Source: Lytechinus pictus (lineage: Eukaryota). From it: DNA of 64,000 nt. The position numbers were made by a program, and so were the translations under genes. Shown here piece after piece: positions 1-64,000 of the stretch. How positions within the stretch are numbered: the first letter of the stretch is position 1; each line of letters begins with the position of its first letter. The stretch spans positions 41,292,001 through 41,356,000 of the forward strand of contig NC_087251.1 of assembly GCF_037042905.1 (NCBI RefSeq). The letters run 5' to 3'. The notes under the pieces were generated by a model. It did not search any database and was not told the origin of the DNA. It worked only from the letters and a program-made list of their open reading frames with translations.

Positions 1-2335
1 ATAGAACCGCCCTGGGAAGCTTTATGTTTGAACACCTAAAGAGGGGTGAAGAAGATATCATAATAGCAAATAATAACAAAATACATAAATCAAAATGCTG
101 ATATTTACATAAAAAAAAATCTTCATGGTTTCATATTTTCTGATGACTTACATAACGAATACCGATATTATCTCCCTCGTATATAACAAAATAAATTACA
201 ATGATTATCCTGCACTTTATATTAGTATAGTGATTACTTTTAGATTCTTGAAAAAAAACATATTTCAAAAGAAAACAAAAGAGGGGAGTTTGACTCGCCC
301 TTTGTACTCATGATGACCGCAGAGACCTGTTTTACCGAAAGAAATCTAAATATTTCAATGATAAAATTAACAATATAGACATGACACTTTAAAATGGTAT
401 ATAACATATATATATACTCGCTTACTACGCTCCCTCGCGGAAAAATAAAGTTTAAATGTATACCTTAATTATCAATCAGAAATCACTTCAAAAAGGCTTT
501 GCTCAACCTAATTACTTCAAAACACACAACTACTTCACGCAGATGATAATCTCATGCATGGTGAAAATACCCGTTTGCACCAATTGCCTATTTTGACATG
601 TAAGTGATCTTTTTGGCTTTGCCCCCCAAAGGAAAATACGTTCCGCCGCCCCTGATTGGCAAAGTCTTATATAATGACATGAAAGATTTTACAAATTATT
701 TTTCAAGTCTTCTGCTCATCTTATTTTATTCACTCGTCTTCCTCCTAGCTCTTATGTTTCCCCTTCTTTTTTCTCCTCTCTTTTCCCTTCTTTTTTCTCT
801 TTCTTTCTTCCTTTTTTTTGCTCCGCCACTAGGGGGGGGGGGGGGGGGGGGCGAGGGCTCCCTGGATTCATATGGTAGTACAGTAGGCCCTACAATCTCA
901 CAAAGCGAGCGAGCAGAGCAATAGCTGATAAGTTTTGTCAATCAGAATGTGAAAAGGGAAACTTTTGAAAATTTTATACACTATATATGGACATGTAGAA
1001 GAAAAGTACTTAACAAATCGAACGTAGTCTACAACTGTAGACCCACATCTGCAGTGTGTGTATCACAGCTGATTCAAGGAGTCTGCTGGAGCTGCAGATG
1101 TGGCTCGCTTCGCTCGCCCTTTCAGGCTGGTTTGCTTTGCAAACCAGCTGCAGATCCCACTTCACGAGCCATTCAGAGTCTGCATAGCAGACTAAATCGA
1201 ACGCGCATGCAGTGCGAGCTGAAAATTATTGACATTCAGCCCTTATTTCAGCACTATTAATTTGTGAATCAAACAAAATAATGAAAGCTTGTGTACGGAG
1301 CTTTATTGACTTCAAAACTGGTTTAAGCTAATTAAGCATGGCCCTCGGATGCTGGGATGTGTGTGAAACCACCCCAAGACTTTCCTTGGTTGTGCTGCTT
1401 GTATTATTTTAGATATTATATAGGCAGCACCAATTCTGGAACATGTGTAAAAATTGAAAATCTAACGAAAATAACTCAAATTTACGTATCATTTTCCAAA
1501 TCTTCCCCTCCATATCTTATTCACTGGTCCTTATCCTCTCATTTTCCTCTCCCCTCCTTCTTTTTCCCCATTTCCCCCCTTTTTTTTCACTAAGGGGGCG
1601 GGGGTTGGGCTGCAGGGTAGCGCTTTGCCCTCTCCTGGATCCGCCTATATGAATCTCGATGTTTACGCTCTACATGTAAATTCTTTGTTCTTTATATTAT
1701 CTTGATGCTAGCTGTTTATAATTGTTGCCATGTTTGTCGAACTTGATTTCACTGAAAGAAACGCAAAAAAAAGCCTTTTAAAAAGTTATATTGACTTACT
1801 ACTTTCGGCATTTTTGTGGTGGGTGGGACCAAAGAGGATGTGGGGCGTGGCCCCAGGCGTGGGAATACTATATAGTCTGGTTTCCAGCTGAAAAACAAAT
1901 ATTAATTTGATAAACGTGAGGCTCATATGAAGAATACATAGGAAATTTGGAATATGAGAATTCTATACAGACCTATTAATATCCATATGTCAATTGAATT
2001 AGGTGTTATCAAATAATTAGATTCAGGAATACATCTTTATTTTTATCAATATGAAATAGCTTTTGGTTGAGGCCGAGGCAGCTGGTCGACCCACGTGGCC
2101 GTGGGAATAACGAGATTGATTATGTGATCGTGAAGTTGTAACTCAGAGTCAGAGTTAGTCCACTTAAAATTTATGGATATTTGAACATCTACCGCGACTA
2201 AAGATAATTGATATTATCGGAATATGGATATATTTGCCGATATATTTATAATTAAGTGTATAAAAGGTGCAGATACATTTTAATTGATATTTAATTCCAG
2301 ATCGCGATCGCGCAGAGCTGAGGTCATTCCCATCC

Positions 2336-2473
2336 TAGACAGGAATAACCGTCGTTTCTGGGGATTTATTCAACAATTTCTGACATTTTACTGTAATCCC
2401 CATATGTATGGTGAGTGGAGCCAACGTAGTTCAGCGGAACAACCAAAATACAGAGACTGAAGCTTTTGGTCTA
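2336..2473. mobile_element. 138-bp TAGAC..GTCTA non-autonomous DNA transposon with 9-bp TSD (AcademH- or Mutator-like)
   Basis: TTCCCATCC at 2327-2335 and 2474-2482; homologous to the inverted copy at 4118-5873. Confidence 0.75.
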
Positions 2474-2943
2474 TTCCCATCCAAGCTCAGCCGAGTACAG
2501 GACAAATAGCGAAGAAGGCTGTACGGGTACGAGGCCGGTACGTACGGGAGGGAGCTGGGCCGGGCCTGGGACACTCACACATGCATGCGAGGCCCAGGTT
2601 ACGTACTCACTTGATCCTACTAATGATCTGAAGAGATGGACATTCATTGAATAGGTGAGAGATTCACTAACAGGTGGAGCTAATGTAAATGCAGTTTCGA
2701 ACGAGACTTAAGTCATGTATTTAAGTCTACTCTAGTGACTAGTCTAAGGACTAAGTAAGAGTAAGAGTCTAACCTCGCATGTTGTGTGAGTGAGTTCTAA
2801 CTTACGTTAGACGTCTAGAAGTAGAAGAAAGTAGAATAAGACTAGATCTAAATGATAAATCTTAGACCAAAAGCCATGTACACTGGATACTGACACTGTC
2901 ACACATATATTATACTTGTGGTCTGTTGTGGAAGAAGATTGAG

Positions 2944-3456
2944 CCCCGGGGGGGGGGGGCACTCGACCAAAAAAGTAGTAGGTGTGTGCCGCGGGCGAGA
3001 CAAAAAACGGGGGCCTTGGAGTGGGCTTATTGTAAAAAAGAGGGTCCTCGGAACGGCTTCGGAACTACAAATGTTTGTGAAAACGGGGGTCCTTGGAACG
3101 GGTCGCCTGCGTTGGAGTGCGTATGTATCCCTATGGAACGTGCATGCAGCTAGCCCGGCGGCACGACTGCGGGGCGCGCTAGCGCAGAGGCGATGGTCGG
3201 ACAGTGCTCTGCGGCCGCTTTTCACCAAAATTGCGACCGGAACGACGTAACAGAAAATATGCAAAGCTTGGAGCGGATTTCTTTCTTCTTTTTTCTCGCT
3301 AAGAAGAAAATGCTATGCTTTGGAGTGGCTTTCTTTGATCTTTTTCTCAATAAGACAAAAATGCTATGCCTTGGAACGGAAATTTGAGTGTAAAAATGGG
3401 GGTCCCCTCCGCGGCACATACCCACTATGCATTATACACTGAGTGCCCCCCAGGGG
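2944..3456. mobile_element. Unclassified GC-rich MITE, CCCCGGGG(n)CACTC..GAGTGCCCCCCAGGGG
   Basis: Terminal inverted repeats; ATTGAG direct repeat at 2938-2943 and 3457-3462. Confidence 0.65.
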
Positions 3457-4117
3457 ATTGAGCTTGGACGAAAGCTAGACCTGGAAACTTGGCTGCAGCT
3501 TTCTGCATTTTTCCAGTACATCCGGTATTAAATAAGGTAATAAAAGCTTCGGTCTTTGTTTTTTATTGGTTCTGCTTAACTCCGTTGGCGCTCCACTCAC
3601 AAATAGTACAGAGACCGAAGTTCTAACTCGATCTGTAGTACTACAGGGACTCAGCTCAATTAAATGGCCATGTCCAAGTTTGGATATTAAAGCCAGGGCC
3701 GGGAAGTGGCAGTTGCGCGACAGCCGAAATATAAAGTCAATGGTGTTTTTCCTTTTAATTCAAATTTATATTTTCCAGTTTTGGTCCATTTCAGGCCAAA
3801 ATGGAATAATAATCTTTATTTTGGTCCATTTCTTTTAAATGTTTTTATGAAATAAAGACAAAAATCGATGAGCCCCGATAGGGGGAGTTTGCATAATTGT
3901 TAACCCCCTAATGGCGGCTGCACGATTGCGAGCCGTCTGTGTATGAGGAGAATTTTTTTTTTTCTTCAAATGTTAAAAAACTCTTTGAAACAGACGGCTG
4001 CCAGCTGTCTAAGTCTATCTATACTATACTCTATAGCATTAGCAGTTCCTGATCACGATATTTGGGAAAGCGGTGGGCTTATTGTTTATTGTACTCGAAA
4101 TGTGACTAAGACTTGCC

Positions 4118-5873
4118 TAGACCAAAAGCTTCAGTCTCTGTATTTTGGTAGTAGGGGAGATCGGGTTAGTTGGAACATTTTTGACAAGAATGGCTGTAAA
4201 ATCCAATTAGATTTTATTTGAGAAACAATATATCTAAGGGCTTCAAATGTACCCCATAAAATTTGTAACTCTATGATGGTTACTGAAAAAATCCACCTTG
4301 AACAAGACCATCGCAAGCGTTCCAACTTACCCCATATATGGGGTAAGTTAGAACATGGTATGGGGTAAGTTGGAACACTGCCTGGTCAATTAAGAATTAT
4401 ACTAAAACTACTTACAACCGTAATATTTGCTTTATTTTTTTCAAGTTCAAAATATTAAAAGTGGATTTGCTGAACTTTATGTTTTTTATTATACAGCCAC
4501 TAATGCAAGCCGACTGTGTAGTAGAATTCCGCTTATAAATGTGTGATGCAATTAAGTGTACTATCAGCAATTTCATGTACTTCTGCATCAAATTTACATG
4601 ACAAAAATTATTGTTTATATTTTTAATTAATCAATTATGCAAATTTATAAGCATATGAAATTTGCCCTAATTTTTTGGGGGTATGTTTTTGCCTTTAACT
4701 CTATTTATTAAGCTAGTAGAATGCCACCCAAGGGTTCATTACATGCCGCCACGCACAGAAAAATCAAGCCATAGAAGTCGTGTGTTGTGGACCCAAGAAG
4801 TGAGATCCCAGCACGCGCGACCCACTAGTTAGAAATCCACTGCCAAACGCGGTTCGTGGTGCGAGGTTAGTATGACTAATACTAACCTCGCAATACGTGT
4901 GAGTGGTAGAATGCTAATTTTTTGGTGAGAGTATCAATTTTTACCTTTATATCAAATATCCACAAAAAATTGAAAAAAATATAATTTCTTATGTATTATT
5001 TGTTTTTAAATTTGTATTTCTTTATTTTTTCTAAACCTTTGTTTTTATTGTTTTTCCGATGAACTTTGTCGGGGACTCTTGCGATCATAAATAGCATAAA
5101 ATAAATACATTTGAACCAACAAAAGTAAAAATAATCATTTATGATTTTTGGTTGAAAAACACAATTTGCATTGACCTTGTACATGTACATGGAATCACGT
5201 TTTTGAGCAATTTTGGGTCCGACATGCACGTAGAAAATGTTGCGTAATTTCGAAAGCGCGCACCCAGGCATCGCAAATTTGGTCTCAAAAGATGCGCAAG
5301 ACTTGAAAGTAAAAAGTCAGTGAGCGGTGCGGTCAAAACATTATGTGCAACGGCGTAGTGACGAAATTCGTCAAGGGGGGGGGGGCTCAAATTGATATCC
5401 AATGTTTTTATTCATAATTATGTTTGGGGTAAGTTGGAACATGTTCCAACTAGCCCCTTCAATTTTGTTCCAACTAACCCCAGAGGCCCATTTGACATTT
5501 ATAAGCTTACAGCACAAAAAAAGGGACTTTACCATGGCATACTAATAACCTTATTTTGTAGTTTGGTACAAGTGTCCATTATACTCCCGAACAGGCCAAC
5601 TTGATCTATAAACTTCTCTGAGATACGGTAATAAAAAAATTCTGAAAGAGAAAAAAATTACTCAGAAGGTGGAAAAACAAAAATTCCTTTCTAACTTCAC
5701 CAGGCTTGTTGCACTTGTGTTGTCTGTAATATGGTGGATGGCTGTTGATAATGGCAATAAATTGAGGGTAGTATTGCATAAAGAAAATTACAATGTTCCA
5801 ACTAACCCCGATCTCCCCTAAAATGTCAGAAATTGTTAAATAAATCCCCAGAAACGATGATTATTCCTGTCTA
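4118..5873. mobile_element. Second, inverted copy of the TAGAC..GTCTA element, 9-bp TSD, split by a TA-flanked element
   Basis: AGACTTGCC at 4109-4117 and 5874-5882; 4118-4149 and 5819-5873 are reverse complements of the two ends of 2336-2473. Confidence 0.75.
4154..5818. mobile_element. Non-autonomous TA-TSD DNA transposon (Tc1/mariner/pogo-like)
   Basis: TIR GGGGAGATCGGGTTAGTTGGAACA / TGTTCCAACTAACCCCGATCTCCCC flanked by TA; repeated subterminal GGGGTAAGTTGGAACA motifs. Confidence 0.75.
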
Positions 5874-6313
5874 AGACTTGCCATGACATTTGCGAACAAG
5901 TTCTGGTGGGGAGTTTGCTCACATTCGGCGGGTGTTAAACTGAATTAGCGCCTCATCTGAATAACATTCTTTTCACATTAGTCTAGGCCAAGCCTACCCT
6001 ACTTTGACTCAATGAATGATAGTCGCCGCGCCGTGAATCAAAGCAGTTTAAGTAATGTTAGTGATTAACGTATCTAACATTCGACATTGATATTTCAAAA
6101 ATTGTAGGGCCCATGTGCAGAATATAATATAAATCACTCAAATTCTGGGAAATAGATGTGTAGTCCTGGTTAAAATTTTGTTATCTTTTTTTTGTTTAGA
6201 TTAATAGTAGCCTACCACATGTTTTATATTTATTACTTTTTTTTACAGAACTTTAATCTCATGAAGCTTTTTCATCTTTGATGTACATTCTATGGGAATA
6301 AGTGCATATCAGG

Positions 6314-6678
6314 ATGTCATCCAAAATACTTCACCTTTTAGAGAGCTGTGGGGGTGATGCCCAAGTGGGTGTGATCCTGAGGAAAGCGGTTGCTCACGCC
6401 CATGCAGCTTTGGCTTCAGAGAACACGGCAGAGGCAGCAGAATTCATTGCCTTTTGCTCAGAGAATCTAAAGAACAATCCCCTGCTCCTGCACACGGAGG
6501 AAGTGGAAGACATTGTAACAAATCTTTGCTTTCCTGTCATAGCAAAGGAAGGGAGGGAAGCCCTCCAGAAAGTTTATGAATTTCTTGCCTTCACTCTGGC
6601 ATCGTCGTTCAGGAAACCTCACCCTAAACCTTGCGAGATCGTAATGAAAGCATGTAAACAGAGCCTCTTCACGTATAG
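6314..6678 (+). CDS. TARBP1: TARBP1 coding exon 1 (MSSKILHLL...SLFTY)
   Basis: ATG at 6314 after an in-frame stop at 6299-6301; donor AG|GTATGT, phase 2. Confidence 0.8.
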
Positions 6679-9600
6679 GTATGTACTACATGTACTATTA
6701 CTATTTATTCGGATTAACAATATTACTGCTGTGTTATGTGGATACATCGGATTCCCGAACTACATGTATGTGGTGTGTAATGTGGCACGGAGGCATACCA
6801 AAAAGAGGAGGGGAATGTTATATCTACAGTATATATCACATGGATCTTTAGTAGTTTAGATAGGTGGAACAATATTGAATTTGATTAGAATGATGGTGAC
6901 TTTGCCACTAATTGAAACTCATAGAAACTTTAATTTTGCTTTAGTTTCATCTAGGCTGTTGGTCAATGGTAATGTAACATGCATTGATAGTGTTCAAATT
7001 TGTATGCATTTGAACCCAAATTTTTGTTTTTTACGTGTATATATTTGTTTTTTTGCAAGGAAATTTGTATTACATTTGATCAGTAAAAAGATAAATAAAA
7101 ACTAATATTTTGTTCAGTGGATAAAATGAGATCCGCCTACTTTCTTTTGTTTTGTAGAGTGGTCCCTATTCATAGAAATCGTGTCAATGAAATTAACTAG
7201 CGGAATAAGTAAATCAAGAAAAGGATGAATATTTAAGATAGAAATAATGTTAGATAATATCTATAAATGAAATTACATCTGAAATATTTTTTACAGAGAA
7301 TGAAATTAAGAGATATATCTTATGCTTTTGTTTCAAATTCAAATGGTGAATGATTTTCAATAGGAAAGAAATAGAATTAAATTGGTGATCTTCAGTATGT
7401 CACCCGTGGAAAACGGTATATTTGTGGGGACGGTCAGGTACCTTTACCCTAACTATACAGAAAGGAGTGTAATTACATTGTAACTATCTTTGGCAGAGAT
7501 GAAGTAAACAACAGGGACCATGCCTGTAATGAGTTTGATGATGAAGAAGAAGAAAAGAAATGTGAGCTTGGTATATCATCTTCCATCGCTATTCTAAGCA
7601 TCTACACGAAGGCACTCGTCCAATCTCCTGAAAAGCATGAGCAGAGAACTGATACTGAAGACCCATGGTGGAGTGAACTCGTGGAGACAGTGTGGGACAT
7701 TCTGGAAGCGGGTGAAGCCCTCGTCTGTGTGCAGCTAGCGCAAATCCTGGTCCTTGGTGAGAAGGAATTACCCCTTGGTGGAAGAGCCAGGAGCGAGGTA
7801 CTTCAAGTGATTTGGGAACGACTTGTCGCAATGAATGAAAAGAGTGTCAAGTATTCAGAAGCGGTGAATGAGAACATTTACCTCATCCTCTGTGCTCTGT
7901 CGGATGCATTCTTCCCAAATGCTTCTTCCGAGGAAGCGAGGACTGCAACTGACAAAGCGAATGATACAGGACTTGACGATGGTTCCCAAGGCTTGGATCT
8001 CTTACAATTGGAGTTGTTTTGGCAACTCGTTCAACAGGGGCTTATCCACACCAATCCCCTGACACGGAAACGTTGTAGTTATCTGATGAAGAGGGCGGTA
8101 GATGTGGCCGCAACTTCAGGTCGATGTCTAGGTCAAGGGTCACATGAGGTTACCAAGCAACCATTATTCTCATGGGATCCAGCCCAGAAAGAGAAACTGC
8201 TACGTCTCTGGTTTGAATTCTTTCTCATCTATGAGACTCTTGATCAAGTACAGGTGAGTTGTTCCCCTATTTTAGTTTTAGTTGAAGAAATTGGCATTGG
8301 TTTGGATTCATCGCTGCATTCTAGCTCGTCTCAAAGCCTACCTTACCATGCCGAGTTGATCTTTAAGGGATTTAGGTATTCTATATTGCAAACTCAGGAC
8401 CCAGTCTTACAAAGAGTTACGATTGATCCGATCAACACCAACTACATGTATATGAAAATCCATCAATGTCATAATTTTTTCTACAGGAAATTTGCACAAT
8501 GTACCTTGTGAACAAAGAGAAGCACACTGAATTGTCAAGAAAATGATGAATGTATGAATATACATCATGTCGAGAAAATATTTTATAATTCTTAATTTAT
8601 AAACATGCATTTTAGATGTTGACGTCTCTTGCTTTCCATAGTTGTGGTTGATCGGATCAATCGCAACTCTTTGTAAGACGGGGCCCTGGAGTCAAGATGT
8701 ACATTGTGTGTTGTATGCCTGGAAAACTTTATCCTATAATACCTTTCTGGCCTGATGCAGTATGGTATAATGCTGTAAAAATAAAGCTAACAAACTCCAC
8801 TTGAAATTTTAAACTCAGAAGGCTCATCAGTTAATGAAAATTTTAGGACTTTCTAACCATATTATACATTCATATTTTTCAACCAATATCACTCAACTTT
8901 TCACACATGCAGTAGCCGTATTGTTGTAGATACTACAGTAGTTAAACAAAATGTTGGATTGTAATTTGGAAATTTGTAATATTTTGGTATATATACCATA
9001 TCTTTGTCTATCTCTCACATGTGATATTGTAATTTTTGTTTTATTTTTCATCAATTACTTTCTTGATTTGTTTAGTCTTTTCACCTTGATTTCCCTTCTT
9101 ATCTTTTGTACAGTATTCTTGATTTGCCACATTAAAGAGTCACATTTTACAATGATTTTGTTTTTGTTTGTTATTAGATCCATGTAGTAACCCCAGCAAT
9201 GCCTCGTCTTGCTCAGCTGAAAAAATCCACTTATCTATCAGATGAAAACTTAGGTTTGTATTTTAGTTCTGCATATATGTCAGGCTCTAAATTTCAACAT
9301 TTTAAAGCAAGGCCACTTTTCTGTAGGGCTATTTTTATTATAGCACAAATGGCAGGAAATGAAAGGGGCACTAAAATCTCCCAAGGCCAATAAGAGGGTC
9401 ATTTAGGGGAGTCAACAGGCCATTCAAAGCCGTGGTCTTTAATGACCTTGGATCAATGAATAAAAGGAATTGATCAGTATGTTATAAAAAAATCATTCTA
9501 AAAGCTTATTTTATGATATTTCTGGATGTTCAGTAGTTTGAATTGGGTGTATGTTTTAATTTTTTTTTGTATTAGGTATGCCTGTGCTACATTCCAGTTG

Positions 9601-12600
9601 GCTGTGTATACTGTATCAACGATGTTTTGTCCATGAGAGTAAGACTGTGACAAGACTTGGAGTAACTCAGTTTCTAAATCTTGACCTAAACAAAAGTTCA
9701 TTTCTTCACCAGAATGGGCTTAAGGTGAGTTGTGTAAATTTTTGGTAGTATTTGACTCGTAATTATTATTATTATTATTTATCATTATTATTTTTTTTGG
9801 GGCGTCACCTGTGCCTAGGAGGCGAAAAGCAAACTGAATCACTGTGACCCGCAGGTCTCTCCTCCTGATATAACTGATTGGGGGGAGTGCAGGTGGACCA
9901 CTACACCGGGGTTTTCCCCTACTCTTATAGAATAGTGGAGTGGGTTCTTAACGTGCAAAGGTAGTGACTCTCCTCTACGCGGGGCCTCCAATTAACGTCC
10001 TATCCGAGGGATGGAGTGTTTTCCACTGTAACATAGCCTGCATCTATGAAATATGGAAAGGACATTTACACACAACGCACTGGCTTCAGTCATCCACCCG
10101 GGGTGGATTCGAACCCACGATCTTTGGTTCAACGGGCAGACGCGTTACCGACTTAGCCAACTTCGCTCTCTAAACCATAATAATAATAACAACTGTAATA
10201 TACCAAATCCACTTTCCAGGGTGCTCTAGAAGGAAGAAAAAGATACAGTAAGAAAATAAAAGACAAGACTTGAAGATAAAAAAGAAGGCATTGAAAATTC
10301 AACTTCTTCAGGTGACATACATCATGTATAAATGGAAAAATGCAGTCTGCTATAACCAAAGAGACGATCATTCCAGAGAGATAGGCTAGCATCCATTTAG
10401 AATTCATTTGGCTCTTTAAGAACAAATACTTGTCTTCTTGGAAGTATAAGTGGAATTGTTATTGCCTTGGTTGCTAGGTGGCTAATACTGTTATTTCCTA
10501 TATATGGTTTAAATTCACAATTGACTTCATGACATTTTATTCATCAAATATTTTTCTTATTTCAATGACAATAGTTTTGTTATGGTTTTTATCATTAAAT
10601 TGAGGGCACTAGGATCAATCAGCTATTGATGTTCTTTTATTTGTAGTTCATCCGTGGCCCGTTATTGACTTCGCTCCATGAGGAATATCTTTATAGCAAG
10701 CCACAAGAGGACCCACCTGGAACACACCCACCCATTGGTCTAGCTTTGAACAAGTTCATGGTGAACTGTACCTCTCAGCTCTCTGATGATAACAAGAGAT
10801 GTAAGTCAACAAAAATGAAAATTTTGATTGTTTTGATAAAAAAATTGATGATGATTATGATGGTGGTGATATTAAAGTGCTAGTATCAACAGGCCTTGAG
10901 TGGTATTCTGAAAATTGTCTCATCTTTTCTCAAACAGCTCAGTAATATCAAATTAGTATGCAGCAAATGTATGCAAATTAGATTGCAGTGGGATAGAAAT
11001 AGTTTTTAATTGGGGAATTAGTTGACAACTTGCTCACCATGAAAGTTTGTTCTAAGCTACGGTAACCCAGGTTTAACTAAACCATGTCTATCAGAATACC
11101 AGCCATAGAGGCTTCAAATTAGCTGCGTTGGTGACATTGTTGTAGTGTAAGGTAAGAACTACTCCCTTCCATTTGCTCCAGTGTACTAAATGGCTATTAA
11201 TGTTTTTTTTTTTCTTCAAAAGTTTTACTTCAAATATTGTTTCTTTCATAGGCACATAAAACAAATGCAACCTTGGCAGGTGTCCGGAGCCCTAAACAAT
11301 TTTTTAAATGATTTTTGTCTCACCTGCATAGCAAAGTGAGACTATAGGCGCCCCTTTTCTGACGGCGGCGGCGTCAACATCAAATCTTAACCTTAGGTAA
11401 AGTTTTTTAAATGACAGCATAACTTGGACAGTATATGGACCTAGTTCATGAAACTTGGACATAAGGGTAATCAAGTATTACTGAACATATTGCCCTGGTT
11501 TCAGGTCACATGACTAAGGTCAAAGTTCATTTAGGGTCAATGAACTTAGACCATGTTAGGGGAATCAATATCGAAATCTTAACATGTAAGGTTAAGTTTT
11601 TGAAATGTCATCATAACTTTGAAAGTATATGGACCTAGTTCATGAAACTTACACATAAGGGTAATGAAGTATTACTGAACATCGTGCTTAAGTTTCAGGT
11701 CACATGACTTGGGTCAAAGGTCATAGGGTCAATGAACTTTGGGCATGTTAGGGGAATCTTTTGAATTTACATCGTAACTTTAAATTTTTATGGAACTAGT
11801 TCATTAACCTTGGACATAAGAGTAATCAAGTATAACTGAACATTCTGAGCAAGTTTCAAGTCACATGACCAAGGTTGAAGGTCATTTAGGGTCTATGAAC
11901 TTTGGTCATGTTGGGGGTATTTGTTGAATTGGCATAACTTCAGGCCTGAAATTTTGTCATTTTTAGGGCAAGGCCAGTTTGGCCTTGAATACCTCATATT
12001 TTTTAGGGCACCAAGGCCAAAATCTTTTTCCAAGAAGGGCATCAAAGGCCATTTTTTTTGGTATCCTGTTTTTTTAGATGTCAAATGTATTTAAACTTGA
12101 ACAGGGTGCTACTTTACCTTTTTTTTAATTTCTAAATAGTTGGACAATACTTGCCCGAATATATATTTCACTTGCCCCCCAAAAAATATTTCAAAACAAG
12201 ATTTTACCGTTTAAAGGAAAGAATTGCTGTTCTATGGACATGTACCATTGCCTTTTTCCTTTTTTTAACATGAACTGATGTACCTTGTAATTAGTGTGTT
12301 GATATGCGATTTGAATGATTTCCTCTCTCATATATTTTCATGTACTTTTGTGACCGTTGCACAAAATAAAAAAGGGAATCACTGAAAATAATTATTAAAG
12401 AAGAAAAGAAACAAATGGAGAAAAGAGAGAAAAATATAAAGAAAGGAAAAAAAAAGAAAGAAAAGGAAAGGAAGGGAGGGTGAACAAATGGGTGAAATAA
12501 AGAATGAAGGAGAGAAAGAAAAGAGATGAATGGAGAAGAAAGAAAGAAAAAATGTAGGGGAAAAATGAAGGAAAAAAAGAAAAACAGTGAAAAGAAAGAA

Positions 12601-15600
12601 AGTTAGAATAAAAGAAGGATGAAAGAAATAATAAAGGAAAGAAAAAAGGTTCCTTCATTCTTTGAAATAAATAAACAAAAAAAAAACGAAAGAAAAAAAA
12701 GGAATGGATAATGAATGAACGGTTTGAAAGAAAAAAAAAGGAAAGAAAAAAAAGAAGGTAAGAAAAAAACGGAGGATGAATGAAGGAAACAAAAATGTTT
12801 TCTTCATTCTTTGAGAAAAGAAAGAAGAAAACAGGAAGGAAGGGAATAGCAAAAAGGAAAAAAAAAGAAAATAAAGGATAAAAGAGATGAAGGAGAAAAT
12901 GAAAAAAGAAAGAAAATAATGGAAGGAGAGAAAGAACAAAAAGAAAAGGGAGAGGAAGGGAAAAGGAAGCAAAGAAAATTTTAAGAAAAGAAAGAAGGAA
13001 GCAAATAAAAAAAAAGGAAAGTATTTAAGATAAAGAAGGAAAAAAAGAAAGAAAAAAAAAACAATGAGGGACATGTAAAGAAGGAAAGAATGAAGAAAAT
13101 AAATGAACACAGAAAAAAGGGAAGGAAAGCTAGGAAATAAAAAGAAATAAAGATAGATGGAATGAAAAAGGGAATTCAGAAAAGATAGGACGAAGAGAGA
13201 AGGAATGGAAAAACAGAAAGAGAAAAAGAAAAAATCAGGAAGGAAGATAAGAAAGAATAAGGGAAAGGAAAAGTAAAGGAATGAAAGGAAGGAAAGAATG
13301 AAGCAAAGAGAGAGTGAAAGCAAGAAAAGAATGATCGTAGGAAAGAAGAAAGAGGGAATGACAGAAAGAATGAAAAGAAAAAAGGAGAGGAAGGGAGTAA
13401 GAAAATTAAGGAAAGAAAGAAGAAAGGAAATAAAAGAAGGAAAGTAAAAAAAGGAAGGAAGGAAAGAGCAAAAAATGAACAGAGAGAGAGAAAGGATCAG
13501 TAAAGAAAGCTAGGAAAGATTTGCAATAAGATAGAACCAAATAAAAAGCAAGCAGGAAGGATAGAAGAAAGGATGAAGAAAAGAAGGATAGAAAAGAAAG
13601 AAAGATAAAAGAAAGAAAGCAATAAAAAAAGAAATGAAGAAAGAATTAAAGAGAAACAAAATTCAAACTTCAAGCAAACAAAACAAATGTAATCATCTAA
13701 CAAAAAATCTTACTGATATTTGTTTTTTTTAATAATATATTAAAAAAGACTAAAATGTATTAGAAACGAATAAAATTTCAAAGTGAAACATTGTCAAACT
13801 TAAAAATTAGGTGAAACATCGCGGCATCGCACCTACACAGGCTAGGCATCCCTCTTCCCATTGCCGTGTCTCCTTGTTATCGTTGCGAAGAAGACTCAAA
13901 ACAAAAGGTGAACAACTAGACCGATCTAGTAATGAAAACTCAATAACTTGCTCCTCCGATTACATCACCAAATCATTAATCTGAGAATCCATTACATGTA
14001 ATTATAAAATTTCCTGCCGATTTTATGATTATTTTGTTGGAAAAACTGTTAATCATGTGAGATCGTTCACTTTGATTCAGAGTTTGCAAATCTCCTCCGA
14101 TCATGCAAGCCTGCCACACACCACACAGGCAGGCAGGCCAGGCCACGTGCAGCAGCTAGTACATGTACACTGCATGCTGACTTTGCGTGTGTGAGGGTGT
14201 GTGTGTGTGTGTAGATCCAAGAAAATCACGGAAAATGGCTTGCAGTTTGTATTGAGGGAAGTTGTTAACTTTGTTTTTTTCTCTCTCTCTTCTGTATTTT
14301 TGCTTGTGAAATATGGGAGAACTAAGTTGTAAACTATAATCTTACACTGAGAAAGGGCATGACCAGTTTTGAAAAAAGGGCACGTCGGCCAGTTAGAAAA
14401 AAAAGGGCACGGCCTATTTGGCCGTGAATTGATCATTTTTTGTAAGGGCATCACGGCCAGTTATAGGGGCATCGACAGCCTGGCCGTCGATTAATTTATG
14501 CCCTGTAACTTAGTAAGTTTATGGATCTAGTTCATGAAACATACACATCCAAGGGTATCAGGTATAAATTATATTAGATCACATGATCATGGTAAAAGGT
14601 CATGTTGGGTCAATGGACATAGTATTTTATTCTTCTTTTGTGAATGATTATTTAATAGCTGTTTTCAAAGTCAGCACTGCGGCTATATCTAATCGCGTAA
14701 TGCAGGCGAGACTGCCAGAGGTGTTCCACTTGTTTACCTTTAGATCTGAAAATTCATCATGTCAGTTTGATCCGTAAAAGCAATCTATGGAGATTGTGTT
14801 TTGTTAGATTAATTTTTTAAAAGAAAACTCATGATTTCCAAAGTCATGACTTTGAAAGACCATATTTTGATAAGAAAGCAAACTTGCTACAAATCAAATA
14901 TTTGTGTAGATCAGCTCACAAGCTTTCCAAAAATATATAGTTTGTTGGGGTACAGGTACTTAGTAAGAATCCTGTGCTTCATTACACACGGTAGTCGTTT
15001 CTGTACGGCACCGTAATGCCCCAGGGGAATAGGTTCTTGAGAAAACCGAAAATCCCTGATATGGGAAAGTTGTTTCTACCACTTGTCATAATTCATTTAC
15101 TGAATCGCTGATTTAAAATTTATATTGTCTTTAATAGTGATGATGTAATTTTCAAAAAGTCATAGCCTACCTCTTCCTTGTCTGATTTTATTCAAACTCA
15201 CCATCCTCTTTTTTTATCCTCTCACACTCCATTTTACACCCAAGGTTGGATCCCCATTTAATTGTCTAGTTTTTAGGTCATTACAGTTTGAGTTGACTGC
15301 AAAGCTCATACATGTAGACTACTTTTGATCTACTTTCAACGTTACCTACGATCGTGGATCTGAAGTTGACATAGACTTTTCAGTTAGACTTTTCAGTGAA
15401 ACATCGTCACCACTTTCCTTGGTGGATTCATTCTAGGCTAAAGTCTAGCAGTGCTTCTTGTTAGGTCATTTTGGCATCAGCAGCCTAATAGCAAATTATG
15501 GAGGCGGCTTCCTAAGTCTAATAATCCAACCTCTCTTCCCGTCAGAAAAAAACAACAAGGCTCCGTAACACAAAGAAATAAAGAATAGCGATCATCAATC

Positions 15601-18600
15601 GCTAAATGAACTGAACAATCAATATCAATGACACATGCGCATTTGGTTTAAAATACTGACCAGGGACCAATCAGTGCGGTTCTTTCATATTTGCAATCCA
15701 TCGCAAACCTTTGTGTTGTGGAGCCCAGGACATTGTATAAGGCATATTCATTGCTCTCTGGTGTTAATTGTGGAGCCTTTTGTAAGAGAAAGTTGCACTG
15801 CCATTTGTTTTCAATTTAAAAAAAAAAAGATTGATGCATATCTATTTTTTATAGTCGATAGCACTATTAGTGAGAGGGAAGTCTATAAACTGTATGAAAG
15901 AAAACCGCATAGTCATTTGTCATTGTATTGGCATTTAAATTGCAGAAGATTTGTCACTTCAAAACCCAGCTCACTTCAAGACGGCTTTCTCATGTTTTCC
16001 ATCACTGTGTAGAGAATGTGGTGAATATCATGTGGAACTTGGAAATTTCTGTAATTTGCTTGGTGATGTTTGCACTGTTTGTATATCTCATAAGGTGGGA
16101 GTAGTCCTGAGAGATGTTATTCCTAGTGATGATATTGAAGTCATGCCACCTTTTTAAACTCAAAACTCAATTAACAAATAATTGTAATTCGTGTGGAAAT
16201 TCATTTCTATGAGATATGTAGAGATAAGCAAGTTTTTAGATTCTGTGATTTGAGTTTAGTCTCATGGAGAGATTGCTTTGAAATGATGCTCAAATGTCTG
16301 TCTTGTTATGCAAATAAATAAACATTTATAGGTCTTTATAGGTCATGTTCAACCCAGAAAATTGTTGATTTGAATCGATAGAGAATAATCAAACAGGCAT
16401 AATGCTGAAAATTTAATCAAAATTGGATGTAAAATAAAAAAATTATGACAATTTTAAGTTTCCCTTATTTTTCACAAAACAGTTATATGCACAACTCAGT
16501 GATATGCAAATGAGAGAGTCGATGATATCCCTCACTCACTATTTCTTTTGTTTTTGTCTCGCCTGCAAACATGTAACAGAGCGAAACTATATAGGCCCTG
16601 CTTTTCTGATGGCGGCGGCAGCGTCAACATCAAATTTTAACCTAAGGTTAAGTTTTTGAAATGACACCATAACTTAGTGTATGGACCTAGTTCATGAAAC
16701 ATGGACATAAGGGTAATCAAGTATTACTGAACATTCTGCCCTTGTTTCGGGTCACAAGACCAAGGTCAAAGGTCATTTAGGATCAATTAAATAAGACCAT
16801 GTTGGGGGAATCAATATCGAAATCTTAACCTACATGTAAGGTTAAGTTTTTTAAATGTCATCATAACTTTTAAAGTATATAGACCTAGATCATGAAATTT
16901 TCACAACATGTTAACCAAGTATTACTGAACATCATGCTCAAGGTTCAGGTCACAGGACCAAGGTTAAAAGGTTATTTAGGGTCAATGAACTTTGGGCATG
17001 TTAGGGTTATTTGTTGAATTTCCATCCTAACTTTAAATTTGTATGGAGCTAGTTCATAAAACTTGAACATAAGCACAATCAAGTATCACTGAACATCCTG
17101 TGTGAGTTTTAGGTCAAATGACTGTAAAGGTCAAAGGTCATAGGGTCTATGAACTTTTGCCATGTTAGGGTATTTGTTGAATTACCATCGTATCTTTGAA
17201 AGTTTATGGATCTACATGTAGTTCATAAAACTTAGACATAAGAGTAATCAACTATCACTAAACATCCTATGCGAGTTTCAGGTCACATGACCAAAGTCAA
17301 AGGTCATTTAGGGTCAATGAACTTTGGTCATGTTGGGGATATTTGTCATCATAACTTAGAAGGTTTATGGATCTAGTTCATGAAACATAGACATAAGGGT
17401 AATCAGGTATAAATGATCGGTTTGCACACATCTTAGATCACATGATCATGGTCAATGGTCATTTTTGGTCAATGGACATAGTATTTTATTATCATATGAA
17501 TGCTTTCTTTTGTGAATGATTATTCAATAGCAGTTTTCAAAGTCAGCACTGCTGCTATATTAATCGCGTAATGCAGTCGAGATTGCCAGAGGCATTTCAT
17601 TTGTTTATTGTTTGAATTACATAATAATTCAATTTTTATAGAATTGACAGTAAGGACCAACTTGACTTCATCATAAACTGTTGAAATAATGGAAATTCCA
17701 CGTATTCACGGAGGAATAAAATTTTGTTTCACACAACATTGATGAGAAAATTAGAATATTTCATATAATAAAATACAAAAGATATAGTGAGTTGGCGCCG
17801 TCATCAGTCTGCTCATTGCCTCATTTGGTTACCGGTCAGGATGTGCATATACATCTACATAACTCTTTTGTGAAATTAAGCAAAACTTCCATATTTTACA
17901 TCCGATTTTGATGAAATTTTCAGTGTTATGCTTGTTGGATATTTCTCCTTTTATTCATATCAACTTTATGTTTGGGTGGACTTGTCCTTTAAATCCATTT
18001 ATTCAATTACTGAACGTGAGTCTCCTTATAGAGGTGTTTTAAATTTAAAGTGAAAAAAAAATGAGCTCAAAAATTTGCTCAAAAATTAATGAATGGCAAC
18101 ATCTACATGTACTATGTTATGGTTACAGAACTCTTCTTTTTTTCTCACCTGCATAGCAGAGTGAGACTTAAGGCACTGCTTTTCCAATGTTTTGGTGGCA
18201 TTTTCAACATTAATTTCTTAACCAAGTTTAAGTTCTTGAAAAGTTTATGGATCTATTTCCTGAAACTTGGAATTATATAAGGGTAATCAAGAATAACTGA
18301 TCATCTTTCAAGATGTTTAGGTAATAGGACCAAGGTCAAAGGTCATTTAGTGTCAATGAAATGTCATCATAACTTAAAAAGTATATCATGGATCTATTTT
18401 ATGAAACTTGGTCCATGGAAAAAGGATTATCAACTATCACTGATCAACTTGCATGAGGTACAGTGCACATTATCAAGGTCAAAGATCATTAAGGGGGTAA
18501 TGAACTTTGACCATGTGTGGTATTAAAGGGATGGTCCGGGCTGAAAATATTTATGTCTAAATACATAGAGTAGAATTCACTGAGCAAATTGCCGAAAATT

Positions 18601-21600
18601 TCATCGAAATCGGATAACAAATGATAAAGTTATTGAGGTTTAAAGTTTAGCAATATTTTGTGAAAACAGTCGTCATGAATATTCATTAGGTGGGTTGATG
18701 ATGTCATATCTCCACTTTCCGTTTTCTTATGTTATTACATAAAATCATATTTTTCATTATTTCATTCTTGTGTGAATAATATGTATCCCTTATAATGAAA
18801 TAAGTTGCAGCAATAAATATCTAATGCACTAAATCAGTTGTCAATCCAATTTTTCTAGTGAATATTCATGACGACTGTTTTCACAAAATATTGCTAAAAT
18901 TTATAATTCAATAACTTTGTTATTTGTTATCCGATTTTGATGAAATTTTCGGCATTTTGCTCAGTGAATTCTGCTCTATTTATTAAGCTATAAAAACTTT
19001 CAGCCCGGACCATCCCTTTAACTTTCAACCAAGGTATAACTTCGAAAGTAAATGGATCTATTCCATGAAACATGGACACAAGGGTAATCAATTATCAGTG
19101 ATCATCTTGCATGAGTTTCAGGTCATGTGGTCAAGGTCAAAGGTCATTTGAAATCAACAAATTTAGTATTTTATTTATGCATGTTTCATGAAAAATTATT
19201 CATCTTAGTTTTCAAATTCGGCACTGCTGTTATATTGAATTGCGTAATGCATGCAGGATTGCCAGGGGCATTCCACTTGTCACAGATTCATCTCTGATTG
19301 GACGACTGTGCTGGCTCTGTTGCCCCTACATTTTTTTTTACATTAGCGATCTTAACCCCAGACTATCCCTCTTAGCACCGCAATTTCTCTGCTAACCCTG
19401 CTATTTTGCAGGGCCAAGTAATCCTGTACTATAGGTGGGGTTAGCTCATTTTGCAAAAATGCTGCTTAACCACGTTCTATAGGTGTGGCTAAATTGCAAT
19501 TAGCCCCACCTATATGGTATGGAGTAAAGGAAATTTTTGCTAGTGTAAAATTGGTTATCACATCACTTCATACCTGAATGAACAGAGAGAGAGAGGGAGA
19601 GATAGAAGGAGAACTAGAGATAGGAAGAAGTAGAGGGATCGGCCACATGGTACGACATGTGACTTTCGGAGATGGATAATAAAAAACTCAATATGTTGTA
19701 CCACGTGTTATGCACTGTGACTAAAATACACGGTGACTAAAATACACGCGACTTGGAGAATGCTCTTTATCAGTGTTAATACGAAAATGACGTCTAATTG
19801 CATTAACGATTGGCATTTAATTCATTTCATTAAAAGGATTAGTCTTTGTTAAGCTCCCTTTTCTCATCTTGTTTTGTTTCCTTTTGTGTATTTCTTAGGT
19901 TTGATTTAATTTTGTTTCCAAGATAATTACTGCTATACACAAGTATTTAGTTTCCAGCGTAAGAGGCATCGAGATTTGTGTGGGCAGCTCAAACTTAAAC
20001 TGGGGTAATTATGGTCTGCCTCTGAAAAGATACTGTTAGATGGCACTCTCCAGAAGACCATGTTCTGGGAGAACTCTTCACTATTAGCAAAAAAAAAATG
20101 TATAAATGGATTATTTTGAAAACAATATTTCAAGGAATATGTAAGGTAGTGTTGAATTATCATGATGAAAAATATCTTGTTAATGACATCTCTTGAAGTT
20201 GTCATATCAGGGAGGGGAGCTTAAGAAAATACCCTTCCTGGTATGACTATCACAACAACTCCATCAACAATACAAAACAGAAACAAACGGAAAATGAGGC
20301 AAAATTCATAAAATTACCTTAAAACTTCTTTTATTACGCAAAGGCGCCCTCTTGCGCTGACAAGAATCGCACATGTACATGACATACCTCCCCCCTTAAA
20401 AGAAGAAAGTTATAGCAATTTAACTTTCTTTCATTTTAAAGGAGCATGTTGATAAAGCATAACATTATAACGCTCAGAAGAACGAGGAATATGAAAACTA
20501 AAAAAATTCATTCAAGTGTATAGTCAAGACGTAGCATCATAAACATTTACAAAAAGAGATGCAGAAAACTTCAATCAATAACAAGTTGGTTTTACCTTAG
20601 GAATTCCAATATCACTTAAAAAAACATATGCCAATACAACAAGGTGACTTAACTCTGCAAGACTCTTGTCTTTTTATATACATACATATAAGACCTTTCT
20701 ATAGCAACATGAGCTATTTAATCATAAAAAAATAAAATAAAATGCAAGAACTTTGATCCAGCTTCATGTTTACAAATGCAGAACCTGAAAAGAGAGAAAA
20801 AATAAATAAATGAAGAGAGTAAGAGTTAGAATATGTAGACTTGTTAGAACAGAATGAATTGTTCCATGTAATTGATAAAACGATTTTGTCATTAAAAGAT
20901 AGTTGTTAATAAATTGTTAGAGACATTCATTTCAAAACATTGCTTGACCACCTGGATGTTGGAGTAAAAAGAAGAAAATCACCCTTTTTTTTTTTTTTTA
21001 ATTGTTATTATTGTTAGTGTTATTTGTTTTTGTTTTCTTTTAATATTTTTATGTGAATACTAGTTAACGACCGGTTTGCAGCTTTCCGGTTATGTTTTTT
21101 TGTTTTTATTTTTGTATTATTATTGTTTTGTTTGTTGTTTCTAAGGAGGTTATTCGGCAATTGACTGTTAGATTTGCCTAAACTCTAGAAAGTGCATCCG
21201 CAATAACATTGTCATTTCCCTTGATATGAGTCACGTTCAGCCCATAAGGCTGAAGAAACAGACTCCAACGGAACAATCTCTGGTTCTTGTTCCTAAACCT
21301 TTCGAGGAAGGTTAGTGGATTGTGATCCGTGAAAACGGTCACATCAGGGCAGCTACTCAAATACACATCAAAGTGTTGAACTGCCAGCACCAGACCTAGG
21401 CACTCCTTCTCTACCGCAGAGTATCTTTGCTGGTGTACATCAAGCTTCTTCGAAAAGTAGCTCACGGGTTTCATGAAACCCTCTTCATCCAACTGAAGGA
21501 GAACTGCACCAACTCCTACCTCACTTGCATCAGTGGCCAGTAGGAACGGATGCTCAAAGTTAGGAGCCTGTAATACAGGCTTTGAGATAAGAACAGCTTT

Positions 21601-24600
21601 CAATTTCTGAAAGGCAATCTCACATGGTTTGGTCCAATCAAACTTGGTCCCCTTCTTGAGAAGATCTGTAAGAGGAATAGCAATGTCACTGAAATTCGGA
21701 ACAAACTTGCGGTAAAACCCACACATGCCCAGAAACCTCATCACCTCCCTCTTTGTGGAAGGGGCAGGGAAATCCACAATAGCTTGGATCTTTGCCTCTC
21801 GTGGGGCAACGCGTCCATGCCCTACTACATGACCCAAGTAAGATACTGTTGCCTGCGCAAACTCACACTTGGACAAATTCACAACAAGTCCTGCCTTGGT
21901 CAATCTGACAAACACATCTCTCAAGCAAGTTAGATGATCTGACCAGGTATCACTAACTACTAGAATATCATCAAGATATACTACAACATTGTCCAGTCCG
22001 GCAATTACACAATTCATGAGCCGTTGAAATGTCGCTGGAGCATTCCTCATGCCAAATGGCATAACCCGACACTGGAATAACCCCTGTGGGGTCACAAATG
22101 CAGAGATTTCTTTTGCCCTCTCTGTTAATGGCACCTGCCAATAACCTTTCATCAGATCCAGCTTTGTGATATACCTTGCATTACCAATCTGATCAATGCA
22201 ATCCTCAATACGAGGTAGAGGAAATGAGTCAGGTTTTGTTACAGCATTGACTTTCCTGTAGTCAATGCAAAAACGCTGACTCCCATCTGGTTTTGGAACA
22301 AGAACTACAGGTGAACTCCAGCAGCTCTGACTAGGCTCAATGACACCGCATGCAAGCATATACTCAAGTTCCTTCCGCACCTGGCTCTTCTTTCTTGGAT
22401 TCAAACGGTAGGGATGTTGTTTAATAGGCAGATGATCGCCTACATCAACATCATGAATAGCCTCTCCGGTATATCCCAACTTATCTCCACATACTTCAGG
22501 GTAATCAAGAAGTATTTGCACTACATCCTGCTGTTCAAAATCTGATGGATGACCCAATATCTTTGAGGGATCAGCCATCACCTGTGAGTTATTCACCTTT
22601 CCAGACATCCCTTCACCAATCTCCGCTTCCACCGGGATTTCAAGTTCTGCAGGAATATGTTCTGCTGCCTTTTCACAAACAACAGCAACTGTCGCCACCT
22701 CGTCACGATCATAATACTTCTTCAGCATATTAATATGGCAAACCCTCTTTGTTTTTCTCCTGTCTGGAGTACTCACAAGATAGGTTTCTTTACCCAAGTT
22801 CTTCTCTACCACATATGGACCACTGAACTTTGCTCTAAGAGGTTCACCCTGGATGGGCAGTAACACAAGGACTTTGCTACCAGGCTCGAATGAGCGAGGT
22901 TCTGCCTTCTTATCTGCCCGGGCCTTCATTGCACCTTGAGACAACCTCAAATGTTCCCCCGCGAGTTCACACGCCCTCAAGAGTCGTTCACGAAATTGTG
23001 ACACATAATCAAGCACATTCCCACTCTCCACCCCAAAATCTGACAACATATGCTCCTTCACCACCTTGAGAGGACCTCTTGGCTCATGGCCAAACACAAG
23101 CTCAAATGGGGTGAATCCCGTAGATTCATTTGGAGTATCACGAGAGGCAAATAGGAGGAAAGGAATGCCCTTTTCCAAGTCTCCAGAGTTCTCAGAGCAG
23201 TAAGACTTGATCATTGTCTTTAAGGTCTGATGGTATCTCTCAAGGGCACCCTGCGACTGTGGGTGGTAAGGTGATGAGTTTACCTGCTTGATTCCTAATT
23301 GATGCATCACCTCCTGGAATACACTAGACGTGAAATTAGAGCCCCGATCTGACTGGATGTCTTGAGGGAGTCCATAGCGTGTGAAGAACACCAAGAGGGC
23401 ATCAATAACCGTCTTAGCCTTAATGTTCCTCAACGGAAAAGCTTCTGGAAAACGTGTGGTGGAATCCATGACAGTAAGCAAGTATTGATAACCTGCCTTG
23501 GTTTTCGGCAAAGGGCCAACACAATCTATCAATACACGGCTAAATGGTTCAGGAAAAACAGGAATTGGAATAAGTGGGGCTGGTTTGATGTGATGTTGTG
23601 GCTTGCCCACCACCTGACAGACATGACATGACTTACAATACTCAGATACGCACTTCCTGAGACCAGGCCAGTAGAAATGAGCCCTAATCCTGGCCACTGT
23701 CTTCCTCACACCTAGATGTCCAGCAAGGGGAATATCATGAGCTAACCTTAGAATCTCTGCTCGATACTGGGGCGGGACAACAATCTGATCTACCGCAACC
23801 CAATCTTCATCAGCTGGGCGACCAGGAGGACACCATTTTCGCATCAACACACCAGACTTGATGTAATAACACTGTGAGACCTTCTCAGCCTCCTCTGCTG
23901 TCAAAGCAACATGATACAAACCCTTCAAGTCTGCAGCTGACTGTTGGGCTGCAATCAAGGCAGGCTGGCTGAAAACAGTCCTATCATCACCAGTCTGACT
24001 ATTCATTCTCTCACTCAGATCTCTGAAAATTGTATCCCCTAAATCTATGTCATCACCATTTTCAACCTCTCTCTCATCTCGCCCTGCCATAGCCTGCGCT
24101 CTGGTAACCGCACACGATGGAAAAATACCTGGGATAGCCGTTTTCAAAGCCTCTGTCTTGGAATCCACTACCGGCATGTCACTCAACACAGTAGATGGCT
24201 GCACCTTACCCCCAGCCAAATCATTGCCAAGCAGCATTGTGATTCCCTTCATAGGCAATCGAGAAACAACGCCAACTGTCACTCGCCCAGAAACCAGCCC
24301 ACTACAAAGTTCTACATCATATAGAGGAACAGATTTGAAACCTTCATTCACATCTTGGATCAGAACTCTCATGCCTGTGAAACTAGATTCAATGGATGAC
24401 TCATCAGCAATTAATAGTGTCTGAACAGAGCCAGTATCTCTCAAAATCACAACAGGAAATTCTTCTCCATCAACAGTGAACTTCACCGTGCCATCAGAAA
24501 TAAATTCCTTGTATCCTTCATCCACCCCATCACGAAACGTCTGCTTTACCCCATCACCACACACAGGGTCTCCTACACAAACCGTAGCCGGCCGAACAAA

Positions 24601-27600
24601 ACCGCTGGCCTGGACTTTATTCTGACCAGTATTCTTGTCCTTTAGTTTCTGACAGTGAGAAATAAGGTGCCCATCCTTCTTACAGTATGCACAAAACAAC
24701 CTGCCCTCTGGTCTAACACCATTAGACTGGCTACCACCACTCAACTTACTCTTCGGCGACTTTGACCTCTCCATTTCCTTATGTAACGTCTCGGACCTAC
24801 TCCAACCAAAACCACTCGCTAACGGACTAGAAGGTTGGAGCTGCGATGCGCTACTTCTATGTGACAACTCATACCCATCTGCCAACATTGCAGCATTTCT
24901 GACACTAACAACAGCATGATCATTCATGTACGTTTTAACATCACGGGACATGCATCTTGTGAACTCATCAATCAAAACAACCTCACGCAGTGATTCATAT
25001 GTCGTCTCAATTCTCAGAGACCGGATCCATCTATCAAATGCGACCTCTTTTCGACGTGCAAACTCAACACAAGTCTCTGCAGAATCCCTCTTGAGATCAC
25101 GAAACATCTGACGGTATGCCTCTGGGACTAGCTCAAACGCCTGAAGGATGGCATCTTTCATTTTCCAATAGTCAAAAGCGTGATCATAGCTCAATGCAGA
25201 CACGACAGACTGTGCCTTGCCTGAAATTACTTGCTGAATGAGCAATGCCCAGTCACTTTCAGGCCATTCCATTTTCCTGGCTACTCTCTCAAACAAAAGA
25301 AAGAACGAGTCTAAATCAGTCTCATCATACCTTGGAATAAGCTTTACCCTGGCAGAGAACCCAGCTTCCATTGACCTTTTCTCTCTCTCACCCAACTGCC
25401 CACTCTGAGACACAATTTCACTATGCCGCATCATCTCAAACTCCAGTCGCTTTCTTTCCATTTCCCTCTCATGCTCAGCAGCTCTCAGCCTATCTCTTCT
25501 TTCTTCTAGTTCAATACGGGCCAGTGCAAGCCGTACTTCATCACTGTCAAGTTTAGTTCTGTCATCACAATCATTATCAGAATCACCACTCATACTTTCA
25601 GGTATCAATTCCGCACGGGCCGCAATAGCAGAAAATAACTCTGCCTTAGTCTTCAAATCCGAAAGATCTAGCGACATTTTCTGTCCAACCGCTATCAGAT
25701 CATCTTTACGCAGCTGACGCAAGCGAACGAGTGTAAGGTCTGCCTCTAAAAACGTATCTACATTAAACTGTGCCATATTTCTCTATCCAGTAAATTGACA
25801 GAAAAAAAAGAAGAATGAAAGAAAAGAAACAAGTATTTAGGAGATCTAACAACAGTATGTCTAAAAAAAAAAATCATTAAAATGTCATGCGCCCATGCCA
25901 CGGACCAGGCTATGTCACACGCGTTTCAGTTTTGAAACCATATGTTCAGGTCTAATGTCAAAATAGTATGACCTAGTCTAAGAGACAAAAAAAAAAAAGG
26001 TCACATCAAAAACTCCTCTATTCTAAGACTAAGAGTCTAACTCTAACGTTAAGGCTCTAGAATGGCATAGGACCTAGACTGACTCAAGAATCAAGGATAG
26101 GTCTAAATCATCAAAGTAGACAACGTTACGAAATGTCCTTGCCGGCCAAACTCATCCAGGCAATGAACAGAGCAGAATCGCGACGAAAAATGTCCTGGAA
26201 AGTGTAGAAAAATGCACAGTATTGACAGTAAGAATATTAAATAGCACCAGCCAACGACTGCAGTACAAGCTATTTAATAAATAGACCTAAATCCTGAAAT
26301 CGAGACCACAAACAACGCCTACGCTACATGTAACTTAGTACAGAAGTAGCCGAGACAAGCAAGCAGTAGGCAAATGCCAAAGCAGAGAAAACCCCGACAT
26401 CAAATTAGATACGTGGGACAATAACGTAAACAAAAGCGAGATCGGACACAACCCGAGCAAGAAAAATGGCTTGTAAAATTATATTTCGGACAAGCCCCCA
26501 TATGTCATATCAGGGAGGGGAGCTTAAGAAAATACCCTTCCTGGTATGACTATCACAACAACTCCATCAACAATACAAAACAGAAACAAACGGAAAATGA
26601 GGCAAAATTCATAAAATTACCTTAAAACTTCTTTTATTACGCAAAGGCGCCCTCTTGCGCTGACAAGAATCGCACATGTACATGACAAAGTGCAATCTAT
26701 CAATATTAGAAGTATTAACTTATTCCATAGATAATGTTTTTAATTGACCGTGCATCACTAAACATAATTTTTCCTGTTTTTAGCAACTTGGTTTGCATCA
26801 AATAAAAACAAAAACAAAGTTCAGTGTTATGTCATATGAATTCCATACACCATTTTTGTCTTGCATGAATAGCAGGAGTAAGACATAGGGCCTTTTCACA
26901 CATGAATCTTGAATCATTGTAATGATGATTGCAATTCATCTTTAGAATCATCAGACCTTTCACACGCTCACTCGGAATCTGTGATTTGAATTCGAATTCC
27001 CGAGCGAAGGCGGTATGTGTCCTTGGTGACTAGTCAATCAAAGCGCTGCATCGCAAATGAGTGCATGACAATTGTATTATCTACAGAAGTGCTTTAAAGG
27101 TCACATAAACTCGGCCCCCAAAAGATGTTTTGGAGGTCAGGCCTTTCACACGCAAAATTCGTACCATAATTTGAGTGAAACTTAACTGGAATTCACCTCC
27201 GGAGTAGAATTTGAATTTGTGATTGTGATTAGCGTTTGTGATTCTAATATTATTCTAGTTTGGTTTCACACATTCTAAAAATTCGTATTTAGCCTTAGTT
27301 TTCACTGGAATCATCATTCAAATTATGATTTTTTTACTGTGTGAAAGGGTGGATAGGCTCTGGCCACTTTTGTGATGACAGCGGAGATGCTGTCAACTTC
27401 AAATCTTAACAAAGGTCTAGTTCGGGGGTTTTCAAAGTATGACCCACAGGCTGCATCCAGCCCGCTGAGCTTCTTAGTGCATCCCACTAGACTCTACTGT
27501 TTCTTTCCCTCTTTTTAATCACTTTTATGTCATAATTTGAAACATGCATCAATGCCACTACATTGTGAGCCCTCAGCCCATTGAACCATAATGAAGGTTG

Positions 27601-30600
27601 TGACAATATAATGACTTATAATGAAAGTTCGGTGAGTTTTGAGCCGTTTCTGTCTTTTCTAGTCTGTTATTCAATGAAATCAAACATAGCAATAATACAT
27701 TGACAGCAACCCCCAGTTTGGATCTACATATTACACGTGTGAAAGTGCAGTTTCCACAATGAACATTATTATAGAACTCAAACCGACACACCTTATCAAG
27801 TGAACATTTGCACCAGTGCCTTCGTCTGGCAATCACTCATTTTGTACCAAGGGTTAAGCAACATATTGCTGACAGACAGTGATGATTCTGTGCAAGTTCA
27901 GGTCACATGAGTAAGGTCAAAGGTCATTTACAGTCAATGAACATTGTATTTTATTATCATACAGCGTGTCCCACGAAAAATGTGAATGGAACTTACGATG
28001 GGTATATCAAAATTACAATATTATTTAATTTGTTTATATTTTACACTCATAAACTACAACTTATTTTCTCTTTAATAGTGGATGAAGTTTTATGTGATAT
28101 GGTCCATTAATCACAAAGATATGAGCATTTGTTAATTACACATCAGGAAACCTCTCCATCCAAGTTTTGTATAAAATAATATGTGTAGTCAGGCTCAGTT
28201 ATTCAAGTGGTGCAATCGATTCACGTTCAGTCACAGCATGGAAGTAAATCTGCGAGGATTTTTTTTGTTCATGACTTGGGGATGACCTATTCATTCATCC
28301 CCCTCTAATGAATAGATGAGATCACGGATTTAAACGAAATTGTTTTAATTTATTTCTTTGAAGTTATTCTTTTAATAGCTTCTTTGTTCTTTGATGTTCA
28401 TGTTTCATTAAAGATATCAAGTTTAACTAAATATATCCTGCTTATTATCTTAAAACTTGATTTTTATGCCCCCGGAGATGAAGTCCGGAGGGGGTATTAA
28501 GCGTTGCCCCTGTCCGTCCGTCCGTCCCCCCACTTGGTTTCCGCGCAATAACTCGAAAAATATTCAATGGATTTTAAAATTTGTTGGTGTGTAGGTAGAT
28601 GACACAAAAATACAGGCTAAGTTCGAATTCGGAGTCCGCAGGTCAAAGGTCACAGCTCATTATATATGCGAGTTGGTTCATAGGTCTCAATTTGTTCATC
28701 ATGCATATTGGTTTCTGCACGATATTATGTTCAATCATATTGAATGAATTTCTGATCGCGTTAAGTGGGGGCATTTGTGTCCTCTGGACACATCAAATTT
28801 CTAGTTTTTTTTTAATTTAAGTATCGGTACGCAAATTGTCAGCCAAAAATCTAAAAAAGGGAAATAAAGTAAGAGTGAATAATGATATGATTGGACTGCA
28901 TAATTTATTCAGCATAGTAACAAAACTTGGATTGAGAGGTTTTCTGATGAGTACTGAAAGAAGGCTCATATCTCTGTGTTTGATTTACCATATTGCATAA
29001 AATTTAAGACAGTTGTATAAAACAAATGCAAATTTATGATTGTAAAATAACTTGATTTTGTAATATTTACATTATGCTCATCTAAAGTTCCATTAACATT
29101 TTTTGTGGGACATGCTGGATAAATGATGTTTTAAAAAAAAAATTCAATAGTTGTTTTCAAAGTCAGCACTGCTGCTATGTTGAATCATGTAATGTCGGCA
29201 AGACTGCCAGAGGCATTGCACTTGTTAAAAAACTAACTTACTATCCATATCTGTTATCATTACTTAACCCTTCAAATATGTCACATCTTTATATGTGGTG
29301 TTCAATGCTCCTAGAGTCCTGAAAGTGAGGAAATTGAACAACAATTAAAGAGCATTCACGAAATTCCTATCAATAGTTCAGCGAGGTGAACAAACAAGGC
29401 AGTCGATTTTTCTAATTGGTTCTCTCTCCTCTCATCCAGTCGAATGACAATAGACTATCGCTTTCCATTGAGAGGGAAAAGAAATGCGAGAAGGAGAAGC
29501 CTTCCAATCCTCTTGAAATAGCTCCAAGGGAATCCCAGTGATTGAAGGCAGCCTATCACGTGTATTCCCATGTGACATTACCGTTCACGTGGCTAATCAT
29601 GCTACCTAGTATACACAGCCAAGGATTCATTGCGGTTGCAAAGACGTGATCACCACGGGAGATTCCCTCCACTGATGACGTGAAGCGATCGAACGTGTTG
29701 ATCGTATCTGGAAGGGAGTCGACTTTGAAATTGATATTCACAAAAACAACTTTTAGTGAGGATTTGAGACTTATCTTTAATAGAGAAAACATCTCTTTTC
29801 TTTATTCACTCATAATTTTTTTTAAATATTGAATTTGAATTGTAACCCATCCCCATAGCTTGTTCAATAATGGTGTACTTTTGCCAAAATTAACTGAACA
29901 ATTTTCTTTATACATTGGGACGCACTGTATATTCAATACTTGTTTTGGGGCACCATTTTCTTCAAAATTGTCCTAAATCTGCAACATGAATTTGACAGAG
30001 ACCCTTAATTTCTTTTAAAGAATTTTTGTTATACGTGTAAGTAACATGATTTGTCATAGTCCTATGTCACGAGAAAGTCCACTATAAAACATACATGTAT
30101 TGATCTGTGCAGCTTCTAATACCTGTAACTTCTAATACTATTATATTGTTCATTACCCAATTGTGTGATAAACACCCCAAAATAGATGAATAGCCCTAAG
30201 ATTGAAAAAAATAGTCTTTTAAAATTGACTCCTATTATCCTGTCCCTGATTTATGATTGTGTCCCTGGGTATGTGTAGATGGACTGCTTATTATTATGCC
30301 AGGAGTACCATATTATGACACAATTGTGCTTTTCACCAATTATTTGTTATAAGCTACTGAAATCCTTGAATCTGATTGGCTCAGAGCAAATATGATTTTT
30401 TTTTCACGAAGTGTTCCCAAGGATACCCATTCACCTCACTTGGGTTGAGTATAGTAAAATGTGGGTGAATTTCTTACTGAAGGAAAACACACCATGGCTG
30501 GGATTTGAACCCATGTTCCACTGATTGAAAGATGAGTTAAAACCGCTAGGCCACGACACCCCATTTTTCTACAAGTTTGCAGATGAGAATGACATGGATT

Positions 30601-33600
30601 ATATTCTGCTTTAATATAGTGCTTTATAATACATTGGAACAATGTCTTTAAACACTTGACAGATATATTACCCCGGTCATCAGACCCTGGCATGTCCAGA
30701 TACAATGTATGCACTTTCTTCACTCCCTGGGGAGTATTATGAATAGAGTGCAATATTCTTTGTAGTTTGTACTTTTTTTCGAAGATTTTCAGACTTAATT
30801 GATTTTTCACATCATTTCTCAGACATGAAGGAATTGATACTTTTAGCCTGAATGCTGGAGTGCACGGACCCAGAATGAATAATTTCTCCATCTTTCGATA
30901 TATTTTTCTGAACTGAACTGGAAATTTTGAAGAAAATTCCATCAGTTTTGATGGAGCACAGTAATAAGAATTCAAACAAATAGATCCTCTGTCAATTTAT
31001 ACCACAAGCATTGGTCAAACTAGAGCTAAAATGATGATCTGTGCATGTGTGTGTTTCTCAGACTATTGTTTTCTAGAGTACGTCACTTGGGTGTGGGCGT
31101 GTGAATAGATATGCCTGTTAAACAATGTGACCAAAAACACATCAGATTGATCCATAAATGCACACGAGGAAAGCATTCTAATTATAGCTTCATTTTTTAT
31201 TAATTGAATTTAAGATTGGTAAACAGGTCTATGGTGAGACATGTGAGACATTTACGTAATTCTTGAAGGTAGTTTATTTATCATAGGTTTGTTATTTATT
31301 TTTCTGTTTTTCATACTGTGTTTTCATAATTTATGTTATTCATGTGGATATCTGTTCATTTTATTTCCCTTGTCAGTATGTTCTGACAAGAAGTAAGACA
31401 TTTATCTCACAGTTTTATCCATGTCATGATGTGTCTATTGTATTAGAAGGGAAGGGGTAAATCTTACAACTTGGGACTGAATGAAGTAGTTCAGATATGA
31501 TATGTTACATGCCTTTATTGCGAGAATTACCCCACCCCATGCCTTCTTTTACAAAATTCTTTAATAATAATAATGAACTATATTTGTATAGCGTTTATCT
31601 TTAAAAATGTCTGCAAGCACTTAAGAATTTAGAAATAGATTTATTTTCAGCCAAAAATGAAGTTGTACATGTATAGTTTTTGACAATTTGAAGATTAACA
31701 TTCTGCCTCAATTTAAGACATTTTTTTGTTGTTGTCAGTTGGCACCATGTGCAAATGAGAACAAGTGTTCAAGTTCTTTAATGAACTTTTCTGGAGTCAA
31801 ATGGATGGTATTTCAATTAAATGTTCTCCAAGATTTTACCAAAAATGCTTGACTTGTTTCTTTCATAGCCATTACAAGCATTGACTCAGTGTACTCCTGA
31901 GTTCACTCTGTTTAACCCTGGCAGAGAAAAGATTCTTAGTAAAGGAAAGATGTGACAATGCATGGAAAATGAATAGAATTGATAGTAAAAGAAAAATGGC
32001 AGAATATTGCATAAAAGAATGATAAAAGGAAAATCATGCATTCAAACATATTATTCGAAATAAGAAAACACCCCAAAAGGAAGCCAAACAAGTAATGCTC
32101 ACAAAACTGTAAAGGTCACAAATGTTACACATTCATTTTCCATTGTTGTGGACAAAAATGAAGGTGAAATCTTTCTTTATGAAATTAATTTTTATTCCCC
32201 AACATTAATGTCATTTTTGTTTCTCACCTATTTTTTGTGAATAGCTTTCTTATGTGATATACTAAAGCTGATATGTGAGCAGGCGTGGGGTTCCATCAAT
32301 ATCGCGTTTGTATCCGAGGCTTTAGCAAGTATCCCAGCATTCCCTGCATGGCGACATTCATCCCTCCAGATGATAAGGTAAGATGTTCCGTTTCTTTTCT
32401 CTGGACCTTATTACCATGATATTATTTGTAAATGACGTGAAAGATTACCATAGTCATGTCTCATCTTTCACACTTGATAATTTTATTTGTCTTCTGATAT
32501 TGTATTTTGAATATTTTGAAGGATTTTTTTTAGAATGAAAAAATCACTAGTTTTGAGGTGTTTTTTTTAATTCTTCAATTTTTTTTTGATCTATTTTTCT
32601 ATTGATTGATTCATATATGAAATATTGTTCATTAATTTATTCATCCATCCATCTGTCCACCCATCTTTCTTTCATTCTTCCTTTCGTTCTTTCTTTCGTT
32701 CGTTCGTTCTTTCTTTCTTTCATTCTTTCTTTCTTTCTTCATGTTTACCCATTAAAAGTTGTATGTTGGTATATTGATTGACATCTTTAGGGATAAGCTG
32801 TCTTCTGGTATCCTGTATAGTTCCACTGGTTACCGAGCCATCATCCAGTGCTTCTTCCTTAGAGCCTGTCTACATCTCCTAGACTGGACTACTATCTCAC
32901 TGCATCAGTTCTCCAATTTACTTAGTATATGCAATACTGGACATGTTCTGAAGAGGGGTTCACCACTCTGGGAGGAGGTGATTAATTAGATATTTTGGAT
33001 GGTATAGTTCTAAAGATATCAATATTTTCATTTTCCTGATGAGTTACCAGGGAACCATATCATGAACACACCCCTGTTTGATTTCTATATCCTAGATTAA
33101 AATGTATTCTCATATGTATCATGTTTGACTTGTTAGGTGGAATTAGTAAAGGATTATGAAATTTTAATGAATAGTTAATTCCTTCGACAAAATACATACA
33201 TGTATATGCACTTTCACATTTTGTTGCTGTGATGACTTTTTTCCGCACATTTGTTATGAGTGTTCTTATCAATTGATTCAATATCATTGGGATTGTTGTA
33301 AAAAAACATGATAATGTGATCCCTTCTTTGAAAAGAAAGAAGTCTACAATGCTGTGAAATATATTTGAAAAAAATGTTCTTGTATTAACTGTATGAAGTA
33401 TGACTGTGATTTGAAATTCTATTCTAAAAGATGAAAGCTTGATTTGAAAGCCAATATTTTAGGATGTTTAACCTTCAATCCTATAGCGCAGTCACATTTT
33501 CCCTACAGCGGCCGTACAGCGAGTCGAAAACAGCCGTTTTTACCATTTTTTCGTACCAGCTACATATAGGTGGTTTGAATAAAAATGGAGAAAACGGCTG

Positions 33601-36600
33601 TTTTCGACTCGCCGTACGACCGCCGTAGGGGAAATGTGACTGAAGCATTATCCTTTCATTCTTGATCTCTTGATTCATTCATTCATTCCTCAGGTGTGTC
33701 TCACTCTTCGTGAAAACATGCTAAATAATGACACCCAGTCACCATGGCAACCATGCATTCAAGAGGTCAAAGGATATCTGCATGTTGAGCCAATCAAAGA
33801 AGCACTAGAAAGGGATGATCTACCCAATAGAGAGGAGGCATTACGAGTTGCCATAGCGATGCTGGTTGTAGCGGACTCTGCTGCCTTGTACGAGACTCAA
33901 AATAGGTAATAGATGATTGCTTGCAAGTATGACATGGTGACTTAAGTGTGCACAGTGACCTGTGTCTGTGCAATTCTGATCAAAGGAGGCATGCAACGAT
34001 TTCTCTGAAACAGGTTTTCATTAAAAGAATGAATCAATATGCAGCATCCCTCTTTGAAATCCCTGAATCTTGAATATAGTGTACTGGTACGCAGATATGG
34101 GTCACCATTGTTTTTTTTTTATAAGAAGTTTGTAAGAAATTCATATAATTGCTCTAATTTTGATGTGATTTTGTTTGTACACTTACTCTTGAGAATTATA
34201 AGGCACAATTTCAGTTGAAACTCTGGTGGAATTTCAAAGAAATTCATGTTTAATCTTGGGACGAATTTTAGGTGCACGGACAGAGGGCCCCTTTATGGTA
34301 GAGTGATGAAAGTTGAACCTTTCTATGGTACATCGTTCGTCCCACTCGGTACTTATACTGTTACTCTCTCATAGAATATAAATGTTCAATAATTTCTGTA
34401 AGAAGATCAAAATTTGAATTACATATGTACCAGTTTATATGTGTGTCTTGTCTTGTATCCATATCTCTCTCATTCATTTATTTGCTTTCTCTCTCCCTCT
34501 CTTTCTCTATCCTTTCTGACTACTGTCTCCTGTCTCCCTCTTCCTGTCCAACTCTCTCTGTCTATCCCTCTCTCTCACTCTCCTACATGTCTTGTCTACT
34601 CGTTTCCTTTCTCTTCAGTATTCAATTGTATTATTTCACTGTACAAACAGGGCCTATATGTTTACAAGCCCAGCTTATTGTTATATGTCCACCAACCATA
34701 AACTATACTTTTTGCTAGGCGTGAGTTGTAATTTGTACACATGCTCCTGTGTCTACATTGTACCTTATGTAAAACAATTCTCAATAAGTATCTCAAGATT
34801 TTATTTTGTACATTGTATGTTTTGCTAAAGTTTGAAAAATAAACTGAAATTATCTGTATGATTTGTAGTCTCCTTGCAAGACCAGTGCTACCACTATGCC
34901 TAAATAAGTGCTTCTGGGCCCCGTCTTACAAGGAGTTACAATTGATCCGATCGATCTCAAGTATATGGAAATCCATCAATGTCATAATTTTTCTTTAGGA
35001 AATTTGCTCAATGTCCTTGAAAACAAAGAGAAGCATACTGAATTGTCAAGAAAACAGTGAATGTATGAATATGCATCATTCTGGAAAATATTTTGAACAA
35101 ACATGTAATTTTAGATGTTGACGTTGCTGGCTTTCCATAGTTGCAATTGATCGGATCAATTGTGACTATTTGTAAGACGGGGCCCAGGTGTATTGAATAT
35201 TGTTGAATATTATATCATTATTCATAAACTTTTCTCTGCTCTTGCTATTCTATCAGCAGTATGTCTGACCTACTCCAACCCTTGCATGATGTACTAGGTA
35301 GATCAGGGAGTCATGTTTATCAGCCTATCCAAAGGACTGATAAAGCATTACAGATTCTACATGTTCTACTCCAAGAATCAAAAACTTCATCTCAAAAACA
35401 GTGCTACTCAGGTAAGTCTTGACAGTAAGGGGGGGGGGGTGTCCAGGATTTATTAGGGGCATTTTTTTTTTTAAACAAGAAAAAGAACCAGTAAAGATAA
35501 AAAAGAAAGAATGCTATCCCAACTCAAGAGCATTTTTTTCTGTTGATTTTTTTACCCAACACGAAAAAAGGCCCCCTCTCTCTAGGTGCCCTTTAGTGAA
35601 GTTTTGAGGATGGAAATCAAATTCAGCTAGTTTTAAAGGGGAAGTTCATCCTAATGGAAAGTTGGTTTGGATTAAAAGCAGAAAAAAATAGAAGGAACTT
35701 ATTGGTGAAGATTTGGTACAACTCTATCAAAGATTAAGATAGTTATTGTTTTTAAAATATTGATTATTTGATGTCTCTTAGTTTTAACATCAAATTGGAG
35801 CTAACGATTGGACATTGTTATACATGTAGGTGTGTATACCACTGTCTTATTTTATTTTCAATCAGGATTTTTCTCGTCATTGACAATCCTCCTGTGTGAG
35901 ACCCTTGATGAAATCTTTCAGTATCTCATCCGCCAATTACTTGCAAACAACCATGTTCAGGTGAGAACAGGACTCTTTCATTGTCATTGTGTAATTTTTT
36001 TTCATGTTCGCTTTTTATTATATAACAAAGATTGTCATATCCCTTCATTAAATGAACTCTCTGTATAAAACACTAGAATTCTGTATTAGCTGTTATTTTC
36101 GCGAATTGCGGGGGTCCTGACATTTTCAGAGGTTGTAGTATTTGTGTTTGGAAGATGAACCAAACGCAACCATAGCATTTCAGAGAAGCATAAATAGTGC
36201 TAAACATGTGCAAAAATTTGCTTCTCAAAGCCCTCATGCTTACATGTCTTTTGTACATTAATATGTCCCTGTAAGAACAGTTAGAAAGTGTGGAAAAAGT
36301 GGCTTTAATTTCACTTTTTTTGTACTTCTAGCTCTGAAATTCGTCATGTCACAGTTTGATCTGTAAAAGCAATCTTTGGAAGTTGTGTTTTATTAGATTT
36401 GTTTGTAAAAAGTTGGTTTAAGTGCAAAAATGTTGAATTTTGTTCACAGAAGCTTACACCTCTAAAAACCTCTGGTCATGTGACTTATAATATTAATGAG
36501 TATGCAAATAGCTGTACCTGTGTATAGAGTCAATCAGATGACAATAAAACCAAATTATTTCATGGAAAATACACTGTAATATTAGAGTGAGTGAATAAAT

Positions 36601-39600
36601 ATTGATAAAAATATGTTAGGAAATAATCTAGGCTTTGAATTTGTTTGAGAAATAAAAAAAGTGAAATTCTAGCTAACAAATTTTTCAACCTTATTTTTAT
36701 GTACATATATCTCAATTTTTTCACCACACAGGATGTTTGTGTTTGTTGTACTGAATTTGCGACCGATTAGCAATTTTCGAAATCCTCGAAAATAACAGCT
36801 TATGCAAGCCTTTCAAATCCTTGCATCTGATTGGCTGAAAACAAGATAGCCTGTGAAAATCTCTGTGAAATGCTCCCCTGAACTTGATACAACACTGAAG
36901 CTTAATATCCAATTCAAACACCAATTGTAATGTGCAGTATTTTCAATCAATCTTTAATATCCCTCAATCAAAATGAGAGATATAAACAAATGAGTGTTTT
37001 AAAAAATCACTGCGATGGTGGATTCCATATGATCACTCTACTTTATATTTATAGAAGCAATTAAATTGAAAGTCCTGAGACTCCGGAAGACCCAAATCCT
37101 TATGATCAAGTGACACTTATACAAACAGGAATCACGTCATGATAGTTAAGTCACTACCGATGTAACTCGTGTTTGGCATTATGGAACAATTTTATTGGCG
37201 TCCTCGGAAGTAGCTTTATTTTCTTTTAATTCTGTTACTACATGTATCTACCACAAAATAATGAGGTTTTAGTAGAAAACTATTAAAATGAAGAGTTCTA
37301 GTGATAGAACAGACTCATTCTCCTTGTTCTTAATATCATAAAGAAGGCAGAAACCACACATACTTGGAAAATGATGATATGAAAAGCCCATGTTAAATAG
37401 CAAATTGTTCATACTTTTTACAGGAAATTTTAATGATAATTATATATGCTTTGTATACAGAGAATACATAGAGACGTGAAGTTTTAAAGTGTGCTTCTAA
37501 AAGAATTTGATATAATGACCCCTTATTTACAATGTCTATTGCTTTGATAATTTTATCATAAGCAGTGGTGCTGGAACATTCTGGCCAAACAGTACTGTGG
37601 GAAGGCGATCAACTGTGTATTAAAGAAAGTAGTTGCATTAAACACTCATTCCAGTCTGTAAAACCAAGGTTTATTGTCACTACAATCATAGTAGGTCAAG
37701 ATCCATTACAATAACATAAACTTAACTTTGTGAAATCATGGATTGTAAGCTGAAAAATAAACGAATATACTGAAGATCACCAACACAGATAAGCGCACAT
37801 GGGACAGTGTATTATTACTGCTTAGTACTGCTCAAATTTTATGCTTGTTTTGATTATTTCTCGGCAATTATACACCTTCTTCCAGAGTCCTTAGGTGTAT
37901 ATTTTTCATTTGCAGTATACATAGACACCTGGGTGGTCATTTGATTGAATTCTGAATGAACTCGTTCTTGAATCCATTACCACAAATGGCATTTACCTGT
38001 AACAATGGTTCGACCCTCCAACCGTGGTCTGCAGACTACTCCGACCCCTTGTCTGATCAGAACGTTCCGATTTCATTGATCATAAACTCATCAAATGGCA
38101 TTTACTTCGACCCTCCAACCGTGGTCTGCAGACTACTTCGACCCCTTGTCTGCTCAGAACGTTCCGATTACACTGGTCATAAACTCATCAAATGTTGTGA
38201 TTTAGAAGATTAATTCTCTGTTTTGCTATCTTACCAGGTGCATGATGTCAATAGCATCAGCCTGTATCGGTCATTTCTTGATGCTCTACTGGACCATGCA
38301 GTGAGAGAAAACAATGGTCAAGCGAAGAATTCACAAATCTTGACCATCAAGATCATAGAAGGCAGGAAGCAGCTTTTGAAAGGTTGTCAAGCCCTCATGA
38401 ACTCACAGCTCCAGGATGAGGTATGCAGAGCTGCCAACCATTAGGTTTTGCCGTAATCATTACGTTTTTTCATTCAAATTACGGCATTATGGTTTTTCTT
38501 TTCAAATTACGTTTTTTGACAATTTTGATAATGTGTGTACATAATTGTACAGGGGCGGATCCAGCTTTTTATAAAGGGGGGGGGTTGGGGTGGTATGCGA
38601 GGGAGCGTAGCGACCGAGTCCAAGCGAGCGAGGGGGGAGGGTGTGGGAGGGGGGTGTCCCCCCTCCCACAGTAGGGAAAATTTTTGAAAATCTGTGTGTG
38701 AAAATGGCGTTTTCTTGCATAAAATAGAATAAAATAAAATTACAAGTTTAAAAAAAAAGATAAGATTTAAAAAAATGGTCCCCGGATTTTTTTTTTGGGG
38801 GGGTTGCAACCCCCCCTCTAGATCCGCTTCTGTTGTATGTATGTGTAGTGCGTGTTGAGCCCGAGATGAGCCTGGTACTTGCGCGTGCGTAGTCGCCCGC
38901 CGGCCGGTTTTCCAACGCACTTTAATAATTTGATAGCGCGCGCGTACATACGTTTATAGTTGAACATGCGAGCGGCATGCATGGCACGAATCGTGATGTA
39001 TAGTGACTGGTAAATATGTCTGTAAGGATGATGACGTCATCCAAGATGGCAACTTACGATGACCAACGAAAGGATCGAGGATGATTATGTTTTGATCATC
39101 ATTTGAAAGGAAATAGCAGTAACTGCGGTCTAAGGTACGATATTTCTGAATTTTATATATCTTATCTTAAATTTGCATGTAATTTCTTTCCTATAAAGTG
39201 ATGTTTTATTTAAAAAAAAAACGATCCGAAAATCGGATTTCCGCCGAATGATTGATCTAACGCAACTGCTAATACGTTGTATTTACGTACGGGCCAACAC
39301 TCTGTCTGGTTAATATTCATCAACTCGTATCAAACAAATACGATAAATTCGGCTTTGAAAAGACCTGGAAAGCTCTTCATTGTCCCCTGAAGTACTAATT
39401 CTGGGTGATATTCAACATTTATTGATAGTTTCACATGATTTATACTAGAGAGATGTCCTACTGCTTTTGGAATTCTTTAAAAAAGTCGGCACTGTAGCAT
39501 TCAGTTTAGCAGGAATGGGAAGATTTCTTCCCCGGTTCTGGCGGCCTAGATGTCTGCTCTATAGTGCTGTCACTGCTGGGGATGATTGAGTGTGCATGCA

Positions 39601-42600
39601 GTGTGATTGAGGCTGAGCTGTGTACATCGTAAAGTGATCTACGATGGGACTTTTGTGGAATGATCTCAACTTCTAGATCTATTTGAATTTTAGATTAGAT
39701 TGATTTATGAATAATTTTTTTATATTTGTGGAATGTTACATATGTACTTCCATTTTATGACACTTTAATTTTAAATGGTACTGTTTGGCAAAAACAATGT
39801 TACTTGGGAAGAGAAGTCTGAATTGATGTGAACTTTTTTTTTATTTCTCTTAGTCTACAATTTGGTAGTTTGTCAGGAAACTCAACACAAAACAATGCAT
39901 TATTTTAAAAGTGGAAAGGTAGCCCCAGAAAAACGGAGCCCTAAAAATGTTCACCAGAACTGATTTTGGTGCCCCTGAAAGAATTTTTTCTCGACAGATC
40001 TTTACTCTGATAAGGAAGTGCCGGAGTAGGTTGCACTACAAAATTAAAGTCCTACTTGTCTTTTTGAAAAATTTGCCTTGGTGCCCTTTTGACTAGAATA
40101 AAAGTGGCCTTCATGCCCTTAAGCATGGCGTTGATGCCCCTTGAAATTTTGGGGCATCCAAGGCCACTTTGCCGGTTACCCCAAGCTGAAAGTGCCCTTT
40201 TAAAAATGGCCTTTCCCCTCTCAATTCTTAATTCGAGCCCTGCTACTGACTTAATTTAAGTTGGTAGATTTTGTCAAAACAGGCCCAAGACTAAGGGTCC
40301 AATTTGTAACACTAGGTTACTTAGCCCAGACTAGGCCTAGAGATTATTATTTTTTATTGTTCACTGCATACATACTTTTTGCATTGGATATTTGTCGCGT
40401 GTGGTTTTAAGGTTCGTTTTAACATATTCCTTTTTTTTGTTGGAAATTCCTTTTTTTGGCCAGAATGATTCCCTTTTTTGCTTGCACAAGGTTGGCAGCT
40501 CTGGGTATGCAGTATTTATGCTATAAAACTTATTTTTAGTTTGGTTAACTCCCTCAAAATGTCACTATTCCAACTCAGGAATACAAGCAAATTCAGTTCC
40601 AAATCGAAGTCAACGCAGTCTTGTCATCAGCTATGATTTGAAATTTTACTCAAGGCTTGTAGCAAAGCAGAATTTTGATTTTAGTATTCCTGATAATACT
40701 TTCAATAAGATGATCTTACTTGTTTGAATTTTCAATATCAAATATGTTTTTTTTTAAATGGATTGTTTAGTCTGCGGCCAGCTTTAGGGATGAAGGAGTT
40801 TAGATAAATAGAAGGAAGTTATCAACTCTTTCATTTTTATGTTTCTTAGGGCTAAGATTTTTCTCCCTCCAAAATTGTGATTGTGTAATGAAACTTCGTT
40901 TTAAAAAAAAAGAAGAAAGACTTAAAGGGGTACTCCAGGCTGAAAATAATATGATTTGAACAGATTAAGAAAAATCAGACAAACAAATCACAAAGTTACG
41001 GCATTTAAAATATTTGCATTATTTCGATGAAACAGTTCAAGGCGTATCTGCATGAATATTTAATGAGCAAATTGATGATGATATGTCCCCTCTTATTCTT
41101 TAGTATTTTATTATATGAAATTAGGTTAATTCAAATTTTTTCCTTCAAGAACCAACAAATTTGAATGACAACTGATTTTAGTGCATTAGATATTTATTGT
41201 TGCAACTTATTTCATGACAAGGAAGACATATCATTCACACATGTATAAAAAATGAAACAATTATGATTTCATGTAATGACATAAGAAAAAGTAAAGTGGT
41301 GATGTGACATCATTAGCCCACCTAATGTATATTCATGACAACGTGCTTATAACTGTTTTCACAATATATTGCTAAACTTAAAAATTCAATAACTGCTATT
41401 TGTTTAAGATTTTTATGCAATTTTTACACTCTATTTATCTATTGACACTATTTATTTACATATAAATATTTTCAGCCTGTTGTACCCCTTTAATGAAATT
41501 GAGTTTGGTTAAATATGAGTTTTGAAGAACAAAAGAAAGATTTTGTGTTATCGTATCACATATCCCATATAGAAATTCGAACATTGCTTTTTGAGAAGAT
41601 TAAAGTGTCTTGTAACTACCTTTGTAACTTAAATTATTGTAGTTTTGATTATCCTTTGTTGCACTTGGGATAGAATTCAGCAGTTCTTGCAGGTTCTCAT
41701 GGTAATCCATGATTCCATAACATGATCGGAGAGGGAGGATTTGTGTTACACAAAAACAGTTAGTAGACCAAAAGATATTGCTTTTGACTATGATCGCTAT
41801 TTCATGCATTATACATCATGCAATTTAATTGGTCTTTTTTCATAGGGGTATCACTTAAATTGAGATTTTATACCTAATCTACAAGATTTCCCTTCCTCAT
41901 GAATTACCCATAATCCATTTGTCACTCTGCGCAGAATCATGCGCATGCATACTGCCGCCCAATTATGACATCAATTCTGAGTTTTGTTTTTTTTCTCTTT
42001 CTCTCATTCTTTTTTATTCCTTCTTGTCTATCCCCCACGTCTGTCTCTCTCCCTCTCTCACCCTCTCTATCTCTCTCTCTTCTTCTCTTTCGCTCTCTCA
42101 CCACTCCCTTTTACTCTTTATTCTCTCCCATTTAGCACTTAGTAAAAGAAATGCATCGGAGTTACACAATGACATCAATCTTGACGTGGATCTTATCATC
42201 AGATGTTTTGAGTCCTGTCGCAATGCTGCCCTCTATAGCCAGTATGGTGACATCACTTCTAAGTATAGAAGCATCAACCTCGGCCAGATTAAAAGAACTT
42301 GCTAGTCTGGATGATAAGAGAGGTGAATGATCAGTGGGATTCTTTTTATTAAAACCAAAAAAAGTGGCATTAATAAATCAAAAGCTTTCACACCACAATT
42401 TTCACTGCTTGCCAGCTGAGTATTTTGCTTTAAATTATAGAAATTCAATCAATATATCAATGAATAATAGGTTTATTGAGCTTTTAACAGGCCTGAATTA
42501 TCAAGCTGAATTACCACTTTTCACTTTAGATGCTTCTTGAAAGCAGCAAAATGAGAAAGATAGAATGTTCAAATCAAACTGAAAGGAAAGTAATTCATTT

Positions 42601-45600
42601 GTATTGCATTTGTATGGAGTGTTGTGGCCCAGTGGATTAGTCTTCTAACTTCGAAACAGGGTTGTGGGTTCGAATCCCAGCCATGGCGTAATTTCCTTCA
42701 GCAAGAAATGTATCCACATTGTGCTGCACTCAACCCAGGTGAGGTGAATGGGTACCCGGCAGGATTAATTCCTCGAATGCATGAGCGCTGAAAGGCAGCT
42801 CGAGCTAAAGCCAAGGTAATTATAATAACAATGCACCTCGGAATAGAATATTTCTAGATAGATGGCGTTACATAAGTGCCTACGATCATTATTTGCATAA
42901 GTAATTTATGAATAGGTTTTCAATGACCCATGCTTTAAGGAACTTTCTAATTAAAAAAAGGTATTACTATTCAAATGGGTTTAGACTCTAAACATTTTGA
43001 GGAATCGTCCAGAAAGAAATTTCTTTTTTTTTCTTGTAGGATTTGATGGCGCTAACAGAGGTCGCTTGCAGTCAGATGTTATCAGGAGTAAATGGGAAGC
43101 CTTCTTAGCTATTATCCAGCAGCAAGACAGATATAGGGACAACAGATTAAACCAAGGAGATGACACTGTTTGTTGGGATTCGGTGTTATCAGCTTGTCTA
43201 TCTGATATGAGTCTGGTTGTCACACTGCACAGCTTGCCATTGTTACGATGTGCTGCCTTGCTCATCGATAAGGTACTTCAAGGTGTATTATTATGCGTCA
43301 TTGTTTTATTAAAGCGGTACTCCAGTCTGAAGAAAATATGCAGAGCTGCCAAGTAGTCCGTATTTAGTACTGAAAAATGAGAAGAATACAGATGGTCTCA
43401 TGCTAAATACTGATTTCTAAAGTTTCAGTTTTTATGTGTTGTCCTATGGTATTTCTTTGAAAATACTTATTTCCTCACCAAAAATACTCATATTTAGCTT
43501 TAAAAATACTGAAATATTCTTGTTCAGGTTGGCAGCTCTGAATATGTTTTGAACAGGTAAAGAAAAATCAGACAACCACAACACTGAATATTTGATCAAA
43601 ATCAGACAAGGAATAACGATAACGAAAACACGACAGACTTGCATTATTTCTGTGATACAGTTCTATGCATGTCTGCATGAATATTCAAGGCAAATTGATG
43701 ATGTCATATCTCTACTTGTTCTTTTGTATTTTATAACATGAAATCATGTTTATTCAAATTTTGTCCTCCTATATATGAATTGGATTGAAAACTGATTTCA
43801 TGTATAAGATATTCATTGCTGCAACTTATTTTATATTAAACAGAGGACATATACACACATGTATGAAAATATGCAATAATTATGATTTCATGTAATAATA
43901 TAAGAAAAAGGGAAAATGGGGATGTGACATCATCAGCCCAATTAATGAATATGCATATGGATGTGCATATAATTGTTTTGAAAGAATATTGCTCTAATTT
44001 AAAGTTTAATAACTTCACTATTTTTGATAATATACATTATTAATTTATTATTAGCAAAGGTCTAAAATTGAGAAATTTCCACAATTTGTTTGAATCAAAT
44101 ATGAAAACCATTGAAAGTAGGGCACAATTTGATTGAAATAAAAATGTGAATGAAATTGAGATGAATAAATTCTCGTCTTGTTTATTTGTGTGTAAAGCTA
44201 GGTGATGAGAACATTCCATTGTGTTTGGAGGGTATGTCAGCATCGTGGTGTGCTTTGAAAGATGGTTGGAGATCTAATCTAAACTTCTGGGGTCTCTTTG
44301 AAGCATTCATTGCTGTGGTGTACCAGCCCGTATTATTACAGCATGGAGAAGGTACTGAGGTCTATGAAGTTATTCGAAAGGTAATATTTCCCCCTTTTTT
44401 TATATGTTGAATAATACCATTGCAATGAATGAATTTAGTGTTAGTTCAGAACATCAATCATGCTAAAAAAAAATTTGGGGGGGGGGGGGATCGTGAAGAG
44501 CCCGGTAGTATAAAGCTTTGCAATTGATTATGAGGTTGATTTTTATGATTGATCGTAAACTATGAATGCAAGCAATCAAAGCCTGGCAATCAATCACTAG
44601 ACTTTATGTTACAGGGTGCAGAGGATGACCTGTGGATCATTATTATTCAGTTTACCGGGTTTTTTTCCAGTGCTCTTGCATCTTTATCAACTCTGATTGA
44701 ATTCCTGTCGGCATCATGAATATTCCTGTCATTTCCTCAAATTGCTCAGACTTATGTGTTTTTTATTTTGGCGTTGCAATCACTTGCAAATGTAGAATTG
44801 AAGTAGTATGAGAATGTTAGGCAAAGTCCAAATTTTGTTTTAGTGTTTTTACCCCAGTTTAGTTGAAATTTTTCAGAAATGAAACATCTGACATCGAAAG
44901 TTGGAAAAGTTTTATATTGATTGTAGCACTGACAAATGTATATTTAAGGAATGTTGAGCTGTACTTGAGGTACATGTCCTTTTCATCTACAAACAATTCG
45001 TCTACTAAACATTTGGTCTAATTTTCACCTGGTGTAATTTCTAATTTACCATTTTGTCTAATTTGTAGTATCCCCTTGGTCTTACATCACTTAGTCTATA
45101 AAAAGATTAACTGTTATAAACAAAATGTAAAATATTTAGTAGACAAAGAAAACATTTGAACATTTTTTAGACTAATTAGAGTTAGACCAAGTAACGATTG
45201 TACCACAAAGTGGAACTTAAGCCATTTGAACATTAGACTAATTAGAGTTAGACCAAGTAACGATTGTACCACAAAGTGGAACGTAAGCCATTTGAACATT
45301 AGACTAATTAGAGTTAGACCAAGTAACGATTGTACCACAAAGTGGAACGTTAGCCATTTGAACATTAGACTAATTAGAGTTAGACCAAGTAACGATTGGA
45401 CCACAAAGTGGAACTTTAGCCATTTGAACATTAGACTAATTAGAGTTAGACCAAGTAACGATTGTACCACAAAGTGGAACGTAAGCCATTTGAACATTAG
45501 ACTAATTAGAGTTAGACCAAATAACGATTGGACCACAAAGTGGAACTTAAGCCATTTGAACATTAGACTAATTAGAGTTAGACCAAGTAACGATTGTACC

Positions 45601-48600
45601 ACAAAGTGGAACGTAAGCCATTTGAACATTAGACTAATTAGAGTTAGACCAAGTAACGATTGGACCACAAAGTGGAACTTAAGCCATTTGAACATTAGAC
45701 TAATTAGAGTTAGACCAAGTAACGATTGTACCACAAAGTGGAACGTAAACCATTTGAACATTAGACTAATTAGAGTTAGACCAAGTAACGATTGGACCAC
45801 AAAGTGGAACTTAAGCCATTTGAACATTAGACTAATTAGAGTTAGACCAAGTAACGATTGTACCACAAAGAGTAACATAAGCAATTTGAACATTAGACTA
45901 ATAAGAATTAGACCAAGTAACGATTGGACCACAAAGTGGAACTTAAACCATTTGAACATTAGAGTAATTAGAGTTAGACCAAGTAACGATTGGACCACAA
46001 AGTGGAACTTAAACCATTTGAACTTTAGACTAATTATAATTAGACCAAGTAACGATTGTACCACACAGTAAATAGAACGAGTTAATCATAGTCCAAGTTG
46101 ATTAAGTCATTATGTTGTTAGATGATCTCAGAATTAGACCATCCGTTTGAAGATCGATGGGATGCAAGACTTTATTGGTGATATTGGTTTCATATTATCA
46201 TCTTTTCTCACCAGTACACAGAAGAGATCATATCTCAGGGAGAGAGTAGATATGGAATGATGAATACCTTGATGTCTCATCTAGACAATGTCTTATCTCA
46301 TCACTTCTTTCTCAAACCCATTGAAAAGCATCGCTGTGATGCTATGAGGGTCATCAGAAATCTAACAGGGATCCTACAAGAGGCTGCCCTCTATGGTCCA
46401 ACTCTTACCAGATCAGCCAGGTAAAACATAGATATTTGGTGGGAAAAAGATTATTATAAATTATTGTGAGTAAATTTGGTCTCAAAAGATGCGCAAGACT
46501 TGAAAGTAAAAAGTCAGCGAGCGGCGCGGTCAACAAATTTTGCTCATTAGCGTAGCGGGGAAATTTGTCAAGGGGGGGGGGGCCAAATTGACCCCCCCCA
46601 GTTTATAATAAGGGTTAAATACTACTAAATACTTCCTTTGAATTGTACTTGAGCACTGTGGTCCAGTGGATTAGTCTCCAGATTTTTATTTTAGTAGGTC
46701 ATGGGTTCAAATCCTACTCATGGCGTAATTTCCTTCAGCCGAACATGATCCAGATTGTGCGTCACTCAACCCAGGTAAAGTAAGTGGGTACCTGGCAGGA
46801 ATTTATTCCTTGAAATGCTGTAAAAGTACATTGAATTTTTGTCTATGTTTTACCAACATTATGTCAATTTATAGCTAATTTAGTCGGCCTACTGATTATT
46901 AGTATAACGGACTATCACCGATTATTTTCAAAATTTCTTTTTAATTCACACAGTGTACTATAAACTGTACATGTATCTCTTTTAAAATGGAATGTTTGGA
47001 AGGTCCTTGTAATTCAACATTGTTGCAATGGTATATTTCTTCAAGAAAAAAAAATCATTTTTGACAGATTATCTGAATAATATACATCGAGTTAGAAGTA
47101 AATTCAAAAGTTTATACATAATAGTATTTGCAGGGAAATTATTTTTTTGAATACTATTTACTTTAAAAATCTATTTTTTTTGTTGCGCAGAAGCAACAAT
47201 AATAAAAGAAATGTTGTAAGCGGAAAGATAATCTAAAGGTTTGATAATTGTTTGATTTTTTTTAATCCATTACCAACCCAGATTAGGGTGGTATTATTGT
47301 TATTATCTTATTTGAACAGACGCCCTTCAACAGTGGCACTCACAGAGTGTATGATGTGTTCAAAGCGAAAAAAACAATACAACATGCAATAAAAACAACA
47401 TAAAAGGGCAGTATAAAACTATTAGATTATTTATATATTAAATTAAATTATATGTATATTAAAATAAACATTTATGGTATTAGCAAATACAATGAGACAC
47501 ATGCCCCAAGTACACTCCACATTTCAAGGATCCTAAACAAACCCGTATAGACAGCATATAGCGGTCAGCCAAATGTCATATTCATTTTCGAAACCATAGG
47601 AGCACTTTTTAGATCCCAAAGGTCAAAGGATTCAAACTCGGAAGCCCCAAAACTCCATATTTAAATCCACAAGATCTAAATCCGAATCCAGCATCTGCCC
47701 GGCTACCACACACAGCTGGCCCAGGTCCATTTCAGATCCCAGTGCCAAGAGTACATATAACATCTTTTTTATACCAGGCTGACTTTAAAACAGATTTACA
47801 ATAAAAATCAAAGATTTCTGAAAAAAGGACAACATCACAATTTTCATCGATGTGGGCAAACACAATGCACCACTCTAGTCTGCTGTGCAAACCCTTCACT
47901 CGAGTCAAGGGTCTGAATGTGCAACCCACTCATGCCTTGTGTACTGAAGGCTCTCTCTCGCTCAGGTATTGCTGTATCGCTGTATTGGAACAGCAAGTTT
48001 TGTATGTGCTAGTCTTTGCGTGGAGACACACTTGTTGATCAAAGTTCCAATCAGGGTCTGTGCCTCTCTGTATTTTTCTCCATGCTCCAACAAAAGATGC
48101 GATCTGGAGGAATGTGATGCATGGAAACTGAATGGATGACATCCCACCTAGTACGTGAGGTGGGTGCCTCCCGAGTACCTTGGTGGGGAATATTGAAATG
48201 ATCTTGGTTCTTCTTTTAAATTTCATGTTTCAAGCTTATTTTATTGATTGTATATCCAAACATAAAGGATTACAATCAAAGGAAATTAAACATTTTTACA
48301 AATGATAAAAAAAATATATACATTGAGTTCTTTCGCATAAGAGTAGTGCTCGGTTCACCACCTTATTTTTGCTGATTACTTGATCTTTGATAAAAAGACA
48401 TCAAATGCTTTCCTCAGGGTTGTGGTCTCATTGATTTCATCATGGCTTTGGGCTTCTCTGCGTTTATGCTTCAGGTAGACTACTTTGACTGTGTGATGGC
48501 AGGACTTGTGGAAATGAGCGTCTTTAGCGAACAAATCCTTACCCTGCAACTTCCAAAGTATGCTCTCATTTCCCGTTTCCAATGTACGAGACTTGATCTT

Positions 48601-51600
48601 CTGCCATAAAGGCTTCATAGCATGCACCATGGGAATCCCAAAAGACAGCAAATGCAATGCACCTCTTTGTCTTTCTTAAAACCTTTTCCTCCACATTGCC
48701 ATAAAAATTCCAATTTGATTTACCTGCAATAGATGATAGTCTTGGGACCAGATGAGGTTTTCTCTTGTAGTGCTTGTAGCACAGTTTCCATATTCTCTTA
48801 ATATGACGTTGACAGGGTATTCTGTACCTCGGTACCTGCCAATAGTCTACAGCACTCTTTTAGTAACAAGGGAAAGTCTTTCGAAGATGATGATATAGTC
48901 AAACTGAACCTTTGACATTCCACCTATGTAGGTGCTTCCCGGGTACCTAAGTGGGCAGAGTTGAAACATTCTTGGTTCGTCATGAAACTTTGTTAACACC
49001 CTCCATGGTACCCTTGATTTTTTTCCTCCAAATCAAAGCCACACGGCACTCTGGAATCCTCATGTAAATTTCCTCTATGCGATAGGATGTACCAGACAGA
49101 TCATCCACTTATCCCTGATTCTTTGAAGTTGATCAAACTTCTTATTCTCCTTGTGTTCTAACTCTAAACATGCAACATTTCAGTTGCTTTGTTGGCGATG
49201 TTGCCTCATAGCAAGTGCCACTCTTTCACTTTGACCTAGGCATGATGTACAACCGATATCTTACATGACCGATGCTCAACACCGGTCATTAAACATAAGA
49301 CAACATTTTCCATTAAACTATGTTATTGGAACATGGAAGGCCACATTTGCTAATCAAATCTCTCAGGACCACACTCAAGTGGGTCGACTTACACTTATTA
49401 CCAATATGTCTATTCTTTCTCTTCCTGTCTACAGGCTTTTAGAAGATGTAACGGCTTACTTCATCAGACATGAGGAACTTGAAGCATTAAGACCAATACT
49501 ACAAAGCAACAGGTATATTTTTCTCGAGTTCAATGATTATCAAAGTGTTTGGTATCCTCGTCATTTTCCTATCTTTTTCTAATCTTTAGTTAGGCTGATA
49601 CTCACTTAGTCTTGTTCTTGTGCCAAATTGGTCTAATTTCAACTTTGTCTACTTGTTAATTTTCATTCTGTAATATTAAATTTGGTTCATAAACCCCTCA
49701 TTTTACAATATAGACTAAGTGGTGTTGGATCAAGTGGATATTAGATGAAATTGATTTAGCCTAACTGAAAATTAGAAAATGATGGGGAATGAACTTGATG
49801 ACGAGGAGACCGAACAGTTCTTCTTTTGGTCCAACACCACTTAGTTTATATTGTAAAATGAGGGGTTTATGAAGCAAATTTTAATTTTACAGAATGAAAA
49901 TTAACAAGTAGACAAAGTTGAAATTAGACCAATTTGGCACAAGAATAAGACTAAGTGAGTATTAGTGTGGTGTAGACAATATTATATAAATAGTGTACAA
50001 TCTATTGTACAATGTACTGGATTATATGTACAACATAAAGTCCAGTAATATTGTGTGATAGAACATTCACTATTTATTGTAGTAAATTGTACAACGCCTA
50101 CTTAGCTAGTACGTGAGCAAGTGGGAGGCTGAATGTCAAACATTCGTACCGTTGCACACGTACCATCCAAAATGTACCATCCAAAATGTACCTTGCACGG
50201 GTCAGGAAAAGGTGACGTCACTATAAAAATTAACATCCAACGCATTGCATGTGCTTAGTAAATGCAGACGCGCAGGGCTTACTGGCTACATGCGCATTGC
50301 CATTAATCGATATTCTCCCCATTCATTAAACACAGGTTTTACCCTAAAAAATCAAGTTATATTGTACATATGTACAATATAACTTTTTTGAAGGGAGGTC
50401 ATGTGGTACCAATCTAGCCAATCACAGCTCCTATTTTACTACCATTATTTACTGTATGTTATTAGACTATCAGAATATTAGACGAATTACTTGTAGACAA
50501 AGAAGATGTAAACTAGAAAATCTCTTTGGGTGGAGAGCTGAAGGGGAATTAATCTGTGTGTTTGTGAATGGTGTACAATAGTAGTGGATTGATATGAAAC
50601 TATTCTTGTCAGTGATTTTCACTGACACCTGTTATGAGCTACTGGAAATCTCGACATCTGATTGGCAGAAATTAAATTAGTCAGTGAATGTAACTGACAA
50701 AACTCTTTATGAAACACGTCCCTGATGCTTCAAGATGGCTAATGGATAGATCTCAAAGAAGCAGGGCCTACTAGTCAGTAGGGAAATCAGAACGGATGCC
50801 TGTCATAGCAGCACATCAGGAAGCAGGGTTCCATTTCATAATAGTTATTGATGGCAATTTTAAAATTGATGATATTAGCTCTTGCAGTTCTGTAGTTTGA
50901 TTGGCCAAAGTGAAATTTGTTAATAATGTGTTATTTAATGATAGATTTGATGAAATGGGACAGTGACCTTTTATCACCAAGATCTACAAATATTTTATTT
51001 TGGGTTTAAATTCATAAAAAGATATTGAATTGTAATGAAATGATTGTGGTTTATTTATTCATTTGTTTTTAGTTTAATGTAATAGCAAATCTAACATCAA
51101 ATCACATTTAAAACAAAACATTGTGTAGCTTATATTTACTCTGGTGTTAGGTCTTGTCTTTTTGAAAAGCGCTCAAATTAATATGATATAAAGCATTCTC
51201 TGTGTATTTATTCATAGCAATGCGGTCAACATCCGTCTGCCCCGGGTCATTGTGATAAGTATCTTAATGAAAATAGGAACCAGCAACTTTCCAGGGAAAG
51301 AAGATTTCTTTGAAGATTTTATCAACATACTACTAGACAAGGTAAAATAGTCTGATTGTTTTTCCAATGTTATGATTTCATTTTTCTTCTAAAACTGTTT
51401 ATATCAACGCGTGAAGTGAAGTATGGTTTTGTGATGGGGTGTCCATATTTCATGCACATTTCAAAAATAGTTTCAGTTGATATTCCATCACAATTCTTCA
51501 TACGTTAAAAATATCAGTTGAAATCATTACTACCAAACATAATCTAGGCTCTAAATCTTAGATCAGCAAGTGTGCACTGTGCTCGAAAGGGTCATTAAAA

Positions 51601-54600
51601 TCTGCCTTTATTTTACAAATGAGACTAAAAGCCAAGCAAACAAACTCTGAAATGCCATAGTATTGGTCAGTATCGCATTTTACTTGCTATTTTGAAGAAA
51701 TATGCATGTAAAAATGTTGATTTCCTTTTATTTGTCTAGATTTTTTCTGCCATTTTTTCAGCACTGACACAAAAGGTGACACAATTTGTCAATGTGTTGT
51801 CAATATTTTCACAAATGCTGACCTTATCCTGATGATAGTTACATCACTTGGTAATTCAAAGTTGCTTTTAGGGGCCGGTGATAATGGAATTTCCAGATAT
51901 TAATTTCATTTTTAGATAAATGACTGTCCACTGAATATGGACACACATTCATCATAAATGAATCATTTCTAAAGGACATGTTTTAGCTTCATTCTTCTGA
52001 ATTTTTAGATGATTGATTTATTCTTCATGTCTCATTAACATGGTTTGAATAATGAGATTTATATTTTTTTTTAATGTAAATTGTTGCATGTTTACTATTT
52101 TCTTTGAATTTGTTATTTGTAATTTATTCATGTATTGTGCATTTGTGGTAACCCCCTTTTCATAAGCATTACTTCTCCGGTTTCTCCAAGTCATCTATGT
52201 ATTTTTTGTTTTAGTTACTTCGTGAATATTTTATTTTGTTTTGTTTATCCCATTGATGGTTGAATGAATGAACAAAAAACCCTGTGAGTGAGTGAATGAA
52301 TAATGAGAGTTATATCTTGTTTAATGAAAATTGATGAAATAAAAACATGAATATCTTCTACCCTCAGGATCAAGAGATCACTCCCGTGAAACGTAGCTAT
52401 GTCATCAATTCATTTGTCCATCGTCTAAAGCTACGTATATGGCAGGCAGCTATCATCATCCTCAATTTTCTTTCTCAGGTAAGATGCTTAAAGGGATGGG
52501 AAAATATTTCTTTTCTTTTGCAGCTATTAATAATGTAATCATAATTGAAAAACTTTACATGTAGGTCAGACAACAATCACCTGAAGTTTATAAGCCAATC
52601 TGTTGCTTAATTGCTGATATAATGATTACTCAGCCATAAGCATCCATATGGACACTTGAGTTATATCTGTAGGCTATGCAGGGAAATGATTATTTTTCAT
52701 TTACTTATTGCGAAGCACTAATGATTCTTATGAAATAAAATGTTCATGGTTTCCTCTCAAAACATTTTTGCATGCAGTGACAGCACATAGGGCCCCACAG
52801 CTGAGATTTATAATGCCTGTCATTTTGATTTTGTATAATAATAATAGGCATTTGTATAGCGCCATCTATCTAGAAACATCTATTCCGAGGCATATTCAAA
52901 TTGATCTATTGTTTTGTTGTTGTTTTTTGCATATATGTTCATATTTTTTATTTTGAAAAAGCAAAAAACTTGTTATTGCCATTATTGCTATATGCAGCGA
53001 TATTCATTTGATTATGTGCAATAGGATTTATTGTATTGTCTTGGATCTTATAGCTGTCATATTGATTTCGTTTTCGGATTGGTATATTTTCTTGCATATA
53101 TGTTTGAGTGTGCTATTAAGATCTGAAGAAAAAAAAAATGAATAGATTTTGGAAATCTGACCTGAAACAATAGTGCTTGTTATTATATTGCTGCTATATT
53201 CAGGGATGTTAATTTGCTGTATGATTTATTGAATTGTTTTTGGATTGTATAGGATTCCATGCCTCGTGTACTAACTAAGGTATTGCAATGTGTGAAAGCT
53301 GAGAATCAGACATCAGTACGTCATGTGATAGAGGTCTTTATTGTTAGAATGATTCATCTTAATCCTCATCTATTACAACAGTTCTGGGAGTATACTTCAC
53401 AGGTCAGTAATCATAATAATAGTATTAATAATGATAATAAGAATGATAATACATGTATAACTAAACTGGGTTCCAAAAGAAACTTATCAAACTTCACAAG
53501 CGCACTGCACAAATTCCACTCGGTCAAAATGAACAAAATTTTGATACAGGCTAGCTTCACAGTAATCTTTATTATAAAGCAGGGGCCGTGGAAGCGGGGG
53601 GGGGGGGGGCTTTTTTTTCCAAAACCGTGTACAAAAACGTAAAAATGACCATATGATTGTGATTTTTTGCATGGTCAGCCCCCCCCCCCACTTTGAATAC
53701 CGTTCCGCGGCCCCTGTAAAGCACATGTGAATAATTAAACCTTGAGCCTTGAAGAGTAATCCCTTTCAGCAGCTTTAAAGCTATCCCGGGATGAAAACAT
53801 TCTGTGTATCAGTGCGAGGTGCCATGGTGAGGTAATTTGAAATTTCACTTATATACATTAAAAGTGAGTGTGCACCATGCAAGTAAAAACTGCCTCTTGG
53901 TTTACAGCATAAGAGACCCAGTGCAGTGCGGCCTCTCTAAATACAGCTGGGTTTGTTCCTATTACAACAGGTCCTGGTAGGTAATTCAAAATTTTGACTA
54001 CGTGGGAAGAAAGAGAACATGTATGCATCAGTGGTTGCTTTTGGGATAGCATATTTAAGGCTGTGATCATGTCCAGTATATGTAGCAGCACCAATGGTAG
54101 GAGGAAATAGGTACAGCAACTAGATTATGATGAATTTTATGGAAGAGGGTACACTGGGCAAGAAGACGGCGTGTATGGAGACTATCCCATCCAAGTGCAG
54201 ACACAAGGGCTGAGGAAGATGTTGAGGTCTTGTGGTCACCAGGTACAAAGCGAGCAGCTGATCTTTGCACTTTTTCAATTGAGCTTACAATTGTAGCTGT
54301 ATGCGGGTTCCATGCCTCTGTGTATATTCCAATTGTGATATTCCAATATTCCGATTAAGAGATTGGTTTCTCACAAAGAGGCTGTAGCCCCTTGAATAAA
54401 TTGGTACCGGAAGTCACAAAATGGCAAAGGAAAGACCAATGGAAATGAGATGGGATTACACAAACTTTTTTACACAGTTTATTAAAGTTCACAGTATGAC
54501 CATCGGCATGTTTAATTAACTGCCTCAATAACTAAGAAGTTTCAGGAAGTTGAAATAACATTTTAAAAATGCTTGAGGTGAAAGAGGCATAATGTATGAA

Positions 54601-57600
54601 TGGACTCAATAGCAGTCATGACCATTTGGTTTAATCCCATCTCATTTCCATTGGTCTTTCTTTTGCTATTTTATGACTTTGGATTCGGAACCAATTGATT
54701 TCAGGGGCTACAACCAATCTCTTAATTATTGACATGTGCTTAGTAATGATTATTGAAGCTAGCCTGTGTCAATTTTTTTTCTCATTTTGACTTAGTGGAA
54801 TTTGTGTAGTGCGCTTGTGAAGTTTGATAAGTTTCTTTGGAACCGGGCCCAGTTTACATATAATGATGGTGGTGGTGGTGGTGTTGATGATGATGATGAT
54901 GATGATAAGAAGACGAAGCAGACAAAGGAGTAGGAGAAGAAGAAGTCTGGAGATTTATTCACTGAGCCACACAACTTCTAGAGTTTACACAGGAGCTGCA
55001 TTGTGCATGTTCGTCTTATATTCGTTTGTTGGTTTATATATTAATGTATCCACAGTAAATGTAGTCCCATAAAATTTGTTTAAACACAATCATACAGAGT
55101 GGCAGATGAATCCATATGCTTGTAATATTCATTTTGTTTCTATGTATTTATAGTGGGTTTTTTGGGGGGGGAGGGGGCAAGATTGACCACTTCCAGCACT
55201 CCTCATTTCCACCTCGCTCATTAGCATGGTTGCCAATTATTGTATATCTTGATTTCTGCCTTGTCTCACCATCAAAGGAATAATGATTTATGTATTTTTA
55301 AAATTTTATTTACAGGCAGCGAATAGTAAAGATATAAGTTTCTCCCCGTTAGTGATGATCATTGCACATCTTGGGATTGTACAGCCGAAGAACCAACAGG
55401 TTTGTATCGATTATAAACATCACATTTTTTTTTGTTGAAGTCAATTCTTATATGTGTAAATGGTGATGACTGCAAAATATACATACATGTATATAGTGTG
55501 ATGATTATTGTAATCAAAAGAGAGATTTCTGTCAGTGCAAAGGGAGATTCCATTTTTGTATCTGAAGGTGGAGTGCATGAGAATACTTCCGGAAGAGTGG
55601 CACTGAGAGGTCGGCATTTCCCCTGTATCTGCAAATGAAAAGTCTTGATTTGATATTTTTACTGAATTTGAATTCTAAAATTTTTGAGAAAATCGTCAAA
55701 TGCATTCTTTTAAGAAACATTAGTGAAATAAGATTATGCACTAAATATGCTTTGTAGAATGAAGCAACAGAATTAGAATTAGAAATGTTCACTTCTGGAT
55801 CATCATCATCATATTTTTTTCGCCTTCATTTTAGGAGTCCTTCTACCTGTATGCAATCCCAACAGTACTTCCATGGACATTTGTGTCTTCGATGGCACTG
55901 CGAATCCACGCACAGGTGGCGCTCTTCAAAATGTGGAAGAATTGTCAAGAGGCAGGGCTTACGGCTGTACTGGACAGGTTCCCAGGAGTAGCTGTTTGTA
56001 TGGACTTCACTCAGAACAATAGGTGAGCAGAGAAAGTAGGGCAACGAAACAAAAAAAACCTCTTATTTCAACGAGGCAAATATTTTCCAGTGATCACTTC
56101 AGCAAAACATTGGTGTCTCACTAATGGGGTGTTGCAAGAAACTTGCGATTGAACACAAATCGAACGCAACTCCCAAAATTGAGCGTAAGTCCTCCGATTA
56201 AACGCAAATCTGCAATTGAACGCAAGTTACGTTCAATCCTGTTGCAAAAACAGGTTGCGTTTGATCAATTGAACGTAGATCAAGCGCAAGCTTTGCAATT
56301 GATTGCAAATCGGCTGCAGTCGATTTGCAATCAATTGCAACGCCCCATAAGGCTTACTGATCAAACTTCATGATGTATTGCAATCATAGCCCTGACAGTC
56401 TATTGCCAATAATACATGAATGTGTTGTCCATGTAATGTTGGTAAAAAAAAATAATTGGAACTACAACACATCCATAGTAGATTTAAAGATCAAACTTGA
56501 ATGGTAGGAGACCTACCTCACATTGACTCATCAAAACTCAGCCACAACTGAATTGATCTTCACTGTGAAATAGAATAGTTTATAACTCTGTTACATGGGC
56601 ATCTTGTAATTTTGGGAACCAACCCGATGTAAAGAAACTAAACCTCAACTATTTTTTTTATTAATTCATGAGTTTGTAATTAATATGTATTCATGTGTTT
56701 GTGATTAATATATATTCATGAGTTTGTAATTAATATGTATTCAAATATTGAAGCTAAGCATTGTAAAGTTGTAGCAAACAATAGTTTCATGAGGGAGTCA
56801 TTTAAATCAATAAATTGTCATATCATTGTATATCTAAATCCGGGGGGCCATTGCATGAACTTATCTCAGTGAAATCATGAAATCTAGTAATGCATATGAT
56901 CACATTGAAGGTAATCAACACAGATAAACACATGTGGAATAGTGTATTTCTATTGCTTAGAAAAATTCCTGGTACATGGCTGAAATGTCATGCATATTTT
57001 TGTCTTTTTTCTTGGCAATTACTTGTTTTCTTTCCAGAATCGATTGACGCTTATTTATTATTTTTTTATGCATGCAAACACTTTGGTGGTCATTATATTG
57101 GATTCTGTTTGAACTCATTATGAGATTGGTATTTACCAAAACCAGCATTTATCTTAAAGCTACCTTTTTATTGGAAATAATGAAAGATTGATAAGAAGTT
57201 TAAAATGCCATCCCTCCTTGTCTTCCATCCATCCAGTGCTCTTCAGTCATTGAGAGAGAGAATGAAAGGGAATTTCTTCATCAGTCACTTCCATCCTATC
57301 GATCATTTTAGTGTTGAGACCATGGTGTATACCATGCCTCGATTGACCTTGGTCACTGATGATGAACTCATTCATCCAGAACTCTTCCTCATGTCAGATA
57401 CATCACCATGGAAACAGGACAACGATGATCTTATCGTACCCCTGTACAGCAGGACAGACACACTCAGGACGTGTAATCTCAAAGAAAAGCTGAAAAGTAG
57501 ATCAGGTTTGTTTGAAGACTCCCATGGGGTATCTGACACCAAAGTCTGTTTTTACGTTTAATTACGTTTGGTCTCTTTTAAAGCCAAAAGTTTTGGGTAA

Positions 57601-60600
57601 TGAGTCTTATACCTGAGCAAAAGGTTGTCTTTTATATGTTTTGCAAGAGAGTAACTTAAATTTTTTCATGAACACATGTTCTTCATATTCTGGGGCCTGT
57701 TGCAGAAAGAGTTGCGTTTAAACGCAAGTCAAAATATCAAGCGCAAGTCCCGAATACGGGTGCTTCATTGGCTGAAAATCAAGTTTTGTTGAGTTGCGTT
57801 TGATCGCAACTCTTTCTGCATCGGGCCCCTGGTCTGAAATAATGCTTCTAGTTAGGTGATTATTTGACTTTAAATAGAAGGTAGACTTTAATATGCAGAG
57901 TCTACTGAGTGGCTATGTTGTAATGTATTAACAATCAAGGAAAATCTGTTTGGATTTACAAAAATGGTTGATCAATTTTTTAAATTAAATTCATTGAATG
58001 TTTTATTCCTTCCAGTTGTATTTGTATTTACCTCTTTACTTGATTCAAGAAATATTGATTTTTTGCTGTAAACCATGTTTTCTCTATAAACGCACGAAAC
58101 ATGTAATGTTTGGGTATACTGATTACTTTATGAACAGTGAAAGATGCTGAGATCTGCGAGGGACATTGGACAGAGGATGGATCAGGAGATATCCAGAAGA
58201 AGATTACACCCTGGAAAGATTCACATATACCCGGCTTGGAATCCTCTCAAGGTCAAAGGTCACCAAGGGGTCATCTTGTAGTTGTTGCTTCGCTCGTTGA
58301 CAGGATACCAAATCTTGGAGGTTTGTTTACTTTTACCATGGTTCCCAGGGGGAGGGAGGGAGGGTGGGCACTGCCATCTAAAGGTGGACTCCATGCTCAT
58401 TATCAAACGCATGTAAAATGGGTTGTTTTGTTCGATGGAGGAAGAGTAATAAGATTAAACCAAGAAGTTTTGTAACTGAAATTGCAATGGGAAATCAATA
58501 TTTCAAGCAGCTGTTCATTTCTAAAGAAGCACTGAAGAAACTACAGCAGTATTGTTGCCTTTGTCAGCTGCCAGTTTCATAGGGTAAACCGAGGAATGAT
58601 TTTTTTTGTAATTGTTCAATTAATATATCACCTTTTATATCAATAAGCAAACTGTTATTTGAGCGCAATTCCTAAGCCATATTGCTGTAAGAAATTCGGC
58701 TAGATTGTATCAAGTAATCTCTAATTAGTGAAGAAAGTAAGAATTTGACCTTTAGAAAAACCTGATTTTGACACTTTTCTGATTACTCCTTACAAATACA
58801 AAATTAAAATGTGGTTGTTAGAATATTGTTGTTCATAATTTTATCGGTCAGATTAGTGCCCATACATACCCAGTCAAGTAAGTGTGAGTCATATTTAAGA
58901 AGATATTGCACCATTGCATTTCGCATGCCTCTGAAAAGGTAAGAATTATGTACTGCACATATTACCAGCCCGAGATGCTGCTAAAAGTGATTATCATCAC
59001 AAATGCATAGGCCCCTGTTTTTCCTTTCTACATGACCTGTTCGTAAGGAGTTGTGCAGGAATCTTTTCTCTACACATTTGTTCAGAAAATTTAACAAAGT
59101 GTGTGCCTTACATTCTTTTTGCTTGCGGTTTCGGACTTTGTTCAACGGGAATTACATGTAGCTTGCTATTAATCCATCTCTATTTAATTATAATAATAAT
59201 AATAGCCAATTTTTATAAAGCGCTTTTCCCAGAACGGCCCAAAGCGCGTTACAGCATATTATTACCCCGGTCATTGGATTCATTTCAATCCCGCACGAAA
59301 AGTGCACAATTTCCACTCCCTGGCGAGCATTCCTTGCATTCATCGCAGCCTCATTATGGCGCTGGCAAATTAAAACATACAATATCTTTCGCATCCTACC
59401 GGGTACCCATTTAGCACCTGGGTCGAGAGTGGCAAAGTGTGGATTAACGCCTTGCCAAAGGACGCTAGACAGCGGTGGGATTCGAACACATGACCCTCTG
59501 TTTGCAAGACAAGAGTCAGAACCACTACACCACGGCTCTTCCAAGGGTTTGTGTCCGTGAGTCGATTGGTTTCTTAATAATTTGTAACTTTGTTGGTGAC
59601 TTTGGGATGAAATGAATGAACGAACCAAACCAATGATAACGAACATCATTTTGCTCTGTAGATCATTGTGAGAAGACTTATGTTTGTACTTGTTGGTCAG
59701 ATTTTTTGCCCCCTCGGTATATTACTGACAAAGTTGTTTTCTTTCCATTTTGCCCTCATCTTCAGGTCTGTGTCGTACCTGTGAAATATTTGGTGCATCC
59801 TGTCTTGTGCTTGGTAACCTGGCTTTGAAAGATCATCAAGATTTCCTGAGTCTCAGTGTATCTGCAGAAAGATGGCTTCCGATCAGAGAGGTAAGACTGA
59901 TCTCATTTCCAAGGTCTTCCCACCAGGCCTAGGATAACCTTGCTTTCCATTTTGAAACATGCCCCGAAAGTGCACAGATGACTTCTATGGTTTAAAGTGT
60001 CTGGTGTTTTTCTAAGTTTTAGTTCAAATTGAAGATTTAGCGCTCAGCGGAAAATCTTTTAATGTAGACAAACCTTAGTCACAATCGAGCTTGCGGACCC
60101 TCCCCATTTACCTCGCTCTGTAGACTTTATATTGATTTGGTCTATTAGCAATTGGTCTACCTTTCAGACATTCTGATACCACATGGGCTAAACCCATTTG
60201 TTGTAGTTTCTGTATGGTCTACATTACACTTGGTCTAATACCCACTATGTCCAATTCTCATTTAGTCCAATGGCCAGTTGGTTTAGTTTCCACTTCATCT
60301 ACTTTCCATACTTTGTTAAATGAAAATTTGTTTCATATACAGTTCATCTAACTCTGTAGATGAAAGCAGATATTACATTACATGGGTAAAGCCTAAATTG
60401 GAATAAGACAAAATGATGAAAAGACTAATAATAATAGCAATAATAATATGCAGTTCTTGTATAGCGCATATCACATTATGAATAATGTCTCTATGCGCTT
60501 CCAAAGGACTTGGATATTATTACCCCAGCTGTAGCTTGGCAGCCGTAATTACTCAGATTACAGTGCACACGCATTTCAAGGAATAAATTCCTGCCAGGTA

Positions 60601-61652
60601 CCCATTCACCTCACCTGGGTTGAGTGCAGCACAATGTGGATGAATTACTTGCGGAAGGAAACTACGCCATGGCTGGGATTTAAACCCACGACCCTCTGTT
60701 TCAAAGTCCGGTGACTTATCCACTGGGCCACAACGACTAAGTTGAAACCAGACCAAAAGTTTATTAGATAAACTGGTTTAGACAAAACAGCACTGCGCTC
60801 AAGACGCGTACAGTATTGATGTTCCTTTGATGTGAATAGTTTTGGCCAGATCCTCGATTGTCATGGGATACAAGTATTTTTATACTATATTATGTCATAT
60901 TTTATTACAGGTGAAGCCAGGAGATTTGAAAGATTACATGATTGAGCTGAGGGAACATGGATATACCCTGGTAGGCGTAGAACAGACCGCTAACAGCCAA
61001 TCTCTAACCGACTTCAAGTTCCCACAAAGGACCATGCTTCTTTTAGGGTAAGTAACAGGTATCCATCAAGTAACTTTGCCATCCAATGGCAACTACCCTG
61101 AAATCTCTGATTCTGGTTGGCTGCCGAGCCTTGTTACCATGGTAATAACCATAGGATGGCGGAGTTACCATAATAGTAAACTTTAGGAAATGGATGTCAG
61201 GGATGATACCTCTAAAAAACTACATGACTTTTTTGTAAAATCATTTGTAATATCGACATTGCAATCATACATACAAACAGTAACATCAAGTTTGGTTTGT
61301 CCCTTTCAGGACCCACAAAAGATTCTGTGTGTGCGGTGAATGATTAACAGAGCTTTTTAAACATATTTTCACAGATTTAATTGTAACCAAGGCCTTAGCG
61401 TTAAAAATAGTCATGTCAAACAATCCCCCCCCCCTATTTTTTTTTTTGCTTTGCTTTTAATTCTTCATGATTGTGTCTGGAATGTTTGATTTGAACAGGA
61501 AAGAAAGAGAAGGCATCCCCGTTGAGTTGATCCAGCTTCTTGATGTATGCGTAGAGATCCCGCAACTAGGTTTCATCAGATCACTCAATGTACATGTGAG
61601 CGGAGCGTTGATGATATGGGAATATACCAGGCAGAGACTACTCGAACAATAG
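6314..61652 (+). CDS. TARBP1: TARBP1/Trm3-like tRNA (guanosine-18-2'-O)-methyltransferase, SpoU/SPOUT family; 26 coding exons, about 1625 aa
   Basis: Join: 6314-6678,7497-8253,9178-9253,9576-9724,10647-10800,32245-32377,32791-32977,33694-33905,35257-35411,35866-35960,38238-38420,42136-42322,43040-43272,44198-44380,46215-46420,49435-49512,51218-51341,52368-52478,53253-53402,55316-55399,55835-56022,57237-57505,58138-58320,59766-59890,60911-61047,61499-61652. All introns are GT-AG, phases match, and the total of 4878 nt is divisible by 3. C-terminal motifs [42 protein letters not shown] and LLLGKEREGIP...[26 protein letters not shown] are typical of Trm3/TARBP1, preceded by a long helical N-terminal region. 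Confidence 0.93.
7497..8253 (+). CDS. TARBP1: TARBP1 exon 2 (...[26 protein letters not shown]...YETLDQVQ)
   Basis: Acceptor TTTGGCAG|, donor CAG|GTGAGT; open frame. Confidence 0.9.
8398..8685. mobile_element. Palindromic MITE (PIF/Harbinger-like, CWG flanks), copy 1
   Basis: TIR GTCTTACAAAGAGTT.CGATTGATCCGATC / GATCGGATCAATCGCAACTCTTTGTAAGAC; same family as 34917-35185. Confidence 0.75.
9178..9253 (+). CDS. TARBP1: TARBP1 exon 3 ([11 protein letters not shown]...)
   Basis: TTATTAG| ... G|GTTTGT; phase 0 to 1. Confidence 0.88.
9576..9724 (+). CDS. TARBP1: TARBP1 exon 4 ([22 protein letters not shown]...)
   Basis: ATTAG| ... AAG|GTGAGT; phase 1 to 0. Confidence 0.88.
9790..10170 (-). mobile_element. 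tRNA-derived SINE
   Basis: Minus-strand head with A box TGGCTAAGTCGG and B box GGTTCGAATCC; (AAT)n tail near 9762-9790. Confidence 0.75.
10647..10800 (+). CDS. TARBP1: TARBP1 exon 5 ([17 protein letters not shown]...)
   Basis: TTTGTAG| ... T|GTAAGT; phase 0 to 1. Confidence 0.88.
11941..14505. mobile_element. CAG..CTG hAT-like non-autonomous element with 6-bp TSD
   Basis: TAACTT at 11935-11940 and 14506-14511; imperfect TIR CAGGCCTGAAATT / AATTTATGCCCTG. Confidence 0.7.
12396..13690 (+). repeat. About 1.3-kb purine-rich (GA/AAAG) low-complexity tract
   Basis: Almost entirely A/G on the + strand. Confidence 0.9.
16340..17988. mobile_element. Kolobok-like MITE (AGG..CCT, TTAA at right end) hosting HINE copy 2
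   Basis: AGGTCATGTTCAACCCA / TGGGTGGACTTGTCCT-TTAA; degenerate long TIRs. Confidence 0.55.
16551..17605 (+). mobile_element. HINE/DINE-like element, copy 2
   Basis: Same termini and AAGGTCAAAGGTCA internal repeats as copy 1. Confidence 0.65.
18137..19280 (+). mobile_element. HINE/DINE-like element, copy 3
   Basis: TTTTTCTCACCTGCATAGCAGAGTGAGAC...GCCAGGGGCATTCCACTTGT. Confidence 0.62.
18527..19017. mobile_element. Kolobok-like MITE with TTAA TSD, nested in HINE copy 3
   Basis: TTAA|AGGGATGGTCCGGGCTGAAA...TTTCAGCCCGGACCATCCCT|TTAA; long TIRs. Confidence 0.8.
20200..20384 (-). repeat. 3' LTR (185 bp)
   Basis: Identical to 26503-26687. Confidence 0.96.
20385..20398 (-). promoter_or_regulatory. 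Polypurine tract
   Basis: Minus strand TAAGGGGGGAGGTA directly before the 3' LTR. Confidence 0.85.
21178..25776 (-). CDS. Gag-Pol polyprotein, 1532 aa: Gag with CCHC knuckle, protease, integrase, reverse transcriptase, RNase H
   Basis: [14 protein letters not shown]; LRDTGS; integrase HHCC (LAHD..GH...C..C), IDCVG, SDRGS, ALERYH, GPY; [24 protein letters not shown]; RNase H TDASE, EKE, TDH, ADALSR. Confidence 0.97.
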   Translation of the reverse strand: MAQFNVDTFLEADLTLVRLRQLRKDDLIAVGQKMSLDLSDLKTKAELFSAIAARAELIPESMSGDSDNDCDDRTKLDSDEVRLALARIELEERRDRLRAAEHEREMERKRLEFEMMRHSEIVSQSGQLGEREKRSMEAGFSARVKLIPRYDETDLDSFFLLFERVARKMEWPESDWALLIQQVISGKAQSVVSALSYDHAFDYWKMKDAILQAFELVPEAYRQMFRDLKRDSAETCVEFARRKEVAFDRWIRSLRIETTYESLREVVLIDEFTRCMSRDVKTYMNDHAVVSVRNAAMLADGYELSHRSSASQLQPSSPLASGFGWSRSETLHKEMERSKSPKSKLSGGSQSNGVRPEGRLFCAYCKKDGHLISHCQKLKDKNTGQNKVQASGFVRPATVCVGDPVCGDGVKQTFRDGVDEGYKEFISDGTVKFTVDGEEFPVVILRDTGSVQTLLIADESSIESSFTGMRVLIQDVNEGFKSVPLYDVELCSGLVSGRVTVGVVSRLPMKGITMLLGNDLAGGKVQPSTVLSDMPVVDSKTEALKTAIPGIFPSCAVTRAQAMAGRDEREVENGDDIDLGDTIFRDLSERMNSQTGDDRTVFSQPALIAAQQSAADLKGLYHVALTAEEAEKVSQCYYIKSGVLMRKWCPPGRPADEDWVAVDQIVVPPQYRAEILRLAHDIPLAGHLGVRKTVARIRAHFYWPGLRKCVSEYCKSCHVCQVVGKPQHHIKPAPLIPIPVFPEPFSRVLIDCVGPLPKTKAGYQYLLTVMDSTTRFPEAFPLRNIKAKTVIDALLVFFTRYGLPQDIQSDRGSNFTSSVFQEVMHQLGIKQVNSSPYHPQSQGALERYHQTLKTMIKSYCSENSGDLEKGIPFLLFASRDTPNESTGFTPFELVFGHEPRGPLKVVKEHMLSDFGVESGNVLDYVSQFRERLLRACELAGEHLRLSQGAMKARADKKAEPRSFEPGSKVLVLLPIQGEPLRAKFSGPYVVEKNLGKETYLVSTPDRRKTKRVCHINMLKKYYDRDEVATVAVVCEKAAEHIPAELEIPVEAEIGEGMSGKVNNSQVMADPSKILGHPSDFEQQDVVQILLDYPEVCGDKLGYTGEAIHDVDVGDHLPIKQHPYRLNPRKKSQVRKELEYMLACGVIEPSQSCWSSPVVLVPKPDGSQRFCIDYRKVNAVTKPDSFPLPRIEDCIDQIGNARYITKLDLMKGYWQVPLTERAKEISAFVTPQGLFQCRVMPFGMRNAPATFQRLMNCVIAGLDNVVVYLDDILVVSDTWSDHLTCLRDVFVRLTKAGLVVNLSKCEFAQATVSYLGHVVGHGRVAPREAKIQAIVDFPAPSTKREVMRFLGMCGFYRKFVPNFSDIAIPLTDLLKKGTKFDWTKPCEIAFQKLKAVLISKPVLQAPNFEHPFLLATDASEVGVGAVLLQLDEEGFMKPVSYFSKKLDVHQQRYSAVEKECLGLVLAVQHFDVYLSSCPDVTVFTDHNPLTFLERFRNKNQRLFRWSLFLQPYGLNVTHIKGNDNVIADALSRV
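26487..26500 (-). promoter_or_regulatory. Primer-binding site complementary to the tRNA-Pro 3' end
   Basis: Minus strand TGGGGGCTTGTCCG, 2 nt inside the 5' LTR (canonical tRNA-Pro PBS TGGGGGCTCGTCCG). Confidence 0.88.
26503..26687 (-). repeat. 5' LTR (185 bp)
   Basis: TGTCAT..ATGACA termini; identical to 20200-20384. Confidence 0.96.
26888..27350. mobile_element. Harbinger-like MITE remnant
   Basis: GGGCCTTTTCACAC...GTGTGAAAGGG termini; internal CCTTTCACAC repeats. Confidence 0.5.
27962..29117. mobile_element. Tc1/mariner-like MITE inside degraded HINE copy 4 (about 27355-29225)
   Basis: TA|CAGCGTGTCCCACGAAAAATG ... CATTTTTTGTGGGACATGCTG; long imperfect TIRs. Confidence 0.6.
28461..28806 (+). 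mobile_element. DINE-1/HINE-type Helentron derivative with (GTCC)n microsatellite
   Basis: TTTTTATGCCCCC...hairpin...(GTCC)n...GGGGGCAT...small hairpin TGTGTCC/GGACACA...CTAGTTTT, inserted in a T-run. Confidence 0.7.
30422..30562 (-). mobile_element. tRNA-derived SINE fragment
   Basis: B box GGTTCAAATCC; ACTCAACCCAAGTGAGGTGAATGGGTA core shared with 42615 and 60428. Confidence 0.65.
32245..32377 (+). CDS. TARBP1: TARBP1 exon 6 ([30 protein letters not shown]...)
   Basis: AATAG| ... AG|GTAAGA; phase 1 to 2; follows the 21.4-kb intron. Confidence 0.85.
32791..32977 (+). CDS. TARBP1: TARBP1 exon 7
   Basis: CTTTAG| ... GAG|GTGATT; ends [10 protein letters not shown]. Confidence 0.85.
33485..33646. 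mobile_element. Short, nearly fully palindromic MITE (Harbinger-like)
   Basis: CAGTCACATTT.CCCTAC.GCGG.CGTAC.GCGAGTCGAAAACAGCCGTTTT / AAAACGGCTGTTTTCGACTCGCCGTACGACCGCCGTAGGGGAAATGTGACTG. Confidence 0.75.
33694..33905 (+). CDS. TARBP1: TARBP1 exon 8
   Basis: CCTCAG| ... AG|GTAATA; phase 0 to 2. Confidence 0.85.
34917..35185. mobile_element. Palindromic MITE (PIF/Harbinger-like), copy 2
   Basis: GGCCCCGTCTTACAA...TTGTAAGACGGGGCC flanked by CTG/CAG; interior similar to 8398-8685. Confidence 0.78.
35257..35411 (+). CDS. TARBP1: TARBP1 exon 9 (tandem CAGCAG acceptor; could start at 35260)
   Basis: TATCAG|CAG ... G|GTAAGT; open frame [23 protein letters not shown]... Confidence 0.82.
35866..35960 (+). 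CDS. TARBP1: TARBP1 exon 10
   Basis: AATCAG| ... CAG|GTGAGA; phase 1 to 0. Confidence 0.82.
38009..38194 (+). repeat. Two-copy tandem duplication, period about 97 bp
   Basis: TTCGACCCTCCAACCGTGGTCTGCAGACTAC...TCATAAACTCATCAAATG at 38009 and 38106. Confidence 0.8.
38238..38420 (+). CDS. TARBP1: TARBP1 exon 11
   Basis: TTACCAG| ... GAG|GTATGC; phase 0 to 0. Confidence 0.82.
38426..40503. mobile_element. hAT-like non-autonomous element, TIR CAGAGCTGCCAACC, 6-bp TSD GGTATG
   Basis: Perfect 14-bp TIR; GGTATG at 38420-38425 and 40504-40509. Confidence 0.85.
38550..38832. mobile_element. CAGGGGCGGATC MITE with 5-bp TSD, nested in 38426-40503
   Basis: TTGTA at 38545-38549 and 38833-38837; TIR CAGGGGCGGATCCAG / CTAGATCCGCTTCTG. 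Confidence 0.7.
40926..41489. mobile_element. Kolobok-like MITE with TTAA TSD
   Basis: TTAA|AGGGGTACTCCAGGCTGAAAA...TTTTCAGCCTGTTGTACCCCT|TTAA; interior related to 18527-19017. Confidence 0.75.
42136..42322 (+). CDS. TARBP1: TARBP1 exon 12 ([22 protein letters not shown]...; a different frame from ORF-track 41919)
   Basis: Long CT-rich polypyrimidine tract, TTTAG| ... G|GTGAAT; the phase-0 frame is open to the donor. Confidence 0.8.
42615..42890 (+). mobile_element. tRNA-derived SINE
   Basis: A box TGGCCCAGTGG, B box GGTTCGAATCC, core CTGCACTCAACCCAGGTGAGGTGAATGGGTACC. Confidence 0.8.
43040..43272 (+). CDS. TARBP1: TARBP1 exon 13
   Basis: TTGTAG| ... AAG|GTACTT; phase 1 to 0. Confidence 0.85.
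43313..44030. mobile_element. Kolobok-like MITE with degraded right end, hosting 43341-43540
   Basis: TTAA|AGCGGTACTCCAG; body similar to 40926-41489. Confidence 0.6.
43341..43540. mobile_element. 200-bp hAT-like MITE, TIR CAGAGCTGCCAA, 6-bp TSD AATATG
   Basis: AATATG at 43335-43340 and 43541-43546. Confidence 0.85.
44198..44380 (+). CDS. TARBP1: TARBP1 exon 14
   Basis: Frame requires the AAG| acceptor at 44197; donor AAG|GTAATA. Confidence 0.8.
45167..46066 (+). repeat. 66-bp minisatellite, about 13.6 copies
   Basis: Unit TTAGACTAATTAGAGTTAGACCAAGTAACGATTGKACCACAAAGTGGAACKTAAGCCATTTGAACA. Confidence 0.95.
46215..46420 (+). CDS. TARBP1: TARBP1 exon 15 (...[13 protein letters not shown])
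   Basis: CACCAG| ... AG|GTAAAA; phase 0 to 2. Confidence 0.85.
46655..46815 (+). mobile_element. tRNA-derived SINE fragment
   Basis: Same head and core as 42615-42890. Confidence 0.7.
47760..49050 (-). pseudogene. Degraded DNA-transposon coding remnant (possibly Academ-type)
   Basis: ORF 48376-48657 contains [13 protein letters not shown], resembling a DLxAxEAxYHxxC motif I recall from large marine-invertebrate transposases; frames are disrupted. Confidence 0.35.
49435..49512 (+). CDS. TARBP1: TARBP1 exon 16
   Basis: CTACAG| ... AG|GTATAT; phase 2 to 2. Confidence 0.82.
49598..49962. repeat. Long inverted repeat, arms about 135 bp (49598-49733 / 49826-49962)
   Basis: Arms are reverse complements with few mismatches. 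Confidence 0.85.
51218..51341 (+). CDS. TARBP1: TARBP1 exon 17
   Basis: TTCATAG| ... AAG|GTAAAA; phase 2 to 0. Confidence 0.83.
52368..52478 (+). CDS. TARBP1: TARBP1 exon 18 ([17 protein letters not shown])
   Basis: CCTCAG| ... CAG|GTAAGA; NS..HR.K.R.WQ motif of the Trm3 family. Confidence 0.9.
53253..53402 (+). CDS. TARBP1: TARBP1 exon 19 ([11 protein letters not shown])
   Basis: GTATAG| ... CAG|GTCAGT; phase 0 to 0. Confidence 0.88.
53580..53716. mobile_element. CAGGGGCCG..CGGCCCCTG MITE with 5-bp TSD TAAAG
   Basis: TAAAG at 53575-53579 and 53717-53721. Confidence 0.75.
53917..54330 (-). mobile_element. 5'-truncated CR1/L2-type LINE fragment (C-terminus of RT ORF)
   Basis: Translation AWNPHTA...[12 protein letters not shown]...[10 protein letters not shown]...LFHKI..., then YMFSFFPRS after a frameshift. 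Confidence 0.75.
54359..54721. mobile_element. Sola3-like MITE (GAG..CTC termini, TTAA TSD, long TIRs)
   Basis: TTAA|GAGATTGGTT...AACCAATCTC|TTAA; internal inverted arms GGAAAGACCAATGGAAATGAGATGGGATTA. Confidence 0.68.
55316..55399 (+). CDS. TARBP1: TARBP1 exon 20
   Basis: TTTACAG| ... CAG|GTTTGT; phase 0 to 0. Confidence 0.8.
55835..56022 (+). CDS. TARBP1: TARBP1 exon 21 ([14 protein letters not shown]...[13 protein letters not shown])
   Basis: TTTTAG| ... AG|GTGAGC; phase 0 to 2. Confidence 0.87.
56126..56347. mobile_element. Harbinger-like MITE with TTGCGTT/AACGCAA repeats
   Basis: GGGGTGTTGCAA...TTGCAACGCCCC termini. Confidence 0.6.
57237..57505 (+). CDS. TARBP1: TARBP1 exon 22 ([24 protein letters not shown])
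   Basis: ATCCAG| ... G|GTTTGT; phase 2 to 1. Confidence 0.88.
57693..57828. mobile_element. Harbinger-like MITE with CTG TSD
   Basis: CTG|GGGCCTGTTGCAGAAAGAGTTGCG...CGCAACTCTTTCTGCATCGGGCCC|CTG. Confidence 0.7.
58138..58320 (+). CDS. TARBP1: TARBP1 exon 23 (IQKKITPW...[12 protein letters not shown])
   Basis: GAACAG| ... G|GTTTGT; SpoU motif 1. Confidence 0.93.
59186..59540 (-). mobile_element. tRNA-derived SINE (second subfamily)
   Basis: Minus-strand A box TGGTGTAGTGG, B box GTTCGAATCC, core CTCTCGACCCAGGTGCTAAATGGGTACC, (ATT)n tail. Confidence 0.8.
59766..59890 (+). CDS. TARBP1: TARBP1 exon 24 (LCRTCEIFG...[12 protein letters not shown])
   Basis: CTTCAG| ... GAG|GTAAGA. Confidence 0.93.
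60428..60735 (-). mobile_element. tRNA-derived SINE, same family as 42615
   Basis: Minus-strand TGGCCCAGTGG...GGTTTAAATCC, shared core, (ATT)n tail. Confidence 0.8.
60911..61047 (+). CDS. TARBP1: TARBP1 exon 25 ([13 protein letters not shown]...LLLG)
   Basis: TTACAG| ... GG|GTAAGT. Confidence 0.93.
61499..61652 (+). CDS. TARBP1: TARBP1 last coding exon (EREGIP...[15 protein letters not shown]), stop TAG
   Basis: GAACAG|; SpoU motifs 2 and 3; stop at 61650-61652. Confidence 0.94.
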
Positions 61653-61920
61653 AGCTCTAGCGATCAGAAGTCGATGAACGTCATTAGGGTTTCCTCCTGC
61701 GACAATTGCTCTTACTGAAAATACACATATTAACACAAGCTTCGAACCCTTCCTTGACCTAATTGTCATCAGGATCATTTCAGTAAAGTTGAAAAGATGG
61801 GGGAATGTGTCCAGTTGATCAAGGGGAGCATCAAGTTTGATAACACAAGCTATTTTGTAAAGATTACATCCAAGGACTTGTTAGGTGTTAATGCAGTTTA
61901 TCTTCTGCTAGTCGACAAGG

Positions 61921-61926
61921 AATAAA
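61921..61926 (+). terminator. Candidate polyadenylation signal AATAAA for TARBP1
   Basis: First AATAAA about 270 nt after the stop codon. Confidence 0.45.
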
Positions 61927-62350
61927 CAATTGTGCGTTAGTTCCTTGTAAGGGGGGATCCATGGCATATGTAAGGCCATGAAATGTTGGAACCGACCTTT
62001 GAAGTCACGTAGGTTTTTTTTATACATGTATAGGAACTCCCATGCACATTATTTGTTTTTATATATATATATATATAAAAGAAGGATCTTGTAGGTTACC
62101 CCCTCATTAAAGGGGAATCCAACCCAAATAAAAACTTGTTTTTACAAGGAAAAGAAAAATCAGACAAGTTGATAGGTGAAAGTTTGAACAATATTGGACA
62201 AACAACAAGAAAGTTATGGATTTTTAAAAGTTGTATATATTGGTAATCACTATACCCATGGAGACTTCAAATTGGCCACATATGGGATGTCATAGTGATG
62301 TAAGGCAACGACTACTCTTCCATGTACTCCAATACATATTATGGCTAAAA

Positions 62351-63456
62351 CAGAGCTGCCAAATAGTAGGATTTTGTCGTATCCCGTACGATTTTTCACT
62401 TAAAATACGACACTACGATTTTTCTAAATAAAATACGATTTTACGAAAATATAGCTATGTGCATCCGTGTATTATGTGTGTGTATATCTCATTGGCATTA
62501 CGTACGTAATACCGCGCTCGTATATAGCGAGCGCGGTATTACGTTGTGTGTGTGCACAACAGGCAAGTACGATGTTCCCAGCGCTAGCGCAGCCATGGCC
62601 AATCCAGGACTCATGTGTGCGCGCGTGCATGCTTATGCATGTACTGTGTGCGAATCTCGCGGCGCTTTATCATCTTTGGTGCGAAGCTAAATTCACTGTG
62701 TAGCTACCGGTACGGTACTAGCGCGCATGGCCTGGCTGACGATACCGCATGCTCCGGCCGGCCTCGTACTCGTCTTGAGCACCGTCGTCGTTTGTGTCTG
62801 TGATCATATTGTGAACAACGGACAAAGAGAGTTAATTCTGTAATATTCATCATGGCATCGAAAGGATCTGGATCATCACGGAGACAAACATTCCTATCCG
62901 AATATACGACTAGGTGGCCATGCATAGTGGCCAGCAAGAAGAACGATTACACCGCTCGATGTACGGCATGTGCATGTAACTTCTCGATATCGCATGGCGG
63001 TGCGAAGGACATCAGCTTGCACCTAAGTCGGCAGAAGCATCGACAAGCTGTGGAAGTCATGAAAAACGTGACAACACTTGCTACATTTTGGACAAAAACA
63101 GATTTTTCTGTTAAAACTGCTTTGAAATGAAATTCAGTGATAATCTATTAAGTAAGTGCAAAGGAGCAGCGACATCAGCAGCTGCATCAGGGTCCCACAT
63201 GTAAATGAGGTAACCTATCAGTCATGCATGTAATTATGTTACTATTAAATGAAGAACCTATGAATTTACCCCCCCTAATCCTATTCAAACCTGTCGTATA
63301 CATAATATACATGTAAAAATTACAGTTGGCACAGCAAAATAATGAGATGTATGATAGGAAAGTACACGATGGGTATGAATAGGATTTTTTTGTCTAAAAA
63401 TAGGATTTTTGGGGTTAAATAATAGGATTTTTGTTGAAGTGTGGTTGGCAGCTCTG
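62351..63456 (+). mobile_element. Internally deleted hAT-like element, TIR CAGAGCTGCCAA, 6-bp TSD CTAAAA
   Basis: CTAAAA at 62345-62350 and 63457-63462; subterminal TACGA/TAGGA repeats. Confidence 0.88.
62852..63130 (+). pseudogene. Truncated hAT-type transposase N-terminus (zinc finger)
   Basis: F..EY...WP.I........ARCTAC...FSISHGGAKDISLH...KH resembles the C2H2-type finger of hAT transposases; no catalytic core follows. Confidence 0.75.
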
Positions 63457-64000
63457 CTAAAATGTCATTTTTCCCAAAAGTTTTATTTCAATTATATTTT
63501 TGTTTCATGAGGACATAAAACAATATACTACCTCGGTTATATTAAGATTACTGCCCCAGGGGAACCACAAATCCCTGATAATAAAGTACTTGGTCTATGG
63601 GAAAGTTGTCCTTGCCCCTTGTCATAAATTACTTACACAGTTGCCAATTTGAAATCTACATAGTATTAGTGATCTCAATTTTAAAGCAGCTATAACTTTC
63701 TTATTGCTTGTCTGATTTCTGTCAAACTTTCACCATTCTATTTGATTTATTTTTCTCCTTCCCAACACAACATTTTATGGCCAAGGCTGGATTCCCCTTT
63801 AAGTCTTATGAAATGCCAAGCTTTAAGGCATTCATATTTCAAGTTTCTCTACTGATTTTTGAAAATTATGATCCTTGTTAGATGATTTTGAATACTTTGT
63901 CTATGCATATCCCTGGTGTATGTGGAAGCGACAAAGTGTAATCTGGTTTTGAGGTAGTAACAAATGATGTCCTTGACAAGGTGGAGTGTGTGTTCTATGG

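What the first reader, a model, noticed from the sequence alone, without database searches (positions are those of the whole stretch)
20200..26687. Intact, very recently inserted Gmr1-type Gypsy element with integrase before RT (PR-INT-RT-RH)
Seen: one uninterrupted 1532-aa ORF. Along the minus strand the protease motif (LRDTGS, about 24430) is followed by integrase (HHCC about 23740, DDE 23530-23240, GPY about 22815), then RT (YLDD about 21970) and RNase H (TDASE about 21530). The two 185-bp LTRs read identical by eye, and TSD, tRNA-Pro PBS and PPT are intact. Known: Gypsy elements normally order RT-RH-INT; the copia-like order with a Gypsy-type RT defines the Gmr1 clade of deuterostomes, whose Gag has been proposed as the source of the SCAN domain. 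Inference: a potentially active copy and probably a polymorphic insertion.
Basis: partly seen in the sequence, partly recalled or inferred. Interest (0 to 1): 0.8.

Follow-up and report, generated by a model that had tools for sequence, protein, structure and literature searches.

The report
Young Gmr1-like retrotransposon in urchin
This is a structurally complete, recently inserted copy of a known kind of jumping gene (a Gmr1-like Ty3/Gypsy retrotransposon, with integrase ahead of reverse transcriptase), sitting backwards in an intron of a sea urchin's TARBP1 gene; it is a clean example, not a new kind of element.

Summary

Pfam and the solved Ty3 polyprotein show SCAN-like Gag, protease, integrase, then RT/RNase H. 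That matches the published definition of Gmr1-like elements. The RT is Ty3/Gypsy-type (RVT_1; Ty3 RT E 5e-95), not Copia-type.

The host is Lytechinus, most likely L. pictus. The ORF is 1527/1532 identical to L. pictus LOC129258664 at another locus. Three copies at 99.1% identity or more lie elsewhere in that genome, so the family moved recently.

Qualifications:
- The clade is not restricted to deuterostomes. All 133 relatives collected, including bivalve and sponge proteins, have the same order, and crustacean members are published.
- 185 identical bases only bound the insertion age at about 11% of the time since the L. pictus and L. variegatus lineages of this family separated.
- This copy carries four private amino-acid changes. 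One replaces a Trp in the integrase core that is invariant in 112 relatives, Ty3 and foamy-virus integrase. Autonomous activity is therefore unproven.
- Polymorphism could not be tested.

It is a new member of a known kind, of modest interest.

The parts
20196..20199 (.). Target-site duplication, left copy (AAGT on + strand)
   Evidence: Read. It matches 26688-26691.
20200..20384 (-). 3' LTR (185 bp, TG..CA)
   Evidence: 100% identical to the 5' LTR. for the sequence.
20387..20397 (-). Polypurine tract AAGGGGGGAGG, 2 nt upstream of the 3' LTR
   Evidence: Identical in sibling copies L003, L004 and L002.
20398..21177 (-). 3' untranslated region (about 780 nt, A-rich, no ORF of 100 aa or more)
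21178..25776 (-). Single gag-pol ORF, 1532 aa
   Evidence: It is 1527/1532 identical to L. pictus XP_054752873.2.
25603..25776 (-). Gag N-terminal helix-loop-helix module (aa 1-58), SAP/HeH/Rho_N-like; weak evidence
25393..25557 (-). Long single helix in Gag (aa 74-128), possible coiled coil
   Evidence: AlphaFold2 model.
24856..25125 (-). Capsid C-terminal lobe, SCAN-like (aa 218-307)
   Evidence: Pfam SCAN 38.9 bits against a cutoff of 27. ZNF24 SCAN 3lhr E 0.035. Fold matches are to PNMA2, Arc, retroviral capsids and MZF1 SCAN.
24652..24693 (-). CCHC zinc knuckle (nucleocapsid), [14 protein letters not shown]
   Evidence: The C, G, H and C columns are invariant in relatives.
24187..24489 (-). 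Aspartic protease region (aa 430-530): DTG at 24427-24444, LLGND at 24220-24234
   Evidence: Motifs only. R-D-T and G-N-D are invariant in 25 relatives. There is no Pfam or PDB sequence hit.
23608..23778 (-). Integrase zinc-binding HHCC domain (aa 667-723)
   Evidence: Pfam Integrase_H2C2, E 9.5e-22.
23260..23550 (-). Integrase catalytic core (aa 743-839); D751, D810, E846
   Evidence: Pfam rve, E 3.6e-16. Aligns to Ty3 IN and PFV IN.
23176..23178 (-). Codon 867: this copy has Leu where all 117 aligned relatives, Ty3 and PFV integrase have Trp (private substitution)
22711..22839 (-). Integrase C-terminal SH3-like / GPY-F module (aa 980-1022)
   Evidence: Pfam Integrase_p58_C 31.1 bits; SH3_Tf2-1 weak.
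21826..22299 (-). Reverse transcriptase (aa 1160-1317), YLDD
   Evidence: Pfam RVT_1, E 1e-37, and no RVT_2 hit. Ty3 RT 4ol8, E 4.9e-95.
21244..21636 (-). RNase H (aa 1381-1511)
   Evidence: Pfam RT_RNaseH and RT_RNaseH_2. Aligned to Ty3 RH.
25777..26486 (-). 5' leader (about 710 nt) between the primer binding site and the ATG
26487..26500 (-). Primer binding site TGGGGGCTTGTCCG (tRNA-Pro type), 2 nt after the LTR
26503..26687 (-). 5' LTR (185 bp)
26688..26691 (.). Target-site duplication, right copy (AAGT on + strand)
10797..32240 (+). Host intron of the TARBP1 orthologue that holds the element in antisense orientation. The flanking exons are 10647-10796 and 32241-32378.
   Evidence: tblastn of TARBP1 proteins. 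P0220 residues 272-321 and 322-367 map to the two exons contiguously.

Best explanation
The feature is a structurally complete, young copy of a Gmr1-like Ty3/Gypsy LTR retrotransposon family of the sea urchin genus Lytechinus. The window is most likely L. pictus. The copy sits in antisense orientation in a 21.4-kb intron of the TARBP1 (tRNA methyltransferase) gene.

Mechanism, inferred from the anatomy and from the standard LTR-retrotransposon cycle:
1. A full-length RNA runs from the 5' LTR to the 3' LTR.
2. It is translated as one Gag-PR-IN-RT-RH polyprotein, with no frameshift.
3. The protease cuts the polyprotein.
4. Gag builds particles. Gag has an N-terminal helix-loop-helix module, a long helix, a two-lobed capsid whose C-lobe is SCAN-like, and a CCHC knuckle.
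5. tRNA-Pro primes minus-strand synthesis at the primer binding site, and the polypurine tract primes the plus strand.
6. Integrase inserts the DNA and makes a 4-bp duplication.

The integrase-before-RT order is a fixed trait of the whole clade, not a rearrangement of this copy.

The family was transposing recently in L. pictus. This copy is cis-competent: both LTRs, the primer site and the polypurine tract are intact. It carries private amino-acid replacements, including one at an otherwise invariant integrase Trp. It may therefore depend on proteins from sibling copies.
For: Anatomy.

Domain order: Pfam gives SCAN 218-307, Integrase_H2C2 667-723, rve 743-839, Integrase_p58_C 986-1020, RVT_1 1160-1317 and RT_RNaseH 1406-1511. 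One reference protein, Ty3 Gag-Pol 7q5b, matches with its RT-RH (586-1008) on our 1108-1531 and its IN (1084-1449) on our 660-1026. The two blocks are therefore swapped relative to Ty3.

Clade trait: all 133 relatives collected have IN before RT, and 116 of them show the full SCAN-PR-IN-RT-RH order.

Literature: Gmr1-like elements are defined by exactly this order with a SCAN-type capsid.

Tree: the window groups with L. pictus P0129 and then with L. variegatus copies (100*). It lies inside the same-order group that holds the fish elements, apart from the one canonical-order element available.

Host and family:
- 99.7% protein identity to L. pictus LOC129258664, and 96% to L. variegatus.
- Other L. 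pictus copies lie at different loci at 99.1-99.5% DNA identity, with identical or nearly identical LTRs.
- dN/dS is 0.115 (dS 0.147) against the L. variegatus copy, which shows selection for coding function in the family.

Host gene.

Private substitutions.
Against: - The protease rests on motifs only.
- The type element Gmr1 of Gadus morhua was not in any tree. Only one canonical-order outgroup was available, and it is a long branch carrying an in-frame stop read as X.
- The sea urchin tRNA-Pro 3' end was not available. The primer-site assignment rests on the vertebrate tRNA-Pro sequence and has one G.U position.
- No transcript, small-RNA or population data could be examined.
- The species assignment rests on the similarity of a mobile element, not on a host marker.
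Confidence: 0.9

Rival explanations
1. One reading: this copy is itself an autonomous, currently active source element and a segregating (polymorphic) insertion.
For: - The ORF is intact and all catalytic motifs are present.
- The LTRs are identical, and the primer site, polypurine tract and target-site duplication are intact.
- Sibling copies at 99.1% identity or more lie at other loci, so the family moved recently.
- The exact protein is not among annotated genes, although a 99.7% sibling is. That would fit absence from the annotated reference, but other explanations are possible.
Against: - Four amino-acid changes are private to this copy against five close copies.
- L867 replaces a Trp present in 112/112 distant relatives, and also in Ty3 and PFV integrase.
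- P1077 replaces a Leu present in 109/112 relatives.
- A1454 replaces a Thr present in 110/111 relatives, although Ty3 has Ala at that position.
- Of the 8 private ORF substitutions, 4 are replacements, which looks unconstrained.
- Polymorphism is untested.
Confidence: 0.25
2. It is an old, fixed insertion whose LTRs stay identical through gene conversion between them.
For: Identity of only 185 bp is weak dating evidence. LTR-LTR conversion is known in other genomes (general knowledge).
Against: - The whole 6.5-kb element differs by only 0.5-0.9% from copies at other loci.
- It has only 13 private substitutions in 6118 internal bases.
- Copies in the sister species differ by 12% in the LTR and by a dS of 0.147.
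- The target-site duplication is perfect.
Confidence: 0.03
3. It is a domesticated host gene derived from a retrotransposon, which the RefSeq label 'uncharacterized protein LOC...' on sibling copies might suggest.
For: Sibling copies are annotated as protein-coding genes. The family shows dN/dS of 0.115.
Against: - It has both LTRs, a primer site, a polypurine tract and a target-site duplication.
- It is multi-copy, at unrelated loci, with truncated and deleted siblings.
- It lies antisense inside an intron of another gene.
- Purifying selection is expected for any replicating element.
Confidence: 0.02
4. It is a Ty1/Copia-superfamily element, since integrase before RT is the Copia order.
For: The domain order PR-IN-RT-RH alone.
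Against: - RVT_1 scores 130 bits and there is no RVT_2 hit.
- The RT_RNaseH and Integrase_H2C2 families match.
- The best solved relative of both RT-RH and IN is Ty3 (E 5e-95 and 2e-38), followed by caulimovirus, foamy virus and MLV.
Confidence: 0.01

Closest known systems
Gmr1-like clade of Ty3/Gypsy (Metaviridae); type element Gmr1 of Atlantic cod
   Same: - Integrase lies upstream of RT/RNase H.
- The RT is Gypsy-type.
- The Gag C-lobe matches the SCAN domain.
- There is a single gag-pol ORF.
- Fish elements (Coilia grayii) are 47-48% identical over the full length, with the same architecture.
   Different: - The host is an echinoid.
- The window's lineage, with unnamed relatives P0002 and P0003 and a Diadema protein, sits apart from the fish lineage in the tree.
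- The type element itself was not compared.
Lytechinus pictus LOC129258664 (XP_054752873.2) and the other annotated copies of the same family
   Same: - 1527/1532 amino acids are identical.
- DNA identity is 99.5% over 6.4 kb.
- The LTR, primer site and polypurine tract are the same.
   Different: - It lies at a different locus.
- That copy lacks the first 49 bp of its 5' LTR, whereas the window copy has both LTRs complete.
- The window copy has four private replacements that the annotated copy lacks.
Ty3 of Saccharomyces (canonical Ty3/Gypsy; PDB 4ol8, 7q5b)
   Same: It is the closest solved RT-RH and IN. The same catalytic motifs are present, and the integrase C-terminal region aligns.
   Different: - Ty3 has RT-RH before IN, and here the two blocks are exchanged.
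- Ty3 has a gag/pol frameshift, and here there is one ORF.
- Ty3 Gag gave no SCAN match in our searches.
Ty1/Copia superfamily
   Same: The order is PR-IN-RT-RH.
   Different: The RT, RNase H and integrase zinc-domain families are the Gypsy and retroviral ones (RVT_1, RT_RNaseH, Integrase_H2C2). The Copia ones are not matched.
SCAN domain of vertebrate zinc-finger proteins (e.g. ZNF24 3lhr, MZF1 2fi2)
   Same: Gag residues 218-307 pass Pfam's SCAN threshold and align to ZNF24 SCAN. The fold search lists MZF1 SCAN among the capsid C-lobes.
   Different: Here the domain is the C-lobe of a retrotransposon capsid inside a polyprotein, not a dimerisation domain of a host transcription factor. The similarity to solved SCAN chains is weak (E 0.035).

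Membership tests
LTR retrotransposon (complete copy) | Two direct LTRs with TG..CA ends, flanked by a target-site duplication | tested here: met
   The 185-bp LTRs are 100% identical. TGTCAT..ATGACA ends and a 4-bp AAGT duplication are present.
LTR retrotransposon (complete copy) | A tRNA primer binding site next to the 5' LTR and a polypurine tract next to the 3' LTR | tested here: met
   The primer site matches 13/14 of the published tRNA-Pro site. The polypurine tract is AAGGGGGGAGG. The urchin tRNA-Pro itself was not available.
Ty3/Gypsy (Metaviridae) | RT and RNase H of the Ty3/Gypsy type rather than the Copia or BEL type | tested here: met
   RVT_1, RT_RNaseH and RT_RNaseH_2 match, with no RVT_2 hit. 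The best solved hit is Ty3 RT at 322 bits, against 191 for caulimovirus, 149 for foamy virus and 126 for MLV. No Copia or BEL sequences were in a tree.
Ty3/Gypsy (Metaviridae) | Integrase with an HHCC zinc domain, a DDE core and a GPY/F C-terminal module | tested here: met
   Integrase_H2C2, rve and Integrase_p58_C match. The integrase aligns to Ty3 IN 1087-1447. D751, D810, E846 and GPY are present.
Gmr1-like clade | Integrase domain lies upstream of RT (PR-IN-RT-RH) | tested here: met
   Pfam coordinates. The blocks are swapped relative to Ty3. The same order holds in 133/133 relatives.
Gmr1-like clade | Gag capsid C-terminal domain homologous to the SCAN domain | tested here: met
   Pfam SCAN 38.9-41.1 bits against a cutoff of 27. 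ZNF24 SCAN E 0.035. The fold matches are capsid and SCAN structures.
Gmr1-like clade | RT groups phylogenetically with Gmr1 and its relatives, apart from canonical-order Gypsy clades | tested here: inconclusive
   In a FastTree of 119 RT-RH sequences, the window falls inside the same-order group that includes fish elements. The single canonical-order sequence (L007) is the outgroup. The type element Gmr1 and further Gypsy clades could not be obtained as tool-given sequences.
   Same-order, SCAN-bearing relatives occur in Pinctada imbricata (P0055, 52-Mb contig) and Dysidea avara (P0068, 65-Mb contig). Crustacean members are published. This is a correction of the clade's description, not a failure of the element to belong.
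Autonomous, active element | All proteins functional; evidence of current transposition of this copy | not testable with these tools
   The ORF is intact and the family is under purifying selection. However, this copy has a private Trp-to-Leu difference at integrase residue 867 and two other private changes at near-invariant sites. No expression or population data were available.

The most novel reading that the evidence does not exclude
There are two linked possibilities.

(a) The family is transposing now in L. pictus, a sea urchin being developed as a genetic model, and this copy is a segregating insertion in TARBP1.

(b) Gmr1-like Gag proteins, from sponges to fish, carry a conserved N-terminal helix-extended loop-helix module of the SAP/HeH/Rho_N class, which is a nucleic-acid or chromatin-binding fold. 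One literature search found no description of it. Such a module could tether particles or pre-integration complexes to chromatin.
Probability: 0.3. Interest if true: 0.4.

Novelty: new member of a known kind. Interest (0 to 1): 0.2.

Why it matters
This copy has complete LTRs and dated relatives. It is a useful reference for annotating the 'uncharacterized protein' gene models that RefSeq carries for this family in Lytechinus. It is also a useful reference for masking such elements, which turn up as contamination in bacterial assemblies.

If the family is still moving, it is a source of insertional variation in laboratory lines of L. pictus.

The wide host range of same-order, SCAN-bearing elements (sponge, bivalve, echinoderms, fish) shows that the SCAN-like capsid lobe long predates its capture by vertebrate zinc-finger genes.

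None of this changes current understanding of LTR retrotransposons.

Tried and rejected
1. Exact look-up of the polyprotein in public assemblies found nothing on record.

2. I tried to reach the orthologous or empty site through the host gene.
   - The TARBP1 exon search gave only distant or fragmentary representatives.
   - Cluster look-ups named sea star, crinoid, lancelet and lamprey TARBP1 but no Lytechinus protein.
   - A search with the Patiria TARBP1 returned 8 proteins, none from an echinoid.
   - Presence or absence of the insertion in L. variegatus or in another L. pictus assembly therefore stayed untested.

3. Look-ups of two small flank ORFs, meant to catch read-level contigs across the junction, found nothing on record.

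4. The protease gave no Pfam hit on the segment. A 25-sequence profile gave no PDB hit. It remains a motif-level call.

5. The IMG/VR scan for outgroups returned only two loci. One is a permuted Gmr1-like contig and one is a canonical-order element. More outgroups were not pursued.

6. No tRNA-Pro gene was found in the window or in the five sibling loci.

7. Rfam found nothing at gathering threshold in the window.

8. Rejected readings: a Copia element, a domesticated gene, and an old insertion with homogenised LTRs. See the rival explanations.

Full report
**Observation.**
- The region holds one ORF of 1532 codons on the minus strand, 21178..25776.
- It lies between two direct repeats of 185 nt, 20200-20384 and 26503-26687, which are 100% identical.
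- There are no N in the window. No further copy, solo LTR or protein-level fragment of the element lies elsewhere in the 64 kb.
- On the element's sense strand the LTRs start TGTCAT and end ATGACA.
- The flanks carry a perfect 4-bp duplication: ACTT in sense orientation, AAGT on the + strand.
- The primer binding site TGGGGGCTTGTCCG starts 2 nt after the 5' LTR. The polypurine tract AAGGGGGGAGG ends 2 nt before the 3' LTR.
- The published primer site complementary to the tRNA-Pro 3' end is TGGGGGCTCGTCCGGGAT. Ours matches 13 of the first 14 positions, and the one difference still allows a G.U pair.

**What it is.**
- Pfam places the domains in this order: SCAN 218-307, Integrase_H2C2 667-723, rve 743-839, Integrase_p58_C 986-1020, RVT_1 1160-1317, RT_RNaseH 1406-1511.
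- A CCHC knuckle lies at 362-375. The protease motifs DTG (447-449) and LLGND (515-519) lie between Gag and integrase.
- The protease has no Pfam or PDB sequence hit. Its R-D-T and G-N-D columns are invariant in 25 relatives.
- The clearest evidence for the unusual order is one reference protein, the solved Ty3 Gag-Pol (7q5b). Its RT-RH (586-1008) aligns to our 1108-1531 at E 1.7e-94. Its integrase (1084-1449) aligns to our 660-1026 at E 1.6e-38. Relative to Ty3 the two blocks are exchanged.
- The RT is of the Gypsy and retroviral kind. RVT_1 scores 130 bits and there is no RVT_2 hit. Ty3 RT scores 322 bits, against 191 for caulimovirus, 149 for foamy virus and 126 for MLV. A Copia assignment is therefore rejected.

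**Gag.**
- An AlphaFold2 model of residues 1-400, built with 25 sequences, has mean pLDDT 79.
- Its PDB fold matches are retroelement capsids (PNMA2, Arc, dArc1, BLV, MLV, HTLV), PEG10 and MOAP1 C-lobes, and the MZF1 SCAN dimer. Foldseek probabilities are high but E-values are weak, 0.015 to 0.3.
- The Pfam SCAN hit is above threshold, and there is a weak ZNF24 SCAN match. Together these confirm the SCAN-like capsid C-lobe.

**Relatives and family membership.**
- The protein search returned 2311 proteins at E 1e-10 or better among the 8000 candidates scored.
- In all 133 proteins retrieved, integrase precedes RT. Of these, 116 show the whole SCAN-PR-IN-RT-RH series.
- Recent literature defines Gmr1-like elements by exactly this organisation. 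Earlier papers describe Gmr1 as the Gypsy lineage with Copia-like integrase position.
- Fish elements (Coilia grayii) are 47-48% identical over the full length.
- A FastTree of 119 RT-RH sequences was rooted on the only canonical-order element I could obtain, IMG/VR contig L007. The window pairs with L. pictus P0129, then with L. variegatus copies (100*), within the same-order group.
- Caveats on the tree: there is one long outgroup, support values are FastTree's, and the type element Gmr1 from cod is absent. I therefore rate phylogenetic membership as inconclusive. Architecture and homology are met.
A bivalve protein (Pinctada, 52-Mb contig) and a sponge protein (Dysidea, 65-Mb contig) fall in a starred clade with holothurian and echinoid elements. 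Crustacean members were reported in 2013.

**Host and context.**
- The ORF is 1527/1532 identical to L. pictus XP_054752873.2 and 96% identical to L. variegatus copies. The window is therefore Lytechinus, most likely L. pictus. This is an inference from a mobile element, not from a host marker.
- tblastn with TARBP1 proteins maps at least 14 collinear coding blocks (exons) on the + strand between 7474 and 61643. The TARBP1 proteins used are named.
- Residues 272-321 and 322-367 of one protein fall on 10647-10796 and 32241-32378. The element therefore lies antisense in a 21.4-kb intron of the TARBP1 orthologue.

**Age.**
- Zero differences in 185 aligned LTR positions give a 95% upper bound of about 1.6% LTR-LTR divergence.
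- The nearest L. variegatus copy (L002) differs from the window copy by 22/185 in each LTR and by dS 0.147 in the ORF.
- The insertion is therefore younger than about 11% of the time since those two family lineages separated. That makes presence at the orthologous L. variegatus site very unlikely.
- This dating is relative. I did not find a usable absolute rate or split date.
- Compared with three other young L. pictus copies, the window copy has 13 private substitutions and a few indels in 6118 internal bases, about 0.2%. If all of these arose in place, 0.8 changes would be expected in the LTRs, so seeing none is unremarkable (P about 0.45).
- 'Very recent' therefore means up to a few percent of the interspecies distance, not necessarily 'yesterday'.

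**Activity.**
- The family has clearly been mobile recently.
  - L001 is 99.5% identical at another locus, but its 5' LTR lacks the first 49 bp.
  - L003 is 99% identical, has identical LTRs and has a 947-bp internal deletion.
  - L004 is 99.1% identical and full length, but has gaps in the ORF and an annotated product of 928 aa.
  - L005 is about 97% identical and truncated.
- dN/dS of 0.115 between the species' lineages shows that the family replicates through functional proteins.
- For this copy the picture is mixed. All catalytic residues are present.
- Of its 8 private ORF substitutions, 4 change the protein:
  - D575 lies in a variable linker.
  - L867 replaces a Trp present in 112/112 distant and 5/5 close relatives.
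  - P1077 replaces a Leu present in 109/112 relatives.
  - A1454 replaces a Thr present in 110/111 relatives.
- Ty3 and foamy-virus integrase also have Trp at the position of residue 867. Ty3 has Ala at the position of residue 1454, so that change is probably harmless.
- I conclude that the copy is cis-competent and that its own integrase may be impaired. Whether it can move on its own is open.

**Polymorphism.**
- I could not test it.
- The exact protein is not on record, although a 99.7% sibling is annotated. This could mean the insertion is missing from the annotated assembly, but other reasons are possible.
- Routes through the host gene and through flank ORFs failed.
- A young insertion in a species with a large population is likely to be segregating. 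That statement is inference only.

**Verdict.**
- This is a clean, complete, young member of a known and very widespread clade.
- The classification in the finding is right.
- Its claims about host range, activity and polymorphism need the qualifications above.
- Novelty: new member of a known kind. Interest: about 0.2.

Noticed in passing
window 25603-25776 (minus strand; ORF aa 1-58): The Gag N-terminus is a conserved small helical module across Gmr1-like relatives from sponge to fish.
- Members give weak Pfam hits to Rho_N, HeH/LEM, SAP_new25, FANC_SAP and SAP.
- A profile hits the Ku70 C-terminal region 1jjr at E 5e-4, and also Rho N-termini.
- The AF2 model (pLDDT 84) superposes on the Rho N-terminal subdomain at 1.7-2.0 A over 41-47 residues, but the Foldseek E-values of 0.3 or more are not significant.
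- This may be a nucleic-acid or chromatin-binding module. One literature search found no description of it.
   Followed up: partly
window 7474-61643 (+ strand): The window is almost entirely the TARBP1 (tRNA guanosine-2'-O-methyltransferase) orthologue. At least 14 collinear coding blocks (exons) were detected by tblastn, and the last ones (59732-61643) encode the conserved SpoU methyltransferase end.
   Followed up: partly
proteins P0014, P0023, P0054: Full Gmr1-like polyproteins are deposited under bacterial names (Breoghania sp., Campylobacter sp. CS_ED1, a Candidatus Thiodiazotropha MAG). They have the complete SCAN-PR-IN-RT-RH order and nest among animal elements. They are almost certainly animal DNA contaminating bacterial assemblies.
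   Followed up: partly
L006 and L007 (IMG/VR contigs): Two contigs filed as viral genomes are LTR retrotransposons. L006 is a circularly permuted or tandem Gmr1-like element. L007 is a canonical-order Gypsy element with an in-frame stop in RT.
   Followed up: partly
L001:3090-3274: The annotated L. pictus copy LOC129258664 has an intact ORF, but its 5' LTR lacks the first 49 bp, which are replaced by unrelated sequence. The window copy is structurally more complete than the one in RefSeq.
   Followed up: yes
window 45167-46069: A tandem array of a 66-bp unit, 13.7 copies at 94% identity, lies inside a TARBP1 intron. It generates long spurious ORFs on both strands with meaningless Pfam hits.
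   Followed up: no
window 11598-11935 and 16944-17346: Two short tandem arrays (periods 161 and 169 bp, about 2 copies each) have related-looking units containing GTCAAATGACCAAAGTCAAAGGTCA-like motifs. They may be copies of one interspersed repeat family.
   Followed up: no
window 12001-14000: A strongly strand-asymmetric purine-rich stretch (GC skew 0.42, AT skew 0.47) holds degenerate AG-rich repeats of 35-47 bp.
   Followed up: no
window 20334-20339 and 26637-26642 (LTR positions 46-59 region, minus strand): The only AATAAA in the 185-bp LTR lies about 50 nt from its 5' end, within TAATAAAAG. With so short an LTR, this one site could serve as a TATA-like box or as the polyadenylation signal. 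The boundaries of U3, R and U5 are unknown.
   Followed up: no

What the first reader, a model, noticed from the sequence alone, without database searches (positions are those of the whole stretch)
38420..40509. Transposon inserted into a splice donor and duplicated it
Seen: the 6-bp TSD GGTATG is the last base of exon 11 plus donor positions +1 to +5. Because the element begins with CAG, the original G|GTATGCAG donor is regenerated at the left junction, and a second G|GTATGCAG appears 2.08 kb downstream at 40504. Inference: the insertion is neutral for normal splicing but creates a competing donor that could exonise element sequence into TARBP1 mRNA (a poison isoform). This is a direct example of a TSD creating a splice site.
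Basis: partly seen in the sequence, partly recalled or inferred. Interest (0 to 1): 0.7.

Follow-up and report, generated by a model that had tools for sequence, protein, structure and literature searches.

The report
Jumping gene sitting on a splice site
A 2-kb non-coding hAT-type jumping gene landed exactly on the exon/intron border of a sea urchin TARBP1-like gene and copied the splice signal, but RNA data show only the original splice junction in use, so it is a tidy textbook case and not a new mechanism.

Summary
Window 38426-40503 is a 2,078-bp non-autonomous DNA transposon with perfect 14-bp terminal inverted repeats, flanked by GGTATG on both sides. The family has at least 40 copies in this genome. 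In 37 of 39 copies with both ends found, the target-site duplication (TSD) is a perfect 6 bp. A long degenerate copy with the same termini encodes a hAT dimerisation domain, so this is a hAT element of the known 6-bp-TSD ('hAT6') kind.

RNA evidence shows that the exon is 38238-38420 and is spliced GT..AG to 42136. This rests on one error-free 2,335-nt contig and 23 stranded junction reads. So the TSD does cover the last exon base plus donor positions +1 to +5, and a second copy of the donor sits at 40504/40505.

The functional reading is not supported. No junction from the distal donor or from inside the element was among the listed joints. The distal site pairs slightly less well with U1 and ranks only 13th of 204 GTs in the stretch scanned. 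Low-level use cannot be excluded, and it is not shown that the RNA-sequenced animals carry the insertion.

A related species' DNA contig stops matching exactly at the element boundary, which hints at an empty orthologous site. TSD-derived splice sites are already known from introners. The scan had already noted this family elsewhere in the same window (s1-317670).

The parts
38238..38420 (+).
   Evidence: The frame is open. RNA contig X1 record 1 matches 38235-38418 with 0 differences, and the joint to 42136 is seen in 1 contig plus 23 reads, all in sense orientation.
38420..38425 (.). Left copy of the 6-bp target-site duplication GGTATG (last exon base plus donor +1 to +5)
   Evidence: The 6-bp TSD length is fixed by 37 of 39 family copies.
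38421..38428 (+). Proximal, used splice donor GTATGCAG; +1 to +5 come from the TSD and +6 to +8 from the element's first three bases
   Evidence: Joint GT..AG 38420 to 42136. U1 duplex -5.8 kcal/mol.
38426..40503 (+). Non-autonomous hAT (6-bp-TSD type) transposon, 2,078 bp, no long ORF
   Evidence: At least 40 genomic copies at 89-97% identity. No ORF above 137 aa and none with a family match. It shares the TIRs and about 92 bp of the 5' end with the transposase-bearing lineage, which carries PF05699.
38426..38439 (+). 5' terminal inverted repeat CAGAGCTGCCAACC
   Evidence: pair I12: 14 nt, 100% complementary.
38550..38832 (+). Nested 283-bp MITE (TIR CAGGGGCGGATC...), with 5-bp TSD TTGTA at 38545-38549 and 38833-38837; inserted into this copy after, or apart from, the rest of the family
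   Evidence: Other copies join query 124 directly to 408. RNA reads from paralogues skip 38544 to 38833. At least 40 full-length genomic copies. 5-bp TSDs in 6 of 6 copies inspected.
40490..40503 (+). 3' terminal inverted repeat GGTTGGCAGCTCTG
   Evidence: pair I12.
40504..40509 (.). Right copy of the TSD GGTATG
40505..40512 (+). Distal duplicate of the donor (TGG|GTATGCAG); no use seen
   Evidence: Sequence. U1 duplex -5.4 kcal/mol, 13th of 204 GTs. No joint from here among the listed joints.
40510..42135 (+). Rest of the pre-existing intron, including a very high-copy repeat at about 40879-41583, ending in the acceptor AG at 42134-42135
   Evidence: depth table and joint. RNA depth is zero in the unique intron bins.
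42136..42322 (+). Next coding exon
   Evidence: X1 record 1 matches 42134-42323 with 0 differences. Open frame.
62351..63456 (+). Second member of the same TIR family in the window (TSD CTAAAA). It is an internal-deletion derivative that keeps the N-terminal transposase exon (ORF 62804-63127).
   Evidence: It aligns to L047 at 1-151, 296-811 and 3942-4273.

Best explanation
A non-autonomous hAT transposon of the 6-bp-TSD group ('hAT6'-like) integrated into the staggered-cut target GGTATG. That target was the last base of a TARBP1-like coding exon plus the first five intron bases. Repair of the stagger duplicated the six bases. The exon therefore kept an intact donor core (GAG|GTATG), followed by the element's own CAG, which by coincidence equals the old +6 to +8. 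A second copy of the core, with the old intron behind it, was moved 2,084 bp downstream. The spliceosome still uses the exon-adjacent copy and removes the element as part of a now 3,715-nt intron. The distal copy is an ordinary-strength GT deep in the intron, with no exon attached to it, and is not detectably used. Shown here: the element, its family, the TSD length, the hAT affiliation of the lineage, the exon border and the use of the proximal donor. Inferred: the order of events, tolerance of the insertion because the TSD buffered the donor, and silence of the distal donor in carriers.
For: TIRs and TSD at the stated coordinates. At least 40 copies. Perfect 6-bp TSDs in 37 of 39 copies of the two subfamilies. 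A 4,273-bp degenerate copy with the same termini (L047:404-4676) has PF05699 at 22.0 bits against a cut-off of 21.4. A sister family with a 6-bp TSD and an intact 823-aa ORF has PF05699 at 32.2 bits. hAT families with 6-bp TSDs are a described group, hAT6 (PMC12730594). The gene carries colinear SpoU_methylase hits over three 3' exons and a weak TARBP1-domain hit. The joint 38420|GT..AG|42136 is seen in one RNA contig with 0 mismatches, 5 reads in X21 and 18 reads in X22, all in sense orientation, and the unique intron bins have zero RNA depth. The genome's U1 5' end is canonical, and the proximal donor pairs a little better than the distal one. A DNA contig of a related species (X9 record 7) matches 38200-38425 at about 94% and stops exactly at the element boundary with 47 more letters unlike the element.
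Against: It is not shown that the animals behind the RNA runs carry the insertion, because no DNA run of the same species was offered and the unique intron has no RNA coverage. Normal splicing in carriers is therefore inferred. The joints table listed 15 rows and hid 87 lower-supported ones, so rare distal-donor or cassette junctions could be among them. The 47 loose letters of the related species' contig were not displayed, so the empty site was not read directly. The 2-kb element shares only its TIRs and about 92 bp (75% identity) with the transposase-bearing lineage, so mobilisation by that transposase is inferred.
Confidence: 0.82

Rival explanations
1. The distal donor at 40504/40505 competes with the proximal one. 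It would yield either a 2,084-nt extension of the exon, with a stop eight codons into the element, or a short cassette exon. The cassette would be built from the element's pyrimidine-rich 3' end, using an AG at 40462-40463 or 40489-40490, which gives 41 or 14 nt, both frame-shifting. Either product would be an NMD-targeted poison isoform of TARBP1.
For: The donor core -1 to +8 is an exact copy of a proven functional donor. Three T-rich tracts followed by AG lie within 45 nt upstream of it. The in-frame stop at 38442-38444 is confirmed. NMD would hide such transcripts from steady-state RNA.
Against: No such joint appears among the listed joints, against 23 reads and a contig for the canonical one. 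The distal site has G rather than A at -2, a U1 duplex of -5.4 kcal/mol, and rank 13 of 204 GTs in the stretch scanned. Unique intron sequence has zero RNA depth.
Confidence: 0.07
2. The insertion is a segregating, mildly harmful allele. The canonical junction reads come from animals or haplotypes without the element, and in carriers splicing of this intron is impaired.
For: Sea urchin populations are highly polymorphic (general knowledge). The nearest copies are 97% identical, so the insertion is not ancient. The related species seems to lack it. No data here link genotype to RNA.
Against: The X1 RNA contig is identical to the assembly over 374 exon bases, which suggests the same or a very close haplotype. 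The donor core -3 to +8 at the proximal junction is unchanged by the insertion. The element has since received a nested MITE and keeps intact TSDs, so it has persisted for some time.
Confidence: 0.1
3. Introner-like intron gain: the transposon itself created this intron, with splice sites supplied by the TSD and the element.
For: TSD-derived splice sites are the hallmark of introner elements (PMC11282704).
Against: The intron runs 1,626 nt beyond the element to an acceptor at 42135 that is not part of the element or the TSD. The related species' contig already has the exon followed by GTATG without the element.
Confidence: 0.01

Closest known systems
hAT6 group of hAT DNA transposons (Kapitonov and Jurka 2007, Repbase Reports, as cited in PMC12730594)
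   Same: Short TIRs that start with CAG. Consistent 6-bp TSDs in place of the usual 8 bp. A transposase lineage with the hAT C-terminal dimerisation domain. An animal host.
   Different: The window copy is a non-coding 2-kb derivative. It shares only the termini and about 92 bp with the coding lineage. No phylogeny was made to place the L047/L048 transposases inside the published hAT6 clade.
Introner elements (Micromonas and other lineages), in which the TSD supplies one splice site of a new intron (PMC11282704)
   Same: A TIR/TSD DNA transposon whose target duplication yields a splice-site motif at the element's edge.
   Different: Here the intron existed before. The TSD merely preserved an existing donor and made a spare copy. 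The element is removed as a passenger inside a larger intron, and the family shows no sign of specialising in genes.
Ac/Ds (hAT) insertions in maize genes that are spliced out through sites in or near the element's ends (own knowledge of work from the late 1980s and early 1990s; not looked up here)
   Same: A hAT-family element in a transcribed gene is tolerated because splicing removes it.
   Different: In the Ds cases the insertions are in exons and use cryptic sites inside the element, which gives altered mRNAs. Here the authentic junction is retained unchanged.
TE exonisation and poison exons (for example Alu exonisation; own knowledge)
   Same: The combination of pyrimidine tract, AG and donor at the element's 3' end has the look of a potential cassette exon.
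   Different: No spliced read supporting any such exon was listed.

Membership tests
hAT superfamily, 6-bp-TSD (hAT6) group | Target-site duplication of 6 bp | tested here: met
   37 of 39 copies with both ends found have perfect 6-bp TSDs, and the other two are 5/6. The definition of hAT6 by 6-bp TSDs is taken from PMC12730594.
hAT superfamily, 6-bp-TSD (hAT6) group | Short terminal inverted repeats of the hAT type (beginning CAG) | tested here: met
   A 14-bp perfect TIR, CAGAGCTGCCAACC, conserved in all copies.
hAT superfamily, 6-bp-TSD (hAT6) group | Autonomous partner that encodes a transposase with the hAT C-terminal dimerisation domain | tested here: met
   L047:3882-4430, in a 4,273-bp copy with the same TIRs, scores 22.0 bits for PF05699 against a cut-off of 21.4. 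The sister family's 823-aa ORF (L048:2195-4663, minus strand) scores 32.2 bits. The L047 copy is degenerate. No intact autonomous copy with exactly these TIRs was found.
hAT superfamily, 6-bp-TSD (hAT6) group | Phylogenetic placement of the transposase within the published hAT6 clade | not tested
Introner (transposon-derived intron) | The element together with its TSD makes up the whole intron and supplies both splice sites | tested here: not met
   The spliced intron is 38421-42135, while the element is only 38426-40503. The acceptor lies 1,626 nt beyond the right TSD.
Exonised TE / poison exon | Spliced transcripts that join element sequence or the distal donor to flanking exons | tested here: inconclusive
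   None appears among the 15 listed joints, against 23 reads for the canonical joint. However, 87 lower-ranked joints were not displayed, the genotype of the RNA animals is unknown, and NMD was not blocked.
TARBP1 (TAR RNA-binding protein 1 / SpoU-type methyltransferase) gene | C-terminal SpoU methylase domain | tested here: met
   Three consecutive + strand exons match PF00588 colinearly at profile positions 18-61, 61-102 and 103-141, with scores of 17.9, 19.9 and 33.6 bits.
TARBP1 (TAR RNA-binding protein 1 / SpoU-type methyltransferase) gene | N-terminal TARBP1 domain (PF25050) | tested here: inconclusive
   21.3 bits in exon 7453-8508, below the 27-bit cut-off.

The most novel reading that the evidence does not exclude
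The spare donor, together with the pyrimidine-tract/AG motifs in the element's last 45 bases, forms a conditionally used frame-shifting micro-exon of 41 or 14 nt, or an exon extension with an early stop. It would be visible only when NMD is blocked or in particular tissues, and would give carriers a transposon-born poison isoform that lowers TARBP1 output. More generally, this family's weak CATATG-like target preference would make GTATG-type donors recurrent landing sites.
Probability: 0.06. Interest if true: 0.45.

Novelty: new member of a known kind. Interest (0 to 1): 0.25.

Why it matters
The locus is a clean natural illustration of how a target-site duplication can buffer a gene against a direct hit on a splice site. 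The six duplicated bases leave the exon with an intact donor, so a 2-kb insertion at the most sensitive position of an intron is apparently tolerated. That is useful as a teaching example and as a marker locus, since presence or absence seems to differ between two related urchin species. It adds no new mechanism. hAT elements with 6-bp TSDs and TSD-derived splice sites are both described, and the proposed poison isoform has no support in the RNA data available.

Tried and rejected
1. I searched the 5.8-billion-protein collection with the stop-to-stop ORF across the junction (window:38214-38441). The aim was to catch ORFs called on contigs of empty alleles, which would read through into the old intron. 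No candidate was found.

2. I looked for an alternative haplotig of the locus in the same assembly, using the left flank 37700-38425. Only the locus itself matched. The other hits were an unrelated repeat of about 300 bp at 75-77% identity.

3. An Rfam scan of 37500-42500 for SINE, tRNA or snRNA-like parts found nothing.

4. Pfam on the exon peptide and on the N-terminal transposase ORF 62804-63127 gave no meaningful family.

5. An 8-bp TSD, the usual hAT length, was considered for this copy and rejected. The 8 bases on either side do not match, and the family consistently gives 6.

6. Alternative boundaries, with the TSD as GTATGCAG or GGTATGCAG, were rejected because the TIRs would then no longer be terminal.

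7. I considered Dada and IS3EU, other superfamilies I recalled as having TSDs of about 6 bp. The hAT domain hit in the long copy decided against them.

8. No exon count was made, so 'exon 11' stays unverified.
Full report
**What is in the sequence**

Window 38426-40503 starts with CAGAGCTGCCAACC and ends with its exact reverse complement, a 14/14 match (pair I12). It is flanked on both sides by GGTATG, at 38420-38425 and 40504-40509. The left junction reads GAG|GTATG + CAGAGC. The right junction reads ...CTCTG + G|GTATG + CAGTATTT. One small correction applies: the bases at -3/-2 differ (GA at the proximal site, TG at the distal site), so what is duplicated is -1 to +8.

**It is a transposon, and the TSD really is 6 bp**

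A search of the window's own 812-Mb genome found at least 40 further copies at 89-97% identity. I located both termini in the fetched loci and compared the flanks.
- In the 2-kb subfamily, 27 of 28 copies (this count includes the window's own copy) have a perfect 6-bp direct repeat, each of a different sequence. The remaining copy is 5/6.
- Adding the second subfamily, which shares the same TIR, gives 37 of 39 perfect.
- The TSDs show a weak palindromic preference, C-A-T-A-T-G. Position 1 is C in 15 of 37 (p = 0.001) and position 6 is G in 17 of 37 (p = 0.0002).
- GGTATG matches this preference at positions 3 to 6, so a GTATG-type donor is a reasonably good target for this family.

**Superfamily**

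The 2-kb element has no ORF of note. It shares only the TIRs and about 92 bp (75% identity) of its 5' end with the transposase-bearing lineage.
- That lineage is represented in the window by a 1,106-bp deletion derivative at 62351-63456 (TSD CTAAAA). It keeps an N-terminal ORF.
- A protein search of the genome with that ORF led to a 4,273-bp degenerate copy with the same termini (L047:404-4676). One of its reading-frame fragments matches the hAT C-terminal dimerisation domain PF05699 at 22.0 bits against a cut-off of 21.4.
- The same search led to a sister family (L048:1809-5048; TIR CAGAGATGCCAAC; TSD TACTAG). It has an intact 823-aa ORF that matches PF05699 at 32.2 bits.
- hAT families that make 6-bp rather than 8-bp TSDs are a described group, hAT6 (Kapitonov and Jurka 2007, as cited in PMC12730594).
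- The element is therefore a non-autonomous hAT of that kind. Placement of the transposase in the published hAT6 clade was not tested.

**Internal anatomy**

Positions 38550-38832 are a nested 283-bp MITE (TIR CAGGGGCGGATC...) with a 5-bp TSD, TTGTA. Other copies of the host family lack it (query 124 abuts 408). RNA reads from paralogues skip exactly this piece. The MITE family has at least 40 full-length copies, and 6 of 6 inspected copies have 5-bp TSDs. Most other copies of the host family carry about 300 bp more at query position 877/878.

**The gene and the exon border**

The + strand carries a long multi-exon gene. Its last three exons match the SpoU methylase profile colinearly, and its large second exon weakly matches the TARBP1 domain. 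That is consistent with a TARBP1-like gene.

The frame 38238-38420 is open, at 61 codons. I laid one contig set that is probably RNA (X1), two stranded ribo-depleted RNA runs of the same species (X21, X22), and one DNA contig set of a related species (X9) on 38200-42400.
- The joint 38420|GT..AG|42136 is supported by a 2,335-nt X1 contig with no mismatch on either side.
- It is also supported by 5 reads in X21 and 18 reads in X22 (15 start points), all in the orientation expected for a + strand gene.
- The number 'exon 11' was not checked.

**Is the distal donor used?**

No joint that starts at 40504, and no joint from 38420 into the element, appears among the listed joints. The unique parts of the intron (40738-40878 and 41584-42006) have essentially zero RNA depth. 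There is thus no sign of read-through or retention.

The genome's U1 snRNA has the canonical 5' end ATACTTACCTG. A simple duplex calculation gives -5.8 kcal/mol for the proximal donor and -5.4 kcal/mol for the distal one. The distal site ranks 13th among 204 GT dinucleotides between 38238 and 42136, so it is not an outstanding site.

If it were used as an exon extension, translation would stop eight codons into the element, at TAG 38442-38444. Cassette exons built from the element's T-rich 3' end would be 41 or 14 nt long, and both would shift the frame (read). These consequences are inference only.

Three caveats apply:
- The tool listed 15 joints and hid 87 weaker ones.
- NMD would deplete such isoforms from steady-state RNA.
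- Nothing shows that the RNA-sequenced animals carry the insertion. No DNA run of that species was offered, and only one call each of the run-finding and read-laying tools was allowed.

**Age and orthologous site**

The TSDs are identical and the TIRs are perfect. The nearest relatives are 97% identical. A MITE has since landed inside the element. The insertion is therefore fairly young but not brand new.

A 433-nt DNA contig of the related species (X9 record 7) matches 38200-38425 with 11 substitutions and 3 gaps. It stops matching exactly at the last base of the left TSD, although it runs on for 47 more letters. If the element were present there, the alignment should have continued into its well-conserved terminus. 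This hints at an empty orthologous site, but the loose letters were not displayed, so it is not proven.

Depth over the element body in that species is near single-copy level (7-24, against about 6 for unique sequence). The family may therefore have expanded mainly in the lineage of the window's species.

No second haplotype copy of the locus exists in the assembly.

**Mechanism**

The best reading is an ordinary cut-and-paste integration with a 6-bp stagger that happened to straddle an exon/intron border.
- The stagger is repaired into a duplication, so the exon keeps -3 to +5 of its donor unchanged whatever the element's sequence is.
- The element's CAG start happens to restore +6 to +8 as well.
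- The gene goes on using that donor and discards the element with the intron.
- The spare donor is stranded 2 kb inside the intron, without exon context.

The rival readings were each weighed. They are a functional poison isoform, a harmful segregating allele, and introner-like intron gain. The first two cannot be excluded with the data at hand and are given low odds. The third is contradicted by the intron's extent.

**Comparison with what is known, and verdict**

The element belongs to a known kind, hAT with 6-bp TSDs. The principle that a TSD can furnish a splice site is established for introner elements (PMC11282704). Tolerance of hAT insertions through splicing is classic for Ac/Ds (own knowledge).

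This locus is a neat, well-documented instance and not a new mechanism. Interest is low to moderate. The same scan had already flagged the family's 6-bp TSDs in this window (s1-317670) and named the host gene and organism (s1-317535). I re-tested the former fully and the latter only in part.

Noticed in passing
window 38550-38832 (TSDs at 38545-38549 and 38833-38837): A nested 283-bp MITE with TIR CAGGGGCGGATC... and 5-bp TSDs. The family is abundant (753 first-look candidates, at least 40 full-length copies at 87-95% identity). 5-bp TSDs were seen in 6 of 6 copies checked. It may be a hAT5-type MITE; this was not tested.
   Followed up: partly
L048:1809-5048 (G000:C7:46890308-46893547): A sister transposon family with TIR CAGAGATGCCAAC, a 6-bp TSD (TACTAG) and an uninterrupted 823-aa ORF carrying the hAT dimerisation domain. 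It could be a still-active autonomous element. A second identical-length ORF hit lies at G000:C11:14809897.
   Followed up: partly
window 62351-63456: A 1,106-bp internal-deletion derivative of the transposase-bearing lineage (TSD CTAAAA), just 3' of the TARBP1-like gene. It keeps a 108-aa N-terminal ORF with a C..C..H..H pattern that Pfam does not recognise. At least 11 near-identical (94-97%) derivatives exist elsewhere.
   Followed up: partly
window about 40879-41583: A very high-copy repeat inside the same intron. Summed contig depth is in the thousands to about 20,000, in both the RNA-like and DNA contig sets of two species, with many rearranged joints. It was not classified.
   Followed up: no
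window 37707-38194: Just upstream of the exon, a repeat of about 300 bp has at least 40 genomic copies at about 75-77% identity (37707-38005). It is followed by two tandem 89-nt units, 94% alike, at 38009-38097 and 38106-38194.
   Followed up: no
window 38905-39186 (inside the element): This segment has 100- to 500-fold higher contig depth in the related species' DNA than the rest of the element (about 2,500-3,500 against about 7-24). It is probably a separate, older high-copy repeat that became part of the element family's body.
   Followed up: no
G000:C2:31961190-32010256: A tandem array of at least 35 U1 snRNA genes with a 1,405-bp period, plus dispersed copies. All have the canonical 5' end ATACTTACCTG.
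   Followed up: no
family-wide (loci L002-L049): Target sites of the CAGAGCTGCCAA family show a weak palindromic preference, C-A-T-A-T-G. The family's body is near single-copy depth in the related species, which suggests a lineage-specific burst.
   Followed up: partly
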